Below the pieces are notes generated by a model. The model saw nothing but the letters and a program-made list of their open reading frames with translations, searched no databases and was not told the origin of the DNA. Below are positions 1 to 64,000 of a DNA stretch of 64,000 nt, one piece after another (position 1 is the first letter of the stretch; each line of letters starts with the position of its first letter). The stretch is from an uncultured Thermoplasmata archaeon (GTDB lineage Archaea > Thermoplasmatota > Thermoplasmata > RBG-16-68-12). The stretch is taken from positions 363,331-427,330 of the forward strand of contig CAVYJM010000011.1 of assembly GCA_963768855.1 (NCBI GenBank), in the 5' to 3' direction. Both the position numbers and the translations under genes were made by a program.

Positions 1-139
1 GGCGTCCCGCCGGTGAGAACCGCTAGGAAGGTTTCAAGACACCTAAATCACATCGACCAGGAGATAGCATAGGCCCGCCGGGTCGTCCGGGAGAAGCCGA
101 GGTGCCCCTCCCGCCGCTCCTGCGGAGAGGGACGCTACG

Positions 140-976
140 ATGAAGATCCTGATCGCGGACGACGATGAGCTGCTGCGGGAGCTCTTGGCGGAGTTCCTTC
201 GGGACCACGGCCACTCGGTCGATCTCGCGAACGATGGGACCGAGGCCCTCGAACGTCTGCGCACAGGCTCGTACGAGGTTGCGTTCCTCGACTACGCCAT
301 GCCTGGCATGTCCGGAATGGAGGTCATCCGCGCCGCGCGCGAGGCGGTTCCGCAAACGGCCTGCGTGATGATGACCGGGCACACGAGCGTCACGACGGCC
401 GTGGAGGCGATCAAGTCCGGAGCGAGTGACTTCGTCGCAAAGCCGCTCGAACCAGAGGCGATCGACCGCGTCCTGGAGAGCGTGAAGACGGCCACCCGAG
501 CGCGGGAGGCGGCCGGGGTACGCTCCCGCGCGAGCGGTCTCTCCCGCCAGCCCGAGATTCGCGCCGCCTTCCTCACCGACCACGCAGGCCTCCTCATCGC
601 CTCCCGGGTGGACCCGGAAGAGGGCATGGTGGACGGGGATCTCTTCAGCGCGACGCTCGACGTCATCCAGAACTTCATGCGCACTTCCTTCCCGGTGCTC
701 CGCGGCCGCTCCCTGTCGGCCATCCACCAGGGCGACTGCACCCTCGTGCTCGAGCCCGGCGACCAGGCGCTCCTCACGGTCCTCGTCCAGGGGCGGGAGA
801 CCGAGTCCCTACGGCGTCGGATGCGGAAGGTCCTGCGGGACTTCGAGGTCCAGAACGAAGGGCGACTCCAAGCCGGTCTCGTCCACACGGACGCGGTCCG
901 TGGAGCGGAGGAGCTGATGTCGAGGATCATGGTCAGCGGCGATTCGCACTCCGCCCGGCCACCGCGCGCCCCCTAG
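140..976 (+). CDS. Response regulator: REC domain fused to a longin/roadblock-like C-terminal domain
   Basis: REC motifs ILIADDD, FLDYAMPGMSG (phosphoacceptor Asp) and FVAKP. C-terminal DLFSATLDVIQNFMRTSFP domain is shared with the genes at 9878 and 11058. Confidence 0.85.
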   Translation: MKILIADDDELLRELLAEFLRDHGHSVDLANDGTEALERLRTGSYEVAFLDYAMPGMSGMEVIRAAREAVPQTACVMMTGHTSVTTAVEAIKSGASDFVAKPLEPEAIDRVLESVKTATRAREAAGVRSRASGLSRQPEIRAAFLTDHAGLLIASRVDPEEGMVDGDLFSATLDVIQNFMRTSFPVLRGRSLSAIHQGDCTLVLEPGDQALLTVLVQGRETESLRRRMRKVLRDFEVQNEGRLQAGLVHTDAVRGAEELMSRIMVSGDSHSARPPRAP

Positions 977-1971
977 AGGCGAAGGTGGAGAGCCGCGAGG
1001 ACCTCTTCGATCGGGTTCAGGATCGTCGTCGTGGCCCCGCCGGCGAAGAGCAGGCCGACGGCCCGGTTGGCGTCGTCGAGGATGAGGGATCCGCTGTCGC
1101 CGCCTCGGGACAGGATGTCGCCCACGACCTGGCGCCGGAAGAGGGCGGTCTTCCCGCCGTAGTCGACTTCGACGGAGGCGTCCAGCGCCGTGATCCGACC
1201 CCGCGTCAACCCGGTCGTGCGCCCGCTCTTCTTGACCCGCGTGCCGATTTCCGCTTGGGCGGTCCCCGAGACCCGCCCCACTTCGAGGATGTCCGGGGCC
1301 ACGAGGTCCGTTGCGAGCGGCCGGGCCAAGGCCGCATCGACCACGTTCGTGTTCGCGGATGGCAGGCGGCGCACCCCGAGCCCGATGGGCGCCAGGAGTG
1401 GTCCGAGCGCCCGTTCCAGGAGGCGTCCCAGTCCGCCCAGATCCTGCTCGCGAAACTGGATCGGGACGAACTCGACGAGCTCCGCGATCGCATCCTGCGG
1501 ACGCCCTCCGTCGTACGGACCGGGCTGAAGGATTCGGTCGCCCACCTTGGCCTCGTTGCTGTTTGCGAGCACGTGGTTGTTCGAGAGGATGACCGCCTCG
1601 CCCGACGTCCGCCGCGCGAGGACGCCCAGCGTCCCTGCGGTGACCCGCTCATGGGCGATGCTCACGCCGCCCGGCGCGGGCCGGACCTTGGCGGTGTGAC
1701 TCACCGCGAGCGTCTCGAGGAGGGGCAGGGCCCGGAACCGCCCGGTCTCCACGACGTCCGTCCGGATGCCGTCGAGGGCCTTCGGCACGAGGTCCCTCCG
1801 CCGCAGGCGGTCCTCGTCCTCCTTATGGTCCACATAGACGACGACGCACGGCTCGTCGCTCTCGCGACCTCCGGTGACCTTGCGGCCCACCGCCACGCCG
1901 ACCACGTTCGCGCGGTCGAAGAGCTCCGCCTCGTACGCGGCCTTCGCCTCGCGTGCCCCGTCGAAGGCCAT
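973..1971 (-). CDS. Trypsin-like (S1/Nal1-like) serine protease, no signal peptide
   Basis: Catalytic triad motifs SNNHVLA, VDAALA and GDSGS. N-terminal VVGVAVGRK...VVVYVDHK prodomain. Confidence 0.8.
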   Translation of the reverse strand: MAFDGAREAKAAYEAELFDRANVVGVAVGRKVTGGRESDEPCVVVYVDHKEDEDRLRRRDLVPKALDGIRTDVVETGRFRALPLLETLAVSHTAKVRPAPGGVSIAHERVTAGTLGVLARRTSGEAVILSNNHVLANSNEAKVGDRILQPGPYDGGRPQDAIAELVEFVPIQFREQDLGGLGRLLERALGPLLAPIGLGVRRLPSANTNVVDAALARPLATDLVAPDILEVGRVSGTAQAEIGTRVKKSGRTTGLTRGRITALDASVEVDYGGKTALFRRQVVGDILSRGGDSGSLILDDANRAVGLLFAGGATTTILNPIEEVLAALHLRL

Positions 1972-1975
1972 GCGA

Positions 1976-2266
1976 TCACTTCTCGTGGGAGCGGAACGCG
2001 CTGATCTCCAGGAGGCCTTCGCCGAGCTTCCCGCCCGCGGTGATCCCCGCGACCCGGACGATCATGTTCGCGACGAAGCCCAGGAAGATGCCGATGCCGT
2101 AGTACGCGAGCAGGTCCTTCGCGTACAGCCACGAGATCAGGCTCACGCCGAACCCGATCACGAAGAACGCGGCGAACGCGCCCCACTGGACCTTGTACCT
2201 CCGCACCGCGAAGAGGAGGAACCAGCCCAGGACCGAGCCCATGAGCAGGATGCCGACTTGGTTCAC
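1976..2266 (-). CDS. Small 3-TM membrane protein, apparently co-transcribed with the protease
   Basis: 96 aa with three hydrophobic segments. Stop codon lies 4 nt before the protease ATG. Confidence 0.7.
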   Translation of the reverse strand: MNQVGILLMGSVLGWFLLFAVRRYKVQWGAFAAFFVIGFGVSLISWLYAKDLLAYYGIGIFLGFVANMIVRVAGITAGGKLGEGLLEISAFRSHEK

Positions 2267-2502
2267 ATCGATCGAGATCCCTCCGGATGGGGTCGCCGAG
2301 TCGACGGACGTTGGATAAACGGACCTCCGCGGTTCTCATGCGCAGTAACCGCGGCGCGTCCGGCTGCCGATATCCGACAACCTCTGGCACCGCGTCTTGA
2401 GGCCCTCTCGCAACCCGCGCCGAAGCCGGCGCACTCCCTGCCGGTCAGTAGCGGCGTCCCGAAATCCTGAAGCTTTCTCAACATCCTCCGGGCGTCGGAG
2501 GG

Positions 2503-3594
2503 TTGCCCACGTCTGCATCCCGATTCTGTCCGAACTGCGGCCGGCCCCTGTCTCCCGAACACCGATTCTGCCCGGCGTGCGGAACCGCCACGGGAGGCGC
2601 GGCCGCGACGCCGATTGCCGCTCCGCCCGCGGCGCCTCGTCCCGCTTATCCGCTATACCCTGGGTATCCGCCGTATCCCGCCTATCCACCAGGCTACTGG
2701 CAGCCGCGCCGGATGGCAGACTTCTCCAACATGTTCTCCGGCGTCTTCAACGTCTGGACGAAGAACTTCCTCGAGTTCTTCGTCGTCTACGTCCTCCTGG
2801 CGGCCGTGATCCTGGGCCTCACCGACTTGGGCGGGATTCTCCTCCTGCACACGCCGGTCCTCAGCGGAGCATTCGGTGGGGTCACGACCGTGCCCAGTTT
2901 CACGAGCCTCGACCTCGGCGCGTTCGTTGCCTACGAGCTTCTCGTCGCCCTCGTCTCCTGGTTCTTCGGGAGCATCGCGATCGGGTCGATGACGGACTTC
3001 TCAGTGCGACGGTACCGGGGCGAGAAGGTCCGGCTCGGTGAGTCCTTCTCCCGCGGGTTTCAGAGGTTACCGAGCGTGCTCGGTGCCAACTTCCTCGTGA
3101 CCCTCGCGACGACCGGAGCGATTGTTCTCCCGCTCTTCGTCGCGCTCATGGGCGTCCTTTCGTTCGCCACATCGCCGGGCGTCGCGGTCGGCGTCCTGTG
3201 CGGCTTCGTCGTCGCGCTACCCTTCCTCCTGGTCCTCATCCTGTACCTGCTGCTCTCCCTCTTCCTGTACGGACCCGCGATTATGGTGGAGGGTGCGGCC
3301 GCCGTGGACAGCCTCCAGCGCAGCTGGACCCTCACGAAAGGGTACAAATGGTCCATCTTCGGGACCGCCCTGATTCTGGGCATCCTGTCGGTTCTCTTCT
3401 CGGTCGTCGCTTTCGTCGTTGGGCTCGTGGCGGCGAACGGACTGGTCACCCTGGTGGCTTCCATCCTGCTGAGCGGCCTTACGGGAGGCTGGTTCACGAT
3501 TCTGGCGGCGGTCGTGTACCACCTGATCATCCAGGATCAGAGGGCTGCGCCGTGGCCCTGGCCGTATCCGCCTGCGCCCGTCCCGCCGCGGTGA
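2503..3594 (+). CDS. Zinc-ribbon plus multi-pass membrane protein
   Basis: N-terminal CPNC-x10-CPAC, a Pro/Tyr-rich linker, then about 6-7 TM segments. TTG start. Confidence 0.75.
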   Translation: MPTSASRFCPNCGRPLSPEHRFCPACGTATGGAAATPIAAPPAAPRPAYPLYPGYPPYPAYPPGYWQPRRMADFSNMFSGVFNVWTKNFLEFFVVYVLLAAVILGLTDLGGILLLHTPVLSGAFGGVTTVPSFTSLDLGAFVAYELLVALVSWFFGSIAIGSMTDFSVRRYRGEKVRLGESFSRGFQRLPSVLGANFLVTLATTGAIVLPLFVALMGVLSFATSPGVAVGVLCGFVVALPFLLVLILYLLLSLFLYGPAIMVEGAAAVDSLQRSWTLTKGYKWSIFGTALILGILSVLFSVVAFVVGLVAANGLVTLVASILLSGLTGGWFTILAAVVYHLIIQDQRAAPWPWPYPPAPVPPR

Positions 3595-3634
3595 AGCCTG
3601 AAGGGTAAAGAACCCGGGCCGCGCTCTCAGCGAC

Positions 3635-4561
3635 GTGCCCTGCAACCGGTGCGACACGCCCGCGGTCCTCTTCATCCGGTACAGCGGCGCCCACCTGTGC
3701 GCCAAGCATTTCCAGGAATACGTGGAGCACCGCGTGAAGCAGGAGATCCGCCGCGAGCTTGACCTGACGGGCGACCCGACGACGATCGCGGTCGGGCTCT
3801 CCGGCGGCAAGGACAGCAGCACGACCCTCGTACTCCTCCATGAGTACCTGGGCCGCCGGCCGGACGTGACCCTCGCGGCGATCACGGTCGACGAGGGCAT
3901 CGCGGGCTACCGGCCTCCGAGCCTGGAGTCGGCGCGCGCCCTCTGCGAAAACCTGGGCGTCCCGCATCACGTGATTGCCTATCGGGAGAGCCAAGGATTC
4001 GAGATGGACCGAGTGGTCCGCGTCGATCCAGACGCGATCCCGTGCAGCTACTGCGGCGTCTTCCGTCGGGCCGCGCTGAACGAGAAGGCCAAGGAGATCG
4101 GCGCAAACTTCCTCGCGACGGGCCTCAACCTGGACGACACGGCCGAGTCCATCCTGATGAACGTGGCGCGGGGCGACGTGGAGCGCCTCGCCCGCCTCGG
4201 CCCGCACGAGCATGTCCAGCCCGGTCTCGTCCCGAGGCTCCAGCCCCTGCGGATGATCCCCGAGCTCGAGGTCTACCTGTACGCGTACCTGCGGAAGATC
4301 CCGTTCCACGATGCGGAGTGTCCGTATGCCGCGAGGGCGCAGCGCGGACGGTTCAAGGAGATCGTGCACCGCCTCGAGGCGGAGAGCCCGGGGACACGCC
4401 ACGCGATCGTGCGCGGCTACGACGAACTGAGGCCGGTTCTCCTGTCCGCGTGGCCTCCCGCGACCCTCCGCACGTGCACGAGTTGCGGCGAGCCGACAGT
4501 CCACGAGATGTGCAAGGCGTGCGAGCTCCGGCTGCACCTCGAGTCGCTCGCCGGTGCGTGA
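3635..4561 (+). CDS. tRNA 2-thiolation protein, NcsA/TtuA family (TIGR00269-like)
   Basis: PP-loop SGGKDS, CSYCGVFRR, and N- and C-terminal CxxC zinc sites. Confidence 0.9.
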   Translation: MPCNRCDTPAVLFIRYSGAHLCAKHFQEYVEHRVKQEIRRELDLTGDPTTIAVGLSGGKDSSTTLVLLHEYLGRRPDVTLAAITVDEGIAGYRPPSLESARALCENLGVPHHVIAYRESQGFEMDRVVRVDPDAIPCSYCGVFRRAALNEKAKEIGANFLATGLNLDDTAESILMNVARGDVERLARLGPHEHVQPGLVPRLQPLRMIPELEVYLYAYLRKIPFHDAECPYAARAQRGRFKEIVHRLEAESPGTRHAIVRGYDELRPVLLSAWPPATLRTCTSCGEPTVHEMCKACELRLHLESLAGA

Positions 4562-4573
4562 TCGTCACGCGCC

Positions 4574-5872
4574 TCAGCGGTGCAGCGCCATCGTCGCGGC
4601 GCGTGAGCGACCGACGGACGCGATGTCGACGCGAACCTTGAGCGCCGACTCCAGGTACGCCAGGTAGCGGCGCACCGGGGGCGGGAGCGCCCGCGAGCCC
4701 TTCTTCGCGATTCGGATCCAATCATCCTCAGGGAGTTCGGGCCAGCCCTTGAAGTCGCGGTACACGGGTTCGGCCTCCGCGAGGACCTTCGTCGAGGCGG
4801 GGAACTCCTTCACGGTCGTCCCGTGGTGGCGGTACGCCGTGCAGACCCGGATCCGGTCGAGACCGCCGAGCACGTCGAGCTTGGTCACCGCGAGACCCGT
4901 GAGCCCGTTCACCCGCACGGCCGCGCGGAGCATGACGAGGTCGATCCATCCGACCCGCCGCGGCCGATGCGTCGTCGTCCCGTACTCGCCTCCCCCGGTC
5001 TCTCGGAGATGGGTGGCCACGTCATCCTGTTGTTCCGTGGGAAAGGGCCCCGCGCCGACGCGGGAGGTGAACGCCTTCGCGACGCCGAGGATCGTGTCGA
5101 GGTATCGGGGGGAGACGCCCGCGCCGGTCGCCGCCGCCCCCGCGGTACAGTTGCTCGAGGTGCCGTACGGGTAGATGCCGTGGTCGATGCAGAGGAGCGT
5201 CCCCTGGGCGCCCTCGAAGAGGACCCGCTTGCGCCGCTTCAGCATCCCGTCCAGGAGCACGGAGGTGTCCGTGACGAAGGGCGCGAGCCTCTTGCCGTAC
5301 AGCGCGTACTCCGTGTAGATCGCCTCGAGGTCGAGGACGTCCGTGCCGCCGTAGGCCTGGATGAGCCGCTGCTTGATCGGGACGACGAGGGAGAGCCTCT
5401 CGCGCAGGGCGTCCGGATCCACGAGGTCGCACATCCGCAGGCCCCACTTGCCCACCTTGTCCTCGAACACGGGCGCGATCCCGCGGCGCGTGCTCCCCGC
5501 GGCGAGGCTGCCCTTGAGGCCCTCCTCGAGCCCGTCGAGGATCTTGTGGTACGGCATGACGACGTGCGCGCGGTCGGAGATGCGGAGGTTCTTCGCCGGA
5601 TGCCCGCGCGCCTCGACCTCGTCGATCTCCGCGAGGAGCTGCCCCGGTTCCACGACGACGCCGCCCGCGATCACGTTCAGGGTGCGGGGTCGCAGGATCC
5701 CGGACGGCATGAGGTGGAACGCGTAGAGCTCGTCGCCCACCTGGACCGTGTGCCCGGCGTTCGCTCCGCCCTGAAAGCGAACCACGACGTCGGCCCGCTC
5801 CCCGAGGAAGTCGATGATCTTCCCCTTGCCTTCGTCCCCGAATTGGCAGCCCAAGACTACCGTGGCGGGCAT
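4574..5872 (-). CDS. purA: Adenylosuccinate synthetase
   Basis: GCQFGDEGKGK, RFQGGANAGHT, FEGAQG and EYGTTTHRPRRVGW motifs. Start moved to ATG 5872. Confidence 0.97.
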   Translation of the reverse strand: MPATVVLGCQFGDEGKGKIIDFLGERADVVVRFQGGANAGHTVQVGDELYAFHLMPSGILRPRTLNVIAGGVVVEPGQLLAEIDEVEARGHPAKNLRISDRAHVVMPYHKILDGLEEGLKGSLAAGSTRRGIAPVFEDKVGKWGLRMCDLVDPDALRERLSLVVPIKQRLIQAYGGTDVLDLEAIYTEYALYGKRLAPFVTDTSVLLDGMLKRRKRVLFEGAQGTLLCIDHGIYPYGTSSNCTAGAAATGAGVSPRYLDTILGVAKAFTSRVGAGPFPTEQQDDVATHLRETGGGEYGTTTHRPRRVGWIDLVMLRAAVRVNGLTGLAVTKLDVLGGLDRIRVCTAYRHHGTTVKEFPASTKVLAEAEPVYRDFKGWPELPEDDWIRIAKKGSRALPPPVRRYLAYLESALKVRVDIASVGRSRAATMALHR

Positions 5873-6072
5873 GGCCGTCCTCGCCGAGAGGATGACCTGG
5901 GAGATAAGGAGCTTTCGCCCTCCATCGCCCGGCCGAGCGCCGCGGGTGAAAACGGAACATACTCCGGTCCGCCTACCGAATGTATTTATCCGCAGCAACC
6001 GTTCGCCGTCCCACACCGCTCGGGCCGGGGGGTGCGGGTTCCACGTCGGAGTACATACCACTGGACAGTCGA

Positions 6073-6768
6073 GTGCCCACGCGCGTCGCCGGCCTCGATG
6101 ACCGGCTCGGTGGCGGCATCCCCCGGGGTCACATCGTCCTCGTCGCCGGCCCGCCCGGATCGCTCAAGTCCACGTTCGCGTACCGGATCCTGTACCAGGA
6201 AGCGAAGGAGCACGGCGCCTCCTGCCTCTATCTCTCGATGGAGCAGAGCCGCGCCTCCCTCATCGCGCAGATGACCTCCCTGGGGATGGACCCGGAGCAG
6301 GTCAAGGGCGTCCACATCATCGACGTCCGCGCCCTCCGCAAGGAGATCGAGGACCTCCGGGAACAGCCGCGGTGGCTCCTCGGCCTGCGCCGCCAGCTCG
6401 GCCGCTACAAGGAGGAGATGGGCTGCGACCTCCTCGCGATCGACAGCCTCGACGCGCTCTACGCGCTCACGCCGATGGAGAACCCGCGCAACGAAGTGTT
6501 CCATTTCTTCGAGGAGTTGCGGGAGCTCCAGGCAACGACCTTCCTCGTCTCGGAGATGGGCCGCGACGACGTGCGCCTCTCGCACTACGGCGTCGAGGAG
6601 TTCCTCGCGGACACGATCGTCCACCTGCGCCTCCGGGAGATCGACATCGGGATGAGCACCTCCGTCCGCCGATACATCGGCGTGGTGAAGATGCGCGGCG
6701 TGGACCACGACCTCGACTACTATCCGTTGCTCATTGAGGACGGCGGCTTCGAGATCGTGTCGGAGTGA
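6073..6768 (+). CDS. RAD55/KaiC-like ATPase (single domain)
   Basis: TRVAGLDDRLGGGIP, Walker A GPPGSLKST, Walker B LAIDSLD and C-terminal VVKMRG. Start at GTG 6073 inferred. Confidence 0.9.
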   Translation: MPTRVAGLDDRLGGGIPRGHIVLVAGPPGSLKSTFAYRILYQEAKEHGASCLYLSMEQSRASLIAQMTSLGMDPEQVKGVHIIDVRALRKEIEDLREQPRWLLGLRRQLGRYKEEMGCDLLAIDSLDALYALTPMENPRNEVFHFFEELRELQATTFLVSEMGRDDVRLSHYGVEEFLADTIVHLRLREIDIGMSTSVRRYIGVVKMRGVDHDLDYYPLLIEDGGFEIVSE

Positions 6769-6789
6769 GACCACGCGCGGGGTGGGACC

Positions 6790-8541
6790 GTGAACCTCCT
6801 CGGTGCGGCTCTCTCCCTGGCGGCCTTGGGCGTCAGCGCGTTCCTCGCGGTGTACGTCCTCGGGATGCACCCGCGCTCGTTGCCGAGCCGCGCCTTCTTC
6901 GCCCTCATGATGACGTTCGTGTGGTGGGACGCCTGCGAGGCGGTCGAGCGGGCGCTGCCCGCCGGGACCACGCCGTCCGCGGCCTTCCCGTGGACTCAGG
7001 GCGTGTGGCTCGGGATCAGCGCGGTGCCCGCCGCCCTGATGCAGCTCGCCCTCGTGTACCCGGAGCGGCGACCCTGGTTCCGGCGCGAGTACCTCCCGCT
7101 GATCTACGCCCCCGTGGTCGGGTGGGCCTACCTGATCTTCGGGACCCGCCATCTGATCGCCGGTGTGGCGGAGGGGCCCCTCGGTCCCGGCGCAGTCGTC
7201 GGGGATAGCTACCTCCCCCTCGCTTCGGTCTACGCGGCCTGGTTCTACCTCAGCGTCGTCCTGTTCGCCGTGAACTGGTGGCGTCTGCGCGGGAGCAACC
7301 TCCGCCAGATGCAGGGCGTCGTCGTCCTCGGCCTGCTGGTCGGGTCCGTCCCCGCCGGCGTGACGGAGATCTTCTGGCCCCTGATCGACGGATTCTCGGT
7401 CCGCCTGGGGCTGGGGTCCCTCTATACGCTCGTCTGGTCCATCTTCCTCGCGTTCGCCATCGCGCGCTACCGCTACCTGGTCATCGAGCCCGTGACGGAG
7501 TCGCTCGGCGCGACGCGTGCCCGCCATCCGCTCTCCCGCGGGTTCAACTACCTCGTTCTGGAGCCGGGCCGGGCCGCGGGGATGGGGGCGTTCCGCGAGA
7601 TCGTCTCGACGACGCCGGGGTTGTGCGTGACGGGCCTCGCGCCGGCTCGGATCGCCGAGCGGTTCGGGCTCGAGCGGACGCCCGTCCTGTGGATCACGAC
7701 CGTCTCGGGCGAGGGGCGCACGGTCCGCCCGCAGGGGCTCGACTTCGAGCTCGTGCACACGGTCCTGAAGTTCCAGCGGGAGAACCCGGGGACCGCGATC
7801 CTCCTCGACGATCTGGACTACCTGGCCGCGGTGGACGGGTTCGAGGCGGTCGCCCGCTTCCTGAAGCGTGTCGCGAATCAGGCGAGTTCCTCGAGCGGCA
7901 CGCTCATCGTGACGGCGGGCCACGGTACGTTCACGGCGGAGCAGGTCGCGGTGCTCGGCGGTTGCGTCGACCATGTCCTCGACATCCCCGAGACCTCGAA
8001 CGGGACGCTCGCCCCTTCGCGGGGTCACGCCCTCCTCTTCGTGCCGCAACAGGACGTCGGGGGCGTCCTCGCCCTCGTCGGCGCCAGCCGCGGCCTGATC
8101 GTGACCACGGAGCACCCCGCGAAGGCCCGCCGCCGGCTCGGAGAAGGCTTCGACATCCTCTGGATCACGGAGCATCCGGAGGCAGGGATCCTCTGCGCGC
8201 GACCGACGGCGCTCGACACGGAAGCCCGCCGCGCCATCAGCAATCACCTTTCCGCCCATCCGGGATCGGCCGTCGTCCTAGCGGGGCTCGAGCAGCTGTC
8301 CCTCTTCGCGGACTTCCCCGCCCTCCTGTCCTTCGTGAAGGACACGGTCGACGCGGCGTCCCTCCGGGGAAGCCAGGTCATCGCCGCGGTCAGTCCGAAC
8401 GGGCTCCCCGCCCGGGAGGTCGCGATGCTCGCCCGCCGCTTGGATGTTCCCGCGGGCTCTTTTGTCAGGGGTTCTCCGGCTGGAGGGCTGTCCACAGCCG
8501 TTCCTGGAAGTCGAACTCCGATTCGAGGACCCGTTTCATGA
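6790..8541 (+). CDS. HisKA_7TM-like membrane sensor fused to two DUF835 (inactive KaiC-like) domains
   Basis: About 7 TM segments at the N-terminus. Two repeats of the VLWIT...P..L...ILLDDLDYL/VVLAGLEQL...GF pattern. Confidence 0.8.
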   Translation: MNLLGAALSLAALGVSAFLAVYVLGMHPRSLPSRAFFALMMTFVWWDACEAVERALPAGTTPSAAFPWTQGVWLGISAVPAALMQLALVYPERRPWFRREYLPLIYAPVVGWAYLIFGTRHLIAGVAEGPLGPGAVVGDSYLPLASVYAAWFYLSVVLFAVNWWRLRGSNLRQMQGVVVLGLLVGSVPAGVTEIFWPLIDGFSVRLGLGSLYTLVWSIFLAFAIARYRYLVIEPVTESLGATRARHPLSRGFNYLVLEPGRAAGMGAFREIVSTTPGLCVTGLAPARIAERFGLERTPVLWITTVSGEGRTVRPQGLDFELVHTVLKFQRENPGTAILLDDLDYLAAVDGFEAVARFLKRVANQASSSSGTLIVTAGHGTFTAEQVAVLGGCVDHVLDIPETSNGTLAPSRGHALLFVPQQDVGGVLALVGASRGLIVTTEHPAKARRRLGEGFDILWITEHPEAGILCARPTALDTEARRAISNHLSAHPGSAVVLAGLEQLSLFADFPALLSFVKDTVDAASLRGSQVIAAVSPNGLPAREVAMLARRLDVPAGSFVRGSPAGGLSTAVPGSRTPIRGPVS

Positions 8542-8692
8542 AGAGGACGATCTGACCCTGCGGGTCGAGGCCGTTCCGGGCGCAGTACTCGCGGAAGCCG
8601 TGGAGGACCTCCCCCTCGACGCGGATGTTGTACTGCACCTTGGCTTTCCTCGGCGGGGGCGATCCTCGGGGCGCCACGGCCCTCCGAATCAC
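8465..8692 (-). CDS. Ribbon-helix-helix transcriptional regulator
   Basis: VQYNIRV strand followed by two helices (GEVLHGFREYCARNG, PQGQIVLFMKRVLE). Start GTG 8692 or 8677. 3' end overlaps the DUF835 gene. Confidence 0.65.
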   Translation of the reverse strand: MIRRAVAPRGSPPPRKAKVQYNIRVEGEVLHGFREYCARNGLDPQGQIVLFMKRVLESEFDFQERLWTALQPENP

Positions 8693-8700
8693 ACCGCCTC

Positions 8701-8770
8701 TATATCTACATTCTGTAGCATTTGCTATCTTTTTGTTCAAATCGTAGCCATTAAGTAAGTGATAATCACA
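8701..8770. promoter_or_regulatory. AT-rich divergent promoter region with three palindromes
   Basis: CTACA-ttc-TGTAG (8706-8718), TAGCA-tt-TGCTA (8716-8727) and GTGAT-a-ATCAC (8759-8769) in an AT-rich patch between divergent genes. Confidence 0.6.
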
Positions 8771-8804
8771 TCTGGGAACGAGTGGGAGAGGAGGAGACCA
8801 TCGG

Positions 8805-9866
8805 ATGACCGAGGCGACCCCCGCCCGGAACCGGCCGGCGACCCCCGAGGAACCAGGACTGGAACCCCCTGATTCGACGGTATCCGGCTCCACCGACGCC
8901 GACTTGCAGGCGGACCTGCTTGAGTCGCTCGTCGAGTCGGCGGACTACGTGGACGTCCGGAAACCACTCCCGGCCCGGAGTGGAGGGGGCCTGCTACTGG
9001 CCACCCCCGAGGCGATTCGGGACGCCTTCGTCACCGCATGGGAGGGCCTCTCCCATTCTCTCCATCTGGAGATCAGCGCGGCGCGCGCGCTCGACGGCGT
9101 GAGGGACCTCGTGCTCTACGACATCCCGGATGGGACCCGCAGCACGCTCTCCGTGCCCGCGGCGACGGACGTCGAGACGGACGCCGGGCTGTATTGCCTC
9201 GCGCTCGTGCACACGCTCGCGTCGCTCGGAGCGGCGAGGACCGTCCTGCTCACGCACACGGTCTACAATCGCGAGCGCGGGCCCGAGGACACGAAGCGCT
9301 TCCTCGAGATCATGGCCCACGGCGTCGAACCCTTCCGCGGGTACACCCGGCGGCACAAGATCCGCGTGCACCTCCACGGGATTCACGAGGGCTACGAACT
9401 CGGCCCCCTCCTCTCGAAGGCCTTCCCCGTCCCTGCGGCCCCCAAGTTCGATGCCCATTTCCTCCTGGAGTACGAGGAGGAATGGTTCCTGACCCCGCAG
9501 GGTCGCGCCCTGCTGGAGATGCTCCCGGACATCGACGTCGTCGTGCGCCACACGAAGCTCCAGGTGAGCGGCGGCTGGATCCCGATGAAGATGCGCAAGT
9601 CCGCGTACGTGTACTCCCAGAACGGGAGCCTGAACTCGAACTGGTCCTACGACGAGTACGCCTCGATGGTCGCCGTGGCCTACCTGGCCAAGGTCCTGCA
9701 CTCCGGCGAGGCCCTGAGCAAGAAGTACGTCTCGATCGACGAGATCAAGGAGCGCTACCAGCAGCGGGAGATGCGGCTCCAGACACGGGTCGTGCGGCTC
9801 AGGGAGAAACCGCGGAAGCTCTTCGTCGTCGGCTCCGCGACCGGCCTCATCCAGGTCTACGCCTGA
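8805..9866 (+). CDS. Divergent cis-prenyltransferase-fold protein (putative terpenoid/prenyl synthase)
   Basis: Ordered UppS-like motifs: YDIPDGTR, VLLTHTVYNRERGPED..RFLEIM, IRVHLHG, PDIDVVVRH, AYVYS. Confidence 0.55.
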   Translation: MTEATPARNRPATPEEPGLEPPDSTVSGSTDADLQADLLESLVESADYVDVRKPLPARSGGGLLLATPEAIRDAFVTAWEGLSHSLHLEISAARALDGVRDLVLYDIPDGTRSTLSVPAATDVETDAGLYCLALVHTLASLGAARTVLLTHTVYNRERGPEDTKRFLEIMAHGVEPFRGYTRRHKIRVHLHGIHEGYELGPLLSKAFPVPAAPKFDAHFLLEYEEEWFLTPQGRALLEMLPDIDVVVRHTKLQVSGGWIPMKMRKSAYVYSQNGSLNSNWSYDEYASMVAVAYLAKVLHSGEALSKKYVSIDEIKERYQQREMRLQTRVVRLREKPRKLFVVGSATGLIQVYA

Positions 9867-9877
9867 GGCTGGCGCGG

Positions 9878-10996
9878 TCACGAGGCGGCCAGCAGGGCAG
9901 TGAGCAGGTCGTCGACGCCCCGGGCGTCTTTCGCCATGCCCCGCCAGTTGCCCAGCGCCTCCGCGTTCTCCTCTTCGAATTTCTCGACGGCCTCGATGAC
10001 CAGCCGACGGAGCTGGTCGTTCTCCTCCCCGTCGAGGACGAGGGTGAGGCAGGCATGCCGTCCGCGCTCCATGAGGAGCGTGTAGTTGCCATGGCGGATG
10101 GACTTGAGCCACTTCCCTCGCAGGGTCGGGAACGACGTGCGCATGAAGTTCGAGATCACGTCGAGCGTCGCGCTGAACGAGTCCGCGTCGATCATGCGTT
10201 CTTCCGGCTGGATTCTTGACCCGATCAGCGTGCCGTCGCTGAAGGTGAGGAAGGCGCCCTTCACATCGTAGGTCGAAGCCTTCTTCCGCCGGAGGGCGTC
10301 GTTCAGCCTCCGGCTGGCGGACGGGCTCGTCGCAAAGAAGATCAGGAATCCGGGGACGGCGAGAAAGGTCGAGAACAACGGAGGCTGGCCCGGGGAGTCC
10401 TCGAGGCCGAGCACCGCGTTCGAGAACGTGCCCGCCAGGAGGGCGGCGACGAAGCCAACGAGGATCGCCTCGATCCGATGCGCGAGTTTGGGACTCTGGC
10501 CGTGGACTTCGAAGACCGTCCGCCCGATTTGGGCCAGAGCGACCAGCCAGCACGCGGCAACAAACAGGAGCCACGGAAGATACCAATCCAGGTTGTACTG
10601 GGGGACCCGCGGGACCGGGCCCGGCGGGAGGGGCGGGAATCCGGCGAACATGTGTGTCGGGAACGAGACGATGAAGAACGCGGCGGGGACGAAGACCAGG
10701 AGCGACACACGGCGGAACCGGCCGTGGAACGCCATCCCATAGAGGAGCAGGAACACGCTCCCCACGGTGAGGCAGGTCAGGGAGACGCTGGCCTCGAGCG
10801 TCAGGTCCGCACCTGGGGGCATGTTGAAGAAGATCGCATCGCCCAGGGCGTACCCTCCCGTCAGCGTGCAGAGGAGGACGAAGAACAACTCGGTCCACGT
10901 CCGGTACCGCTCCTGATACGTGAGGTACCCCGCCAGGGAGAACCAGATCCCCGCACTGACCAGGGGGGCCCAGAACAGGAAGTCGTACGCGGACAT
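9878..10996 (-). CDS. 7TM membrane sensor with a C-terminal longin/roadblock-like domain
   Basis: About 7 TM segments, then FSATLDVISNFMRTSFPTLRG domain. Start at ATG 10996. Confidence 0.75.
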   Translation of the reverse strand: MSAYDFLFWAPLVSAGIWFSLAGYLTYQERYRTWTELFFVLLCTLTGGYALGDAIFFNMPPGADLTLEASVSLTCLTVGSVFLLLYGMAFHGRFRRVSLLVFVPAAFFIVSFPTHMFAGFPPLPPGPVPRVPQYNLDWYLPWLLFVAACWLVALAQIGRTVFEVHGQSPKLAHRIEAILVGFVAALLAGTFSNAVLGLEDSPGQPPLFSTFLAVPGFLIFFATSPSASRRLNDALRRKKASTYDVKGAFLTFSDGTLIGSRIQPEERMIDADSFSATLDVISNFMRTSFPTLRGKWLKSIRHGNYTLLMERGRHACLTLVLDGEENDQLRRLVIEAVEKFEEENAEALGNWRGMAKDARGVDDLLTALLAAS

Positions 10997-11057
10997 GCGG
11001 GTTCCTCGATTCTTCAGTCCCCGTTGTGTCTTAAGCATTTAGTGTTCGAGTTCGGCC

Positions 11058-12197
11058 TCATGTCTGCTCGAGGAGGGAGGTGAGCAGCCCGTCCGTCCCG
11101 ATCGCCTCGGACGGCATGCCTCTCCAGTCCGCGAGGACGGGCTGGTTGTCCCGCTCGTACCCCAGGAGGAGATCGCGCATGTGCCGGCGCAACTGGTCGT
11201 TCTCCTCTCCTTGTAGGATCACGGTCAGGTAGGCGTACCGGCCGCGTTCCATGACGAGCGTGTAGTCCCCGTGTTTGATCGCGCTCAGCGAACCGCGCAG
11301 GGTCGGGAAGGAGGTGCGCATGAAGTTCTGGATCACGTCGAGCGTCGCGCTGAACAGGTCCTGGTCGATGACCTTCTCCCCGGGTCGGACCTTCGCGCCG
11401 ATCAGGGTGCCGTCCGTGAAGATCACGAAGGCCGCCTTGATGTTGTAGCGGCTTGCCTTCCACCGCCGCACCGCAACGGAGAACCGCTCCGTGCTCAGAG
11501 GCGACAGGGTCACGACCGAGACGATTCCCGGGAGGACGAGCCCGGTGGAGAAGAGCGGGAGGAACTGGTAATTCCCGAGCCCGCGCGTCACGTTCGTCAG
11601 CCCTCCGAGGGCCAGGGCGAGGAGGGTCGAGACGAGCAGGCCGAGCATCCGGCGGCGGAGCTTCGTCGTCTGGTCCGCCACCTCCCGATAGGTTCGCAGG
11701 AGGAAGTACGCGGCGAGGCCGGCGTAGGCCACCACGCCCACCACCCAAGTGATGAACACGGTCTTGTCCCAGGAGCCGAGCCAGGGCGGCCCGAACAGCG
11801 CGCCGGGCGACGAGTCGAGGGGCTGGATCATGCCCAGGTTCGGGACGAGACCCGCCCACACGAGCGCGATGAGGCCGACCGCGGGCACGAACGCGAGCAG
11901 GTACCCGGTCCGCATCCTCGTGTAGAAGACGAGGGAGAAGAGGAAGATGAAGCAGACACTGAGGGTGAGGACGCTGAAGCCAAGCAGGGCGGCGGTTCTG
12001 GCTTGCATCTGGTCCGGCGAAGTGAAGAAGAGGACATCGGCAAAGGCGTACGCCCCGACGAAAATGCAGCCGGCGAGGAAGAACACCTCGGTCCACGTAC
12101 GATAGCGGTCGCGATAGACCTGGTAGAGGGCGAGGCCCCACCACACGCCGACCGTGGCGAGGGGCAACCACTGCTGGCCGGGGATGGGGAGGGCCAT
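11058..12197 (-). CDS. 7TM membrane sensor with a C-terminal longin/roadblock-like domain (tandem paralog)
   Basis: Clear paralog of 9878-10996 (shared RYRTWTE.FF and the C-terminal domain). Start at ATG 12197. Confidence 0.75.
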   Translation of the reverse strand: MALPIPGQQWLPLATVGVWWGLALYQVYRDRYRTWTEVFFLAGCIFVGAYAFADVLFFTSPDQMQARTAALLGFSVLTLSVCFIFLFSLVFYTRMRTGYLLAFVPAVGLIALVWAGLVPNLGMIQPLDSSPGALFGPPWLGSWDKTVFITWVVGVVAYAGLAAYFLLRTYREVADQTTKLRRRMLGLLVSTLLALALGGLTNVTRGLGNYQFLPLFSTGLVLPGIVSVVTLSPLSTERFSVAVRRWKASRYNIKAAFVIFTDGTLIGAKVRPGEKVIDQDLFSATLDVIQNFMRTSFPTLRGSLSAIKHGDYTLVMERGRYAYLTVILQGEENDQLRRHMRDLLLGYERDNQPVLADWRGMPSEAIGTDGLLTSLLEQT

Positions 12198-12307
12198 GGA
12201 AACCAAGGGGTAGTTTCCCAACCTTCGCAAGGTATGTTAAAGCCTTCGACGTGATTTTCCGTCGCAAGAAGAGCCCGGGGCGCGCAACGGCTAAGGCGGT
12301 GGGTCCG

Positions 12308-13335
12308 ATGCCCCGTCCACGAAGGTCCGGATCGCGGGCGCGGGTCCCGCAGGCCTCAGCGCGGCCTGCGTCCTCGCCGAGGGGGGAGCTGAGGTGGAGG
12401 TCTTCGATCGAGGACCCGCCCTCGGGTCGAAAGAGGCCGATTTCTCCGCAGGTCTGCGGAACTACGCCGGCCGGGACGCCCTCGAGGAACTTGCGTCCTA
12501 CGGCGTGCCGGTCCGTCCGTTCGCCACCGCGCAGAAAACGATCCGGCATTCGCCGCGGTTCGCGAACGTGCTCCATGGCCCCTCCTACTTCATCCTGGCC
12601 CGCGGCGCGGGGCCGACCACGGTCGAGCGCCAGCTCTTCGACCGGGCCGTGCGGGCGGGAGCTCGGGTGCGGTTCGGGACGGCGAAGGATCCTCAGGACG
12701 TGGACATCGTGGCCGCGGGACGGCCCACCGGTCCGCCGTCCCTCCTCGGCGTGGGGTTCACGTTCTCGCGGGAGGGGAGCCCGATGGACGACACGACGCT
12801 CTACGCCCTCCTCGATAACTCGATCGCGCCCGCCGGCTACTTCGCCCTCGCCCCGGGGCCTGAGGCTTGCACGCTCTACGCCGTCTCCTGGACGGATCTG
12901 GATCTGGAGAGCATGCGGTCGCGCGTCGAGGCCTCGCTCCAGATTCCCTGGGTGAGGGAGCTCGTCGGATCGAGCCGCCGGCTTCAGCGGATCGAGTGCG
13001 GCGCCTACTTCGCGCGGGACCCGATCGCCGATGCGGTGGCCCCGTCGGGCGCGCTCCGGGTCGGAGAGGCCGCCGGCTTCCTCGATGCGATCGGCGGCTA
13101 TGGCGTCCGGTACGCGTTGATCACGGGAGCCCTCGCGGCGAAGTCGGTCCTCGACCGGTCCGACTATCCTGCCCTCCTGCGGCAGGCGTTCGGCACTGAG
13201 TTCGAGGAAGCCTTCGCGTTCAGGCAGCAGTTGAACCGCGCGACGAACGAGGACATGGACCGCCTCGTGGCGTCCATGGGGCCGGAGATGGATCTGGCCG
13301 CGTACCAACAGCACCGGTCCTCCCGACTCCTGTGA
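12308..13335 (+). CDS. FAD-dependent oxidoreductase, geranylgeranyl-reductase-like; start disrupted
   Basis: KVRIAGAGPAGLSAA FAD motif at about 12322-12366 is in the 12394 ORF frame, but the only nearby ATG (12308) is out of frame by one base. C-terminal VGEAAGFLDAIGGYG. Confidence 0.75.
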
Positions 13336-13376
13336 CCCGCGCAAGCTTATTCTGGGGATCCCACCATCGTGCCGCG

Positions 13377-14396
13377 ATGGCCGATTCGGTCCGCGTCGCA
13401 GGGGCCGGCCTTGGAGGTCTGACCGCGGCACTCGTGCTCGCGCGAGCGGGGCGGACGGTCGAGGTCTTCGACCCGAAGACGGCGCTGCTCCCCAGCTCGG
13501 GCCCGCACACGGAAGGCATCCGGAACTACCGCAAGTTGGACGCTCTCGAGGAACTGCGGTCCGTGGGCTTCGATTTTTCGCCGTTCTCGACCGTCCAGCG
13601 GACGATTCGCGCCGCGCCGCACGCCCGAACCGAGCTCCTCGGCCCCGCGCACTACCTGTTCCAGCGGGGCCGTGAACCCGAATCCGTCGATCAGGTCCTC
13701 TTCCGTCGGGCCCAGGAGGCCGGGGTCCGGTTCCACTTCGGCGCCTCCCTCGGCGCCGATGATGCAGACATCGTCGCGACCGGTCCTCCGAAGGACGAGA
13801 CCCAGATCCTCGGCGCGGGCTACACGTTCTCGGCCACGGGTAGCTCCCTGACGCGCGACGTCGCATGCGCCCTCTTCGACAACGAGGTCGCACCAGCCGG
13901 ATACCTGGCCATCACGCCCGGCATCGACTACCACTCGATCTACAGCGTCTCCTGGTCCGAGTTCGACTACGCGCGGCTCCTCGCTCGCGTCCACAAGGCG
14001 TTCGAGGTCCCCTGGGTCAAGGCGATTCTCGGGACGAGCACCTGGGTCGGCAAGATCCACGGCCGCGCACATTTCGTCCGAGATCCGATCGCGGACGCGG
14101 AGCGGGGCGGGGTGCTGTATGTCGGCGAGGCCGGAGGCTTCCAGGACGCCGTTGCGGGCTTCGGCTTCCGGTACGCGGCGATGACGGGCGCGCTCGCCGC
14201 ACGGTCCATCCTGGAGGGCCGGGACTATCGTGGACTCCTGCGCCAGGCCTTCGGCAACGAGTTCGTGGAGTCCTGGGTCTTCCGGGAGAAGCTGAACGCC
14301 GCGACGAACGAGGACTATGACCGGATGTTCGCGGCCCTTGGCCCCGAGATCACCCTCGAGGCGTACGTCGCCCAGCGTGGCTCCCGCGGGTTCTGA
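13377..14396 (+). CDS. FAD-dependent oxidoreductase, geranylgeranyl-reductase-like (tandem paralog)
   Basis: VAGAGLGGLTAA and VGEAGGFQDAVAGFG motifs. Co-linear with the upstream paralog. CTTATT box about 25 nt before ATG 13377. Confidence 0.85.
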   Translation: MADSVRVAGAGLGGLTAALVLARAGRTVEVFDPKTALLPSSGPHTEGIRNYRKLDALEELRSVGFDFSPFSTVQRTIRAAPHARTELLGPAHYLFQRGREPESVDQVLFRRAQEAGVRFHFGASLGADDADIVATGPPKDETQILGAGYTFSATGSSLTRDVACALFDNEVAPAGYLAITPGIDYHSIYSVSWSEFDYARLLARVHKAFEVPWVKAILGTSTWVGKIHGRAHFVRDPIADAERGGVLYVGEAGGFQDAVAGFGFRYAAMTGALAARSILEGRDYRGLLRQAFGNEFVESWVFREKLNAATNEDYDRMFAALGPEITLEAYVAQRGSRGF

Positions 14397-14398
14397 AC

Positions 14399-16159
14399 TC
14401 ATGCGCCGCCGGGCTTCACGGCCTTGAGCTGTCCGCGGTACATCTCGAGCAGCTCTTTCTGGGAGGTCGCGTCCTCGGGCTTCTTGTCGTCGCGCCACTT
14501 GCCGGTGAACCGGGGGAACCGGACGGCAAGGCCCGCGCCCTTGCGGACCGCATCGCGGGCGCACGTGTGGACCGGGCTGACCGTGATCTCCGCACCCTTG
14601 ACCTCGAGGACGAACCGCGGCTCGAACCAGACGTCGGGTGTGAGCGCGGAATCCACGCGGGCGTGCCGGTGCGGGACGACCGCGTCCTGGAATCGGTCCT
14701 TCAAGCCGAACAGGGTCTCGTCGTCGAAGCCCGTGCCGAGCTTGCAGGTCGTGCGGAACACGTCCGCCTGGTCATCGTAGGCGGCCATGAGCAACGCACC
14801 GTACGTGCCGGCGCGCTTCCCCCGCCCCGCGAACGCGCCGACCGCCACGAGATCGATCGTGTCGCTCAGCTCCGTGCTGTATTCCTTCTTGAACTTGATC
14901 CACTGAAAGCCGCGGGCGCCCGCGTCGTACGTCGAGGAGAGGGCCTTCGCCATGAGGCCCTCGCACCCCGCCTGGAGGGCCTCGTCGAAGAACGCCTCCG
15001 CGGCCTTGACGTCCGCGGTGACCTTGTACGTCGCGCGCCGCACGCGCTCGTTCTCCTTCAGGATCCCGTCCAGGGCCTTCCTCCGCTCGACATACGTACG
15101 AATCGTGAGGTCCTCTCCCTCCAGGAAGAGGCAGTCGAAGGTGAACAGGGTCACGGGGAACTCCTGCGACATCCGGTCCACGTCCGTCTTCCGTCCGCGA
15201 CGGCGGCTGACCTCCTGGAACGGGAGGAACTCGCCCGTGTTTGCGTCGACGGGGACCGCCTCGCCCTCGACGATCGCCTCTTTCGCGCGGATCGCGGTCC
15301 GCAGCCCTTCGACAATCTCGGGGAACTGCCCCGTGATGTTTTCGAGCTCCCGCGAGAAGAGCCGGATCTTGTCGTTCGAGATGTGCGCCTGGCACCGCAG
15401 GCCGTCGTACTTGTACTCGAGCGCGGGCTCCCCCATCCTCTCCATGATTTCCTGCAACGTGGGCAGCCGCTCCGCGAGCATGGAGCGGATTGGGCGGAAG
15501 AGCTGGAGATGGATTGCATCGGCGCCCGCGAGCCCGTTCTCGGCGAGGGCGCGGGCCACCTCGCCCAGGTCGGACGACACGTTGTACGCGCGCTCGACGC
15601 GGTCCCGCTCCTCCTTCGTCGCGAAGGTGGCCGCAAGGGCGTCCACGATCGTCATGTCCGCGACCCCGAGGCGCATCTTGCCCACGACGATCCGCACGAG
15701 GTAGCGCGCCTCCTTCGGTTCCGCGTCAGTCAGGAGCTCCGCGAGGAGCCGCAGCTTCTTCTCCTGCGAACCGGATCCACCGGTGGTCGCGATCTCCTTC
15801 AGGTTCTCGTAGACCTTCGCGATGGTCAGCGGCTCGGAGGTGAGCGAGGTCTGCTTCTTCCCGCGGAGGCGCTCCTCTGCCACGAGCCCGAGATCGCCGG
15901 AGGCCTTCCAGGCCTTCTCGATGTCCTCGTCCCGGTCCCCGGTGGCCTGAGCGATTGCGCGGATCGCGAGCTTCTCCGCGACGCCGAGCTCGATCCCTGC
16001 GTAGCCCGGATAGACCCGGCCCTGCGTGAGGTAGACGACCGGTTCCAGATCGGGCTTGGGCACCTGCCTGAACAGGCTGACGAGGAGGTCGGTCATCTCG
16101 AGGCGCTTCGTCGTGGCCTCGAGCTTCTCGTACGCGTCGACCAGGGTCGCGTACTGCAT
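14399..16159 (-). CDS. lig: ATP-dependent DNA ligase
   Basis: Motif I EYKYDG, plus EGEAV, EGLMAK, WIKFKK and RFPRF. CTTAAG box 24 nt upstream. Confidence 0.97.
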   Translation of the reverse strand: MQYATLVDAYEKLEATTKRLEMTDLLVSLFRQVPKPDLEPVVYLTQGRVYPGYAGIELGVAEKLAIRAIAQATGDRDEDIEKAWKASGDLGLVAEERLRGKKQTSLTSEPLTIAKVYENLKEIATTGGSGSQEKKLRLLAELLTDAEPKEARYLVRIVVGKMRLGVADMTIVDALAATFATKEERDRVERAYNVSSDLGEVARALAENGLAGADAIHLQLFRPIRSMLAERLPTLQEIMERMGEPALEYKYDGLRCQAHISNDKIRLFSRELENITGQFPEIVEGLRTAIRAKEAIVEGEAVPVDANTGEFLPFQEVSRRRGRKTDVDRMSQEFPVTLFTFDCLFLEGEDLTIRTYVERRKALDGILKENERVRRATYKVTADVKAAEAFFDEALQAGCEGLMAKALSSTYDAGARGFQWIKFKKEYSTELSDTIDLVAVGAFAGRGKRAGTYGALLMAAYDDQADVFRTTCKLGTGFDDETLFGLKDRFQDAVVPHRHARVDSALTPDVWFEPRFVLEVKGAEITVSPVHTCARDAVRKGAGLAVRFPRFTGKWRDDKKPEDATSQKELLEMYRGQLKAVKPGGA

Positions 16160-16202
16160 CGGCCGGGCTAGGCAGGACGACGGCTTAAGCGTGGCGGGAG
16201 GG

Positions 16203-17546
16203 TCACCGGGACTTCGCGACCACGGCGGCGACGATCTCCTCGCTCTTCCCGGTGTAGCGGTCCGGGCGCATGGCCTCGTCGATCTCCTTGTCGGTGAGGT
16301 GGGCCTTGATCCGCTTGTCCGCCTTCAGCGCGTCCCGGAGGTGGCGGCCCTCCGCGCGGGCTCTCATCGCGACCTCCCGGACGAGGCGGTGCGCTTCCTG
16401 GCGGCCCAGCCCCTTGCGCGTCAAGGCGATCATCACGGACTCCGACATGACCTGCCCCTTCGTCGCCTCGAGGTTCTCCTTCATGCGCTCCGGGTACACG
16501 CGCAGGTCTCGGAAGATCTCGATGCTCCGGGCGAGCATCTCGTCAAGCAGGACGCAGGCGTGCGGGATCAGGATGCGTTCGGACGCGCTGTTCGTCAGGT
16601 CCCGCTCGTGCCACAGCGCGACGTTCTCGTACGCGGGGATGACGAAGGACCGGACGATTCGCGCGAGGGAGACCACGTTCTCCGCGTTGACCGGGTTCTC
16701 TTTCTGGGCCATCGTCGAGCTGCCGACCTGCTTGGTCGACTCGAACGCCTCCGCGGCCTCGCCGATTTCGTTCCGCTGGAGGTTCCGCACTTCGGTCGCG
16801 AACTTCTCCAGGGAGGACGCGACGTTCGCGAGGACCGCGATGAACTCTGCGTAGCGGTCGCGCCCGACCACCTGGGTGGACGCCTCGTCCACGCCGACGC
16901 CAAGGTCCGCCATGACGGCCGACTGAATCTCGAGGGCCTTCGGGCCGAACGCCGCGCCCGTGCCCACCGCGCCGGACATCTTGCCGACGACCACGCGCTT
17001 CGTCATCTCGACGATCCGTTCGCGGTGGCGGTCCACCTCGGCGGTGTACACGGCCATCTTCAGTCCGAAGGTGATCGGGATCGCCGCCTGCCCGTGGGTC
17101 CGTCCGAGCATGACTGTGCCCTTGTGCTTCTTCGCGAGGTCCGCGAGGGCCTGCGCCAGGGTTGCGAGATCGTCGTCCACAATCGCGATCGCGTCGCGTA
17201 GCTGCAACGCCGTCGCCGTGTCCGAGATGTCGTTGCTCGTCGCCCCGAAGTGGACGAACTTCCCCGCCTCAGGGCCGCTCGCCTCGGTCAGCGCGAGGAC
17301 GACGGCCATGATGTCGTGGCGGGTCTCCTTCTCGAGCTCGGACACCCGGTCGACGGTCACGTCCTTCGTGGTCGCATGCTTCGTGATGCCCTTCGCCGCG
17401 GGGGCTGGGATCAGGCCCGCCTTCGCCTCGGCCCGGGCCAACGCCGCTTCCACGTCGAGGAGCCGCTGGAGTCGGGTCTCTTCCTCGAAGACGGCTTTCA
17501 TCTTCGGGCGTCCGTAGCGGAAGTCGATCGGGCAGAGGAGCGACAT
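16203..17546 (-). CDS. purB: Adenylosuccinate lyase
   Basis: PIDFRYG, HFGATSND, GRTHGQ and signature GSSTMAQKENP. Start at ATG 17546. Confidence 0.95.
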   Translation of the reverse strand: MSLLCPIDFRYGRPKMKAVFEEETRLQRLLDVEAALARAEAKAGLIPAPAAKGITKHATTKDVTVDRVSELEKETRHDIMAVVLALTEASGPEAGKFVHFGATSNDISDTATALQLRDAIAIVDDDLATLAQALADLAKKHKGTVMLGRTHGQAAIPITFGLKMAVYTAEVDRHRERIVEMTKRVVVGKMSGAVGTGAAFGPKALEIQSAVMADLGVGVDEASTQVVGRDRYAEFIAVLANVASSLEKFATEVRNLQRNEIGEAAEAFESTKQVGSSTMAQKENPVNAENVVSLARIVRSFVIPAYENVALWHERDLTNSASERILIPHACVLLDEMLARSIEIFRDLRVYPERMKENLEATKGQVMSESVMIALTRKGLGRQEAHRLVREVAMRARAEGRHLRDALKADKRIKAHLTDKEIDEAMRPDRYTGKSEEIVAAVVAKSR

Positions 17547-17652
17547 GGCCTTCCCGCACGGGGAACCGCACGGGCCGTTATGGAGCTTTCCTCCCGGCGG
17601 CTGCGAGGCCGGGGACCACCGGTCACCGCCCTGCCGGGACGGCGCGGCCCGT

Positions 17653-18324
17653 CTACGCGCGGCGGACGGGACTGCCATGCCCAGGGAGGAGAACCGGCGC
17701 GTCGAGGGTCGTGAGCTTGCGGTACGAATCGAGCGCTGCCTCGCGGTCCTCCACGACGATCGGCGGCTCGGGCTTTCCCTGCCGGCCGTTCACCGCGTCC
17801 CCGGCGAACAGGATGCCAGCGGAGCGGGCGTAGAAGGTGCACGATCCGAGCGTGTGCCCGGGCGCATGAATGACCTCGATGGGCCAGCCGAGGACGTCCA
17901 GGACCTCGCCGCCTTGGAGGATGCGGTCCGTCTCGAGGGGAGGCCCTCGCATGAACGGAGTGAAGACGCCCATCAGGGCGGCGACGACCATCATCGACGG
18001 CCGCGTGCCGTGCGTCCGTCGGCGCTCGCGACGGGCCGCGACCGGGGCGTCGAGCGCATGGAGGTCGACCTGGGCTCGGCTCTCGCGCTTCCACACCGCC
18101 GCCGTGCCGATGTGGTCGACGTGGTGGTGGGTGAGCAGGAGCATGGAGACGTCCTGCACCTCCTTGCCGAGCTCCCGGAGCCCGCGGCGGATCGGTTCTT
18201 CCGCACGGCGCGTCCCCGTGTCCACGAGGACGACCTTGCCGAGGTCGAGGAGGTAGAGGTTGACGAAGCGGTCCTCGAGACGGTACACCTGGTCCGCGAT
18301 GCGCTGGAGGACGTCGGCGGCCAC
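17653..18324 (-). CDS. MBL-fold metallo-hydrolase
   Basis: THHHVDHIG, HAPGHT, AGDA and PGHG motifs. Confidence 0.9.
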   Translation of the reverse strand: MAADVLQRIADQVYRLEDRFVNLYLLDLGKVVLVDTGTRRAEEPIRRGLRELGKEVQDVSMLLLTHHHVDHIGTAAVWKRESRAQVDLHALDAPVAARRERRRTHGTRPSMMVVAALMGVFTPFMRGPPLETDRILQGGEVLDVLGWPIEVIHAPGHTLGSCTFYARSAGILFAGDAVNGRQGKPEPPIVVEDREAALDSYRKLTTLDAPVLLPGHGSPVRRA

Positions 18325-18367
18325 GGATCAGGGAGCCGTGCGTCGCGGATAAGCCTCGCGGTCTCGA

Positions 18368-20377
18368 TCAGGGACCCGCGACCTCGGTCGGCAGGAGGAG
18401 GGAGAACGAGGCGCCCCGCCCCGGCTCGGACGCCAGTTCGATCCGCCCGCCGTGGGCCTCGGCGACGGCCTTCACGAAGAGCAGTCCGAGCCCGACCCCT
18501 TCGCCGTGCGGCTTCGTCGTGAAGAACGGCTGGAAGATCCGGTCCCGGTCCTGCGGCGAGATCCCCTTCCCCGTGTCCCGCACCGTGACGCACGCCCACT
18601 CCCCCTCGCGCCGCAGGGACACCGTCACGGTCCCCTTGTCCGTCGCCTGGTACGCGTTCTTGATCAGGTTGCCGACCGCCTGGGAGATCTTCAGCGCGTC
18701 GACGGTCATCGGGAGCGGCGCGTCGCCGACGTCGAGGTCAAGCGCCACGGCCGGTTTCCGGTAGGCGGCCACTTGCTCCGCGGCGGCCCGAAGCAGGGTC
18801 GCGAGGTCCGCCTCCTGCCGGCGGATCTCCGTGGACCGGGTGAAGGTCATGATTTCCTCGATGATGCGGGCCGCGAGGCGCCGCTGGGCGTCGATCCGGT
18901 CGAGGCGCTCCCTCGTCGCATCCTCCTGGGTCTGGCGCCGGATGCTCGCGGTCAGCAGGGAGATGTTCGTCAGGGGCGTATTCAGCTCGTGGGCCACGTA
19001 CGACGCGGTGCGGCCGATCGACGCGAGGCGCTCCGTCTCGAGGAGGGCCCGTTGAGCCTCCCGAAGGCTCGTGACGTCCACGAGGGTCGTGAGGATCGTC
19101 GGCTCGTCGGCGAGGGTCATCGGCTCGACGAACACGAGCGCGGTCCACGTCCGGCCCGACCTCGTCCGGAACCGTTCCTCGACGCCGCGAACGCTCTCGC
19201 CCCGTCGCACGGGCTCCAAGATCCGGTCGCGCTGCGCCGCGTCGGACCAGATTTCGAGTTCGGGCGACGGTCGTCCGAGGACCTCGTACGGGGCGTACTC
19301 GCAGGCGCGGAGGAAGCTCGCGTTCGCCTCGATCACCCTGCCGTCCGCGAGGCGCGTGACCGCAGCGGGCACCGGGCTGTTGTGGAAAGCCTTCGCGAAC
19401 CGCTCCTCGGCCTTCCTCCGCTCGCTCTCGAGCCGCTCCGACTCGAGGAACTGTCCCATCCGATCCCCCAGGTCGGCCATGAGCTCGAGGAGTTGGGGAT
19501 CCGGCTCGCGGGTGCTCCGGCTGAAGAAGACCATCACGCCGAGGACCCGCGGTCCGCGCCCGGTGATCGGGAAGGAGAGTCCCTGCCGCAGGCCGAGGTC
19601 CGCGCCGGATTGGCCGCGGGCGAAGTGCGTCCGGGGTGTCAGCTCCTCGAGCCACTCGGGGCGTCCGGTCGCCCAGGTGGTCCCCGGGATCCCGACCCCG
19701 CGCGGGACGGCGACGGTCCGGCTCGCGGCCTCGAACTCGGCGGAAGGGAACCCCGGGACGTGCCAGGCCGCCTGCCACCGCAGGCTCGTGCCCTCGGCGG
19801 ACGCGATCCACAGTTCCCCGTACTCCCAGCTCGCTTCCTCGCAGACCGCCTGGAGGAGGCGCGGGATTGCCTCCCGAGCCGGGGCCGAGTCGTTCAGGAC
19901 CCGGGTCACCGCGAACTCGGTCCGGAGGCGGCGCTCGAGCCGCAGCCGCTCCGTGATGTCGTGGCACAGCACGAGGCGCGCGCGGTGGTCGTCGAAGTCG
20001 ATCTCGCTCGCCAGGACCTCGACGTCGATGATGCTCCCGTCGCGCTTGAGATGCCTCCAGATCCCGATCGTCGTGGTGCCGCTGTCGAGCCGCCTGACCT
20101 CGTCCATGAGCGCGGGGATGTCCTCGGGCGGCCGGATGTCCTTGATCGTCATCCGGAGGAACTCGTTCCTCGAGTAGCCGTAGTGGGTGACCGCCGCGTC
20201 GTTGACGGCGAGGAAGTAGAGGGACTTGACATCGAACACCCACATCGGGAGCGGGTTCTTCTCGAACAGCAGGCGGTACGACTCCCTGATGAAGTGCATC
20301 CGACCGTTCCGTGGGCTCTCGGCTTCCCGCCGTTGGCTCGGGAACTCATCGGATGGTATGGGCTCGTTGCCGGGCAT
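18368..20377 (-). CDS. Cytoplasmic PAS-GAF-PAS sensor histidine kinase
   Basis: PAS (LFEKNPLPMWVFD), GAF, PAS, H-box AHELNTPLT, NLIKNA, DTGKG, FFTTK and GVGLGL. Confidence 0.93.
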   Translation of the reverse strand: MPGNEPIPSDEFPSQRREAESPRNGRMHFIRESYRLLFEKNPLPMWVFDVKSLYFLAVNDAAVTHYGYSRNEFLRMTIKDIRPPEDIPALMDEVRRLDSGTTTIGIWRHLKRDGSIIDVEVLASEIDFDDHRARLVLCHDITERLRLERRLRTEFAVTRVLNDSAPAREAIPRLLQAVCEEASWEYGELWIASAEGTSLRWQAAWHVPGFPSAEFEAASRTVAVPRGVGIPGTTWATGRPEWLEELTPRTHFARGQSGADLGLRQGLSFPITGRGPRVLGVMVFFSRSTREPDPQLLELMADLGDRMGQFLESERLESERRKAEERFAKAFHNSPVPAAVTRLADGRVIEANASFLRACEYAPYEVLGRPSPELEIWSDAAQRDRILEPVRRGESVRGVEERFRTRSGRTWTALVFVEPMTLADEPTILTTLVDVTSLREAQRALLETERLASIGRTASYVAHELNTPLTNISLLTASIRRQTQEDATRERLDRIDAQRRLAARIIEEIMTFTRSTEIRRQEADLATLLRAAAEQVAAYRKPAVALDLDVGDAPLPMTVDALKISQAVGNLIKNAYQATDKGTVTVSLRREGEWACVTVRDTGKGISPQDRDRIFQPFFTTKPHGEGVGLGLLFVKAVAEAHGGRIELASEPGRGASFSLLLPTEVAGP

Positions 20378-20517
20378 TGGAAAGGGTCAGCCGACCGGCC
20401 GTGGCCGCATCGCGCCCGGGGATACCATCCCCCGCGCGCGTATTTCCCCTTTGTGCAGTCGGATAAGGCAAGCCTAAAGAGTCGGATGGGCTCGCCCCCC
20501 ATCCCCGGGCCGGGGGA

Positions 20518-21807
20518 TCATGTCGCGCGGCCCTTGCCAATCGTCTCCTGGCCCCCCATGTAGGGGCGCAAGACCTTGGGCACGGTGACGCTGCCGTCCG
20601 CGTTCTGATCGTTCTCCAGGATGGCGACGAGTCCGCGCGAGGTCGCCATGGCCGTCGAGTTCAGGGTGTGCGGGACGAACTTCTCGCCGCCGACCTTCCC
20701 CGCGCGGATGTTCAGCCGCCGCGACTGGTAGTCCGTGCAGTTCGAGCAGGAGATGACCTCGCGGTACTTCCCCTGCCGTGGATACCACGCCTCGATGTCG
20801 TACTTCTTCGCCGCCACGCTGCCGATGTCCCCCGTGCAGACGTTCACCACGCGGTACGGGATCTCGAGCGCGCGGTAGATTGCCTCCCCGTTCGCGCGGA
20901 TCTTCTCGTGCCACGACCAGCTCTCCTCGGGTCGGCAGAAGACGAACTGCTCGATTTTGTTGAACTGATGCATCCGGAAGAGTCCCTTCGTGTCGACGCC
21001 GTGCGCGCCGATCTCCCGCCGGAAGCACGCGCTGATCCCCGCGAAGGCCAGGGGCAGTTGCGCGTCGTCGATGATCTCGTCCTTGTACAGCGCGCCGATC
21101 GGATGTTCCGACGTCGCGATCAGGAAGAGGTCCTCCCCCTCGACCTTGTACATGACCGTCTCGAAGTCGCCGAGGTCCGTGACGCCCTCGTAGGCGCCGC
21201 GGTGCATCATGTAGGGCGGGAAGACGGGCGTGAAGCCCTGCTGGACCATGTAGTCCAGGGAGAACGACAGGAGCGCTTGGTCGAGCCGCACGAGGTCGCC
21301 CATCATGTACACGAAGCCCGCGCCGGCGATCTTGCGCGCGCGCTCGAAGTCCGCGAGCTGGAGCGCCTCGAGGAGCTCGCCGTGCGGCTTGAGCTCGAAG
21401 TCGAACTTCCTGGGTGTGCCCCATTTCGCGACCTCGACGTTTTCGGAGTCGTCCTTGCCCACGGGGACGGATTCGTGGAGGAGGTTCGGCAGGCGCATCA
21501 GGCCGTTGCGCACCTTCGCGTCGAGGTCCGCGGTCTTCGCGTCGAGGGCGTCGATCTTCTTTGGGAGCTCGGCGGCCTCCTTCTGGAGGGCCGCGGTGTC
21601 CTTCATCGCCTTCCGCGCCTCCGCGATCGCGCGGGTGATCTCGTTCCGCTTCTTCTTCAGGCCGTCCGCCTCCGACGACGCGGTCCGCCATTCTTTGTCC
21701 CAGCGGATGACCTCGTCGAGGAGGCGTTCTTTGTCCGCGGCCCCCCGCTTCTTCAGGTCGTCCCGGACCCGATCCGGATGCTCGCGGATGAGACGGATGT
21801 CCAGCAC
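20518..21807 (-). CDS. serS: Seryl-tRNA synthetase (bacterial type)
   Basis: MLDIRLIRE, LIATSE, FRREIG, RMHQFNKIE and HTLNST motifs. Confidence 0.97.
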   Translation of the reverse strand: MLDIRLIREHPDRVRDDLKKRGAADKERLLDEVIRWDKEWRTASSEADGLKKKRNEITRAIAEARKAMKDTAALQKEAAELPKKIDALDAKTADLDAKVRNGLMRLPNLLHESVPVGKDDSENVEVAKWGTPRKFDFELKPHGELLEALQLADFERARKIAGAGFVYMMGDLVRLDQALLSFSLDYMVQQGFTPVFPPYMMHRGAYEGVTDLGDFETVMYKVEGEDLFLIATSEHPIGALYKDEIIDDAQLPLAFAGISACFRREIGAHGVDTKGLFRMHQFNKIEQFVFCRPEESWSWHEKIRANGEAIYRALEIPYRVVNVCTGDIGSVAAKKYDIEAWYPRQGKYREVISCSNCTDYQSRRLNIRAGKVGGEKFVPHTLNSTAMATSRGLVAILENDQNADGSVTVPKVLRPYMGGQETIGKGRAT

Positions 21808-21996
21808 GGCGGAGCCGATGGGGTGGAGGCTATTAGTACGTTACCGGAAACGGCCCGGGAGAGCGGCGGCGCACCGAATGCGGAAGCATGCGGGCCGCGG
21901 GTCGTACAGGGCGGTCCCGCCCCTTGATTTCCCGCCTGATAACAACCGGGGACCTGTTAAATAACGCGCCATCCAAGGGAGACCGATGGAGCCACC

Positions 21997-22725
21997 ATGG
22001 CGTTCCATCTGCGACCGTCCATCGTGAACGCCGCGTTCGTGATCCTGTTCGCGGTCATTGCCGGCCTTGCCTGGGCCACCGCCTCGGCGACCAGCGCGCC
22101 GTGGTACGACGCTTCGGTAGGGCTTCAGGTCTACGCTCTTGCGGCGGCTCTTGCGACGTTGCTCGCGACCGTCGTGGTCCTCACCACCTCGCGTCGCGTC
22201 TCGGACCTCGAATCTTCCCTGCGTCGCGTCGAACGGCGGGTCGGGATGCTCCGTGCGAAGGTCCGGAAGAACCCGTCGAGTTTCGCGTCCGCCGCCAGAT
22301 CCGTCTCCCTCCCTGAGCTGGACACGGTCGAGGCGCTCGACGGCCTGGCCGGTGCGGGCACGCCCTCCGTGATCCGGATCGAGCGGCAGGGTCACGACAC
22401 CCTGGTCCCGGTGCCGGAGGGCGTCTCGTCGTCGAAGTCCTTCGCGGTCACGGAGGTCCTCCGTCAGCTGGTCCGGGAGCGGAACGCGCTGTGGCAAGCC
22501 CGCGCGCAGGTCTGGGCGGTGGCGGCGGGCCCGGTCATCACGTGCATCGTGTTCCTCGCGATCGCGGGCCCCATGCTCCCCGGGTCGGCCGGGTTCGCGG
22601 CCGCCCACTTCCAGATGAACACGGCGTTCATCCTCTTCCTCGCGTACGGCCTTCCACCCCTGGTCGCCTGGTCCCTCATCGCCCTGGGGATGCTCGGCGG
22701 ATCGAGCCGTCGCTGGGTCCCCTAG
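21997..22725 (+). CDS. Uncharacterised 4-TM membrane protein (paralog of 46058-46750)
   Basis: Two TM pairs flank a coiled/low-complexity loop. Similar AAGP...LP....N motif in both proteins. Confidence 0.65.
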   Translation: MAFHLRPSIVNAAFVILFAVIAGLAWATASATSAPWYDASVGLQVYALAAALATLLATVVVLTTSRRVSDLESSLRRVERRVGMLRAKVRKNPSSFASAARSVSLPELDTVEALDGLAGAGTPSVIRIERQGHDTLVPVPEGVSSSKSFAVTEVLRQLVRERNALWQARAQVWAVAAGPVITCIVFLAIAGPMLPGSAGFAAAHFQMNTAFILFLAYGLPPLVAWSLIALGMLGGSSRRWVP

Positions 22726-23009
22726 AAGCAGGGACTCGTGGGTCTGCCTGCTGCGATTCAAGGCGGCATGGCCCCGCTCGACACGCTGCCCGCCCGGCGC
22801 CCAGGATGCTCGAAGACTACATAGGTACCGAGACGTTGCCGCAGTTGACCGCCGCGCGTCGGCGAACTGGGAAATCCAACCGGTTGGATGGGTATCTCGT
22901 GGCAGGTGCAACGGAGCGGACCGGGGACGCCGGACGGGACGCCGGCGTCATCTCAGCTCGGTGGAGGGCAGCGAACGCCTTGGGCGGGTCCTTGGTCTCC
23001 CTTGCCGCG

Positions 23010-25622
23010 ATGGGTCCAGGCGGGGCCGCCCCGGATCCGTCGGCTGCGGCGGGGACCCCAACCGCGGCACCGCTCTGGTCCGGAGACCCGGTCCGCACGC
23101 TCCGAGGGCTGAAAGGGCTCGATGAGATTCGTCCCCTGTGGGATGCCCTGTCGGCTCCGTGGGCCAGCCCCATGCTGAGCCAGGCCTGGATCCGGGCCTG
23201 GGCCGAGGTGTACGGGATCGATCGGGATCTGGAGTTCCTCGTGGCGGGAGACGGCCGCGCGGCAGCGATCGCGCCGCTCGTCCGCTCGAGGCGGGGTGGG
23301 CTGCGGTTCGAACTCGCGGGACCCGACAACCTCGTCGAGGTCATGGACTTCCTCTACGAGGATGGCTCGCACATTCCCGTGCTCGCCCGATCCCTCGCCC
23401 GTTCGCGGGTTCCCCTGCGATTCTGGCGGGTCCCGGCCGATTCTCCGATCATCCCCGCTCTGACGGAGGCGTGTCGAGGCCGGGGGATTGTCCGATGCCA
23501 GGCGAGCGCCGGGTGTCCCTCGCTTCCTCTCGACGCGACCTGGGCGAACCCCCTCGAGCACTTGGATTCCCACCGGCGTTCGAACGTCCGCCGGGCTCGA
23601 CGGATCGCGGAGAGCATGGGGCCGGTCACGTCGGAGATCCTCTCGCCGCGCCCCGACGAGGTCGACCGACTCCTGGACGAAGCCTATGCGGTCGAGGCGG
23701 CGGGGTGGAAATCGCGCGAGGGTTCGCCGCTCGCCCGCGATCCCCTGCTGGGCGATTTCTTCCGTCGGTACGCGCGGCTTGCCGCGGAGACCGGAGAACT
23801 TCGGATCTGCTTCCTCCGAATCGGGGGACGGGCGGTCGCCATGAAGCTTGCCGCCGTCACGGGGAAGCGGTTCTGGCTCCTGGCGATGGGCTTCTCCGAG
23901 GACTACGAGCGGTGTTCCCCCGGCACGCTTCTCCTCCTCGATACCCTCCAGTACGCGGCCCGGGCCGACCTCCGCTCCTACGAGTTCCTCGGGGCGGACG
24001 AGCCCTGGGTCCGCGTATGGAGCCCGACCCAGCGACCTTGCGTTTCGATTCGGACGTACCCCATCGGGGCCCGAGGAGCCGTGGCGTTGGTTTCCGATGC
24101 ATCGGACCGGATGCGTTCTCGCGCGCGGACCCTGAGGCCGACGGGGGAGCGCCTCTTCGACAAGGTCGTCCAGCGGTTGGCCCTGGCGTACTCGGCGGGG
24201 CCCACGGCCGAGCAGGCGGTGCAAACGGCGGAGTCTCTGGCGGCGATCGGCTATCCGGGCATCGTCGGCTACATGAGCGCCGACCGCGCCGATCCCCGAG
24301 TCGTCGCGCGCAACAGCCTGGAGGCCCTCGAGGCCATTCACGCGAAACAACTCGACTGCTACGTGTCGATCAAGGCGCCCCCGCTTCGGTTCGATCGAGG
24401 CCTCGTTCGCGGGATCGTCCAGTCTGGAAACGAGAAGGGCATCCGGGTCCACTTCGATGCGATGGCCGCGGACGACGTGGACCGCACATTCTCCCTCATC
24501 CAGGAGATGCAAGCGATAAATCGGAACGTCAGTTGCACCCTCCCCGGTCGATGGCAACGGAGCACGGCGGACGCCCAGCGAGCGATCGACCTCGGCCTTG
24601 CGGTCCGGGTGATCCAAGGAGAATGGGCCGACCTCCCGGAACGCGAGCGCGATCCCGTGGCCGGTTTCTACGAGATCGTCGATCGGCTCGCGGGCCGCGT
24701 TCCCACGGTTGGCGTCGCAACGCACGACCCGGCGCTCGCGCGCAAGTGCGTTCGCCGTCTGCGTGCGGCAGGGACCCCGTGCGAAATCGAAGTCGTCCGG
24801 GGATATCCGATCCATCGCGTCCTCCCCGTCGCCGTGGACGAAGGCGTCCGGGTGCGGGTCTACGTCCCCTTTGGGCACATCGCGTTCCCCTACACGATGG
24901 GCAAGGTCGTCCACAAGCCCCGGATTGCGCTCTGGGCCCTGCGGGATGTGTTCCGAGGCGGCACGTCCGTGGTTCCACGGACGCGAGCGGGAAGGGGACC
25001 GGGCAGCGAGCGGCTCAGGCAGGGCCGACTCGGCGCCTCGGGATTCGGTACTCACGCCTGGGAAGCTCCGCGTCACAGGCGACCCAGACCAGCCCGACAG
25101 GTCACGGACCTCCGGAGCTCGATCACGGCCTCCAGCTATGTCGTGCTCCAGTGGACGGCCCCCGGAGACAACGGGAGCGTGGGCCAGGCGAGCCAGTATG
25201 ATCTCCGTTACAGCGCGCAGGGCCCCCTCGACAGCACGTCGTTCGGTGCCGCCACACGGGTGCCCACTTTCCCGCCCCAGCTGGCCGGCTCAACGGAGTC
25301 TCTGAACGCCAGCGGACTGTTGCCCGGGACGCAGTACTGGTTCGCCTTGCGGACCGCCGACGCCGTGCCGAACTGGTCCCCAATCTCCAACGACCTATCG
25401 GTCACGACTCCCGCGCTCCCGCCTCCCGTGCCCGCGTGGCGACGCGCTGAAGAGGCCTTCCGGAAGCGGATTCTGAATCGGAGGACCCTCCGAACCGGGA
25501 GGTGCGTGGGATGCACACGACCCGGGCGAGCGCCCGGCTTCATGCCTCGTCGGTCCAACGCAACCAGCTGGCTCGGCTCGGCTACCGTCGCCGATTCGTC
25601 TCCGAGAGGAGCGAGTCGATGA
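23010..25622 (+). CDS. CelD/BcsL-type GNAT fused to a proline-dehydrogenase-like barrel and an Fn3 fragment
   Basis: GNAT (YERCSPGTLLL, YEFLGADEPW), ProDH-like (YVSIK, VATHD, VRVYVPFG) and Fn3 (LQWTAPGDNG, TQYWFALRTAD) in one open frame. Start inferred. Confidence 0.6.
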   Translation: MGPGGAAPDPSAAAGTPTAAPLWSGDPVRTLRGLKGLDEIRPLWDALSAPWASPMLSQAWIRAWAEVYGIDRDLEFLVAGDGRAAAIAPLVRSRRGGLRFELAGPDNLVEVMDFLYEDGSHIPVLARSLARSRVPLRFWRVPADSPIIPALTEACRGRGIVRCQASAGCPSLPLDATWANPLEHLDSHRRSNVRRARRIAESMGPVTSEILSPRPDEVDRLLDEAYAVEAAGWKSREGSPLARDPLLGDFFRRYARLAAETGELRICFLRIGGRAVAMKLAAVTGKRFWLLAMGFSEDYERCSPGTLLLLDTLQYAARADLRSYEFLGADEPWVRVWSPTQRPCVSIRTYPIGARGAVALVSDASDRMRSRARTLRPTGERLFDKVVQRLALAYSAGPTAEQAVQTAESLAAIGYPGIVGYMSADRADPRVVARNSLEALEAIHAKQLDCYVSIKAPPLRFDRGLVRGIVQSGNEKGIRVHFDAMAADDVDRTFSLIQEMQAINRNVSCTLPGRWQRSTADAQRAIDLGLAVRVIQGEWADLPERERDPVAGFYEIVDRLAGRVPTVGVATHDPALARKCVRRLRAAGTPCEIEVVRGYPIHRVLPVAVDEGVRVRVYVPFGHIAFPYTMGKVVHKPRIALWALRDVFRGGTSVVPRTRAGRGPGSERLRQGRLGASGFGTHAWEAPRHRRPRPARQVTDLRSSITASSYVVLQWTAPGDNGSVGQASQYDLRYSAQGPLDSTSFGAATRVPTFPPQLAGSTESLNASGLLPGTQYWFALRTADAVPNWSPISNDLSVTTPALPPPVPAWRRAEEAFRKRILNRRTLRTGRCVGCTRPGRAPGFMPRRSNATSWLGSATVADSSPRGASR

Positions 25623-25878
25623 CGGACGTCGTCTCGCTATCCTTCGAGCCGGTCACACTCGAACGGGGAATCATCAACGCAGTCACGGTCAGGGACAGGC
25701 CCACGGATGCGAGGATCGACACGCCGAGGAACGGCGCGATGACCGTGACGACGGACTGGAGCGGCCAGTACATCGTCGACACGACGGCCAGGAAAAGGAG
25801 GGCGAGAGCGATAAGCGCCGACCCCACCACCAGAAGCGCCGTCCTCGTCTTCACGTCCCCAACCGCCCCCGTCATCAT
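25582..25878 (-). CDS. Small 2-TM hypothetical protein
   Basis: Two strongly hydrophobic segments. Confidence 0.45.
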   Translation of the reverse strand: MMTGAVGDVKTRTALLVVGSALIALALLFLAVVSTMYWPLQSVVTVIAPFLGVSILASVGLSLTVTALMIPRSSVTGSKDSETTSVIDSLLSETNRRR

Positions 25879-26075
25879 GGTCGACGCATAAAAGGAGGCG
25901 CCCCGCAACGCTTGGCGCAAAACCTCGCCGGCGTCCCCGGTGCGGAGGCGTCCACCGTACCCGTTACCCCGATTTTCAGGGTGAAAGCCTTATCCCCCTA
26001 GCCCGGGATGGGGCGACCCTAAGGGAGGAGTCCGCGATCGACCGTCCCGAACCACCCCGCCGACGCCGGATCCGT

Positions 26076-27525
26076 GTGCCGCACGTGCTCGCGGCCCTCG
26101 TGGCCGTGGGCCTCGTCCTCCGGTTCGTGACCTTCGACTCCTGGGGCATCGTCTACGACGGCGCGGTCATGAGTGTGATGGGCGACTCCTTCGCCCTCCA
26201 CGGAGAGTTCCTCCTCCCCTATGCGTCCGTGCCGACGTTCTACCACCACTACCCGCCGCTCTACCCGATGTTCCTCTCCCTGTTCTACCGCGCCCTCGGT
26301 TTCTCGATCTTCGCGACGAAGTTCGCGGAGCTCGTGCTCTCCGTCCTCCTCGTGGCCGTCGTCTGGTTCGCGACCGCGGACCTCTTCGGCCGCCGCAAGG
26401 CGTGGTACGCCGCCGCGTTCGTCGCCCTCGAGCCGATGTTCCTCATGACGAGCCTGATCGGCTACTCCGAGGAGCTCGTCGGGATCTGTTTCGTCCTGAC
26501 TGCTTGGGCCGCGGTGAAGGGGCTGCGGGACCTGCCCTACCTCGCCCTCGCCGGGCTCTTCGCGGGCCTCGGGTTCCTCGCGAAGGCGTCCATCGGCTGG
26601 GTCTTCGTCGTGACGATCGTCATGGGCTTCCTCTGGATCCGAAGGGCGAAGGGCTGGTGGATCCTGAAGGACAAGTGGTTCCTGACCGGCGTCGGCGCGT
26701 TCGCCCTCCTGGCGGGCGGCTGGACCCTCCGCAACCTGTCCGTGTACGGCTGGCCGCACTGGGACACGTCCGCCTACATCGACAACGTGTACGGTTACGG
26801 GTTCGCGCATCCCTCCATGCTCGCGGAGGCCCTCGTCGTCAAGGTGCCGCTCTTCCTCCTCTTCTTCCTCCTGTACGGGGGGCTGTTCTTCCCGGAGCTG
26901 CGCCTGTCCCGGCGGGCGGCCGCAGGCGAGGCGACCGGCCTCCTGTGGACGATCGTCGGCTCGACGTTCCTCATGGGCTGGATCGTGTCCTCGTTCTTCT
27001 GGACGGTCGAGCAGACGCCGCTGTGGTGGTGGGACAACCTCCGCTACGTCGTCGTGTCCTCGCCGCTGATCCTGTGGCTCGTCCTGAAGGAGACGGAGCC
27101 GCGGTGGACCTTCACCCGTGCGCCCTCCACGGACCTGCGATCCTTCTCGAAGCGCTTCGCGGTCCTCATGGCGGTGTTCCTCGCGATCGGCCTTGCGATT
27201 GTCGCGTTCCCCGCGCCGTACCCGCAGATGAGCGTCGTGCAGAGCCTCGACGGCTACCTGCAGCCCGGGGCCATCGTCGGCGTGGATGGGATCTCGCCCG
27301 AGTCAGATCCTCCCCTACATCTCCGTGCCGAACGTCTCCGTGATCCCCTATCACGGCGGCGTGGCTGCGGCCTACATCCTCTCCGCGACGTCCGCGGCGT
27401 ACGCGGGGTTCGTCCACGTCACCACGTCCAAATCCGGCGACCTCCTCGGGGAGAACTTCGCGTGCTCGCTGTGGGCACGCGCCGGGACCGCGCTCGCGGA
27501 CGCGGCGTCCCACCCCGGCCCGTGA
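26076..27525 (+). CDS. GT-C fold glycosyltransferase (ArnT/PMT-like, GT39-type); frameshift near 27300
   Basis: YDGAVM, HHYPPLYP and LAKASIG motifs with many TM segments. Plausible C-terminus continues in the 27286-27525 frame (SQILPYISV...). Confidence 0.8.
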
Positions 27526-27649
27526 CGGACTCGCACGACTTGGGCGCCCGAATCCGCCCTCCTCCCCTCGGGATCGGGCCGAGGCCCTCGGGCATGGGCC
27601 ACGGCAAAAGCCTATGAGGACCCGCCGCGTCGGCCCCGAACGGCAGACC

Positions 27650-28594
27650 ATGGCACCCCGGAGGCGTGGACGCGGACTCGTGATCCTCGGCGCGATCCTG
27701 ATCGTCGCGGGGCTGTTCGCGATGTTCTACGGGCTCTCGCCGGCCGGCGCCCAGGACACCGCCCCGATCGGTCCGAACGATGCCACGACGGAGTACTTCA
27801 CGGAGTACTCCTGGAGCGTCCTCGCAGGCGGCAACGTGCAGGGCACCTTCCAAGTCCTGAACGGCACGCCCGTCACGGTCTTCGTCTTCAACGACGCGGA
27901 CTACAACGCCTACCTGAATGGCGCGAACCGGACGGGACTGTACACGGTCACTGCCTCGAGCGGCTCGATCGACGTCGCGGTCCCCGGCTTCAACACGTAC
28001 CACCTCGTCTTCCAGCACGCCCCCGGCTACGAGAACGTGGAGCAGGACGTGGCGGTGGACCTGACGAGCACGGGGATCGACCCCGGGTTCTTCTTGGGCG
28101 GGATCGCGGCGATGGGAATCGGTCTGGTGCTCGTGGTCTTCGGGGTCCGCCGCATGCGGGCGTCTTCGGGACAGGCCCCCTCCGGGATTCTCGACAGCCG
28201 CGCGACCTACGCACCGGCTCCCTTGCCGCCCTCCGCTCCGGACACGACGCCGAGCGGCTCGGGCGTCTACCGCGTCCCACCGCCCCTGCTGGGGTCTTCG
28301 GGCTCGGAGGGTTCGGGAGAACCCGCGGCGGTCCCCACGGGGAGCGTCGTCGTATCCGTGGAGAACCGCTCCGCGGGGGCGGAGACCGTGCAGCTCCTCG
28401 TGAACGGCTCGGCCGTCTCGACCCTGAGCGTGCCTCCGGGGACCTCCCAGGTCACGACGGTCGCGGCACGCCTGTCCTCGCCCTTCGGCTCTATGGTCAC
28501 GATCCAGGCCATCACGTCGGGCGGCCGCCGCGCAGAGCAGTCCGTGTTCGTCGGGGCGAAGGGGACCGCGCAGGTGGCCCTGCGCATCGGGTGA
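27650..28594 (+). CDS. Membrane-anchored beta-sandwich protein
   Basis: N-terminal TM, beta-rich extracellular domain, second TM, Pro/Ser linker and C-terminal Ig-like segment. Confidence 0.65.
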   Translation: MAPRRRGRGLVILGAILIVAGLFAMFYGLSPAGAQDTAPIGPNDATTEYFTEYSWSVLAGGNVQGTFQVLNGTPVTVFVFNDADYNAYLNGANRTGLYTVTASSGSIDVAVPGFNTYHLVFQHAPGYENVEQDVAVDLTSTGIDPGFFLGGIAAMGIGLVLVVFGVRRMRASSGQAPSGILDSRATYAPAPLPPSAPDTTPSGSGVYRVPPPLLGSSGSEGSGEPAAVPTGSVVVSVENRSAGAETVQLLVNGSAVSTLSVPPGTSQVTTVAARLSSPFGSMVTIQAITSGGRRAEQSVFVGAKGTAQVALRIG

Positions 28595-28606
28595 GCGACG
28601 CGGCGC

Positions 28607-29569
28607 TCACTTCATCCGCTCGAGCTCGGCCTCGACCATGAGCTTGACGAGGTCCTTGAACCGGACCTTCGGCTCCCAGCCCAGGAGGCGCTTCGCTTTC
28701 GAGGCGTCCCCGCGGAGATTGTAGACTTCGGAGGGCCGCAGGTTCTTCTCGTCCACGGTCACGTGCTTCTCCCAGTCCGGGATCCCGGCGACGCGGAACG
28801 CCTCCTCGACGAACTCCCGCACGGGGTGCGCCTCGCCCGTCGCGCCGACGAACTCGGTGGGCTCCTTGTACTGCAGGACCCGCCACATCAGGTCGACGTA
28901 CTCCGGGGCGTAGCCCCAGTCGCGCTTCGCGTCGAGGCTCCCGAGGGAAATCGACTTCGCCTTGCCCGCGTGGATCCGGGCCACGCCGTTCGCGACCTTG
29001 CGGGTGAGGAACTCGAGTCCGCGCCGTTCGGACTCGTGGTTGAATAATATTCCATTCGATACATAAATATCGTAGGCCTCGCGATAGTTGATGCACGCCC
29101 AGTACGCGTACACCTTCGCGACGCCGTAGGGGCTGCGGGGGTGCATCGGAGTCGTCTCGTTCTGCGGCTCCCGGTCCACCTTGCCGAACATCTCGCTCGA
29201 GGAGGCTTGGTACACGCGGGCGTGGGGGGCGTAGTTCCGCACGGCTTCCAGGATTCGCACCATGCCGAGGCCCGTGATCTCGCCCGTGAGGACAGGCTGG
29301 ACGAAGGACGTGCCCACGAAGGACTGGGCCGCCAGGTTGTACACCTCGTCCGGCTTCGAGGCCCGCACGGCCGCATCGAGGGACGACTGGTCCATCAGGT
29401 CCCCGTCGTGGAGGTGGATCCGGTCCGCGAGCGCGGCGATGTTGTTGAAGTTCGGGGTGCTCAAGCGCCGCACGAGGCCGTGGACCTCATAGCCTTTCTT
29501 GAGGAGCTGCTCCGCGAGGAACGACCCATCTTGGCCGGTGACTCCGGAGATGAGGGCTCGCTTGGACAT
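28607..29569 (-). CDS. gmd: GDP-mannose 4,6-dehydratase
   Basis: ALISGVTGQDG, YNLAAQSFV, YQASSSEMFG, SPYGVAK and RDWG motifs. Confidence 0.95.
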   Translation of the reverse strand: MSKRALISGVTGQDGSFLAEQLLKKGYEVHGLVRRLSTPNFNNIAALADRIHLHDGDLMDQSSLDAAVRASKPDEVYNLAAQSFVGTSFVQPVLTGEITGLGMVRILEAVRNYAPHARVYQASSSEMFGKVDREPQNETTPMHPRSPYGVAKVYAYWACINYREAYDIYVSNGILFNHESERRGLEFLTRKVANGVARIHAGKAKSISLGSLDAKRDWGYAPEYVDLMWRVLQYKEPTEFVGATGEAHPVREFVEEAFRVAGIPDWEKHVTVDEKNLRPSEVYNLRGDASKAKRLLGWEPKVRFKDLVKLMVEAELERMK

Positions 29570-29595
29570 CGGGCCGGTGTACCGGGCCCAGGGTC

Positions 29596-30267
29596 TTAAC
29601 GGTGTCGCTGTGTCCGGGCATCGAGCTTCGCGGGCTCCCGGCGATCTGCGTCAACGGGCAGGGCCAGGAGGGGCAGCGGCTCTCGTGCTCCGCGTCGGAG
29701 CCGCCACTCCGGCGGCCTCGGCGCGTCCGAGAAACCTACCAGCTCTAGGGGGAAGGGCAGGAGCGTGACGAGGAGGTCGCGCGCGTAACATGCCTTCTCT
29801 GGATCCCCGCGGTCGCCGTCCCTCCGGAAGAACCACCAGGTCGTGCGCCGTCCACCGTGGATCTCCAGGCAGGGGAGGGTCTGCCTCTCCCGTCCGCGGG
29901 TGAGCCTCGCGCGCCGTACGAGCGCGTAGGGGACGATTGCGGTCACGTGGGCCGGGGTCAGGGGTCGAGGAATCGCGACGAGGTGGAGCGCCGCGTGGAC
30001 TGTGGGGTACCGGTCCGCGAACGCCGGAGGGGGCGGCAGGAAGAGGCCGGAGGCCTGCGGGGCCGGTTCGGAGAAGGCGGGCACCGCGAGGAGCTTGTCC
30101 TCCGTGAAGAGGAGGTGGTGCCACCGCGGGATCGTGCTCACGTCCGCGACGAACGGAAGGACGCCTAGGATCCGCTCCGGCCCGGTGAATGCGTCGAGGA
30201 GGTTCCCTGGGTCTACCTCTCTGACGCGCTCCCTCGGCGGGTGGATCATCTCGATCATGGATGCCAT
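29596..30267 (-). CDS. Hypothetical protein
   Basis: Long ORF with coding-like composition and no recognised motif. Start uncertain. Confidence 0.45.
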   Translation of the reverse strand: MASMIEMIHPPRERVREVDPGNLLDAFTGPERILGVLPFVADVSTIPRWHHLLFTEDKLLAVPAFSEPAPQASGLFLPPPPAFADRYPTVHAALHLVAIPRPLTPAHVTAIVPYALVRRARLTRGRERQTLPCLEIHGGRRTTWWFFRRDGDRGDPEKACYARDLLVTLLPFPLELVGFSDAPRPPEWRLRRGAREPLPLLALPVDADRREPAKLDARTQRHR

Positions 30268-30612
30268 CTCGCGCCGGCGAGAGTTCGGAGGGCCTAATAG
30301 CCGCATCCCGGGAATGCCGCGGGAGCCCCCCGATAGTTCGAGGGGCGTTCTCGTCGCGAGGGCCGTTTCGCGAACGGAGTTCAACGCATCCCGACGGAAC
30401 CGGGCCGCGGTCTCGGGCGTCGGTTTCGGGTGTCCGAAATAGGGCGTTCCAGGCCCTCACGGCCCGGCCGCGGGAGGCCGGCATCAGCGCGAAGCCGCGT
30501 TTTTTATTACCATCGACCGCCATGACGGTCTGGGTTCGACAGACTGGTTCGGGGGGCAGGGCTTCTTCGTTCGAGCCTCCATGAAGGCTCGGCACGTCGG
30601 GGAACGCGCCAG

Positions 30613-31185
30613 TTGGGGGACTCGAAGACGAGGAGTCGCCGAGGTGCGGGCACCGTGCGTGTCCTCATCCTGCCCCTCCTCATCCTGCTGATTCTCCTGC
30701 CCGCGATCCTGCCCGTCGTCGCCTCCTCGGCCCTCGCGGACCTTCCGCCCGCGGCTGCCGTCGGCCTCGGCGTTGCGGCCCTCGACCATCCCACGCGCGC
30801 GAGAATCTTGGCCCACCTGGAGGCCATCCCCGGGGACCACTTCCGGTCCATCGTCCGGTCCATCCGGGTGAGCGTGGGGGAGACCCGGCACCACCTGAAC
30901 GTCTTGATGCGACGAGGCCGTGTCCGTGAGCAGCGGGTCGAGGGACGATGTCGCTACTACGTGAACGGCGAGGAGATCACGGACCGGAATTCGGTGTTCG
31001 AAGCGTACTGGACCCTGCAGGGTTGCCGCCTCCGCGTCCTGGCCGTGGTGCGCGAGCGGCAGGTCGTCCGGCCTTCCGATGTCGCCGCGGACCTGGGGAT
31101 TAGCCGCCAACTCGCCGACTACCATCTGCAGCGCCTCGCGGCATCCGGGCAGGTGCGGCATGAGGGTGGCCTCTACCGTCCGTGA
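30613..31185 (+). CDS. Membrane-anchored double winged-HTH transcriptional regulator
   Basis: N-terminal hydrophobic segment. LDHPTRARIL..L...PG.HF...HHL..L and second ILGISRQ-like HTH (LGISRQLADYHL). Confidence 0.75.
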   Translation: MGDSKTRSRRGAGTVRVLILPLLILLILLPAILPVVASSALADLPPAAAVGLGVAALDHPTRARILAHLEAIPGDHFRSIVRSIRVSVGETRHHLNVLMRRGRVREQRVEGRCRYYVNGEEITDRNSVFEAYWTLQGCRLRVLAVVRERQVVRPSDVAADLGISRQLADYHLQRLAASGQVRHEGGLYRP

Positions 31186-31313
31186 CATCGGAGCGGTTTA
31201 GGCTGACCAAAAATCGTACACTTTTGCGGTTCGGTCAAATGTCGAACTAATCTGCCCAAGTACCCACCCGCGGATTCGGTCCCACTCCTTGAACGGCTGG
31301 GGGAAGGGCAGAG

Positions 31314-34300
31314 ATGACATCTTCAAGCGGTCGGCGTGCTAGTTCGACAAACGAATCGGTGTCCGGACGCACGGCTCGGTCGCATCGATCCAAGGCGATG
31401 GCTCTGCTCCTCACCTGGGTGATGCTCGGCGCCGCGCTCCTCGCGGTGACCCAAGTCGCGAACGCGGTCCACGCCAACGGGCAGTTCGAGCTGGGCCCGG
31501 GTCCGGGGGCGGGAGCCCTGACGGACATCCTGGGCGATGGCGCGATCCCGGGACCCGACTGGGGTGACATCTTCGACGCGTCGGGCCACGTGATCTATCC
31601 CGGTGCGATCGCCGACTTCCTTGCGGACGATTTGTCTCAGGGAGGCGCGACCGACCAGACGACGTACTCGGGCGGCGGCAGTTCCAACAAGAACGGGGAC
31701 CCCATCTCGACCTGGAGCTGGGCTACCGGGAACGTGCCGGCGAAGGACGATCTGTCCAACGTCTACGCCTACGCGACCCTGTACGGCGGTCATCTTCTCA
31801 TCTACGTCGGCTTCGAACGGATCACGGCGAACGGCGACAGCCACATCGACCTCGAATTCTTCAAGGACAACGTTCGCCTGGATGAAGCCCCGCCCTGCGA
31901 CGACCCCGGTATCTCCGATCCGACGGTCTGCCACTGGCTGGGCTCCCGCACCGTGGGCGACATCATCGTCTCCATGGACTTCACGACGGGAGGCTCGTTC
32001 GGCACGATGACGGTCCGGAAGTGGGATGGGAGCGCCTACCAGGTCATCATCACCTTGACGGGTCAGGGCTGCAACCTCGCTGCCGGGGCAATCCCCGCCG
32101 ACTCGATCTGCGGCTTCAACAACGGAGGATCGATCAACGGCGGCCCGTGGCCGAACTACGACAGCCACGGCAACCTGATCACGAACCTGCCCACGAACGC
32201 GTTCACGGAATTCGGACTCGACATCACCGCGATCGAGGGCAGCACGCCCTGCCTGACGACCGTCTTGGGCAAGACCCGCAGCTCCCAGTCCTTCACGGCG
32301 GAGCTCAAGGACTTCGCCGGCCCGGCCGGCTTCCCGCTCTGCAGCGCGGGCATTGTGATCAAGCCGGACGCGGTCAACGAGATCGGACAGGAACACACGT
32401 TCAACGTCTTCGTCAACAAGACGTTCGCGGGCGTCGAGTCTCCAGCCGATGACGGCACGATCGTGACGGTCGACCTGACCGCCTCCTTCGGCGCCTCCGT
32501 CGACCTGATCTCGGACACCTGCGCTTCGCCGGGGACGGTCGCCGGGATGTGTTCCGTGACGTTCAAGTCGGACAGCTCGGGCACGATTACCGGGCATGCC
32601 TCCGCGGACGTCTTGGTAGCGAGCGAGACGATCCACGTCGAGACGGACGGCACCGGGACCAACTCCGGGGACGCGACGAAACGATATGTCGACGCCTTCG
32701 TGACGCTGAGTCCCCTCGAGGCCACGGACGAGGTCAACGACCCGCACACCGTGACGGTCCACGTCGAGGCCGATGATGGCATGGGCGTGGACTCGAACAG
32801 CGACGGATCCTTCTTCGACCCGGTCTCGGGCGTCATCCCGGCGATCAGCTTCACGGGTGACACGCCTTCCTTCGTGGACACCTCCGACTGTGACGCGGGC
32901 ACGGACGCCTCCGGCAACTGCGACGTCGTGATCAACTCGACCAGCGCTGGGACGTTCACGATCCACGCGGCCGTCTCCTTCGACGTCAGCGGCGTGACTC
33001 TGTCCCGCGAGACGGACGGGCTCGGCCAGAACAGCGGCGACGCGGTCAAGGTCTACGTGGATGCGAAGATCTCGATCTCTCCGAGCGCGGTCAACGTGGT
33101 CGGCGACCCGCACACGTTCACCGTCACGGTGATGGAGGACGACGGCTCCGGGTCCGGCTTCGCGCCGGCCGCGGGTGAGCATGTCGACTTCTCCCTGACG
33201 GACTCGAACGGCGCGGTCAGCGTGCTCGACGCGACCGCGAGCACGTGCGACAACGTCGGCCCGAACACGGACGCGTTCGGCCAGTGCACAATCGTCTTCA
33301 CGTCGGAGACAGGCGGGATCGTCACGGGCCACGCCTCATCCAGCGTCCAGGTGGGAGGGCTCTCCCTGCTCCGCTCGACGGACGGGAATGCCCCGAACAG
33401 CGGCGACGCGGACAAGCGATTCGTCGACGCGACGCTCAGCCTGACACCGGGCGAGGCCGCGAACCAGGTCGGCGCGACGCACACGATCACGGCCTTCCTG
33501 CAGATCGACTCGGGCGACGGGGACGGCTTCCAGCCCGCCCCGGACGGCGAGGAGATCGACTTCGTGATTGACTCCGGCCCCGGCGTGCTGACGCCCACCT
33601 TCTGCCTGACGACCGGCGGGACGGGCATGTGCTCCGTGGACCTGACGTCCGCGGTCACGGGCTTGAGCAAGGTCTCGGCCTTATGGTCCAACACGCTCGT
33701 GTTCCCCGAGGGCTCCGTCCTCGTGTCCGCGAACGCGGACCCCGTGGTCAAGCGCTGGGTCGACGCGCGGCTCACCCTGACCCCGCCCGATGACGCGAAC
33801 CAGGTCGGCGACGACCACGTCCTGACGGCCACCCTCGAGTTCGACTACGGCGACGGGAACGGCTTCGTGTCCGCGCCCGCCGGCGAGACGATCACCTGGG
33901 AGATCGTCAGCGGACCCGGGCAGCTCTCGAGCCTGACCTGCGTCACGGACGCCTCCGGCATGTGCTCGGTCACCCTCCACTCCGACACGACGGGCACGAC
34001 GAGCATCGGCGCATCCTGGACCGGGACGATCGGCACGGCGGAGGGCAACGCGGACGCGACCGCGACAGCGGACCCCGTCTCGAAGCGCTGGGTCGACGTG
34101 CGCCTCTCCCTGACGCCCGAGGACGCGGCGAACCAGGTCAACACGGACCATGAGATCGTCGCGCTCCTTGAGTTCGACACGGGGAGCGGCTTCGTGGCGG
34201 CCCCCGACGGCGAGGAGATCGACTTCACGGTCGTCTCCGGGCCCGGCGTGCTCACCCCGACCTTCTGCCTGACGGACGGCGGGGACGGCGACTGTTCGGT

Positions 34301-35891
34301 CTTCCTGTCGTCCTCCATCACGGGCCTGACGACGGTCGAGGCCTCCTGGAGCGGCGACATCGTGACCACGGACGGGACCGTGTCGACGAGCGCAACCTCG
34401 AACGACGTCCTCAAGCTCTGGATTGACGCCCGGATCAGCGTGAACCCGGACGGCGACAACCCGATCTTCACGACGCACACGTTCACCGTCCTCCTGGAGA
34501 TTGACTACGGCGACGGGAACGGCTTCGTCGCGGCTCCGGACGGCAGCGTGCCGACGGTGAGCGTGACGGGCGTGGGCAGCATCGACAGCGAGACCTGCTC
34601 CGCCGGGACGATCAACGGGGAATGCCAGGTCGTCGTCTCCTCCCAGGTCGCGGGGACCACAAACATCGACGTGAGCTGGTCGGGCGACGTGTCCACGCCG
34701 CACGGCACCGCGAGCTCGGTGGACGCCGGGTCGGACAGCGCGGTCAAGACGTGGTGGGCCGGATCGATCTCGATCACAAAGGAGGTCGAGTTCGGCAAGT
34801 TCACGACGTCGGCCACGGTCTGCTTCACCCTCGACCGAACGGACGGCACCCTGCACACGACGAGCGATGTGACCCAGTGCTACGACTTCAGCGTGGGGGA
34901 CGACTCGCACACCTTCACCTGGGAGGGCCTGACAGCCGGGACGTACAGCATCTCGGAGACGGTGACCTCGCCGTACGCGGCGATGGACCCGAACCCGATC
35001 ACGGGCATCGTGGTCGACTCGGACCACCGGGACGTGAATGTGGGCACAGTCGAGAACCCGCTGCCCCCGGGCAACCTGTCGATCACGAAGCTCAACCAGG
35101 ACGGGAGCCTGTGGACGGCGTTCGACGTGACCTTCGAGGTCTACCCGTGCTTGGACGACGCCTGCTCGAGCCTCGGCCCGATTGCGGCGAGCGTGCACAT
35201 CCCCTCGGACGGCAACCCGGTGGTCCTGAGCTTGCCGGAGGGCCGCTACCTCGTGAAGGAGATCGTCCCCGCCGGGTACACGGTCCAGCCGTCGGACACG
35301 CAGATCGTGGACGTGATCTCGGACCAGACGAGCTCCGTGACCTTCACGAACATCCCGCCCTCCCAAGGCTGCTCGCCCGGGTTCTGGAAGAACCATCCGG
35401 AACTCTGGGACGGCGTGGGCACGGATGACGTGACGTCGACGATCAAGACCTACCTGCTGTTCAACGCCTTCTTCGGCGTGACGTCGGCGCAGTCGGGGCT
35501 CGCGAACAGCGTGACCCTGCTCCAGGCCACGGTCCTCCAAGGCGGTGGACTCACCGCCCTCGACCGGCACGCGGCCGCGGCCCTGCCGAGCGCGGACTCG
35601 GGCATCAGCTACCCGTACACCGTCGCCGGCGTGCGGGCCCTGTACCGCGACGCGGTCGGCGCAGACCCCGGGCCCGAGACGGTCGATTCGGCCTTGGCGC
35701 TCCTGTCGGCGGCGAACAACCTGAAGTGCCCGTTCGACTCGAGCGGGGCGACGACGGCCCTCGTGGTCGCTTCGCTCCCGCTTGCGGCGGTCGTCCTGAA
35801 CCCGGAGGTCGTGATGGCGGCGAACGTCATTGCGCTCGTCGTCATCCTGGCATGGGTCGGCCTCCGCGGACGGGGCAAGCGCGAACCGTGA
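31314..35891 (+). CDS. Large secreted/surface protein with about 110-aa Ig-like repeats and a C-terminal TM anchor
   Basis: Signal-like hydrophobic N-terminus, repeated D(A/V)xLxLTPxxxxNxVxxxH units, SpaA-like segments, GCSPGFWKNH motif, and C-terminal TM with basic tail. Confidence 0.85.
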   Translation: MTSSSGRRASSTNESVSGRTARSHRSKAMALLLTWVMLGAALLAVTQVANAVHANGQFELGPGPGAGALTDILGDGAIPGPDWGDIFDASGHVIYPGAIADFLADDLSQGGATDQTTYSGGGSSNKNGDPISTWSWATGNVPAKDDLSNVYAYATLYGGHLLIYVGFERITANGDSHIDLEFFKDNVRLDEAPPCDDPGISDPTVCHWLGSRTVGDIIVSMDFTTGGSFGTMTVRKWDGSAYQVIITLTGQGCNLAAGAIPADSICGFNNGGSINGGPWPNYDSHGNLITNLPTNAFTEFGLDITAIEGSTPCLTTVLGKTRSSQSFTAELKDFAGPAGFPLCSAGIVIKPDAVNEIGQEHTFNVFVNKTFAGVESPADDGTIVTVDLTASFGASVDLISDTCASPGTVAGMCSVTFKSDSSGTITGHASADVLVASETIHVETDGTGTNSGDATKRYVDAFVTLSPLEATDEVNDPHTVTVHVEADDGMGVDSNSDGSFFDPVSGVIPAISFTGDTPSFVDTSDCDAGTDASGNCDVVINSTSAGTFTIHAAVSFDVSGVTLSRETDGLGQNSGDAVKVYVDAKISISPSAVNVVGDPHTFTVTVMEDDGSGSGFAPAAGEHVDFSLTDSNGAVSVLDATASTCDNVGPNTDAFGQCTIVFTSETGGIVTGHASSSVQVGGLSLLRSTDGNAPNSGDADKRFVDATLSLTPGEAANQVGATHTITAFLQIDSGDGDGFQPAPDGEEIDFVIDSGPGVLTPTFCLTTGGTGMCSVDLTSAVTGLSKVSALWSNTLVFPEGSVLVSANADPVVKRWVDARLTLTPPDDANQVGDDHVLTATLEFDYGDGNGFVSAPAGETITWEIVSGPGQLSSLTCVTDASGMCSVTLHSDTTGTTSIGASWTGTIGTAEGNADATATADPVSKRWVDVRLSLTPEDAANQVNTDHEIVALLEFDTGSGFVAAPDGEEIDFTVVSGPGVLTPTFCLTDGGDGDCSVFLSSSITGLTTVEASWSGDIVTTDGTVSTSATSNDVLKLWIDARISVNPDGDNPIFTTHTFTVLLEIDYGDGNGFVAAPDGSVPTVSVTGVGSIDSETCSAGTINGECQVVVSSQVAGTTNIDVSWSGDVSTPHGTASSVDAGSDSAVKTWWAGSISITKEVEFGKFTTSATVCFTLDRTDGTLHTTSDVTQCYDFSVGDDSHTFTWEGLTAGTYSISETVTSPYAAMDPNPITGIVVDSDHRDVNVGTVENPLPPGNLSITKLNQDGSLWTAFDVTFEVYPCLDDACSSLGPIAASVHIPSDGNPVVLSLPEGRYLVKEIVPAGYTVQPSDTQIVDVISDQTSSVTFTNIPPSQGCSPGFWKNHPELWDGVGTDDVTSTIKTYLLFNAFFGVTSAQSGLANSVTLLQATVLQGGGLTALDRHAAAALPSADSGISYPYTVAGVRALYRDAVGADPGPETVDSALALLSAANNLKCPFDSSGATTALVVASLPLAAVVLNPEVVMAANVIALVVILAWVGLRGRGKREP

Positions 35892-35985
35892 AATCATAGG
35901 GGGACCGCGCCCGGGGCTGGGTCCCCGGGGCGGCCTCCCTCCCTTTCTCTTTTCTTAGACCAAGTCGGGAAGCGGAACGCCCGGC

Positions 35986-36990
35986 TCATCTCCGACGGGC
36001 GTGCTGGCCCAGGTACTCCTCCAGGCGCGCGTAGCTTTCCCGCATTCCGTACTCCATCCCCGAGTTGACCTTCCCGTCCCGGTCCTCTCGGCTGTCGAAT
36101 CGCGCATTCACCGTCACCTTCGTCTTGTCGCCCCGCACCGCCTCGAACGTGATCGTCTCGACCGAGACGTGGCCCGGCATGCCTTCGTACTCGAACGTCC
36201 AAGTGAGCCGCTCGGGCGGACGGATCTCCCGGAACTCGCCATGGAACCCGTGCTCGCTCCCGTCCGGCGCCTTCGAGATGAATCGCCAGGCGCCGCCCGG
36301 GCGCACCTCCATCCGGTCCACGGTGACGATGGAGCCGCGAGGCCCCCACCACTCCGGGATTGCCTTCGGGTCCACGTACGCCCGGAAGACTCGCTCCCGC
36401 GGCGCATCGAGGACGCGCGTGACGACGACCTCGCGCTCAGTCGGCAACGTCAGCTTGAGCGCGTCCCGGCCTCGGAAGCCTTCGGCCAGCTTGTCCAGGG
36501 ACGAGTTCCATCCCGCGCCGGTGAGTCGGGTCATCTCTCCTGCGGGGAGGCCCGCGTGACGCAGGGTGAGCTTCGTCTTGCCTCCGTGCTCCTCGAAGGT
36601 CACGGTCACGTTCATCTCGAGCGGGAAGTCCCCGCCCATCCCGTAGTACGTCGCCGGCACGATGCGGCCCTTCTCGTCCGCGAAGTGATCCGTGTACACG
36701 AGCCGCTCGTTCGGGACGACCTCCTGGAAGACCCCCGTGCTCCAGAAGTCCTTCCCCTCGGGGGAGCGCATGCAGAACAGGTACGTGCCGCCCACGCGCG
36801 GGTCCATGCGGATGGACGGCGCCGTGAAGGGGGCCGGGCCCCACCACTTCTTCATCTGCTCCGGCTCCGTCCACGCCTTCCACACCTTCTCGCGCGGCGC
36901 GTCGAGGAACCGCGTGATCACGAGGTCTCTTCCCTTCGCGCCCTTCCTTTTCGTTGGGGTCCTCTTCTCCGTCGTCTTGGGCATGATCAT
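35986..36990 (-). CDS. Tandem SRPBCC (AHSA1-like) domain protein
   Basis: Two copies of ITR.LDAPRE.V(W/F).A..(E/D)P...WWGP. Confidence 0.9.
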   Translation of the reverse strand: MIMPKTTEKRTPTKRKGAKGRDLVITRFLDAPREKVWKAWTEPEQMKKWWGPAPFTAPSIRMDPRVGGTYLFCMRSPEGKDFWSTGVFQEVVPNERLVYTDHFADEKGRIVPATYYGMGGDFPLEMNVTVTFEEHGGKTKLTLRHAGLPAGEMTRLTGAGWNSSLDKLAEGFRGRDALKLTLPTEREVVVTRVLDAPRERVFRAYVDPKAIPEWWGPRGSIVTVDRMEVRPGGAWRFISKAPDGSEHGFHGEFREIRPPERLTWTFEYEGMPGHVSVETITFEAVRGDKTKVTVNARFDSREDRDGKVNSGMEYGMRESYARLEEYLGQHARRR

Positions 36991-37068
36991 ACCTCCAGGG
37001 CCTTCGCCCGCGGAGCGGGTCTCTTCGTGTCTTGCTTCGTCATGATGCTTCCCCCTGTTCGTCCTGCG

Positions 37069-37404
37069 TCATCGGTCTTCCTCGAGATGCTTGGCCAAAC
37101 GGTCGAACCGGTCCTCCCACAGGACGCGGTAGCGCGTGAGCCAGCCGAACGCGGCGCTCAGCGGCGCGGCGTCGATCTGACATCGGTGCACGCGACCCTC
37201 GGGCTCCACCTTGATCAGGCCCGCGTCCTCGAGCACGCGCAGGTGCCTCGAGATCGCGGGCAGGCTGACGTGGTGGGGCTCCGCGAGCTCGCCCACGTTC
37301 GCGTCTCCCCCGGCGAGCTGCTCGAGGATGGCCCTCCGGATGGGGTGGGCCAGCGCCGCGAAGACCGCGTCCAGGTCCAAGGCGACCGGCTTTCGTTTAA
37401 CCAT
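37069..37404 (-). CDS. ArsR/SmtB family regulator
   Basis: FAALAHPIRRAIL and SLPAISRHLRVLEDAGLI. Confidence 0.92.
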   Translation of the reverse strand: MVKRKPVALDLDAVFAALAHPIRRAILEQLAGGDANVGELAEPHHVSLPAISRHLRVLEDAGLIKVEPEGRVHRCQIDAAPLSAAFGWLTRYRVLWEDRFDRLAKHLEEDR

Positions 37405-37450
37405 CTGGTTAAGTGAAAAGCAGGCCGGATATTTAACGCTTTGGTTAAAT
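37397..37450. promoter_or_regulatory. Two palindromic operators at the ArsR start
   Basis: TTAACCA-tc-TGGTTAA (37397-37412) and ATTTAAC-n6-GTTAAAT (37431-37450). Confidence 0.75.
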
Positions 37451-37512
37451 GACGCACTACGGTCCTCTCGCTTTGCGTGAGTCCGTCACGAACCCCGCAC
37501 GGGACGCTTCTC

Positions 37513-37797
37513 CTAGAATTGCCGCGGGGGCGGAATCTGGGCGAAACTGGGCATGCCCCGGAAAGGGCCCCAGAGCCAGAGGTAGAGGAACATGCTCACG
37601 AAGAACACGAAGAAGGAGAATACCCCCATCGCCGAGATTGAGATGGAGCGCACGCTGTCGAGGAAGGGGTAGTGCACGTCCACACCGTTGACGACGACCC
37701 GAAGGACGATGTACAGCCACAGGAGGAAACTGGAGACCCAGGTGGTCAGGATTAGGGCCCGGAGGAACCGGCTGGTTTGCAGCAACGGGACGGCCAT
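37513..37797 (-). CDS. Small 2-TM membrane protein
   Basis: Two hydrophobic segments, 94 aa. Confidence 0.6.
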   Translation of the reverse strand: MAVPLLQTSRFLRALILTTWVSSFLLWLYIVLRVVVNGVDVHYPFLDSVRSISISAMGVFSFFVFFVSMFLYLWLWGPFRGMPSFAQIPPPRQF

Positions 37798-37944
37798 CGC
37801 CTGGCTCCAGGGACTCCCGGTACATAGGGTATTCGGTTCCAGGCCGGCCGGGGCAGGACGGATCCCGACGACCCCTCCCGTCGCGCGATCCGGCCATTTG
37901 ACTCTCCGTCGCGAGTCGAATGGGGTGCGTTGTCCGCGTTGCCA

Positions 37945-38850
37945 CTAGGTCACGGTCACGTACAGGTGGATCTCCCGGTACGCGCTCGAGAAGTCGTCAT
38001 TCTTGTAGAGGAGGAGCTGGACTTTCCACAGGCCGGCCGCCGGGATGGCGAAGGAGTACGGCTCCGTCCGGTTCGCCCCGTCCGCGACGGTGAGGTTCGT
38101 CCATGTCCACGTGGTGCGGTTGACCTCGACGGTCTCGTTGAAGCCCGCGGTCGCGTTGAACACGATCCGCACGCCAACCAGCTCCACGCGCACGGTGTAG
38201 TTGACCGTCGCGCCCTCGTGGTTCGCGACGCCGATGATCACGCTGCCTGTCTCGTTCACGGTCAGGTTCGTCGGATAGCCGCTCGCGTTCCCGCCCGGGC
38301 CGAGAACGTAGAACTCCGTGAAGGTCTCTCCGGGCCGTGGCGTCAGGACGACGTAGGCGAGGGTACCGCCGGCGACGAGGATGCTCGCGATCAGGGCGAT
38401 CGTCAGGACCTTGTCGAGCATGCCGTACTCCTTCCACTCAGGAAGGCCGAGGACCATGGTCAGGGAGAGCCGCCGCTCCGAGGGCAGCTGCATGCGCCGC
38501 CAGTACGCCGCGTAGCCGACGCCGACCGTGAAGAGCGTGATCGTCGAGACGATCGGGGCGAAGCGGATCCCGAACGGCGTGAAGTTCAGGAGAAGGCCGA
38601 GGAGCGGGACGACGGCGATGCTCAGCCCGAAGGACAGGGCGACCCGCTCGATCCAATCGATCTCGGGCTTCTCCGGCGTGAGGGAACCCGGGAACAGGGC
38701 CGCCACGAGGACGTATCCGGGGATGAAGAGGACAAGGAGGATTGCGAGGAGGTTGCCCACGTTCAGGGCGAGGAGAACTGCGGCCATGACGATGGTATAG
38801 GCCACAACGACGTACAGGTCCCAGGGCTTCTCCTGAAAATGCAGCCTCAC
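37945..38850 (-). CDS. DUF1616 domain membrane protein
   Basis: LFIPGYVLVAALFP, ERVALSFGLSIAVVP, FTEFYVLG...YPTNL and YREIHLYV. Confidence 0.88.
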   Translation of the reverse strand: MRLHFQEKPWDLYVVVAYTIVMAAVLLALNVGNLLAILLVLFIPGYVLVAALFPGSLTPEKPEIDWIERVALSFGLSIAVVPLLGLLLNFTPFGIRFAPIVSTITLFTVGVGYAAYWRRMQLPSERRLSLTMVLGLPEWKEYGMLDKVLTIALIASILVAGGTLAYVVLTPRPGETFTEFYVLGPGGNASGYPTNLTVNETGSVIIGVANHEGATVNYTVRVELVGVRIVFNATAGFNETVEVNRTTWTWTNLTVADGANRTEPYSFAIPAAGLWKVQLLLYKNDDFSSAYREIHLYVTVT

Positions 38851-39010
38851 GCCAGACCTCTCGCCCGGTGCAGGCGAGACGGTCGTTTAACCGTTTTCCT
38901 ACGTTGCCTCAGGACGCGGGGTGGCCGCTCCAGGAGCCGACGAGGACGCACGCTCTTCGTTCGATGACGATCGACTTCGGATCGTCTGCCTGGCCGGGTC
39001 GGCGAGTCGA

Positions 39011-39379
39011 CTACCACCACCGCCCGTCCCCGAGCCTGCGGATGACCCACTCCTGGTCTCCCCATTCATCCATCTCCGCCAACGCGAGGCCGATCGCGTG
39101 ATGCAGGGGTTCGTGGGTGAACACGTGGACGAAGACCTCCCGCCACGTGATCCCCTTCGGGAGCTGGTCCATCTGCCACAGGTGGACCGCCGTCGTGCTC
39201 CGGTACGCGTGGAAGTCCGGGTCAGGGGACCCGAACGTGACGGCGAGACGGAGAAACCGGTTGTGCCTCGCCCACCTAACGATCTGCCGTTCGCGCGGGG
39301 GGACCTCCGACTCTCGGAAGAAGAAGACCCATTCGATCCCGCCGTCCCGCAACACGCGGGTCTCCCTCGGTTCGAGCAT
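39011..39379 (-). CDS. Small hypothetical protein with an HExxH motif
   Basis: FTHEPLHHAI, followed by an acidic helix. Confidence 0.5.
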   Translation of the reverse strand: MLEPRETRVLRDGGIEWVFFFRESEVPPRERQIVRWARHNRFLRLAVTFGSPDPDFHAYRSTTAVHLWQMDQLPKGITWREVFVHVFTHEPLHHAIGLALAEMDEWGDQEWVIRRLGDGRWW

Positions 39380-39467
39380 GGGCCTCGTCGACCTCACTCC
39401 GTGCGGGTAGATACGGACTCGCCGATCGGCTCACCGGAAGGAGTCCGCCGGAGCGCCGGACGCAGCG

Positions 39468-40010
39468 TCACTTCTCGTTCTGCGCGACCTTGAGCATCTC
39501 GCGGCAGAACGCGGGCAAGTCCATCGGATAGCGTGAGGTCACGAGGTTGCCGTCGACGACGACCTCCTCGTCCTCCCACTTCCCGCCTGCCTTCTGGATC
39601 TCCTGGGGCACGCCGTCGTGCCAGTAGGAGGTCAGGCGGCGTCCCTTGACCAGGTCGGCGGAGACGAGGGTCCATGGCCCGTGACAGATCGAGGCGACCG
39701 GTTTGTCCTTCGCGAAGAAGGAGCGGGCGATCTCCTGGGCCCGCTTGATCTTGCGCACGGTGGCGGGCGCGCCGTCCGGGAACCCGCCGGGGATCAGGAG
39801 GAGGTCGTACTCGTCGGGGTTGACCTGGGCGATCGTCTTGGCCGGCTTCAGGCTGTAGCCGTGTTCCCCACCGATCGGATCCAGGGTCGGGGCGGCGATG
39901 TCCACGTCCCACCCCTCCTCGAGGAGGCGGAACAGTGGGACGAACACTTCCATGTCCTCGAACTTGTCGGCCGTCAGGATGACGGCCTTGCGAGTGCGGT
40001 TGGCGGAGAT
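39468..40010 (-). CDS. PfpI/DJ-1 family protease/deglycase
   Basis: ILTADKFEDME, LLIPGG, SICHGPW and LVTSR. No nearby canonical start (ATC at 40010 is a candidate). Confidence 0.88.
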   Translation of the reverse strand: MSANRTRKAVILTADKFEDMEVFVPLFRLLEEGWDVDIAAPTLDPIGGEHGYSLKPAKTIAQVNPDEYDLLLIPGGFPDGAPATVRKIKRAQEIARSFFAKDKPVASICHGPWTLVSADLVKGRRLTSYWHDGVPQEIQKAGGKWEDEEVVVDGNLVTSRYPMDLPAFCREMLKVAQNEK

Positions 40011-40098
40011 GTGGTTGGCCCCCGGCGCGCCAGGTGAGCGGGGTATTTCAGGATGTGCCGTCACGAGCCCGGCCAACTCGAGACCGGTGGCCCGTCTG

Positions 40099-41565
40099 TC
40101 AACCGGCAAGCCGGCGCAGGAAGCGCCTCATCTTGTGCAGCGGATAGGCCAGGAATCTCTGGCTCTGCTGGACCGCCCGCCGGGAGATCGCCTCGGCCGA
40201 CGTGTAGGCGGCCTTCAGGTCCTGCAGCTCGCTCCGCGGGGAGAAGAAGACGTAGATCGGGATCCCGACCGCGAGCAGGATCAGGGAGATTGCGATGAGC
40301 AGCGGACTGACCAGCGCCATCAAGGTCAGGGAGAAGAGGGCGCCCGCCAACGGGATCGCGCGTTTCAGGCGGAGTCCGCGGGAGACCTGGGGATGCTTCT
40401 TCTCCAGGACCAGGGTGGAGATGCAGGTCATGAAGTACACGAAGGCGAGAAGGAACACAGAGGAGGAGATCAGATCCGTGAGCCCGCCCAACAGACTGGC
40501 GACATAGGCCGCGGCACACAGGACGATCAATCCGACGTAGGGCGTCTTGAACCTCGCGTGCGTCCGGCTGAAGGCCCGAGGGAGAAGGCCGTCGATGGAC
40601 ATCGCGTACACCAGGCGTGAGGTCCCGACGGTCCCCGACTCATCGGCCCCGGTGATCGACAGCAGGGCGCCCACCGCGACGACGAGCACGACAACGCTCG
40701 TCAGGAGGACCGGGGAGCCGAACATCGCGTATGCCGCGTCGATGAGCGGGCTGCTGGAGCTCGCGAGGATGCTCCCGCCGACCGATCCGATGACCACGAA
40801 GTTCGTGAGGAAGTAGAAGGCGATGACAATGAGCATGCCGACCAGGATGGCCCGCGGGATCGTTCGCGCGGGCCGATCGACCTCATCGGTCGGGATCGTG
40901 GAGAGCTCGAATCCCGCGTACGCCCAGAAGATGAGGACGAGGGCTCGACCGAAGGCAACGAGGTCGCCGGTGAGCGGGGGCTGGAAGTTCGATTCGAATC
41001 TCCCGGGTTGCAGGCCCAGAAACGCGAGGCCCCCCAAGACGATGAGGAACAGCGGGGCGAGCTTGGCGATCGTCAGGCCGTCGTTGAACCGTCCCGCGGC
41101 CTTGACCCCGACCAGGTTCGTGACCAGGATGATCGCGATGAACACCGCCTTCAGCAGGGCTCTCCCCAGATCGCTGATGCCCGGATCGAAGAACAGGAAG
41201 TACTGGGTGAAGGCGACCGGGAAGACCGCGAGGGAGAAGAATTCCGCGAGGAGGAGACCCCAGCCGACGAGGAACCCTGCGAAGGGGTTGAACGCCTCCC
41301 TCACGAAGGCATAGGGGCCACCGACCTTTGGCAGGATCAGGACGCAGTGGGCGAAGGAGAGGGCGATCACCATCGCCATCGCGCCGGCCAGGACCCAGAC
41401 CAGGAGGGAGGCGGGGCCGATGAGCTTGGCGCCGATCGCGGTCGCCACGTACACGTCCGCGCCGATGATCGACCCAACGACCAGGCTCGTGACGTCAAAG
41501 GTGCTGAGTTTGGAGGCCGGACCCCCGGCGTTCGCTGGGCTTCCTCTCCGCATCCCGGGGCACAT
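40099..41565 (-). CDS. APC-family amino acid permease
   Basis: VGSIIGADVY, GGPYAFV, WAYAGFE and about 12 TM segments. Confidence 0.9.
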   Translation of the reverse strand: MCPGMRRGSPANAGGPASKLSTFDVTSLVVGSIIGADVYVATAIGAKLIGPASLLVWVLAGAMAMVIALSFAHCVLILPKVGGPYAFVREAFNPFAGFLVGWGLLLAEFFSLAVFPVAFTQYFLFFDPGISDLGRALLKAVFIAIILVTNLVGVKAAGRFNDGLTIAKLAPLFLIVLGGLAFLGLQPGRFESNFQPPLTGDLVAFGRALVLIFWAYAGFELSTIPTDEVDRPARTIPRAILVGMLIVIAFYFLTNFVVIGSVGGSILASSSSPLIDAAYAMFGSPVLLTSVVVLVVAVGALLSITGADESGTVGTSRLVYAMSIDGLLPRAFSRTHARFKTPYVGLIVLCAAAYVASLLGGLTDLISSSVFLLAFVYFMTCISTLVLEKKHPQVSRGLRLKRAIPLAGALFSLTLMALVSPLLIAISLILLAVGIPIYVFFSPRSELQDLKAAYTSAEAISRRAVQQSQRFLAYPLHKMRRFLRRLAG

Positions 41566-41767
41566 CCTCCCGGAGGTTCTTAGCGGCTTCGTTCCTCCGC
41601 TTCCGGCTTCGGCGTTGCGCGGTCCCGGATGGGGATCGTCCGGGAGGCGTCCGTCCTCGCGTCGGGATGCCGCCTTGGCTTCGCAATTCGGGCATCCGGA
41701 GGGGCCGAAAAGGTGAAGGGTCCTCTCGCGATAGGATGACGCACGAGAAGCAGGAGGGTGCGGTAAC

Positions 41768-42025
41768 ATGGAGGACAGCGCGGGCAAGAGCAACGACGAA
41801 TGGTTCGAGGCGAATCTCCAGGACCTCGTGGGGAAGTACCCGCGTCAGTGGATCGCGGTCTTGGAGGGCACGGTGATCTGCACCTCCGCGTCGAGAGGCC
41901 GGGCCAGGGCGGAGGCGAAGAGGCTCGCTGGCGGACGGGAATTCTCCCTCTACTTCATCGAGCCCAGCATGCTCCAGATGGGGTTCGCCCGCGGACGTTC
42001 CCCTCCGGGCGAAGGCTCGGGATAG
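41768..42025 (+). CDS. DUF5678-like small protein
   Basis: WF..N...L..KYP.QWIAV..G.VI pattern. Confidence 0.7.
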   Translation: MEDSAGKSNDEWFEANLQDLVGKYPRQWIAVLEGTVICTSASRGRARAEAKRLAGGREFSLYFIEPSMLQMGFARGRSPPGEGSG

Positions 42026-42211
42026 GCGAGGACCCACGGCCTGGATTGGGCTCAATCCCATCCGACCCGGGCTCGCCGAGGGTCGGTTCCCAAGGAGTAT
42101 CTTATAGGGAGGACGGCATTCCGGAGGCGCCGCATGGCGGGATGATCCCCGTTCGCCGCCTCACGTCGAGCGCGGCCAGCGCGGCAGGAACGACTCGAGG
42201 AGAGGGGAATC

Positions 42212-42451
42212 ATGGCGTTCGTCGATCCGTTGGCACTTCAGCTCTTCACGCTTGCCTTCGTCGCGGGATTGCTGTTCTACTCCGGAGTTGTCGGATACAT
42301 CTCGTACACGCGCCACGGCCACCACCGCGCCTACGAGCACCTCCGGGGTCAGGCCGTGCCCCTCGCGGGCATCGGAGTGATCGTCTTTGCGATTGGGATC
42401 TGGGGAGAGCTGACCTGGCCCCTCCCGGGGTTCTCCAACATCCTCTTCTAG
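42212..42451 (+). pseudogene. Truncated DUF981-like membrane protein
   Basis: MAFVDPL...ELTWPLPGFSNILF then a stop. The family normally continues well past the NILF motif (recalled). Confidence 0.6.
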
Positions 42452-42535
42452 ATCCAGTGCGCTTACTTGCCGGCGGAAAAACGAAAGGTGACCGGATCAC
42501 GATCCGGTCGTTGGGTCTTCTTCGAAGGAAGACGT

Positions 42536-43045
42536 TCAGAACTGCGCGAAGGTCGGCAGCGTCTCGGTGGACTTCACGCCGGGCACGTCGTTGACCTGCT
42601 TCACGATCGAGGAGAACATGCTGTCCCGGTTCTCCGCTCCGATGCGGGCGATGACGTCCACGTCTCCGGTCGTCCCGATGACCGTCTCGACGCCGGCGAG
42701 CTTGCTCAGCTCACTGGTCGCCCGAGCCGGGTCGGCGCTCCGGATGAGGATGTACGCGCTGGCCGCGTGGCCGTCCTTCTCCGAGCTCTTCCAGTTCTGG
42801 AGGCTCGGGTACGAACGCAATCCGCGGACGTTGTCCATCGACTGGACATGGGCCGCGAACTTTTGGAGCTCCTCCGTGGTCCGGAAGCTGGCCGCGACGG
42901 CAACGTCATGCCGTCCGAGGACCGCCTCGGCCTTGGTGACATGGGGTTGCTCTCGAATCGTCTTCAACGTTCTCTCGACATAGCCTGGCGCCACCTTGAG
43001 AAGGATAACGCTGTCACCGTTCAGGTCCGTGGTCATGTGTTTCAC
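42536..43045 (-). CDS. Tandem Lrp/AsnC ligand-binding-domain protein without an HTH
   Basis: Two copies of the AYILI....V..V.G..DV.A.....V...PGVKSTET pattern. Confidence 0.8.
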   Translation of the reverse strand: MKHMTTDLNGDSVILLKVAPGYVERTLKTIREQPHVTKAEAVLGRHDVAVAASFRTTEELQKFAAHVQSMDNVRGLRSYPSLQNWKSSEKDGHAASAYILIRSADPARATSELSKLAGVETVIGTTGDVDVIARIGAENRDSMFSSIVKQVNDVPGVKSTETLPTFAQF

Positions 43046-43278
43046 TCAGTCGTCCTACCAGGCCCGAGCACTTATAGTTAGGTAAACCGAATAGATGCAC
43101 CCTCTAACGGGTTCGAACGAGAAATGGTCGGCGCGTGACTCGCCGGTTTCTCCAGAGGATTGCGGTTTTCGTTCAAGTCCGGGCAACATCTGGAGGATCG
43201 GCGGTCCGGCGAATCCGGAGGTCCCGATCACCGAGGGGATGTTTCCGAGAAAGGGCCCACTCCTTCGAGCGGGATTCT

Positions 43279-43458
43279 TCATGGGCCGCGACGGGGCTTG
43301 AAGCTCCAGGCAATCAGGACCGCGCCGGCGGCTGCGTAGACCAACCCGAACCCAATCAGGGCGCCCGCAGCTTGGTCTCGCCCGTATTCGGCGAGGAGGA
43401 TCCCGGCAGAGATGAACCAGATCCCCAACAGCACGACGGGTGTGCGGACGGTTCGCAT
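43279..43458 (-). CDS. Small 2-TM protein (59 aa, below the ORF-track cutoff)
   Basis: MRTVRTPVVLLGIWFISAGILLAEYGRDQAAGALIGFGLVYAAAGAVLIAWSFKPRRGP*, with purine-rich GGAAGGAAC before the ATG. Confidence 0.55.
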   Translation of the reverse strand: MRTVRTPVVLLGIWFISAGILLAEYGRDQAAGALIGFGLVYAAAGAVLIAWSFKPRRGP

Positions 43459-43514
43459 GTTCCTTCCCTGCCCCGCCTCGCTGCCCTACGATCCCATCTC
43501 AGTTGGCCGGACCG

Positions 43515-43937
43515 CTAAGGCTGCTGGCTCTCCAGCTTCTGGATGCCCTCATCGATGAATTCGAGGATGGCGTTCAAGTCCGCGAGGTGTTGATCGACTC
43601 GGCGTAGCCCCTCTTCTGATTTCTCGTGGCTTGGCTGTCCTGCGTGGCCAGCGCGAGTCATTTCCCGGTGGTCCTCCGAGAGAACTTCCCTCCGACTGAT
43701 CGTGTCTTGCCGGAGTTCAAGCAACCCCTTGAGCCGGACCGCCAGCGGGGCGTCCCGGTACTCTTCGACTTGGTAGGTCAGCCGTGCGGCGTGAAATAGA
43801 ATCGGGAAACCGAAAACCCCCTCATCCTCAAGCTGCCTCAACAGCTGCTGTCGCCGCTCATTCGACATTCCGCCGTATCCGGCGAGCATCTCCCCGAATC
43901 GCGACATGCTATCCGACAGAAACGGGAGCAGAGCCAC
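43515..43937 (-). CDS. Hypothetical helical protein
   Basis: 140-aa ORF in a lower-GC stretch. No motif recognised. Confidence 0.5.
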   Translation of the reverse strand: MALLPFLSDSMSRFGEMLAGYGGMSNERRQQLLRQLEDEGVFGFPILFHAARLTYQVEEYRDAPLAVRLKGLLELRQDTISRREVLSEDHREMTRAGHAGQPSHEKSEEGLRRVDQHLADLNAILEFIDEGIQKLESQQP

Positions 43938-44114
43938 TTAAGGGTTCGGAAACGATGATCTCATGTCCGGCAGGGTTCAAGTCTGTCTGGACCCACGCCA
44001 TGGATGGGATAGTGCCCGCCCGCCGCGGACACATCCGCCTCGCGTCTGCCTTCTTATGTTCGGATTACGTCGTCGTAGCCCTCGTTCCCCGCCAACGCCC
44101 GCCCCTTACAGCTG

Positions 44115-44930
44115 TCAATTCAATTCGTAACGAGCAATCCACATGATCTTACCAAACCTTGGGAGCTTGAGCAGAAGCCGATACCAGCCCCATTTCTTCT
44201 CTTTTGTCTTCAGATAGTAGGATTCGCTAAGCAGCCTGATGCCGGAGTGCCAGTGCTCTGGGGCATGGCTATCTTCCATCCCCCAATTGAAGATCGCCTC
44301 CTTTCCCAAGTGAAATCGTCGCTCGAACTTCCTCCGTCCAAGCTTGCCTCTTGCGATTTTCGTTCCCCAGGCGCTGCAAGTCTCGAATGCGAGTTCCGCG
44401 CCGGAGAACCTCTCTTGAATCTTCAACACGACCGATTTGACCTCGTCTTCATGGAGGTACATGAACAGACCCTCGGCCAAGAATAGGAACGGCTTCCCAC
44501 GGTGCACCTCGGAGAGCTTCGTCATCCAGCTAGAATCGAGTACCGAGGATGAAATTGAATGGTAGCGATCGGTCTCCTCAAAGAAGCGCTTTCTCATCGC
44601 GATAACCCCCGGGAAATCGAGGTCGTACCAGTTGCACCTACCGTTGTCCATTCTGGTGAAGCGAGTATCCAGGCCGCATCCCAGATTCACAATGACGCCA
44701 TCGGGTGCACGTGATAGGAAGGCACCTACGAGTTCATCGAAAACCTTCGTACGAACCGCAATCATCACCTGCAGTTGCCTTCGCTGGAAGGGAGCCTGCA
44801 CATTGAGTTGTCTAAAGATCTCGACTGCTTTGGGATCTCGTATGATCGGCTTCTCGGACTCGGTTTCCAGCGCTCGACAGTAGAGAGGGATGAACAGCGT
44901 CTCTGCAACATCTGGGAGTTCTTTCACCAT
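44115..44930 (-). CDS. Class I SAM-dependent methyltransferase (LCM/TcmP-like)
   Basis: ETLFIPLY.RA, VNLGCGLDTR, WYDLDFP and AEGLFMYL. Start ATG 44930 with RBS GAGGAA. Confidence 0.92.
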   Translation of the reverse strand: MVKELPDVAETLFIPLYCRALETESEKPIIRDPKAVEIFRQLNVQAPFQRRQLQVMIAVRTKVFDELVGAFLSRAPDGVIVNLGCGLDTRFTRMDNGRCNWYDLDFPGVIAMRKRFFEETDRYHSISSSVLDSSWMTKLSEVHRGKPFLFLAEGLFMYLHEDEVKSVVLKIQERFSGAELAFETCSAWGTKIARGKLGRRKFERRFHLGKEAIFNWGMEDSHAPEHWHSGIRLLSESYYLKTKEKKWGWYRLLLKLPRFGKIMWIARYELN

Positions 44931-45301
44931 TTCCTCACCCCCTCTTCGAGCCCCACCGCGCCGTCGATATGGGGTCTTGTGTTCTTGTTCGGTTTCGCGG
45001 CGGAGAACGACCTCACGCAGCCAGACTGGTGACCCGGGAGCTGGGCATAGGTCGTCGGCGAATCGCTCTCGTCCCCTATCAAGGATCGCCCCTACCTGGG
45101 GTGCCATTCCTCACAACAAACATCCGGGAGGGTTCGAACCCGATGAGATTCGAAGCATCCCGTGCCGCCACGGTACTCCCTCATCGCAGAGGATGTCACC
45201 TCGGTGATTGTCCGCGGGCCTTCGGTGGCCGATCTGGGAGGAGTGGCGGGCCTGCGAGACCCGCGCGATTCCGTCAACGTTATCCCCCGCCGCGGTGGTG
45301 A

Positions 45302-45781
45302 GTGCTCGAGGGAGATTCCGTGGCCGTCGATTTTGCCATGAAGCGTGCGCCGAAGTACCGAGTGGCATCCGTCCGCTTCGTCGGACCGTACCAGGAAAAG
45401 CGCATCCGGTCCGAGTGGGAGGGAATCGCGAGCTGGGCGGAGGCCAAAGGCCTGAAGACGGGCCGGTGGTTCTTCTCCGAGGACGGCGAAGGCCCACGAT
45501 ACAAATTCGAGGTCGCGATCGAGGTGCGAGGTCCGGCGAAGTCGGATCGCAAGGTGCGCCTCCGGACGTTCCCCGCGTCGCCCATCGCGACCGTGACGTT
45601 CAATCCGGACCAGGTCGAGCCGCGGGTCATCTACCACGGACTCAATGACTGGCTCCGCTCGCGGAAGAAGGACAAGACGATCAAGCGGGCGCGGACGTGG
45701 CGCGAGGTCTACACGGGCAACCCGTGGAAGGACGCGAAGGCGTGGTCGAAGACGGAGATCCAGGTCCTCGTCTCGAAGTGA
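45302..45781 (+). CDS. GyrI-like small-molecule-binding protein
   Basis: VASVRFVGPY...W..I..WA...G and IYHGLNDWL...REVY.GNP. Confidence 0.7.
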   Translation: MLEGDSVAVDFAMKRAPKYRVASVRFVGPYQEKRIRSEWEGIASWAEAKGLKTGRWFFSEDGEGPRYKFEVAIEVRGPAKSDRKVRLRTFPASPIATVTFNPDQVEPRVIYHGLNDWLRSRKKDKTIKRARTWREVYTGNPWKDAKAWSKTEIQVLVSK

Positions 45782-46057
45782 TCCCGGTCCCGACAGGATC
45801 AGGCTCGCGTGACTTCGACGCGCGAGCGTCCTGAAGACGGTTCCCTCAACGCGCGTCCCCGGGGTCGTCCTCGGGGCGACAGAACCCTAGACGCCCCGAT
45901 CCCGAGCGAGAACCGGGAGAAGATGGCGTGTCCTTTCGTTGATGCGGATCTCTGGATTGAGTCGCGTCCGGCATTGCCTCGCTCCCGGCGTCCGTCGCTA
46001 TCAATGTTGAAAAGAGGGGGGCGAAGTATATCCGGAGCAGGAGGAGGTACGTCGCCG

Positions 46058-46750
46058 ATGGCGACGGCGCGTCGGGTCCGACCTCGTACCCTGTCTCTCG
46101 TCTTCGGGGCCTACGTCGTGGTCGTCTTCGGGGTCACCTTCTTCGTTTCCACCCCGCTCTCCATCTACGTCGACCCGGGCGCGACCCGCTGGATCTGCGC
46201 CGCCTACGTGCTCCTGGGAGCGCTCGTCTTGGTGGCTGTGTGCGTAGGGGCCTTCGCACGCTCCGCGCGTCTCGACGCGCGCCTCGCGGAGCTCGAGGAC
46301 GCGCAACGCGAAGCCCCGGCGGCCGCCCCGGCGGGCGTCCCGGCGTCGCCCCTCGAGGAGGCCGCGCTCCCGGCCGAACCGTCAGACCAGGACGTCGACC
46401 AACTCCTCGAGGAACTCCACCACATCGGCGAGGCCGCGGCGGAAGCGGGGCCCGGCGAGGAGCCCGAGGCACCGTCGGGGCAGATGGCCGAGGCGACCGC
46501 CGGCCTGCGAGAGGCCCGCAGCCGCGAGTTCCGGCGGCTGACGAGGATCCGCGACGCCGTCGCCGCCACCGCGGCGGGGCCTGCGATCGCAAGCGCCGGG
46601 CTCCTCGGGGTGTTCGCCACCCTCCTGCCTGCGTCGAATGGGATGCTCCTCGGGAATCTGCAGCTCAACGCGTTCCTGGGGCTCGCGGGACTCGGATGGC
46701 TTGTGGGACTCCCCATCTACGCGGGCGTGAGCTTCCATCGGCTGTCCTAG
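46058..46750 (+). CDS. Uncharacterised 4-TM membrane protein (paralog of 21997-22725)
   Basis: GGAGG RBS before ATG 46058. Same architecture as the paralog. Confidence 0.65.
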   Translation: MATARRVRPRTLSLVFGAYVVVVFGVTFFVSTPLSIYVDPGATRWICAAYVLLGALVLVAVCVGAFARSARLDARLAELEDAQREAPAAAPAGVPASPLEEAALPAEPSDQDVDQLLEELHHIGEAAAEAGPGEEPEAPSGQMAEATAGLREARSREFRRLTRIRDAVAATAAGPAIASAGLLGVFATLLPASNGMLLGNLQLNAFLGLAGLGWLVGLPIYAGVSFHRLS

Positions 46751-46823
46751 GCCGGTGTCGTGGAAGGCGGACCGGGGCGTGCGCGTCGAGTCCCCTTGGG
46801 ACGGCCCGAATCGGGATCCGCTG

Positions 46824-47276
46824 TCAGCCGCCCTCGACCGCGAGGCCGTGGCTTCGCTCGAAACCCGTGATGCGCGGCACGAGGACCCATTCGCGCAGGA
46901 ACGGGAGGAGCCTCGGAGACGGTCGCGCGGCGATGGGCGTTCGGACGTTCCCGCGGTCGTCCACGGCGAGGAGGCCGACCCCTTCCGCCTCGAACCGCCA
47001 CCGCTGCCGGTACGCGGACGAGGCCGCGGCGAGGGGCATCGCGACCCAGGCCCACTCCGCGGCCACCTGGTAGGCGATTGCCTGCCGCAGCGCGCCCGAC
47101 CAGTCGCGCATCTTCATCTCGACCGCCGCGAGCCCATCGGGCCGCACCCCGAGCACGTCGGCCCGGCGGGCGAGGATCGGGACCTCCGTGCGGACCTCGA
47201 ATCCCGCCTCCTCGAGCCACCGCGAGACCGGGTCCAGGAGTTCGGCTTCGACGCGGAAGGCCACGGACCGGGGCAT
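46824..47276 (-). CDS. PD-(D/E)xK-fold nuclease-like protein
   Basis: E.EL...V..WL..G, RADV, VEMK and ALRQAIAY. Start at ATG 47276. Confidence 0.7.
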   Translation of the reverse strand: MPRSVAFRVEAELLDPVSRWLEEAGFEVRTEVPILARRADVLGVRPDGLAAVEMKMRDWSGALRQAIAYQVAAEWAWVAMPLAAASSAYRQRWRFEAEGVGLLAVDDRGNVRTPIAARPSPRLLPFLREWVLVPRITGFERSHGLAVEGG

Positions 47277-47400
47277 GAGCGTCCGGCAGAAGAAGCTGTC
47301 CGTGGGTGGGGCGAACGCTCGAAGGGCGTCCGGGAGAAAGAGGCTTCCGCGCCCGCGAGTCCGTGCCGCTTGGCGAACCGCCGCAGGCGAGGTCGCGGGT

Positions 47401-47480
47401 AGCGTGCTCCTGTCGAGGTAGGCGATCCCCCCGCTCCTCCGCCGTCGGCGTGCTTCCCAGGCATCCACCACGAACGTGCG
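47401..47480 (-). repeat. Dispersed element, copy F
   Basis: 47412-47439 matches 55300-55327 at 26 of 28 nt. Translates as VVDAWEARRRRRSGGIAYLD. Confidence 0.7.
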
Positions 47481-47622
47481 GGGGCTCGACCCTTTCACGA
47501 GGGACTTCGAGGCGAGCCTCGCACCCACGCCCGCCCGCTCGGGGGATTTCCACCTTCGCACCCCTCCCCCGGACGTGGTGTTCCCTTTCTTCGCCCTTGC
47601 CCAAAAGACTAAGTATGGCGGG

Positions 47623-47635
47623 TTCACTAAGTGAA
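47623..47635. promoter_or_regulatory. Palindromic operator upstream of the AbrB-type antitoxin
   Basis: TTCACT-a-AGTGAA, 6 nt before the ATG. Confidence 0.55.
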
Positions 47636-47641
47636 TCGGAT

Positions 47642-47878
47642 ATGCTTAGCAAGAGCAAAGTCTCAAAGGGCTACCTCACCGTGGTCCCGAAAGAAGTGCG
47701 CAAGGCCTCGCAGGTACAGGAAGGGGATATCCTCGAATGGTCGCTGGAGGGCGACAAGATCGTCGTCCGTCCTCGCCGGCGGCGGACCCTCGACGACATC
47801 ACCGGTCTCATCGCCCACGGCGGGGACGCGGTGTCCTCGAAGCGGACGGCCCAGAGGGGAGAACCTGATCCTCGCTGA
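47642..47878 (+). CDS. AbrB/MazE/SpoVT-family antitoxin
   Basis: SKVSKGYLTVVPKEVRK...EGDILEW..EGDKIVVRP. Confidence 0.88.
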   Translation: MLSKSKVSKGYLTVVPKEVRKASQVQEGDILEWSLEGDKIVVRPRRRRTLDDITGLIAHGGDAVSSKRTAQRGEPDPR

Positions 47879-48251
47879 TTCCTCGTACTTCGTGGCCCTG
47901 GCGGATGAGCGGGACCGGTGGCATCGGGACGCCCTCCGCGTCCGGGAGGAGGCGGGTCAGGAGTACCTGGTCCACGATCTCGTCGTCGCGGAGGCCGTGA
48001 CGATCGTGGGCTCCCGGCAGGGCTGCAAGCCCGCTCGGACGCTCTACGAGTACTTCACGGACGCCTGCGAGGTCGTCTTCGCGGACCGCGGCATCCTCGA
48101 GGACGCGATGGCCCTCCACCTCCGCTACGACGGATCCCTCTCTGTCGCGGACTGCGTGAGCCTCGCCCTCATGGAGCGGCGGGGGATCCGCACGATCGTC
48201 TCCTTCGACCGGGACTTCGACAAGGTCCGCGGCCTGCGGCGAATCCACTGA
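47865..48251 (+). CDS. vapC: PIN-domain (VapC-type) toxin
   Basis: ILADSSYFVAL, VVAEAVT, LSVADC and IVSFDRDFD. Apparent CTG start, or one missing T of a TTGA overlap. Confidence 0.85.
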   Translation: MILADSSYFVALADERDRWHRDALRVREEAGQEYLVHDLVVAEAVTIVGSRQGCKPARTLYEYFTDACEVVFADRGILEDAMALHLRYDGSLSVADCVSLALMERRGIRTIVSFDRDFDKVRGLRRIH

Positions 48252-48284
48252 CGGCTCGATCCTCGTTGTTCCCGTCCTCGCGGA

Positions 48285-48950
48285 TCAGTCCAAGTCCTCG
48301 TCGCGCAGGACGTTGCAGTAGCCCGACACGAACCGGCTGATCTCCCCCGACACGGGGTCGTAGCTGTGCCGCTCCGTGGTCCCGATGTCCCGTCCGTAGA
48401 CGTGGATGCTGTGGGACGGCCTCGCGGAGACGTTGTCGATCCGGTGGATCCCCGCCCGGCCGAGGGTGGTGACGTGCCCCTTCGCGCTGATCCGCTCGCT
48501 CGCGAGCACCAGGGTCGCCCTCTTCGGATCCGATCCGTCGTCCGTCCTCCGATAGATGGATTCCCGCTCCTCTCCTTCTTACACCCCGACGACCGCCCAG
48601 GTCAGATGGTCATGGATTGGAGTGGTCTGTCCCGGGGCCCAGTTCCCACCCGTGACGGAGAAGATCGCGTCCTTCGGTCGGTAGAGGAGGTTGTTCGCGA
48701 ACCGATCCTTCCGGGGTGCGAAGGCCTCCGAGGGGACCGATCCCGGGGTGCGAAGGAGCCGCTCCATTCGAGGTTGGAGACTCCGGAGCAACTCGGACTC
48801 GGAGGGGGAGGACCGGACGATCGCCTCGGCCTCCTCGGTGAAGCGCAGGAGCGAATATCCGTCCGAGCCGGTGGTCATGGGTCCGGACGACATGGCGAAG
48901 ATGAGCAAGGTCTTTTCGGTCCTCCGAAAACGCTCGGGTGTCTTTGTCAA
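48285..48950 (-). pseudogene. Cysteine-dioxygenase-like cupin with an in-frame TAA at 48579-48581
   Basis: W.PGQTTPIHDH, then VGV*EGEERE, continuing in frame to IHRIDN and SIHVYG. Confidence 0.8.
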
Positions 48951-49002
48951 GCCATGGGAGCTCGGGTCCTGCGATCTCCCGCCGGCCGCGTACCGCCCCG
49001 GC

Positions 49003-50283
49003 CTAGCGCTCGAGCTCCTTCGGTTCGTGGATCCGCAGGAGGACGAGGAAGGAGAGGACGAAGGGCGGCACGGCCGCCAGGAAGGGAAGGACGGGCGCGA
49101 TCGTGTACAGGTAGCCGCCGAGGATCCCGGCGGGGATCGACGCGAGCAGGGGGAAGGCGCTGAAGATCGCCATGATCCGGCCTCGGATGATGCGCGGGAC
49201 GATGTCCGCCTGGAGGGAGCTGAGGGGCGGTCCGAGGAGGGCGGTGCCCGTCCCGCTCACGACGCTCCAGGCGACGAGCTCGTCCACGTTCCTCGCGAGG
49301 GTGAAGAAGAACTGGTTCAGGGGCACGGAGAGGGAGGCGAGCACGACGGCGCGCTTGAGTCCTGCGTGTTCGGCGAGGGACGCGGCCGGGAAGAGGAGGA
49401 GGATGACCGCGATGGAGGTCATGCCGACGAGGAAGCCGAACGCCACGGGCGAGACGTGGACGTCCTGCACGAGGTAGAGGATCGAGAAGGAGGACGTCAG
49501 GCCGACCCCAAAGGCGCTGAGGACGGCGTAGTCCAGGAGGAGGTGCACCTCCCGCCCGGACTCGCGGAGGGCGGCGCGGCTCTCCCGCAGCAGGGAGCGT
49601 GCGAACTGCCCGAACGAGACGCGCACCCGGATTACGTGGGTCTCCTCGAGCTGGAGGGCGCGCCACGTGATCCCGACGATCCCGAAGGCCCCGCTCAGGA
49701 AGAACGCGATCCGCAGGCCCGGGACGTCGCCGAGGGAGGCGATCAGGACGCCTCCGAGGTACGGGCCGAAGACGGAGGGGATCGAGCTGATCACGGAGAA
49801 GGAGGCGATCCCGCGCGGGCGCAGGCTCGGCTCGAGGGACTCGGAGAGGGCTGTGCTGAAGAGCGGGCCGTAGATGCCCGCGACGGACCCGACGACGATG
49901 GGGACGAAGAGCCACGAGGCGTCCGGAAGGGCCGCGAGGATGAAGCCGTTCGCCACGCTCAGGAAGCTGAAGACGACGATTGTCCGCTTGCGGCCCCAGA
50001 CGTCGCCGACGTAGCCTCCGACGATCTGCACGACGGCGATGATCGCGGACGACAGGGCGGCGAGGTAGCCGATGAAGACGACGGACGCGCCGAGGTCGTA
50101 GAAGTAGAGGCTCTGGAACGGGGTGCTCATCGCGCCGCCGATGGACCAGACCGTCGCGGTCGCCGTGAGGATCCACGCGTTGCGCGGGAGGTAGAAGGCT
50201 CCCCGGAGGCGCGCCCAAGGATGCCCGCGCCGCGCGGCCGCGGCGGCATCCTCGGGACGGGTGACGATGCCTCCGTTCCTCAT
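49003..50283 (-). CDS. MFS transporter
   Basis: GGYVGDVWGRKR (motif A-like) and about 12 TM segments. Confidence 0.9.
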   Translation of the reverse strand: MRNGGIVTRPEDAAAAARRGHPWARLRGAFYLPRNAWILTATATVWSIGGAMSTPFQSLYFYDLGASVVFIGYLAALSSAIIAVVQIVGGYVGDVWGRKRTIVVFSFLSVANGFILAALPDASWLFVPIVVGSVAGIYGPLFSTALSESLEPSLRPRGIASFSVISSIPSVFGPYLGGVLIASLGDVPGLRIAFFLSGAFGIVGITWRALQLEETHVIRVRVSFGQFARSLLRESRAALRESGREVHLLLDYAVLSAFGVGLTSSFSILYLVQDVHVSPVAFGFLVGMTSIAVILLLFPAASLAEHAGLKRAVVLASLSVPLNQFFFTLARNVDELVAWSVVSGTGTALLGPPLSSLQADIVPRIIRGRIMAIFSAFPLLASIPAGILGGYLYTIAPVLPFLAAVPPFVLSFLVLLRIHEPKELER

Positions 50284-50404
50284 CCGGGATCCTCCGGCCG
50301 CGCGCCGACCGTTCGTGCGACGCGGCCTATTCAAAGGTGTCGTCCTTATTCACCGGAACCGGAATGGGGCGGATCTCCGGTCGCGTCGTCTCGATTGGCG
50401 CGGA

Positions 50405-50875
50405 CTAGGCCGGCGGGGGAGGAGCCGGTTCGGGCTCGGCTAGCGATTCCGTGCTCGGGCTCGGCGGTGGCGGGATTTCCAGCGGCGCGGGCTCGGCCTT
50501 CATGGGTTCGGGTTTCGGTGAGTGGGCTTCGACCCAGGTGCGGGTCGATGCGATTCCAACGCCCAGTCCGGAACGGAATCCCGAACGGTGCCCGGCGCAG
50601 TACGTCAGGTAGGCGAGGGTCGCCGCGAATCCCCCGAATCCGATGAACGGTTTGAGGACGTCCGGCGGCCAGGGTTGCCAGAGCGGGCGGAACAGGTCGA
50701 TGTAGATCCCGGCCCGGGCGAGCGTGGTCAGGACGCCCATGAGGACGAGCGGGAGTCCGAACACGAGGAGGAGGACCCAAGCGCCTCGCAGGGGGCGTTC
50801 ATTCGGAGGTTTCCGGGGGCGTCGATGGTCGAAGGAGATGGGGTGCCGAGCCACCGGATGCTTGGGGGCGGCCAT
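50405..50875 (-). CDS. Hypothetical 2-TM protein with a Pro-rich tail
   Basis: Two hydrophobic segments. Start inferred at ATG 50875. Confidence 0.55.
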   Translation of the reverse strand: MAAPKHPVARHPISFDHRRPRKPPNERPLRGAWVLLLVFGLPLVLMGVLTTLARAGIYIDLFRPLWQPWPPDVLKPFIGFGGFAATLAYLTYCAGHRSGFRSGLGVGIASTRTWVEAHSPKPEPMKAEPAPLEIPPPPSPSTESLAEPEPAPPPPA

Positions 50876-51396
50876 GCTGGCGGCGGACCGGGTCGAGGGT
50901 GGGATAAAGCCCGCGGCGACGCTATCAGCGACGATAACCTCCTTTCGCAGGCTACTGGGGGAGGGGACGGCGTTCCTCGAGGAGATTGGGTCCGAGGTGC
51001 ACGAAGGGAGGGTCGAGCTGACGAGAGCGGACCGAGGGGCGCTGGCGGACCATCCGAACTGCTCCGACCTGATTGTCCAAGGAGGGGACAAGAGGCGCGC
51101 CATCGGCAACCCATGGCCACTTCGAGGAATGTGGGACCGGGCGGGGGACAGCCTGAATGCCCCAGGCCGATGCCTATGACCCTCTGCCCGCCCATACGGG
51201 GTCGGGGAGGGAATCATCCGCGATCTACGCTGCCACTGTGGCCATGGGTTCGACCAGCACCTGGACAACGATGAGTGTCATGAGGCGGATTGCTCCTGCC
51301 TCCACTTCGTAATTGACTGGGCCGTCGAGGACGAGATTTACGCTTAGGGCGTAGAAAGGGGAAGAGGCCCGCCCGTTCGGACGGGCCTTCTGCGAT

Positions 51397-52575
51397 TCAG
51401 GCTCCAATCGTGATGCTGGCCGATCGGGTGCCCCCGATTCGATCCGTGTAGCTGTAGGCGGGATAGTCCGGCCACCAGGGGCCGAGCGAGCCCGATACGA
51501 GGCCGGTGGCGGTTACCGCGAAGGAGGAGGGGCCCGGGGCGCTTCCGGCCTGCACTTCCCAGCTCACGGTCACCGCCTGGCCTGCGGCCAGGGTCCCCTT
51601 CGTGGTTGCGATGGGGCTCCCCAGGAGGACCAGACCCGTCCCGACTCCCAGGCGGATCTGGACCCCGGAGGCGGGGAACGTCGGGAAGTTCGTGGAGCCG
51701 AAGGGCGCGAGCACGGGGTACGTGACCGTGGCCGTGACGGTGAAGGCCTTCCCCGGAGCGACCGTGGCCGGGGCGCTCATCCGCACGTTCCACGGAGTCA
51801 CGAGCACGGCTCCGTACGCCAGGCCGGGGACTCCCCAAATCGTGGTGGGCGCCCGCCACGTGGTCAGGAAGTCCGCGTAGGTCATGTTGAACGTGCCGAA
51901 GTCCGTGTCCCAGGCGCTCGAGTTGGCGAACCCGGACGTCGAACCCTGGTAGTTCATGTCGTTCTTGAACTGTCGGGACCATGGGTCGAGCATCATGAGG
52001 ACCCCCTTCGTGTCGTCATAACCGACGACGACCCGATAGTGGAAGGCGAGATCCCCCTGGGCCGTCCCGGGCAACCAGTAGACGAGCACGATCACGGGCC
52101 ACCCCTGGGCCAGGATCGCCTTGAGCTGGCCGAGCCAGGGCGCCGTCGAGGCGTAGTAGAAGCCCGCGTACCCCAGGGATCGCTCCTGGAAGCCCGTCGT
52201 GATCCCTTTCGTGAATCGATCGCCGGCCGTCGTGCTGAGGTTGCTGAACTGGGCCGCCCGCGCCATGTCCGGGAGGGAGGTCCCCCGCGTCCGGGCCGCG
52301 TCGTAGATTTCCATTTGATCAATGATGGGGCCGTAGTGGGCGAACACCATCTGCAACGAGGCCGCCCCGCATCCCGAGGCGTCGATCTGCTGGAAGAGCG
52401 GAATTCCCTGAATCCTGGTGCTCGGCGGGATTGCCTGAGATGCCGCCACCGTGGGAAGGAGCAAGATCAGCCCAACGACGACGGATAGACACGCACCCGT
52501 GTGCCTCCACAATCTGCGATTGTCATACGTCAGGTCCTTTGCCTCCGTTCCGACAAAACCCCTCAACCGAGGCAT
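51397..52575 (-). CDS. Secreted C39-like cysteine peptidase with a C-terminal Ig-like domain
   Basis: Signal-like hydrophobic segment, QQIDASGCGAASLQM (Cys) and HYRVVVGYD (His/Asp). Confidence 0.85.
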   Translation of the reverse strand: MPRLRGFVGTEAKDLTYDNRRLWRHTGACLSVVVGLILLLPTVAASQAIPPSTRIQGIPLFQQIDASGCGAASLQMVFAHYGPIIDQMEIYDAARTRGTSLPDMARAAQFSNLSTTAGDRFTKGITTGFQERSLGYAGFYYASTAPWLGQLKAILAQGWPVIVLVYWLPGTAQGDLAFHYRVVVGYDDTKGVLMMLDPWSRQFKNDMNYQGSTSGFANSSAWDTDFGTFNMTYADFLTTWRAPTTIWGVPGLAYGAVLVTPWNVRMSAPATVAPGKAFTVTATVTYPVLAPFGSTNFPTFPASGVQIRLGVGTGLVLLGSPIATTKGTLAAGQAVTVSWEVQAGSAPGPSSFAVTATGLVSGSLGPWWPDYPAYSYTDRIGGTRSASITIGA

Positions 52576-52723
52576 CCCGCAGGGACGGCTTCACCCTTCT
52601 GTACGTACTCTGCGCTTGGACACGCGGGCGGGGGCACCCGCGGCCGCTCGCGCTCTCGAGCCAGTGGATCCATCGCCTCGCGGGTCCATCAAGGAACGAT
52701 TGGATCCTCAAGGCCGCGAACCT

Positions 52724-53590
52724 TCAGGCCGTCAAACCGGTTTCCCGTGCGCACGCGTCCCAGAGTTGTTGAGCCAACGTGCGATCATACGACAAATCGG
52801 AGGAGGGGATTTCCTTCCTTCGGTAGAAGTAGCGTCCCGTCGTCCCCGCGACCTCGGGCGCGCTCGCGAGGTACACCAGGGTATCCGCGCCCTCCGCCGA
52901 GCTGACGCCGAACCCCTGGCTCAGAAGCCGAATCGCACCCCGGTAGACGGCTCCATTGTTCCAACCGAAGTGAGACGCGACGAATCCGGGATGGTAGGCA
53001 TTGACCGTGACCGCTCCGCCGGGGACGCGACGCGCGAATTCGTAGGTGAGGAGCTGGAGCGCGAGTTTGGACCGTCCGTACGCCTGGAAACCACGGTACC
53101 TCCGACGTTCCTGCAGGTCCTCGAGGTTCAGCTTGGCTCGTTCATGGGCCGCCGAAGACGTGTTGATTACCCGGGACGGCGCGGACGCTTCGAGTCGGTC
53201 GAGAAGGATCGTTGTCAGGAGGAACGGGGAGAGGACGTTGAGGGCAAACGTCATCTCGAGGCCTTCCGACGACTCGTGTCGCCTCGCGAAGTAGGCGCCG
53301 GCATTGTTTGCGAGGACATCGATTCGGGGATAGCGGTCCTTCAGCTCGGCGGCGAGACGACGAACCTCGGCCAGGGACGAGAGATCGGCGACCGCTGTCT
53401 CGACGACCGCGTTGGCCATCGAGCCTCGGATCTCTTCGGCGATGGATTGGCAGCGGAGCTGGTCGCGGCCTACGACGACCACGCGAGCCCCTCTCTGGGC
53501 GAGCGCCCGGGCGGCCGCCGCCCCGATGCCGGAGGTGGCCCCTGTCACGACGCAGGTCTTGCCAATCATCGGTCCGTCCGCGGCGGCCAT
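52724..53590 (-). CDS. SDR family oxidoreductase (retinol-dehydrogenase-like)
   Basis: TGATSGIG, NNAG and YGRSK. Confidence 0.92.
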   Translation of the reverse strand: MAAADGPMIGKTCVVTGATSGIGAAAARALAQRGARVVVVGRDQLRCQSIAEEIRGSMANAVVETAVADLSSLAEVRRLAAELKDRYPRIDVLANNAGAYFARRHESSEGLEMTFALNVLSPFLLTTILLDRLEASAPSRVINTSSAAHERAKLNLEDLQERRRYRGFQAYGRSKLALQLLTYEFARRVPGGAVTVNAYHPGFVASHFGWNNGAVYRGAIRLLSQGFGVSSAEGADTLVYLASAPEVAGTTGRYFYRRKEIPSSDLSYDRTLAQQLWDACARETGLTA

Positions 53591-53866
53591 GTCCGCTCCT
53601 GTGCAGCCTGCGGTTCTACTTGAACCGTGTCCCTTTTTCCAAGGTCGCTTCCCATAGGCTCGCCGGTCAGCGGGGGGAAGGGTCCGAACCTGGACGGATG
53701 CGAACCCGCCCCCTCCGTGCACGCCTTATCGGATTCGATCCCTCGGGGTTCTCGGGAGGACTCACGGCCCGTGCGCGGAGTGCCGAGTTGACAAAACGGA
53801 GAAGGTCTCGGAACGGATGTCCTACCGTTCACCAGATCGCTGGAGATACTGGGATGGGATGGTTCG

Positions 53867-55015
53867 ATGAAGTCGCTGCTGAACGATGCCTTGGCTCGGC
53901 ACCAAGAGGCCCAGGCACGGGATGAGAAGGAGAAGACGGCCACGGAGCAGGCTCAGGTCGCGGGGATAAAGGCCGCCGAGGACCAAGAGATCGAGCAGAT
54001 CGTCAAGTCGCTGGATGTCTCCATCAGAATTGTCGGCTGTGGCGGCGGCGGCTCGAACACGATTGACCGCTGCAGCGAGGCAGGCATCACCGGCGCGCAG
54101 CTTTGCGCGGTCAACACGGACGCGAAGCACCTCCTGTCCGTCCACGCTCCGAAGAAGATCCTCATCGGCAAGCGGATCACGAAGGGGCTCGGTGCCGGCG
54201 CGCTCCCCGAGGTCGGCGAGCAGGCCGCCCGCGAGAACGAGGCAGAGATTCATGGCTTCGTCCGCGGCGCCAACATGGTCTTCATCACGGCGGGGATGGG
54301 CGGCGGCACAGGGACGGGGTCCGCATACTACGTGGCCCAATTGGCCAAGGAAGAAGGCGCCCTCACGATGGGCTTCGTCACGATGCCGTTCAAGTCCGAG
54401 GGCCGCATCCGCATGGAGAACGCGGAGGCCGGCCTGGACAAGCTGCGGAAGTTCTGCGATACGACGATCGTCATCTACAACGACAAGCTCCTCGAGCTCG
54501 TGCCACGGCTTCCGATCAACGCCGCTTTCAAGGTGGCGGATGAGATCCTCATGCAGTCCCTCAAGGGCCTCACGGAGATCATCACCAAGCCCGGGCTCGT
54601 GAACCTCGACTACGCCGACTTGGTAACGATCATGAAGGGCGGCGGGGTCGCGATGATCGGCATCGGCGAGAGCGGCGACGAGCGCGACCGCGTCGAAAGC
54701 GCGGTCAAGGAGGCCCTCGAGAGCCCGCTGCTCGGCGAGGCGGACCTGAGTCACGCTCGCGGAGCCCTCGTGCGCGTCGTCGGCGGACCCGACCTGACCG
54801 TCTCGGAGGCGGAGAAGGCCGCCGAGCTCGTCGGGCAGAAGGTCAACCCGGAGGCGCGGATCATCTGGGGATGCTCCGTCGAGCCGGACCTCGCGAAGGC
54901 GGTCCAGGTCTTGCTCGTGATTACAGGCGTCAAGTCGAAGTCTTTGCTCGGCAAGGACGTGTACACGGGTGCTGTGAAGGTCCCCGGCTCCTCCGACGTG
55001 GACGAAGTACGTTGA
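53867..55015 (+). CDS. ftsZ: Cell division protein FtsZ (archaeal)
   Basis: [14 protein letters not shown], tubulin signature GGGTGTG and T7 loop NLDYAD. Confidence 0.96.
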
Positions 55016-55271
55016 CGCGCTCGTCCCGTAGCCTCCGGCGGTTTCCATTGCGTCCGGGAACGGCGGCTTACAACGGCAGAGGCTGAACGGAACGGGACAA
55101 TCGACGGCCGATGAGGGTGCCCCCGCTGCGTTCGTTCCCCGAACGGCCAGAATGGCTATGCCGCAAAAGGGGAAGAGCCCCGCGCCATCCGGTCGACGGT
55201 AGATAGCGACTCGCCCATCGGCTACGCGAAGTCTCCGCGCACGCGATCGAGGAGCCGTTGCTTCCGTGGGC

Positions 55272-55385
55272 CTCAGGAGTCTTGCGGGAAGGCCTTCGGG
55301 TCGAGGTACGCGATTCCCCCGCTCCTCGGCTTCCGGTGATCGCCCCAGGTGTCCATGACATTCGTCCGCCCGGCGTCGCAGATCC
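55272..55385 (-). repeat. Dispersed element, copy C
   Basis: 17-nt identity (55294-55310) to copies A and D. Translates as ICDAGRTNVMDTWGDHRKPRSGGIAYLDPK. Confidence 0.75.
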
Positions 55386-55471
55386 CGCCGAGGCGCCGGC
55401 TCAGGTCGTGCCGTTACCCTCCAACGTCCTCGCCTTTTTCTCCCAGATCAAGACGAAATGGGGTGGAAGGT

Positions 55472-56284
55472 CTACGTCACGAGCCTGCGGTACGCGCGGC
55501 CGCCAATCAGGAGGAGGACCACGTTGAAAGCGACCAAGACGCCGAAATCCATCGGCAGACCGTAGGACCCGATTCCCGGGACCACCATCATCACTCGGGC
55601 GGCGTCCACCATGTAGGTGAGCGGATTCACCACCGCGACGGGCTGCAGCCACGAGGGCATGATGCTGATGGGGTAGATCGCGGAGCTCGCAAAGAAGAGG
55701 GGCATGGTCAAGAGCTGGCCGATCCCCATGAACCGCTCGCGCGTCCTCACGAGGGCCGCAATGATCAAGGAGAAGGTGGCGAAGAGGGCGGCACCGAGGA
55801 AGACGATTACAATCACGCCGAGGAGCGCGAGGATACTCCAGTTGATATGAACTCCCAAGAGGAACGCGAGGGCGTAGATGACGACGACCTGGGACAGCGC
55901 GCGTACCCCGGCGGCGAGGGCCTTACCGAGGACCAGCGCGGTCCGGGGCGTTGGGGTCACCATGAACTTGTGGATGATGCCCAAATCCCGTTCCCAGATT
56001 GCGGCGATGCCGTAGAAGATCGCGACGAAGAGGACGCTCTGGGCGAGAATCCCCGGGGCGAGGAAGTCGAGGTAGGACGTGTAGCCGGTGGGGATGGCCT
56101 TCAGTTGGGCAAAGACCTCGCCGAAGACGACGAGCCACAGGGCCGGCTGGACCGCGCGGGTGAGCAGCTCCGTGGGGTCGTGCCGCAGTTTCTGGGCTTC
56201 CAACGCCACGATGGCCAGGGTCTTCCTCACGTACCTCTTGAGAATCGAGGGCAGGTCCACGAGCTGGTCGGCAATCCCGGGCAA
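55472..56284 (-). CDS. ABC-2 type exporter permease
   Basis: QPALWLVVFG, FLAPGILAQS, PLFFAS and NPLTY. TTG start inferred. Confidence 0.9.
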   Translation of the reverse strand: MPGIADQLVDLPSILKRYVRKTLAIVALEAQKLRHDPTELLTRAVQPALWLVVFGEVFAQLKAIPTGYTSYLDFLAPGILAQSVLFVAIFYGIAAIWERDLGIIHKFMVTPTPRTALVLGKALAAGVRALSQVVVIYALAFLLGVHINWSILALLGVIVIVFLGAALFATFSLIIAALVRTRERFMGIGQLLTMPLFFASSAIYPISIMPSWLQPVAVVNPLTYMVDAARVMMVVPGIGSYGLPMDFGVLVAFNVVLLLIGGRAYRRLVT

Positions 56285-56297
56285 CTGAACGTGCTCT

Positions 56298-57107
56298 TCA
56301 GCGAAGTCGCTGGGCAGTGCGCCGTGTTCTTGCAGCGTCACGGAAGGTACCTCCTGAGTCCATAACTCCACCCGAGTAATGGGAGAAGACTTCATCGAGG
56401 GTCGCGCGCTCCGCCCCGGTCTCCCGGGCGACGGCCGCCTCCAGCTCCTCGGGCGTCCCGAGGGCTGCCATCTTCCCGAGATGCATCACCGCGACGCGGT
56501 TGCAGAGCTTCTCGGCCTCGTCCATGTAGTGCGTCGTGACCAAGATCGTCGTGTTATATTGGTCGCGGAGGGCTCGGATATGGTCCCAGACGGCCTCGCG
56601 GGCCATGGGATCCAAGCCCACCGTCGGCTCGTCGAGGAAGAGGAGGCGCGGGCGGTGGATCATGGACTGGGCGATTTCGAGCCGACGAATCATGCCGCCC
56701 GAGTACGTGCGGACGAGACGGTCCGCGGCATCCGTCAACCCCATCATATCGAGGGAATCCCGCACGCGCGCCTTGACCTCCCCCGGGGGGATGTCGTACA
56801 GCCGGGCGAAGACGAGGAGGTTCTCGTAACCGGTCACGCTCCCGTCGGCGGAGAGCAGCTGGGGGACGTACCCGATGCTCCGCCGGACATCGGTCGCACG
56901 GCGCACGATGTCGTAGCCCGCCACGGTCGCCGAGCCGGCGGTCGGCGGGAGGAGGGTCGCGAGCATCTTGATGACCGTCGTCTTGCCGGCGCCGTTCGGC
57001 CCGAGGAGGCCGAAGGTCTCCCCCGCGGCGACGGAAAGCGTGAAATCGTCCACGGCGGTCAGCCCGTTGAACCGCTTGGTCAGGCCGCGTGTCTCTAAGA
57101 CGGGCAC
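56298..57107 (-). CDS. ABC exporter ATP-binding protein (DrrA-like)
   Basis: GPNGAGKTT, YSGGM and LFLDEPT. Confidence 0.95.
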   Translation of the reverse strand: MPVLETRGLTKRFNGLTAVDDFTLSVAAGETFGLLGPNGAGKTTVIKMLATLLPPTAGSATVAGYDIVRRATDVRRSIGYVPQLLSADGSVTGYENLLVFARLYDIPPGEVKARVRDSLDMMGLTDAADRLVRTYSGGMIRRLEIAQSMIHRPRLLFLDEPTVGLDPMAREAVWDHIRALRDQYNTTILVTTHYMDEAEKLCNRVAVMHLGKMAALGTPEELEAAVARETGAERATLDEVFSHYSGGVMDSGGTFRDAARTRRTAQRLR

Positions 57108-57111
57108 CGGC

Positions 57112-57579
57112 TCACCTCCCCGCGGACGCGGTCACGGTCTGGGAAGGCACGAACAGGGGTCGGAGGATGTCCATGGCCCTGCTGACCTCCGACCTCTCGT
57201 CTCCGGAGAGGGATCCGAGCATCTCCGCCAACCGCGTGAGGGCGCCCTCCCGTGCGGTCCGCACGAGGTCGCGGCCCGCGGCCGTGATCCGGAGGACCAT
57301 CCGCCGGCGGTCCGCCGAGGAGTCCTCGCGGGTGAGGAGCCCGCGGTCCACGAGCCCGTCGACGAGGCGCGACATGGCGGGCAGGGTCAGGCCCACCCGT
57401 TCCGCGACGTCCGAGAGGGAACCGCCGGGCCTCCGTTCGAGGAAGGTCAGGACGCGGAACTGGGGCACGGAGATGTTCAGGGACCGGTGGCGGCGCATCT
57501 CGGTGCGTATGAACTGCATCACGGGGGGAACGGTCTCGAGGACTTGGCCCGCGCAGGCTTTGGGTGTCGATGCGCCCAT
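57112..57579 (-). CDS. MarR family regulator
   Basis: ISVPQFRVL, TLPAMSRLVDGLVDRGLL and DRRR...ITAAG. Confidence 0.9.
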   Translation of the reverse strand: MGASTPKACAGQVLETVPPVMQFIRTEMRRHRSLNISVPQFRVLTFLERRPGGSLSDVAERVGLTLPAMSRLVDGLVDRGLLTREDSSADRRRMVLRITAAGRDLVRTAREGALTRLAEMLGSLSGDERSEVSRAMDILRPLFVPSQTVTASAGR

Positions 57580-57580
57580 A

Positions 57581-57595
57581 GTTGCGATCAGCAAC
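57581..57595. promoter_or_regulatory. Palindromic MarR operator
   Basis: GTTGC-gatca-GCAAC immediately upstream of the MarR start. Confidence 0.7.
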
Positions 57596-57749
57596 CATTG
57601 TCTATTTGAATCTTCTGTACAAGCTTCCGACTTGGAGGCGGCGGGGGCCGGGCCAAGACGTAAGCGCGCCATCACACCTCGTCGATTCGGACGACCGCCC
57701 ACGAAAGTATTCGTAGGACGGCGCCGATTACCCGAGAGGGCATCGGCGA

Positions 57750-58232
57750 TTGAAGCCTCGTACAAGGAACGACATTGGACGGCTTGGCCACATCCTGGTC
57801 GCGACGGACGGGTCCGAGAACGCCACGCGAGCCGTTCGAGCCGCCATCAACCTGGCGAAGACGTACGGCGCGGAGCTCCTCGTCGTGAATGCGATCCCCG
57901 CGCCGACCGCGCTCATGAGGACGACGAATCCGACGTTTCCCCAGTCAACGGCGGCCCTGGGTGAGTACTACAAGTATTCGAGGGAGGAGGCCGCTCGCGT
58001 GGTGGACGACGCGGTCGCCCTCGCCAAGGAGCAGGACGTCGCGGCCCGCGGAGTGGTCCTCGATCGGCCCGCGTCCCCTGTGGAGTCGATCACCCGCTAC
58101 GCGGAACGAGAGAAGGTCGATCTGATCGTCGTGGGGACCCGAGGCCTCTCGGGATTCCGGAAACTGTTGGTCGGCAGCGTCTCGAGGGGCGTCGTGGACC
58201 ACGCGACGTGCTCCGTCCTGGTTGTCCGGTGA
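57750..58232 (+). CDS. Universal stress protein (UspA family)
   Basis: ILVATDGS, DLIVVGTRG and LVGSVS. Confidence 0.93.
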   Translation: MKPRTRNDIGRLGHILVATDGSENATRAVRAAINLAKTYGAELLVVNAIPAPTALMRTTNPTFPQSTAALGEYYKYSREEAARVVDDAVALAKEQDVAARGVVLDRPASPVESITRYAEREKVDLIVVGTRGLSGFRKLLVGSVSRGVVDHATCSVLVVR

Positions 58233-58384
58233 CGCGACCCGAAACGCACACGCACCGAACCGCGCAACGACGCGCACGGGACCGAAGGACGGAATCACGG
58301 CCTCGGATCGGTCCCGGGACATCATCCCGGCGAAGGTATATCCGCTCAAGGGCCGATGGCGATTCAGCGTAACGGGGGGTTCGG

Positions 58385-58804
58385 ATGATTCGTGGCATCC
58401 ACGGGTTGTTCTTCTCGTCCCGACCCAAGGCGACGCGGGCCTTCCTCCGCGACAAATTGGATCTGCCCGCCACGGACGTCGGGGACGGTTGGCTCGTCTT
58501 TGACGTGCCCGTGGCCGAGGTCGCCGTCCACCCGCAGGAGGACGGCAAGGAGCATGCACCGGGGATGCACGACGTGTCGTTCCTCTGCGACGACCTCCGA
58601 GGCACGGTGGCCGATCTGAAGACCCGGGGCGTGCGGTTCGACGACGAGGTCAAGGAGCAGAGCTACGGTTTCACGATTCACTTCCGGATGCCCGGCGGGA
58701 TCCGCGTGCAGCTCTGGGAGCCCAAGCACGAGATGCGCGCGTCGCGTCGGGGAAGGACCAAGAAGCGTAGCAGGAGTAGCGTCCGAACGTCCCGAATCAG
58801 GTGA
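58385..58804 (+). CDS. VOC/glyoxalase family protein
   Basis: GWLVF, VSFLCDDL..TV..LK.RGV and PGG..VQLWEP. Confidence 0.85.
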   Translation: MIRGIHGLFFSSRPKATRAFLRDKLDLPATDVGDGWLVFDVPVAEVAVHPQEDGKEHAPGMHDVSFLCDDLRGTVADLKTRGVRFDDEVKEQSYGFTIHFRMPGGIRVQLWEPKHEMRASRRGRTKKRSRSSVRTSRIR

Positions 58805-58940
58805 GCTCGCGCCGTCTCCGCGCGCACGGTCTGGGCGGTGCTTCACGAGCCTGGGGGGCGCCCGCCCGAAGGTGGTGTCGGCGGCCGCGCCCGGGGTGCC
58901 CGCGCACCAGCCTTGGAGTCTGAGGTGGCCACGGATCGAC

Positions 58941-59045
58941 CTAGACCGTCCTCGGGCCCACGCACGTGATACCCCGGCTCCTCCGCCTTCGCCGCGCGTC
59001 CCCGGCGTCCACCGGCGATCGTCCGGCAGGCGTCGCAGAAGACGT
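58941..59045 (-). repeat. Dispersed element, copy B
   Basis: 59016-59044 is identical to 59831-59859 (29 nt). Confidence 0.8.
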
Positions 59046-59063
59046 AACCGACATGCCGAGGAC

Positions 59064-59468
59064 CTAGCCGAGGAACCGCACGCCCTCGACGCCGCGGAAG
59101 TGCGGGTCTCCCGTGACGAGGGTCGCGCCCGCCGCCCGTGCGGTCTCGAAGATGATCGCGTCCACGAGACCGAAGTCCTTCCGGCCTTCCGCTCGCATGC
59201 GGTGCTTCGTCTCGCCTGAGCGGACGGCGATCGCTTCGTCCTCGGGGAGAAGGTCCGACATCGCCTTGAGGAAGGTCAAGTCCTTCGGCCAGTCAGGAAT
59301 CCGCTCGCGGAGATACTTGTCGCGGAGTTCCGCCACGACGATGAGGGGCGTGCCGACGAGGTCCGCCTCGAGCTCCCCCGCGACGGACCGTCCCGCGGGA
59401 GTCCCTCGAAAGTACTCGACCCATGCGAAGGAGTCCAGGACCCGGTCGAACCGCGCTTCAGGGCTCAT
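59064..59468 (-). CDS. vapC: PIN-domain (VapC-type) toxin
   Basis: VLDSFAWVEYF, VVAEL, GLVDAIIFETA and LVTGDPHF. Confidence 0.9.
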   Translation of the reverse strand: MSPEARFDRVLDSFAWVEYFRGTPAGRSVAGELEADLVGTPLIVVAELRDKYLRERIPDWPKDLTFLKAMSDLLPEDEAIAVRSGETKHRMRAEGRKDFGLVDAIIFETARAAGATLVTGDPHFRGVEGVRFLG

Positions 59469-59652
59469 GGGACTCGTCCGTGTGAGCGAAGGGCTTCATG
59501 CCGGGGTGCGCGCCGAACCGTTCCAGGGGGGAGCGCCGGGAGCGCTCGACGAGCCGCTCCAGGAGTTCCTCGAACGTCTTCGCCTTCATCCGCTCCTTGA
59601 GGGCCTTGAGCTTCTCGTGCATCTCGCGACTGACTTGGATGGAGGTCTCCAT
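59458..59652 (-). CDS. VapB-type antitoxin
   Basis: METSIQVS.E....LK.LK.....KTFEE; overlaps vapC. Palindromes TCTATAGA (59657-64) and ATGTACAT (59666-73) lie upstream. Confidence 0.85.
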   Translation of the reverse strand: METSIQVSREMHEKLKALKERMKAKTFEELLERLVERSRRSPLERFGAHPGMKPFAHTDESHEP

Positions 59653-59684
59653 GGCGTCTATAGAAATGTACATGGCATCTATAA

Positions 59685-59930
59685 CTACCTTGCGCCGGGA
59701 TGGGCGAATGCGCGTCGGAGGCGGTCAAGGCGACGCTTCCGCTTTCGGACTCCGGGAGCCTGTTCGAGCGTCTTCGGGTCGAGGTACGTGATCCGCCAGC
59801 GCTTGCGGTGCCCGTCCCACGCCTGGACGTCGATCGTCCGGCAGGCGTCGCAGAAGACGACGCGGATCGTGGAGAAGCCATCCTCGACGCGGCCGACGTA
59901 GGCCGTGCCCGTTCCCTGCCTGCCGTGGCC
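59685..59930 (-). repeat. Dispersed element, copy A (most intact; open frame without a start codon)
   Basis: Frame reads GTAYVGRVEDGFSTIRVVFCDACRTIDVQAWDGHRKRWRITYLDPKTLEQAPG...*. Confidence 0.75.
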
Positions 59931-59994
59931 GCCCCGGCCGCCGGAATCCGGACCGCCTCGATGGCTTTAAGCGTGCACCACAGTTGCCTTTCCC

Positions 59995-60493
59995 GTGGCC
60001 GACGCCGTGCTCCTCGTCGTTCGCGCCCTCCATATTCTCTCCGCCATCCTCTGGATCGGCGCCCTCGGTTTTTCCGTGATGGTCCTGCGCCAGGTCATGC
60101 CCCGACTGGGGATGCCCGCGCGGAAGGAAGTCCTGCGGCAGCTCATCCCGGTCGTGATTCGCTTCGTCCCGGTGGCCGCGGTCCTTACGATCGGGTTCGG
60201 CGCCGTCCTCTACCTTCTCCTCGGCGACTTCGATCCGAACGCGCTCTGGGGCACCGAGTGGGGTCGGGTCCTCCTCGGGTCCCTCCTCCTCACGCTCGCC
60301 CTGTTCGCGTTCGGGATCCTCGTGGTCATCCGCGCGTCCCGACGGATCCTGGGCCACCTGAACGAGGAGGCGTGCTACGCACGGTCCCGAGATGGGCCGC
60401 CTCACGAAGACGTTCAACAACGGCCAGGTCGTCGCCTTCGTCTGGGGCGTCGTCATCCTGACTCTGATGGTCGTGGCCACGGAAGGCCTGTAG
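59995..60493 (+). CDS. CopD-like 4-TM membrane protein; frameshift near 60377
   Basis: LHILSAILWIG motif. The last TM (QVVAFVWGVVILTLMVVATEGL*) is in the +1 frame. TTTAAG box 23 nt upstream. Confidence 0.65.
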
Positions 60494-60723
60494 CCCCCGA
60501 CATCCACCCCGCGGCCGGGACGACCTCCACCGTGTAGGAAACCGTGGTTCCCTCGGCCGGTCACACGGTGTCGTCAGGATTGAAAGGCTTCGGACCGCTC
60601 GACCCCCTGCCGCTCCCTGGGTGCTCCCACGCGTATCGAGTGTTCGCATGGATGATAATCACGATTAGGTCGGCCGAAAGGCGACGGAAACGTTCATAGC
60701 CCACGGACCGAGTCGCCCGCTTC

Positions 60724-62469
60724 ATGGCAGGTTGGAGAGGACGCGGGGCGCTAGCCCTCGTCTTGATGCTCGCCGTCACATCCGCAGGTTTCGTATCGCT
60801 GGCCGCATCGTCGGGATCCGTCGGCTCAGCCCCGTCCGTGAGCGTCCGCCCGGAGGCGACTCCGATTGCACGTTCCGCATCCGCCCCACAGCTCCCCACT
60901 CCGGCCGCTGCGTCCGGCTCCCGCTACGCCCTGATGAACTCGGTGACTGTGGGTGCCGCTCCCGCCTCGGTGGCGTATGATTCCGGGAAGGGGGAGACGT
61001 TCGTCGCGAATACGAACTCGGGCAACGTGAGCGTGATCTCGGACGCGGCCGGCACGGTCGTCGCGAGCATCGCGGTCGGTTCGTTCCCCTACGGGGTGGC
61101 CTACGATTCCGCGCGGAACGAGATCTTCGTGGCGAACACCGGATCGGACAACGTTAGCGTGATTTCCGACGCGACGAACCGGGTCGTCGCCTCGGTCGCG
61201 CTGTCCGCGGGCGACTGGCCCACCGGGATCGTGTACGATTCCGGCATCGGCGCCGTCTTCGTCGCGAACGCCGGGTCGGACTCCATCGCCGAGATCTCGA
61301 CCGCGGCGAACGCCGTCAACAACACCCTCTCCATGGGAACGGGTTCCGTCCCGTTCGGGCTGGCGTACGATTCCGGCCTGGGCCAGATCTTCGTATCCCT
61401 GCGCGGCACGGGCCACGTCGCGGTCGTCGTCGACACGTCGCTGGCCATGGCGACCATCCCTGTGGGACAGACCCCGACGGGGGTGGCGTACGACGCCGCC
61501 CGAAGCGAGATCTACGTCGCGAACAACGGTTCGAACACGGTGAGCGTGATCGCCGACGGGAACGACTCGATCGTCGCCACGATCCCCGTCGACTCCCACC
61601 CCCTCGGCATCGCGTATGCGCCCGGGAGCGGCGAGCTGGCCGTCACCTACACCCAGTCGATCCTCTCCACGACGTACGGGATGCTGGGCGTGATCGCGGA
61701 CGGGAACCACACGGTCGTCCAGTCGGTCGGCCTCTACGGGAGCGGCAACCCGGTGTCCGTCGCCTACGACTCGGCCCGGAAGGGCTGGTACGTCGCGGAC
61801 TCGGCCCTGGACCTCCTCATGGTCGTCGCCCGCGGGTACCCCGTGACGTTCACGGAGACCGGCCTGCCGGCGGGGACCCAGTGGCTCCTGTGGTTCAACG
61901 GCACGAGCGGGTTCGGCCCGATCCGGGATGAGACTGCCTCCACCGGGTCCACGACCGTCGTGGTCGCCTCCAACGGAACCTATGCCTTCGCGGTGCCTGG
62001 CACGCGCGGCTTCGCGTCGAGTCCGGCATCGGGATCGATCACGGTGGCGGGAGCCGCGGTGAGCCAATCCATCACGTTCTCCTTCCTGTACGCCGTGACG
62101 TTCACGGAGACCGGCCTGCCGGCAGGGACGAACTGGTCCGTCGCCTTGACCGGGACGGTCAAGAGTTCGAGCACTGCGAGCATCGTCTTCTCCGAGGCGA
62201 ACGGCAGCTACACGTTCGGCGTCGGTGCGGTGAGCGGGTACGCCGCGAGCCCCGGCTCGGGGAATTTCGCCGTGAACGGGACGGCCGCGAGCCAGGCGAT
62301 CAGCTTCGCGCCCTCGAGCTCCGGGACGGACACGGTCCTCTTGATTGGCATCGCGCTGGTGGCCGCGGTGGTCGTCATCGCGGTCGCGGTGCTCCTGATG
62401 CGACGACGCCGAAAGGTCCCTCCCCAGCCCGGCACGCCGCCGACGGAACCGGGCGCGCCGCCGTCCTAG
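60724..62469 (+). CDS. YncE/YVTN beta-propeller surface protein with thermopsin-like C-terminal repeats and TM anchor
   Basis: Repeated P.GVAYDS....IFVAN..S.NVSVI blades, two VTFTETGLPAGT.W units, and a C-terminal TM with RRRRK. Confidence 0.9.
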   Translation: MAGWRGRGALALVLMLAVTSAGFVSLAASSGSVGSAPSVSVRPEATPIARSASAPQLPTPAAASGSRYALMNSVTVGAAPASVAYDSGKGETFVANTNSGNVSVISDAAGTVVASIAVGSFPYGVAYDSARNEIFVANTGSDNVSVISDATNRVVASVALSAGDWPTGIVYDSGIGAVFVANAGSDSIAEISTAANAVNNTLSMGTGSVPFGLAYDSGLGQIFVSLRGTGHVAVVVDTSLAMATIPVGQTPTGVAYDAARSEIYVANNGSNTVSVIADGNDSIVATIPVDSHPLGIAYAPGSGELAVTYTQSILSTTYGMLGVIADGNHTVVQSVGLYGSGNPVSVAYDSARKGWYVADSALDLLMVVARGYPVTFTETGLPAGTQWLLWFNGTSGFGPIRDETASTGSTTVVVASNGTYAFAVPGTRGFASSPASGSITVAGAAVSQSITFSFLYAVTFTETGLPAGTNWSVALTGTVKSSSTASIVFSEANGSYTFGVGAVSGYAASPGSGNFAVNGTAASQAISFAPSSSGTDTVLLIGIALVAAVVVIAVAVLLMRRRRKVPPQPGTPPTEPGAPPS

Positions 62470-62584
62470 GCACGGGCCCGACGGCCGGAGGACCGCGGGC
62501 CCTTCGGGCCCCGTGCGGCTTCGCGAGGGCGCCCCGCAGGCGATCGAGCCTTCGCCGCCCGGGTCCGGCTTTGGAATCCCGCCC

Positions 62585-62635
62585 GCGCGTCTTCGGGTCG
62601 AGGTACGTGATCCCCCAGTCCCTGCTTCCTCGTCA
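62585..62635 (-). repeat. Dispersed element, copy D
   Basis: 62587-62613 is identical to 59768-59794 (27 nt). Confidence 0.8.
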
Positions 62636-62664
62636 GGGGATGGAGCATCGTTCGTCCGGGTTCA

Positions 62665-62991
62665 TCAGGCGCTGGCCCTTCCTTTAGGCTTCCTGCTTCG
62701 CGCCCGAGCTCCTCTCTCGGACTGGAGGACCTTCTCTAGCCCTCGGAGGTTCGTTCGGAAGTACACCAGGTCGGAATGAAACATCTCCACGCCTCGGGTC
62801 AGGCGCGAGAACTCGTGGGAGAACTCTCCGGACCCCGAGAGCCGTTCCAGGGACGCCACGTGGTCCAGGAGCGGATCGATCCTCAGTTTGACCCAATCGG
62901 TTCCCGAACCGAGACGGGAGAAGTCCTCTCTCAATTCCTCAAGATGTTGCCTGATCGCGGGCAAGTCCTTCTTGTAGACTCGATCGACCAC
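62665..62991 (-). CDS. Hypothetical protein
   Basis: GAGGTGAGG RBS before GTG 62991. Amphipathic helical sequence. Confidence 0.55.
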   Translation of the reverse strand: MVDRVYKKDLPAIRQHLEELREDFSRLGSGTDWVKLRIDPLLDHVASLERLSGSGEFSHEFSRLTRGVEMFHSDLVYFRTNLRGLEKVLQSERGARARSRKPKGRASA

Positions 62992-63008
62992 GTCCTCACC
63001 TCGAGCCT

Positions 63009-63872
63009 CTATCGCGCCGGGGCCGGCTGCAGCCCGCACAACCGCTCGCTGGCCTCCCAGAGGAGGCGGGCGAGCTCCGGGTCCTCCGCATCCGCCTTGG
63101 GCGCCTCCGTGTGGCGCTTCGTGAAGTACTGCCCGCTCCAGCCGTCCGTCTCCGGCAACGACGCGAGCCAGACGATCGTGTCCGCGCCCTGGTCGGGCGT
63201 GAGCATGAACGGCCAGGCGATGCGGGCTCCGAGGCGCATTCCACGGCCCCCTCGGGACCAGTCCGTCCGGACCGCGCCCGGGTGCACGGCGAAGGCGGAG
63301 ACCCCCGTCCCCGCGAACCGCCGCGCGAACTCCTTCGTGAACAGGATTTGCGCGAGTTTCGCCTGCCCGTATGCGCGGATCCCGCTCCACCGGCGTTCCC
63401 GGTTCAGGTCGTCGAAGTCGATCCGTCCCATTTGGTGGCCGTTCGAGGAGACGTTGATGACCCGGGACGGCGCGCCCTTCCGCAGGGTGTCCATCAGGAG
63501 GTTCGTCAGGAGGAAGTGGGAGAGGTAGTCGACCTCCCAGGTGCGCTCGAAGCCATCGTCCGTCACGGTGCGCCTCGACGTGTAGATCCCCGCGTTGTTG
63601 ACGAGGACGTGGAGCCGATCGTGCGCGGACGTGAACTCGGCCGCGAACCGCCGCACCGACGCGAGGCTCGCGAGGTCGAGGGGCATCACGGACACGTTGC
63701 GGTTCCCCGTCGCCCGCTCGATCTGCTGCCGCGTCGCCTCGCCGGCATCCGGGCGGCGACACGCCAGGACCACGGTCGCGCCCATCCCCGCCAGGGCGCG
63801 GGCGGCGGCGTTCCCGATGCCCTTGTTGCCGCCCGTGACGATGCACACCCGTCCGTCGAGGGAAGAGGCCAT
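63009..63872 (-). CDS. SDR family oxidoreductase (paralog of 52724)
   Basis: TGGNKGIG, NNAG and YGQAK. Confidence 0.93.
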   Translation of the reverse strand: MASSLDGRVCIVTGGNKGIGNAAARALAGMGATVVLACRRPDAGEATRQQIERATGNRNVSVMPLDLASLASVRRFAAEFTSAHDRLHVLVNNAGIYTSRRTVTDDGFERTWEVDYLSHFLLTNLLMDTLRKGAPSRVINVSSNGHQMGRIDFDDLNRERRWSGIRAYGQAKLAQILFTKEFARRFAGTGVSAFAVHPGAVRTDWSRGGRGMRLGARIAWPFMLTPDQGADTIVWLASLPETDGWSGQYFTKRHTEAPKADAEDPELARLLWEASERLCGLQPAPAR

Positions 63873-64000
63873 GCAGCGGAACCCACCCCGGGCTCGGATA
63901 AGAAGGTTGGCGGTAATCGCCTCCGGGGGACCGTCGCCTCCCGGATTCCGGTCCGCCGCCGGACCCTCGGCCTCGCACAGTGAGGAACGATCTTGCTGCG

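Follow-up and report, generated by a model that had tools for sequence, protein, structure and literature searches.

Which output is shared by a two-component response regulator and two seven-helix (7TM) membrane receptors that all end in the same C-terminal domain, and which partner might this output address? The question is raised by three genes of a soil Thermoplasmata archaeon with a 2.9-Mb genome, located in the stretch of 64,000 nucleotides analyzed here (the window). The open reading frames that a first-pass annotation of this DNA had placed at positions 140–976, 9878–10996 and 11058–12197 are all present. The first, on the forward strand, encodes a response regulator of 278 amino acids (REC-X) consisting of a REC domain (residues 3–110), a linker and the shared domain, here called X (residues ~131–270; nt ~530–949). 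The other two, on the reverse strand, encode the paralogous 7TM-X receptors 1 and 2 of 372 and 379 amino acids, counted from the internal ATGs at 10996 and 12197 and in agreement with homologues of 370–380 amino acids. In paralogue 1 the seven-helix part covers nt ~10292–10996 and X nt ~9881–10291; in paralogue 2 the seven-helix part (nt ~11469–12197) is followed by a short juxtamembrane helix and X (nt ~11061–11468).

Domain X comprises ~135 amino acids at the C-terminus of all three proteins. The alignment of the three copies contains 48 invariant columns over ~135 residues, including the block FSATLDVIxNFMRTSFPxLRG, and all copies match the family profile far beyond chance (E-values from 4e-44 for REC-X to 4e-54). 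The domains had been described as near-identical; a shared domain is indeed present, but this wording fits only the core motif of ~20 amino acids, because identity over the whole domain is just 41–60%, i.e., 60% between the two 7TM copies and 41–45% for REC-X against the 7TM copies (48% when taken from the tree alignment). For X, neither a Pfam nor an NCBIfam match was found in the three window proteins (Pfam down to E≤1). At E≤1 none of them matched Longin (PF13774), Clat_adaptor_s (PF01217), Sedlin_N (PF04628) or Sybindin (PF04099), and the Pfam profile search revealed no sequence-level tie of the window copies to any named longin or Roadblock family.

The input parts are clearly different. 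The N-terminal part of 140–976 matches REC (PF00072) with 99.3 bits at a cut-off of 30.2, and the translation contains D8/D9, D51, T79 and K101, so that the acidic pocket, the phospho-acceptor aspartate, the threonine and the lysine are intact; judged by its sequence, this REC domain is canonical and functional in form. Orthologues of REC-X show 42–97% identity. Neither in the window nor in close orthologues does a kinase gene adjoin REC-X; a distant orthologue (42% identical) directly follows a HATPase_c kinase gene. The kinase nearest to REC-X, one of eight HATPase_c matches in the host genome, is a cytoplasmic PAS-GAF-PAS-HisKA-HATPase_c histidine kinase (Pfam matches) encoded at 18368–20377 on the reverse strand, for which no adjacent regulator gene was noted and which we infer to be a candidate partner of REC-X. 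For the receptor at 11058–12197, the full-length AF2 model (pLDDT 89) consists of seven helices (residues 12–28, 35–58, 63–92, 97–116, 145–173, 178–208 and 216–231) and a longin domain, and 9878–10996 has the same architecture. The HisKA_7TM family (PF16927) is a precomputed match in 10 of 120 close homologues of 7TM-X; the window 7TM-X proteins have no Pfam match at E≤1 and no BLASTP similarity to the PF16927-positive neighbor at 6790–8541.

The nature of the shared output is indicated by its predicted structure. The AF2 model of the domain alone (pLDDT 86) has the topology bbabbbaaa, and DSSP applied to both independent AF2 models (pLDDT 86 and 89) returns E-E-H-E-E-E-H-H-H, which corresponds to the longin topology of a five-stranded sheet with the C-terminal helices packed against one of its faces and bears out the strand and helix pattern guessed earlier. 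In a Foldseek search against the PDB the 19 best rows are all longin domains (E ~1e-4, TM up to 0.67), including those of zeta-COP, AP sigma and mu, Mon1-Ccz1 and VAMP7. An exhaustive VIA search yielded Z-scores of 12.3 for CPLANE, 12.2 for VAMP7, 12.0 for Sec22 and 10.0 for the Lokiarchaeota Roadblock-Longin structure 8yqg, each over nearly the whole domain; AP sigma, Ykt6, Mon1-Ccz1 and sedlin likewise fall into the range of Z 10–12.3 (model residues ~9–136), the longin matches having an rmsd of 2.5–4 Å over ~120 aligned residues. Roadblock/MglB structures follow with Z 8–9 over a shorter range. According to these models X is a longin fold; the fold proposed in the first-pass annotation, longin- or roadblock-like, is recovered with longin ranked first and Roadblock/MglB second, and no enzyme fold was returned. 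An assignment to Roadblock/LC7 (PF03259, MglB) itself was rejected: it requires a helix-first topology (helix-strand-strand-helix-strand-strand-strand), whereas the models open with two strands and close with helices, and the window copies have no PF03259 match. One divergent paralogue of X elsewhere gives a weak PF03259 hit (E 1.4e-3) that fails the cut-off. Many ligand sensors use the PAS-like fold class to which longin and Roadblock domains also belong (PMC3521125), and X could on this ground sense small molecules in the cytoplasm, as PAS, GAF and profilin-like domains do, instead of being a protein-docking output. We regard this as highly improbable: neither structure search lists a PAS or GAF structure in its top 50 rows, X occupies the C-terminal output position in REC and receptor proteins, and its genomic context ties it to GTPase genes as described below.

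X is not peculiar to the three window genes and is among the commonest signaling domains of the lineage. The family-profile search, counting representative proteins at E≤1e-3, matched 1265 of them; the host genome encodes 18 copies in 17 proteins, and 40 relatives across the order have 4–19 copies per genome. The fusion partners are 7TM bundles, REC domains, giant surface proteins and STAND ATPases. In membrane proteins X is nearly always placed directly behind the last TM helix, starting 1–25 residues past the last predicted one where that helix precedes X. In a tree of the 18 copies of the genome the three window copies form an exclusive clade (support 97/100), which supports the earlier suggestion of a single module on which both kinds of input, REC and 7TM, converge.

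These observations fit a model in which X acts as a cytoplasmic longin-fold docking domain and provides the output for sensors that are not otherwise related. As X is suspended immediately beneath the last membrane helix of the 7TM proteins, a rearrangement of their helix bundle upon ligand binding would shift X or alter its pairing, and phosphorylation of D51 would do likewise in REC-X. Because the three window copies constitute one exclusive subfamily, it is most likely that all three have a common partner or pair with one another, which would merge a membrane signal with a phosphorelay signal. The likeliest class of partners would be one or more of the Rab/Ras-like small GTPases of the genome (~20; 20 PF00071 matches), for which X would provide a docking platform or a GEF/GAP subunit, in the manner of longin domains in eukaryotes and of MglB in bacteria. 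We give a probability of about 50% to this main reading, i.e., that X is a shared protein-docking output by which Rab-like GTPases with genes elsewhere are coupled to both phosphorylation and membrane sensing.

The tie to GTPases is seen at the level of the family. In the host genome two of the X genes are immediately followed by a co-oriented Ras-family gene, and a third X gene is two genes away from one; an orthologous X-GTPase pair is kept in all four loci compared, down to 51% identity. Across five genomes of other families a Ras gene lies within 2.5 kb of 11 of 36 X proteins (~30%; ~1.5 expected), and among 80 sampled genomes of the phylum X and Ras occur together in 14, neither in 64, X alone in one and Ras alone in one (both weak matches), although both counts take in orthologous loci and related genomes and thereby overstate independence. 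Further X-GTPase adjacencies exist in other classes. Moreover, it was reported that longin and Roadblock domains share a common mode of small-GTPase binding (PMC3521125). This co-travel of X genes with Rab-like GTPase genes suggests receptor-to-GTPase signaling outside eukaryotes and Asgard archaea. A more specific version, which we hold only tentatively, is a Thermoplasmatota system similar to GPCR/G-protein or longin-GEF/Rab pairs, in which the built-in longin platform of seven-helix and single-pass receptors would directly load or switch Rab-like GTPases and REC-X would allow a phosphorelay to act on the same switch. The small-GTPase partner proposed in the first-pass annotation gains support for the family as a whole from co-occurrence and gene adjacency but is unsupported for the three window genes specifically, since none of them has a GTPase gene nearby: the closest on the contig is ~100 kb away, and the eight related loci contain none near the 7TM-X orthologues. 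The long stem branch (1.9 substitutions per site) that separates the window subfamily from the GTPase-adjacent copies implies that its partner may have changed. GTPase binding by X, the direction of its action (GEF, GAP or effector) and a partner class common to the window subfamily and the GTPase-adjacent paralogues are putative.

For the window subfamily the gene neighborhood hints at a KaiC-type network, because KaiC and 7TM-DUF835 genes are its conserved neighbors and a 7TM-DUF835-X fusion exists. On the forward strand, a KaiC-family ATPase gene (5980–6768; PF06745, E 6e-46), whose real start may be downstream of 5980, lies directly upstream of a gene for a 7TM receptor (6790–8541; PF16927, E 1.7e-9) with two DUF835, i.e., inactivated KaiC-like, domains (two stretches of PF05763, E 5.6e-31). 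Between the 7TM-X and 7TM-DUF835 genes there is always the gene of a conserved protein of 353 amino acids (8805–9866, forward strand; 335–353 amino acids in all related loci), to which no function is assigned; it has no Pfam match and gives a weak cis-prenyltransferase-like lead (score 0.82). Eight related loci (46–98% identity) contain the block of 7TM-X (one or two copies), the 353-amino-acid protein, a small ORF, 7TM-DUF835 and KaiC without interruption, the flanking genes being variable. The fusion protein is encoded in the host genome, and 10 or more genomes of the genus have retained it at full length (52–54% identity). Furthermore, REC-DUF835 is a known archaeal response-regulator architecture, which puts X and DUF835 in equivalent output positions (PMC5847659). 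X of the window subfamily could accordingly be an adaptor of a KaiC/DUF835 network and not a GTPase regulator, with 7TM-X, 7TM-DUF835 and KaiC forming one membrane complex to which REC-X adds a phosphorelay. We consider this rather unlikely. The block is embedded in a longer conserved housekeeping run (DNA ligase, PurA, TtuA, RFC), so the synteny is explicable by shared descent; the 7TM-X genes run opposite to those of KaiC and DUF835, with another gene in between; and most X proteins of the host genome have no DUF835 or KaiC neighbor. In another genome the fusion gene directly follows an X-Ras-Ras cluster, so that the two networks may be one.

Next to GTPase docking, X might mainly be a dimerization module, the 7TM paralogues and REC-X forming homo- and heterodimers via X and signaling by partner swapping without a separate NTPase. 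Roadblock and longin domains are typically dimeric, as in the Lokiarchaeota longin dimer 8yqg and the Mon1-Ccz1 longin heterodimer, which are both VIA matches, the three window copies are one another's closest relatives, and tandem 7TM-X paralogues recur in several genomes. Dimerization by itself, however, yields no output and would still require a downstream component, and some relatives have a single 7TM-X gene at the locus; we consider this explanation improbable.

The main reading, docking to Rab-like GTPases, can be compared with known systems. With the eukaryotic and Asgard longin GTPase platforms (Mon1-Ccz1, TRAPP sedlin/synbindin, DENN, CPLANE Fuzzy-Inturned, AP sigma/mu, zeta-COP, Lokiarchaeota 8yqg) the modeled X has fold and topology in common, and its family is genomically tied to Rab/Ras-like GTPases, GTPase binding by X being putative. 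Unlike these domains, which are found in SNAREs, DENN proteins and coat subunits, X has no detectable similarity to any Pfam longin family, occurs in Thermoplasmatota and is fused to 7TM bundles, REC domains, giant surface proteins and STAND ATPases. In Myxococcus the profilin-like Roadblock/LC7 protein MglB regulates the Ras-like GTPase MglA, and the REC protein RomR feeds the same switch (PMC3521125, PMC3441718). A small profilin-like domain and input from a REC protein to a prokaryotic Ras-like GTPase would be common to both systems, should X have this role. In contrast to MglB/Roadblock, X has its strands first and its helices last, the match to Roadblock structures is lower in score and in coverage of the model, and X is covalently part of the receptor or regulator; the host genome encodes 7–9 separate true Roadblock genes besides X.

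Archaeal response regulators with non-DNA-binding outputs include REC-DUF835 and NitrOD3 of Thaumarchaeota, which is reportedly Roadblock-related (Galperin et al., 2018, PMC5847659). REC-X resembles them as an archaeal REC protein with a predicted protein-interaction output and no DNA-binding domain; it differs in that X has no Pfam model, is common to 7TM receptors and many surface proteins and occurs in Thermoplasmatota. Finally, bacterial Group 1 Rup GTPase neighborhoods encode a membrane partner of OmpA architecture with a TM helix, GTPases without the catalytic glutamine of G3 and a c-di-GMP or kinase gene as output (Wuichet and Sogaard-Andersen, 2014, PMC4316618). Like these and the Streptomyces conservon, the X loci place a Ras-like GTPase gene beside a membrane protein with an unannotated conserved cytoplasmic domain, and X-like folds are present in bacterial OmpA/BON proteins (TM 0.81–0.83 in the structure search, a purely structural likeness). 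The X system was nevertheless rejected as a Group 1 Rup system: the X-adjacent Thermoplasmata GTPase keeps the catalytic glutamine (DVLGQ), the X proteins scanned have no OmpA match and a c-di-GMP module is absent.

The papers cited here regard the longin domain as a version of the prokaryotic Roadblock domain that was elaborated in eukaryotes (and Asgard archaea) in connection with the emergence of membrane traffic under Rab control. Described here is a large unannotated family of predicted longin fold in another archaeal phylum, which is placed on 7TM proteins, surface receptors and a two-component regulator. The family varies in step with Rab-like GTPases and closes part of a recognized gap among the signal-transduction outputs of archaea. 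Should X bind those GTPases, it would provide a simple and experimentally tractable prokaryotic model of receptor-coupled small-GTPase signaling, for which the soluble REC-X is an easy entry point for biochemistry. It would also revise where and when the longin-GTPase partnership arose: if the receptor-to-GTPase reading is true, longin-GTPase signaling predates or lies outside the Asgard-eukaryote lineage.

All three reading frames described by the first-pass annotation are present in the window, which originates from contig C11 of a genome of 2.87 Mb with approximately 68% G+C, 94% complete and assembled in 24 contigs; its nearest proteins in the databases carry the labels Thermoplasmata archaeon or Euryarchaeota RBG_16. 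The response regulator REC-X (140-976, plus strand) comprises 278 aa. The two paralogous seven-helix receptors, 7TM-X, are encoded on the minus strand by the reading frames 9878-11038 and 11058-12230, for which the ATG codons at 10996 and 12197 are the likely starts, since the resulting lengths of 372 aa and 379 aa fit the homologues of 370-380 aa. The C-terminal domain of approximately 135 residues, X, can be aligned in all three proteins; 48 columns are invariant, among them the block FSATLDVIxNFMRTSFPxLRG. Pairwise identity in X amounts to 60% between the two 7TM-X proteins, and REC-X reaches 41-45% to the 7TM-X copies in the alignment of the three copies and 48% in the tree alignment. The domain is clearly common to the three proteins, but the near-identity ascribed to it is confined to the core (41-60% identity overall).

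The N-terminus of REC-X is a canonical receiver domain (PF00072, 99 bits in the Pfam scan), and D8/D9, D51, T79 and K101 are retained as read from the translation. No kinase gene adjoins REC-X in the window, and a 42%-identical REC-X orthologue directly follows a HATPase_c gene. A cytoplasmic histidine kinase with the Pfam architecture PAS-GAF-PAS-HisKA-HATPase_c is encoded at 18368-20377 (minus strand), with no regulator gene noted alongside. In the whole source genome, 8 HATPase_c and 9 REC matches compare with 20 Ras-family GTPases and 18 X domains. For the receptor at 11058-12197, the full-length AF2 model (pLDDT 89, 56 homologues in the alignment) predicts seven transmembrane helices followed by a short juxtamembrane helix and X, so that the designation as two 7TM receptors holds as an architecture. 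PF16927 (HisKA_7TM) is a precomputed match in 10 of 120 7TM-X homologues; the Pfam scan of the window 7TM-X proteins themselves gave no significant match to this family, and BLASTP of the 7TM part of 11058-12197 against that of the neighbouring PF16927-positive receptor 7TM-DUF835 revealed no similarity (E 13). Homology to class A GPCRs was rejected, as Foldseek with the full-length model returned them only at E 1.7e-3 or weaker with TM 0.35-0.45, and we take these matches as reflecting a generic seven-helix bundle, not homology.

The scans of the three window proteins gave no Pfam or NCBIfam match for X. The AF2 model of the domain alone (pLDDT 86, pTM 0.82, 66 sequences in the alignment) shows the element order strand-strand-helix-strand-strand-strand-helix-helix-helix. 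Foldseek against the PDB with this model returned longin structures in all of the first 19 rows (zeta-COP, AP sigma and mu, Mon1-Ccz1, VAMP7). In the VIA structure search, which is independent of Foldseek and covers 48,161 chains, the Z scores were 12.3 for a CPLANE longin subunit, 12.2 for VAMP7, 12.0 for Sec22, 10-11 for AP sigma, Ykt6, Mon1-Ccz1 and sedlin, and 10.0 for the Lokiarchaeota Roadblock-Longin protein 8yqg. These longin matches each span nearly the entire model, compared to Z scores of 8-9 and a coverage of only approximately the first 105 residues for Roadblock, MglB and MglC. Since longin structures score higher and cover more, the model places X in the longin/Roadblock group, as a strand-first domain of the longin type. 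This bears out the longin/Roadblock-type fold guessed earlier from the sequence pattern, with longin placed first and Roadblock/MglB next by both searches, and neither search listed an enzyme fold. A PAS/GAF sensor fold was discarded, being absent from the best 50 rows of Foldseek and VIA. A PDB profile search with the X alignment yielded MotA as its sole match, a weak one (E 3.4e-4) extending from helix 1 to the C-terminal helices; it was rejected as spurious, because the matched MotA region is mostly helical and MotA is absent from both structure searches.

X belongs to a large family. Searched exhaustively with HMMER, 1.8 billion representatives yielded 1265 proteins matching X at E<=1e-3, and the named members of the ten clusters checked are all from Thermoplasmata. 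The source genome encodes 18 X copies in 17 proteins, and X occurs in 40 of 40 relatives of the order with 4-19 copies each. Besides REC-X and the two 7TM-X proteins, the source genome has X in a 7TM-DUF835-X fusion, in further membrane proteins with one or several passes, in short soluble forms and in surface proteins of 700-2400 aa. In relatives, X is joined to PKD, CARDB, Ig-like and beta-propeller ectodomains, and it is also inserted in AAA_16/TPR STAND ATPases. Four Thermoplasmata metagenome proteins (P0219, P0252, P0264 and P0239) carry X within the AAA_16 domain of STAND-type ATPases with long TPR arrays, a further, cytoplasmic use of the domain. In the membrane proteins whose last predicted transmembrane helix precedes X, the domain begins 1-25 residues past this helix and is therefore a juxtamembrane cytoplasmic module. 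In the ESM Atlas, a structure search recovered the X fold both from REC proteins of Thermoplasmatota and from OmpA/BON and SH3_3 proteins of bacteria.

The source genome contains 20 PF00071 matches, of which 18 score 79-135 bits. For one of these GTPases the homologues are named 'Rab family GTPase' by NCBI, and its G1-G5 motifs are intact, including DVLGQ. Tandem Ras-family GTPase genes lie at C7:106450-108233 (three) and C12:41751-42891 (two) of this genome (G000; C, contig), and similar arrays of three or four such genes occur in the related genomes G026 (C9), G030 (C4) and G025 (C61).

Two X genes of the source genome are located directly upstream of GTPase genes on the same strand, with gaps of approximately 77 nt and 320 nt, and a third has a GTPase pair two genes away. 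In 4/4 loci of other species, with identities as low as 51%, a GTPase gene comes next after the orthologue of a single-pass X protein. Five further genomes each represent a different other family of the order; examples of their arrangements are a single-pass X protein preceding a GTPase and a giant X protein behind two tandem GTPases. A Ras-family gene lies within 2.5 kb of the reading frame of 11 of the 36 X proteins of these genomes, with approximately 1.5 of 36 expected from gene density, and among 80 further genomes of the phylum, evenly drawn and at least 85% complete, 14 encode both X and Ras-family GTPases, 64 neither, one only X and one only Ras (both weak matches). As these counts draw on orthologous loci and related genomes, they lack independence and overstate the significance. 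Neither X nor Ras is present in any of the 13 genomes sampled from the rest of the class. Adjacent X-GTPase pairs are again seen among the positive genomes of other classes, placed on the same strand, divergently or convergently. The pattern recurs across several kinds of arrangement and in two or more separate clades. Since adjacency and co-occurrence recur and longin and Roadblock domains share a common mode of small-GTPase binding (PMC3521125), we infer a small GTPase as the best-supported partner for the X family.

For the window proteins, X would act as the docking output of the sensors. In 7TM-X, a conformational change of the helix bundle would reach X via the short juxtamembrane helix; in REC-X, X would be freed or re-paired once D51 is phosphorylated; and all three copies would address the same partner or one another. 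We assign a probability of roughly one half to a putative binding of the window copies to one or more Rab-like GTPases encoded elsewhere in the genome. No GTPase gene is found near the three X genes, the nearest on the contig being approximately 100 kb away. In a maximum-likelihood tree of the 18 X copies of the source genome, the three window copies form an exclusive clade (97/100), which supports the idea that phosphorylation and membrane inputs converge on one output module. A long stem (1.9 substitutions per site) sets this clade apart from the GTPase-adjacent copies, so that by its sequence divergence the window subfamily may have a partner of its own. A putative mode of action mainly by X-X pairing among these copies appears improbable.

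Another candidate for such a partner lies next door. Across eight related loci of 46-98% identity, the conserved order runs from DNA ligase via variable genes to one or two copies of 7TM-X, followed by a 335-353-aa protein, a small ORF, the receptor 7TM-DUF835 with its two DUF835 domains (6790-8541, plus strand) and KaiC (5980-6768, plus strand), and then by PurA, a TtuA-like protein, further genes and a Nal1-like protease. REC-X sits between this protease and RFC in both REC-X loci examined; in loci extending from the 7TM-X side as far as RFC, RFC directly follows the protease. The protease of the window (973-1971, minus strand) is trypsin-like with weak matches to the N- and C-terminal domains of plant NARROW LEAF 1, and it is kept beside REC-X in relatives. 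The conserved neighbour protein (8805-9866, plus strand, 353 aa), in related genomes always wedged between 7TM-X and 7TM-DUF835, has no Pfam match; a language-model feature search gives a weak score of 0.82 to cis-prenyltransferases, a lead and not a finding. The small ORF (approximately 8465-8677, minus strand) runs antisense into the 3' end of 7TM-DUF835 and is without Pfam match; at this position all related loci have a called gene of 65-86 aa. The longest purA (adenylosuccinate synthetase) ORF (4574-6061, minus strand) overlaps the KaiC ORF by approximately 80 nt; as its Pfam match begins at residue 68 and homologues comprise 432 aa, purA probably starts near 5870, which makes the overlap an ORF-calling artefact.

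Housekeeping genes belong to this conserved run, so that descent alone can account for the synteny. However, the five-gene core is uninterrupted across the related loci while the flanks vary. The 7TM-DUF835-X fusion (G000 C3:18226-19839; positions 277-1890 of locus L009) unites the window's two alternative receptor outputs in one chain and is conserved along its entire length, at 52-54% identity, in 10 or more genomes of the genus; one genome of another family has it immediately behind an X-Ras-Ras cluster. This conservation of neighbourhood and fusion makes the KaiC/DUF835 proteins a serious rival or additional putative partner of X. We give this partner a fairly low probability, below that of the Rab-like GTPases, which stay the preferred candidates for the window copies, and above that of X-X pairing.

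Among known systems, the longin platforms of eukaryotes and Asgard archaea have the fold in common with X, but show no sequence link, other fusion partners and another lineage. MglB/Roadblock with MglA and the regulator RomR follows the same logic as the X proteins, but its topology is permuted and its components are separate proteins. The source genome also has a classical Roadblock-Roadblock-GTPase cluster (C6:941711-942856), in which a weak Ras-family match adjoins two PF03259 genes, so that genuine MglB-like proteins occur alongside the longin-fold X family. The closest knowns also include REC-DUF835, described for archaeal signalling, and the Roadblock-like NitrOD3 output (PMC5847659). 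The bacterial Group 1 Rup neighbourhoods, likewise among these systems, feature a membrane-protein domain that is unannotated, and the X-adjacent GTPase keeps the catalytic glutamine, in contrast to Group 1 Rup, which are without it (PMC4316618). We file X as a longin-fold domain that serves as a modular output of receptors and regulators in a non-Asgard archaeal phylum, a variant of a known theme.

Follow-up and report, generated by a model that had tools for sequence, protein, structure and literature searches.

A modular locus with kinase-free sensor genes and a divergent cis-prenyltransferase-fold protein in wetland and soil Thermoplasmata archaea

What could unite 7TM sensors, a KaiC-like ATPase, a small candidate DNA-binding protein and isoprenoid-type enzymes in one locus of Thermoplasmata archaea from wetland and soil? 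In a preliminary description of the window, which is the whole stretch of 64,000 nucleotides (64 kb) analysed here, the locus was read as a single system that synthesizes and senses an isoprenoid signal. GC3-based gene calling and translation yielded the following order, in which all genes named in that description are present.

4574-6061, minus strand: purA, a flanking housekeeping gene
About 6073-6768, plus strand: KaiC-like ATPase (PF06745, 157 bits, E=6e-46)
6790-8541, plus strand: 7TM sensor with two C-terminal DUF835 domains (HisKA_7TM and DUF835 matches)
8465-8677, minus strand: RHH-like ORF of 70 aa (ORF and start choice, ortholog conservation)
8678-8804, no strand: putative divergent promoter/operator region, 127 bp
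8805-9866, plus strand: X, predicted divergent cis-prenyltransferase (cis-PT) fold, 353 aa (structure prediction)
9878-10996, minus strand: 7TM-longin receptor A (paralog of receptor B, alignments)
11058-12197, minus strand: 7TM-longin receptor B (model and fold searches)
About 12298-13335, plus strand: short GGR-like flavoprotein 1 (GG-red-SF 37.5 bits, below cut-off)
13377-14396, plus strand: short GGR-like flavoprotein 2 (GG-red-SF 42 bits, E=9e-11, below cut-off)
14399-16159, minus strand: DNA ligase, a flanking housekeeping gene
140-976, plus strand: REC-longin protein, outside the locus (PF00072, 99 bits)

The locus was compared across 79 genomes of the order, representing families f1 to f7. 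None of its genes encodes a histidine-kinase catalytic domain, which confirms its kinase-free character. The KaiC-like ATPase, the 7TM-DUF835 sensor and the RHH-like protein form a triad. The ATPase was correctly recognized; the start of its gene is uncertain, an ATG at 5980 being likewise open, and its 42 orthologs have a deviant yet conserved Walker A motif (GPxGSLKS) and an intact Walker B motif. At X loci the gene is syntenic in 31 of 32 cases, adjoining the 7TM-DUF835 gene, which in the window starts 21 bp 3' of it on the same strand and which was found beside X in 36 of 37 cases. Of the three HisKA_7TM-like sensors described earlier, this one is solid (HisKA_7TM 38.3 bits, cut-off 28.6) and indeed ends in two DUF835 stretches (107.6 bits), a domain that appears in a listing in PMC5847659 as iKaiC (inactivated KaiC). 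The two 7TM-longin proteins, in contrast, have no Pfam match of their own, and PF16927 is matched by only 2 of the 21 members of their family. The RHH-like gene is convergent with the 7TM-DUF835 gene (77-bp overlap at its 3' end) and, on the minus strand, divergent from X. There is moderate support for the earlier view of its product as a predicted RHH DNA-binding protein: 16 residues are invariant among 21 orthologs, the family profile matched SvtR (2kel) with E=0.003 and the Arc repressor with E=0.2-0.6, and RHH_1, RHH_3 and ParG clusters were among the Atlas feature matches. The gene was found at 40 of 42 X loci, and also at f5 and f7 loci without X, where the triad is complete.

The spacer between the RHH-like gene and X contains (G)TAGC-type half-sites (CTACA at 8706, TGTAGC at 8714, GCTAT at 8724 and GTAGC at 8744), a TATA-like box ATTAAGTAA (8750-8758), an invariant element TGATAATCA (8760-8768) and a conserved leader GTGGGAGAGGAGG (8782-8794). 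When 12 spacers are aligned, 34 columns prove invariant, and TGATAATCA occurs in 2 copies in the 64 kb, compared with 0.04 expected by chance. Judged by this alignment, the non-coding spacer is strongly constrained, and its GTAGC repeats may represent the operator of the RHH protein. A matching architecture of elements lies upstream of the RHH gene at the X-less f5 and f7 loci.

Protein X had no sequence match in Pfam, NCBIfam or the PDB, and its family comprises only 60 representatives out of 1.84 billion proteins. Its predicted structure (pLDDT 70.8, pTM 0.73) clearly points to a cis-prenyltransferase fold, and two independent fold searches agree with the earlier assignment: the cis-PT family filled all of the top 50 Foldseek matches, and VIA gave Z-scores of 13.2-16.3 to ten cis-PT enzymes, the next match falling to 5.7. 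Alignment of the X family with 28 canonical cis-PTs in hhalign gave E=1.6e-4 over 210 columns. Behind a disordered, Pro/Glu-rich stretch (residues 1-63), D109-G-T-R112, T152/N155/R158, R248, Q272 and W280 are conserved; mapping showed D109, R112, T152, N155, R158, R248, Q272 and W280 to be canonical cis-PT residues kept by X. The family also has invariant motifs of its own, namely YDIPDGTRS, RHTKLxxxGGW, YxQNGxxxSNW and a KxLFxxGS tail, and when mapped on canonical cis-PTs it lacks the RXG tail and the second IPP-binding Arg/Ser loop. A precedent for such a protein is the archaeal MM_0014, which combines a T-x-x-N proton-elimination pair with a missing RXG tail (PMC8131916). Because X fails the PF01255 HMM and several PF01255 catalytic residues are missing as well, its enzymatic activity is putative and unproven, with the key catalytic residues kept and several others not. 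We rejected X as the routine UPPS, since two canonical PF01255 genes are located elsewhere in the same genome, and on this point the earlier reading is upheld.

X occurs in f1 (37/43 genomes), f4 (2/2) and f6 (12/14), and in no other family among the 79 genomes. At the promoter slot it occupies in f1 and f6, the families f2, f5 and f7 carry a different gene, Y, whose terpene-synthase-like product consists of a single alpha domain, has an invariant DDxxD motif and contains an N224/T228/E232 triad. Y passes the cut-off of PF19086 (Terpene_syn_C_2) narrowly, by a margin of 0.7 bits (24.4 against 23.7 bits). It was found in f2 (1/1), f5 (7/8) and f7 (6/6) and in no other family of the 79 genomes, so that the family distributions of X and the class I terpene synthase Y are perfectly complementary and mutually exclusive at this level. 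In 12 of 14 genomes Y lies within about 400 bp of the 7TM-DUF835 gene, whose orthologs (f1, f2, f5, f6 and f7) show much the same similarity at X-paired and Y-paired loci (E~1e-80 to 1e-99). The replacement of X in this slot by an unrelated isoprenoid-diphosphate enzyme speaks for a joint function of sensors and enzyme, and the sensor/regulator genes appear to be functionally tied to an isoprenoid enzyme.

The synteny survey of the X family found the arrangement to be recurrent in about 45 species-level genomes, and it is far from chance. No sensor genes lie near the distant relatives of X, whose neighbours are radical-SAM/MarR genes, large surface proteins or rhomboid/SDR genes. The cluster consists of separable modules: the triad, X with a 7TM-longin gene, and optional GGR-superfamily reductases of two types. 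It is not the single system proposed earlier: X and the 7TM-longin gene are always paired at these loci, but the triad occurs without X in f2, f5 and f7, and X without the triad in f4. In f4, which keeps X, a GGR gene and the 7TM-longin gene, no KaiC, DUF835 or RHH gene was found and the spacer elements are absent upstream of X, so that regulation of X by the triad is not obligatory. Such separability in f4, f5 and f7, and the different partners of the distant relatives, would be expected if X, the KaiC triad and the 7TM-longin genes served unrelated processes in a lineage that simply kept its gene order. The flanking housekeeping genes, conserved along with the cluster, are as syntenic as the sensors (purA 21/23, DNA ligase 17/17), so that part of the adjacency in this single order stems from inheritance; probably no more than a handful of independent events underlie the phyletic patterns. 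We nevertheless regard inherited gene order alone as very unlikely, given that two unrelated isoprenoid-diphosphate enzymes share the slot beside the triad with complementary family distributions, that two non-orthologous GGR types were recruited beside X, and that the spacer is so strongly constrained.

These reductases bear on a further explanation. The two tandem GGR-like flavoprotein genes described earlier are present (49% identity between their products), but they are only distant relatives of the superfamily, scoring 37-42 bits against a GG-red-SF cut-off of 158.8. In flavoprotein 1 the Rossmann GAGPAG motif lies upstream of every canonical in-frame start codon, and independent contigs contained no indel in the CCCC run of the gene. 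The short GGR-like type is confined to f1 (17/79 genomes), where every copy adjoins the 7TM-longin gene of the X locus. A GGR-family gene above the cut-off (160.5 bits) adjoins X in f4, and a gene of this f4 type is found directly 3' of X at seven f6 loci; a GG-red-SF-like gene also lies 3 kb from one distant X relative. Full-length GG-red-SF genes number only about 6 in the whole genome. Two kinds of GGR-superfamily reductase, not orthologous to each other, thus recur beside X, as would suit isoprenoid chemistry. The flavoproteins, part of the system as described earlier, are optional, since reductases are missing from many complete X-bearing genomes (e.g. G058 and G064, 98% completeness).

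Archaeal polyprenol/dolichol-type lipids are made by cis-PT enzymes together with GGR-type saturases, and in DesK/DesR a sensor controls a desaturase. X and the GGR-like reductases could accordingly modify a membrane isoprenoid, either a short polyprenyl/dolichol-type carrier or a lipid tail, with the product being structural and the 7TM proteins sensing the physical state of the membrane. The recurrent reductase association and the near absence of extracellular domains from the modelled 7TM sensors, as expected for intramembrane sensing, are in line with this reading. It is a distinctly unlikely explanation in our judgement: 28 of the 29 high-quality genomes of the order, X-bearing or not, already have a canonical cis-PT, chain elongation needs an RXG tail and an IPP-site Arg/Ser loop, neither of which X has, the slot is filled in the sister families by a class I terpene synthase rather than a maker of carrier lipids, and many complete X-bearing genomes do without the reductases.

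The remaining genes encode the paralogous 7TM-longin receptors A and B. X and receptor A are convergent, with stop codons 12 bp apart, and X is thus not co-transcribed with the 7TM-longin genes. In the model of receptor B (pLDDT 79.6), the 7TM bundle resembles GPCR 7TM domains (VIA Z 14-18), and the C-terminal domain of about 125 aa has a longin/roadblock-like alpha-beta-beta-alpha-beta-beta-beta-alpha topology. The longin-like end noted previously is borne out by this topology and by weak Foldseek matches (E~3e-3) to zeta-COP, AP sigma and Mon1-Ccz1 longin domains; neither Pfam Robl_LC7 nor any longin model matched the domain. The genome carries this domain at 16 places. Fusions join it to a GPCR-like 7TM bundle, to a REC domain and to proteins of about 2000 aa. 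By alignment, the response regulator (REC) protein at 140-976 carries the same output domain of about 125 aa as both receptors. Of the about 20 Ras-family genes in the genome, two adjoin other copies of the longin-like domain, and the locus itself contains no GTPase gene. A 7TM-longin ortholog lies at most 2.6 kb from X at 27 of 27 loci, and full-length orthologs are limited to the X-bearing families f1, f4 and f6. A second copy (receptor A) is present in few genomes, with tandem duplicates at 3 of 22 loci.

Another reading, that of the preliminary description, is a closed autoinducer (quorum-sensing-like) loop, in which X, with or without the reductases, would make a lipophilic isoprenoid that is exported and detected by one or more neighbouring 7TM receptors. 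These would then feed back on the transcription of X by way of KaiC and RHH, or work through longin/GTPase switches. A synthase gene beside receptor genes is the classical layout, a cis-PT-fold or terpene synthase slot fits a bulk membrane lipid less well than a small hydrophobic product that may be volatile, the 7TM domains form GPCR-like bundles, and the divergent promoter with its operator repeats would allow feedback, while the 7TM-longin ortholog follows X between families. The DUF835 sensors, however, are about equally similar with X or Y although the products should differ chemically, X persists without the triad in f4, and the longin-like output domain is generic (16 sites). We therefore judge such a loop unlikely. 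A diffusible signal as product, its binding by any 7TM protein and a response to cell density are pure inference; a quorum-sensing reading of the locus is unproven.

We instead favour, at about an even chance, a modular sensor-regulated cassette that produces an isoprenoid-derived small molecule. In this cassette the 7TM-DUF835 sensor would modulate the KaiC ATPase, which would alter how the RHH protein acts on the GTAGC operators and, with it, how strongly both X and the RHH gene are transcribed. Asp109 of X with Mg2+ could ionize an allylic prenyl diphosphate, and the Thr152/Asn155 pair could remove a proton. Since X has neither the RXG tail nor the second Arg/Ser loop for IPP binding, it would probably catalyse an irregular condensation or a prenyl transfer without elongation, and not make long-chain polyprenyls; the optional reductases may yield a saturated product. 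The 7TM-longin receptors would constitute a separate X-linked branch, probably signalling to some of the Ras-like GTPases.

Several known systems resemble parts of this cassette. Longin/Roadblock (MglB-type) platforms for Ras-like GTPases share the predicted topology and the weak longin matches, and the host genome is rich in Ras-family genes, two of them beside longin-like copies; they differ in that the domain matches no Robl_LC7 or longin model, is fused to 7TM, REC or approximately 2000-aa proteins, and has no GTPase gene next to it in this locus. The autoinducer loci LuxI/LuxR and RpfF/RpfC (DSF), and the sensor-regulated lipid enzymes of DesK/DesR-des, likewise place a small-molecule or lipid enzyme beside a membrane sensor and a transcription factor, with a promoter suited to feedback. 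None of their components is homologous to those described here, where the core lacks kinase and receiver and a KaiC-type ATPase would be the transducer.

The atypical cis-PT-fold enzymes, which include M. mazei MM_0014, M. acetivorans MA1831, M. tuberculosis Rv3378c and the lavandulyl and cyclolavandulyl diphosphate synthases, have the same fold as X (Z 13-16). X keeps their DG-x-R Asp, Thr/Ser-x-x-Asn pair and first IPP-site Arg and, like MM_0014, is without the RXG tail. Structure-based identity is just 10-18%, and X differs in having no PF01255 HMM match, a disordered N-terminus of about 60 aa, extra N-terminal helices and a C-terminal three-stranded sheet. For archaeal class I terpene synthases, activity was recently shown in a study that tested three enzymes (bioRxiv 10.1101/2024.01.29.577750); Y shares their single alpha domain and their DDxxD and NSE/DTE motifs. 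That study contains no gene-neighbourhood analysis ('gene cluster' and 'neighbo' occur 0 times each), and the pairing with KaiC, 7TM and RHH genes is undescribed there.

The closest parallel is found in the archaeal signalling modules of KaiC-like ATPases and iKaiC (DUF835, MEDS) proposed by Makarova, Galperin & Koonin (2017), as cited in PMC5847659. As in those modules, a single-domain KaiC ATPase adjoins a DUF835 membrane protein, with no histidine kinase and with a small transcription factor nearby; a literature search found no paper joining KaiC-type modules to isoprenoid genes. Here, in contrast, the KaiC protein has a deviant Walker A motif, the locus promoter carries conserved repeats, and there is a specific candidate output, a divergent isoprenoid enzyme of either cis-PT-fold or terpene synthase type. 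The swap of these enzymes beside the triad points to an undescribed archaeal circuit for isoprenoid small-molecule production.

The window has a GC content of ~68%, and real genes were therefore picked by GC3 and then by translation. Gene calling, translation and Pfam searches confirmed the inventory of genes in the preliminary description of the locus, which is as follows.

Genes of the locus (window coordinates, strand, identity and basis)
4574-6061, minus strand: purA (GC3 and translation)
~6073-6768, plus strand: KaiC-like ATPase (PF06745, 157 bits)
6790-8541, plus strand: 7TM-DUF835 sensor (HisKA_7TM, 38.3 bits; DUF835 in two stretches, 107.6 bits)
8465-8677, minus strand: small RHH-like ORF (translation)
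8805-9866, plus strand: X, a 353-residue protein (GC3 and translation)
9878-10996, minus strand: 7TM-A, a 7TM-longin protein and paralog of 7TM-B (GC3 and translation)
11058-12197, minus strand: 7TM-B, a 7TM-longin protein and paralog of 7TM-A (GC3 and translation)
~12298-13335, plus strand: flavoprotein 1 (weak match to GG-red-SF)
13377-14396, plus strand: flavoprotein 2, in tandem with flavoprotein 1 (weak match to GG-red-SF)
14399-16159, minus strand: ATP-dependent DNA ligase (GC3 and translation)

X, 7TM-A, 7TM-B and the small RHH-like ORF had no match in Pfam or NCBIfam at family cut-offs. A search of sequencing runs found the sequence of the locus in no RNA data set and elsewhere only as DNA contigs, from wetland and freshwater-sediment metagenomes.

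X is predicted to have the cis-prenyltransferase alpha/beta fold. With its AlphaFold model (25-sequence alignment, pLDDT 70.8, pTM 0.73, residues 1-63 disordered), all of the top 50 Foldseek matches in the PDB were proteins of this fold (E 3e-7 to 7e-6), and VIA-align matched ten cis-prenyltransferase enzymes at Z 13.2-16.3 with 186-246 residues aligned; Rv3378c, MM_0014 and the lavandulyl and cyclolavandulyl diphosphate synthases are among these ten. Since Foldseek and an independent all-against-all aligner agree, the fold originally proposed for X is correct. At the sequence level, neither X alone nor its family profile gave anything useful against Pfam, NCBIfam or PDB sequences. The PF01255 HMM (UPPS superfamily) did not match X at E<=0.1, and among the distant relatives of X only P0164 passed its cut-off of 27 (29.4 bits), with P0144 reaching 21 bits. 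Alignments of X by hhalign with single canonical cis-prenyltransferases were weak, and a usable global alignment was obtained only with a profile of 28 canonical sequences, which the wider X family profile matched at E=1.6e-4 over 210 columns. A word-indexed search returned 210 homologs, all lacking protein names and all from Thermoplasmata MAGs, and by exhaustive profile search the family numbers only 60 representatives among 1.84 billion proteins. The X family is an uncharacterised subfamily of the cis-prenyltransferase fold.

In the profile alignment, D109-G110-x-R112 of X corresponds to DGNRR of the 28 canonical enzymes and is invariant across the wide X family, with D109 as the counterpart of the Mg2+/diphosphate Asp of DGNxR (E. 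coli D26). T152, N155 and R158 correspond to the Ser, Asn and Arg of FSTENxxR (the proton-elimination pair and an Arg); they are invariant in X's own subfamily, with conservation of the motif falling off in the most distant relatives. LWQ...WP has its counterparts in Q272 and W280, and the Arg of RTSGE in R248, the first IPP-site Arg being the only one aligned of R194, R200 and S202. The GExRxS loop of the IPP site has no counterpart in the alignment, where X carries TKLQVSGGW instead, and the RXG motif is not present at the C-terminal end of X. MM_0014, whose physiological role is still unknown, has a Thr63/Asn66 proton-elimination pair and also lacks RXG (PMC8131916); T152 and N155 of X are spaced as this pair is. 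Most likely, X is catalytically active and acts on a bound prenyl diphosphate without chain elongation.

Two other identities were considered for X. The preliminary description had allowed that X might be a routine dolichol/undecaprenyl synthase, a reading that we reject on the residue mapping and because the source genome encodes two canonical PF01255 proteins on another contig (285 and 277 bits); of the 29 high-quality genomes of the order, 28 encode a canonical cis-prenyltransferase, with or without X. X is also unlikely to be a non-catalytic subunit like NgBR/Nus1: such subunits do match its model (Z 8.7, the next unrelated match being at Z 5.7), but catalytic enzymes match at Z 13-16, and the Asp, Thr and Asn are invariant. 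The second canonical cis-prenyltransferase of the source genome (contig 6, 8175-8837; L048:1435-2178) is of bacterial type, with DGNGRWA and an RERRFGG tail, and none of the other high-quality genomes among the 29 has such a second enzyme; horizontal transfer or contamination may explain it (assembly contamination estimate 7.7%).

Distant relatives of X are 280-310 residues long, come in part from low-GC hosts and keep DG(T/H)R, R(H/F)TK and YxQNxSxxxW. Their neighbours are radical-SAM/MarR genes, a gene for a 1400-residue surface protein, or rhomboid/SDR genes, and the partner genes of the window were not found beside them. Two intermediate relatives (35-37% identity), P0124 (JGI 3300037878) and P0126 (L053), adjoin B12-binding radical-SAM and MarR-type genes, which may represent a different tailoring context for the family.

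A search with the X profile gave 45 species-level loci, in which the surroundings of X itself were compared.

Neighbours of X (loci with the neighbour/loci long enough to show it)
RHH-like ORF beside X: 40/42
7TM-DUF835 sensor beside X: 36/37
KaiC-like ATPase beside X: 31/32
7TM-longin gene within 2.6 kb of X: 27/27
purA beside X: 21/23
DNA ligase beside X: 17/17
Window-type flavoprotein beside X: 6/22
Two tandem 7TM-longin genes beside X: 3/22

Because the housekeeping flanks are equally conserved, adjacency within the clade is weak evidence alone. A phyletic comparison covered 79 genomes from seven families of the order (f1-f7). X was present in f1 (37/43), f4 (2/2) and f6 (12/14) and absent from f2, f3, f5 and f7. 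Two genomes, G017 and G033, were rejected as cases of loss, as the contig ends right by the triad of KaiC-like ATPase, 7TM-DUF835 sensor and RHH-like protein in both. Full-length 7TM-longin orthologs (E<1e-130) adjoin X and occur in exactly f1, f4 and f6; outside these families, the longin-like domain was found only on giant proteins or weaker paralogs. The 7TM-DUF835 sensor occurs in f1, f2, f5, f6 and f7, with one weak match in f3, and was not found in the f4 genomes. The f4 locus consists of purA, X, one intervening gene, a 7TM-longin gene and the ligase, with no triad, and the RHH profile had no match in the f4 genomes (94-96% complete). Conversely, loci of f5 and f7 carry the KaiC-like ATPase, the 7TM-DUF835 sensor and the RHH-like protein with no X, 7TM-longin gene or ligase nearby. 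From this split we conclude that the cluster in the window is a juxtaposition of separable modules.

Within the triad, the KaiC-like ATPase belongs to PF06745 (157 bits against a cut-off of 26.6) and has an intact Walker B motif (hhhhDS). Its Walker A motif is deviant, reading GPxGSLKS with Leu where Gly is usual before the Lys, the Lys and Ser being kept, and is conserved in 42/42 orthologs examined. The two stretches of the sensor that match PF05763 (107.6 bits against a cut-off of 33.1) are DUF835 domains, which are inactivated KaiC domains (PMC5847659). For the 70-residue RHH-like protein, the family profile matched SvtR (2kel) with E=0.003 and, more weakly, Arc with E=0.2-0.6, and Atlas features matched RHH_1, RHH_3 and ParG clusters (0.94); its sole match in Pfam was BrnA, at E=0.19. 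The 3' end of its gene overlaps the convergent 3' end of the sensor gene by 77 bp (window 8465-8541), an overlap that recurs in relatives (e.g. L001 9662-9738).

A 127-bp spacer (8678-8804) separates the RHH gene from the divergently oriented X and has 34 invariant columns in 12 aligned loci, an unusual degree of conservation. The spacer contains (G)TAGC-type half-sites spaced by ~10 nt, a TATA-like ATTAAGTAA, a conserved purine-rich leader and an invariant TGATAATCA; chance would account for 0.04 copies of TGATAATCA in the 64 kb of the window, which has two. A repeat search of the spacer with a 6-nt seed found no repeat, because GTAGC is too short and degenerate for it; the half-sites were revealed by the alignment. 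The same architecture lies upstream of the RHH gene in the f5 and f7 loci without X, and the region upstream of X in f4 has no operator elements. The other copy of TGATAATCA in the window (60653-60661) is intergenic, has no GTAGC boxes beside it and lies ~70 bp upstream of an ORF of 581 residues (60724-62469) with a hydrophobic N-terminus.

At the triad promoter of the f5 and f7 loci, the place of X is occupied by another gene, Y, encoding 319 residues. By its motifs and profile matches, Y is class I terpene synthase-like: it marginally passes PF19086 (Terpene_syn_C_2; 24.4 bits against a cut-off of 23.7), matches Atlas terpene synthase clusters (0.93-0.95), and has D83-D84-x-x-D87 (DDxxD) and N224/T228/E232 (NSE/DTE) invariant in four orthologs. 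Y is present in f2 (1/1), f5 (7/8) and f7 (6/6), in no family together with X, and in 12 of 14 genomes the distance between Y and the 7TM-DUF835 gene is at most ~400 bp. X and Y are thus unrelated isoprenoid-diphosphate enzymes with complementary distributions, placed in the same regulated slot by the same triad. We regard this non-homologous replacement as the best reason to think that triad and enzyme act jointly. The idea of one integrated sensing and synthesis system survives in part, in that sensors appear to be tied to an isoprenoid enzyme, but the modules are separable in f4, f5 and f7. Y (L055:8026-8985; orthologs in L056, L057 and L060) is directly followed by genes for SecY and ribosomal proteins. 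Active archaeal terpene synthases have been reported only recently, in a preprint in which three were tested and which contains no neighbourhood analysis (bioRxiv 10.1101/2024.01.29.577750). Our literature search found no paper tying KaiC-like signalling to isoprenoids.

The two flavoproteins downstream have a GxGxxG motif and score 37.5 and 42 bits against the geranylgeranyl reductase model TIGR02032 (cut-off 158.8), and they are distant members of the GGR superfamily only; the GGR-like label of the preliminary description therefore applies at the superfamily level, but not at that of the family. The gene between X and the 7TM-longin gene in f4 is a member of the family (160.5 bits against 158.8) with DKVCGG, the Cys of which is unmatched by Cys in flavoproteins 1 and 2 in a low-identity alignment. 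In seven f6 loci, a reductase of the f4 type immediately follows X in the same orientation, and a GG-red-SF-like gene lies ~3 kb from a distant X relative. The short type was found in 17 of the 79 genomes, all f1, and every copy adjoins the 7TM-longin gene of an X locus. Full-length GG-red-SF genes number only about six in the source genome, and such repeated adjacency is therefore unlikely to be due to chance. Two X-bearing genomes that are 98% complete are without the window-type reductase, and reductases are optional or accessory at the X locus. In flavoprotein 1, the GAGPAG FAD motif lies upstream of any in-frame ATG, GTG or TTG (window 12295-12394), and the frame of an ATG at ~12309 is off by one base. 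An assembly indel in a CCCC run is not supported as the cause: identical contigs and contigs of 90-95% relatives have no such indel, the sole one nearby being at 12277 in the upstream spacer. Given these independent contigs, the start is non-canonical or the N-terminus is not made.

Of the 7TM-longin proteins, 7TM-B was modelled (21-sequence alignment, pLDDT 79.6). Its seven TM helices match GPCR 7TM bundles (Z 14-18, about 210-230 residues) and precede an alpha-beta-beta-alpha-beta-beta-beta-alpha domain. This C-terminal domain (pLDDT 44-87) has a longin-like topology in the model, with weak Foldseek matches to zeta-COP, AP sigma and the Mon1-Ccz1 longin (E~3e-3, TM 0.45-0.6) and no match in Pfam. 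HisKA_7TM (PF16927) matched 2/21 family members (best E=2.6e-7) and neither 7TM-A nor 7TM-B, and hhalign of the family with the 7TM region of the DUF835 sensor was not significant. The HisKA_7TM label first given to all three receptors thus suits the DUF835 sensor (38.3 bits), but is weak for the other two. The longin-like domain occurs at 16 sites in the source genome, the proteins concerned ranging from 146 to about 2400 residues. Also encoded there are about 20 Ras-family small GTPases and, above cut-off, about 7 Robl_LC7 proteins, a GTPase/platform repertoire that is large for a Thermoplasmata genome; two Ras genes are directly beside genes with the longin-like domain (e.g. C6:748779-749769, C6:702483-703811). 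From its many sites and the adjoining Ras genes, we conclude that the domain serves generically as an output module, for which the role of a GTPase platform is plausible. There is no GTPase gene within the X locus itself. A predicted complex of X (residues 60-353) with the 7TM-B longin-like domain scored 0.01, the mark being 0.32, and was counted neither way. Elsewhere in the window (140-976, plus strand), the REC domain of a response regulator (99 bits) is fused to the same ~125-residue longin-like domain, which is 44% identical to that of 7TM-A.

Going beyond the observed anatomy, folds, residue conservation, modularity, enzyme swap and conserved spacer, we infer the following mechanism. The 7TM-DUF835 sensor would modulate the KaiC-like ATPase with its deviant Walker A, the state of which would be passed to the RHH-like protein at the GTAGC operators and so to transcription of X or Y. 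X would catalyse a prenyl transfer or condensation without chain elongation, its product being tailored by the reductases. The 7TM-longin receptors would form a separate branch linked to X and signalling to Ras-like GTPases. The product may be a sensed ligand, a protective or membrane-active compound, or another secondary metabolite. X and Y should make different products. The similarity of 7TM-DUF835 sensor orthologs is nonetheless much the same for pairings with either enzyme, which is a mild point against product sensing by this sensor.

The preliminary description went further, with a lipophilic signal made by X and the flavoproteins for the 7TM receptors; both this signal product and a receptor for it are hypothetical. 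For this reading, the analysis covered gene layout and promoter architecture. We consider it rather improbable that the locus is an autoinducer circuit, in which X (or Y) would make a diffusible isoprenoid, perceived by a GPCR-like 7TM protein and relayed without kinases through KaiC-type and RHH proteins to transcription and through longin platforms to Ras-like GTPases. If true, such a circuit would represent eukaryote-like receptor/GTPase logic in Thermoplasmatota, and if the product is a signal, the locus would be among the first candidate isoprenoid-based chemical communication systems in archaea. A coupling of its sensors to isoprenoid chemistry has more support than could be known at the outset, but the locus is modular and its reductases are accessory.

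According to a proposal said to have been made by Makarova in 2017, KaiC-like ATPases and their inactivated-KaiC membrane partners are the main archaeal signalling hubs. To our knowledge, almost no inputs or outputs of these hubs are known. The locus provides them with a concrete candidate output, a putative RHH-controlled divergent promoter of an isoprenoid enzyme, and also defines a locus-specific family of short reductases related to GGR. Its fusion of a GPCR-like 7TM bundle to a longin-like domain, in a genome with ~20 Ras-like GTPases, bears on the spread of receptor/GTPase-type signalling outside Asgard archaea. The parts are of known kinds, namely KaiC/inactivated-KaiC modules, enzymes of the cis-prenyltransferase fold, the GGR superfamily and 7TM sensors; their combination in one locus and the enzyme-swap architecture appear to be undescribed.
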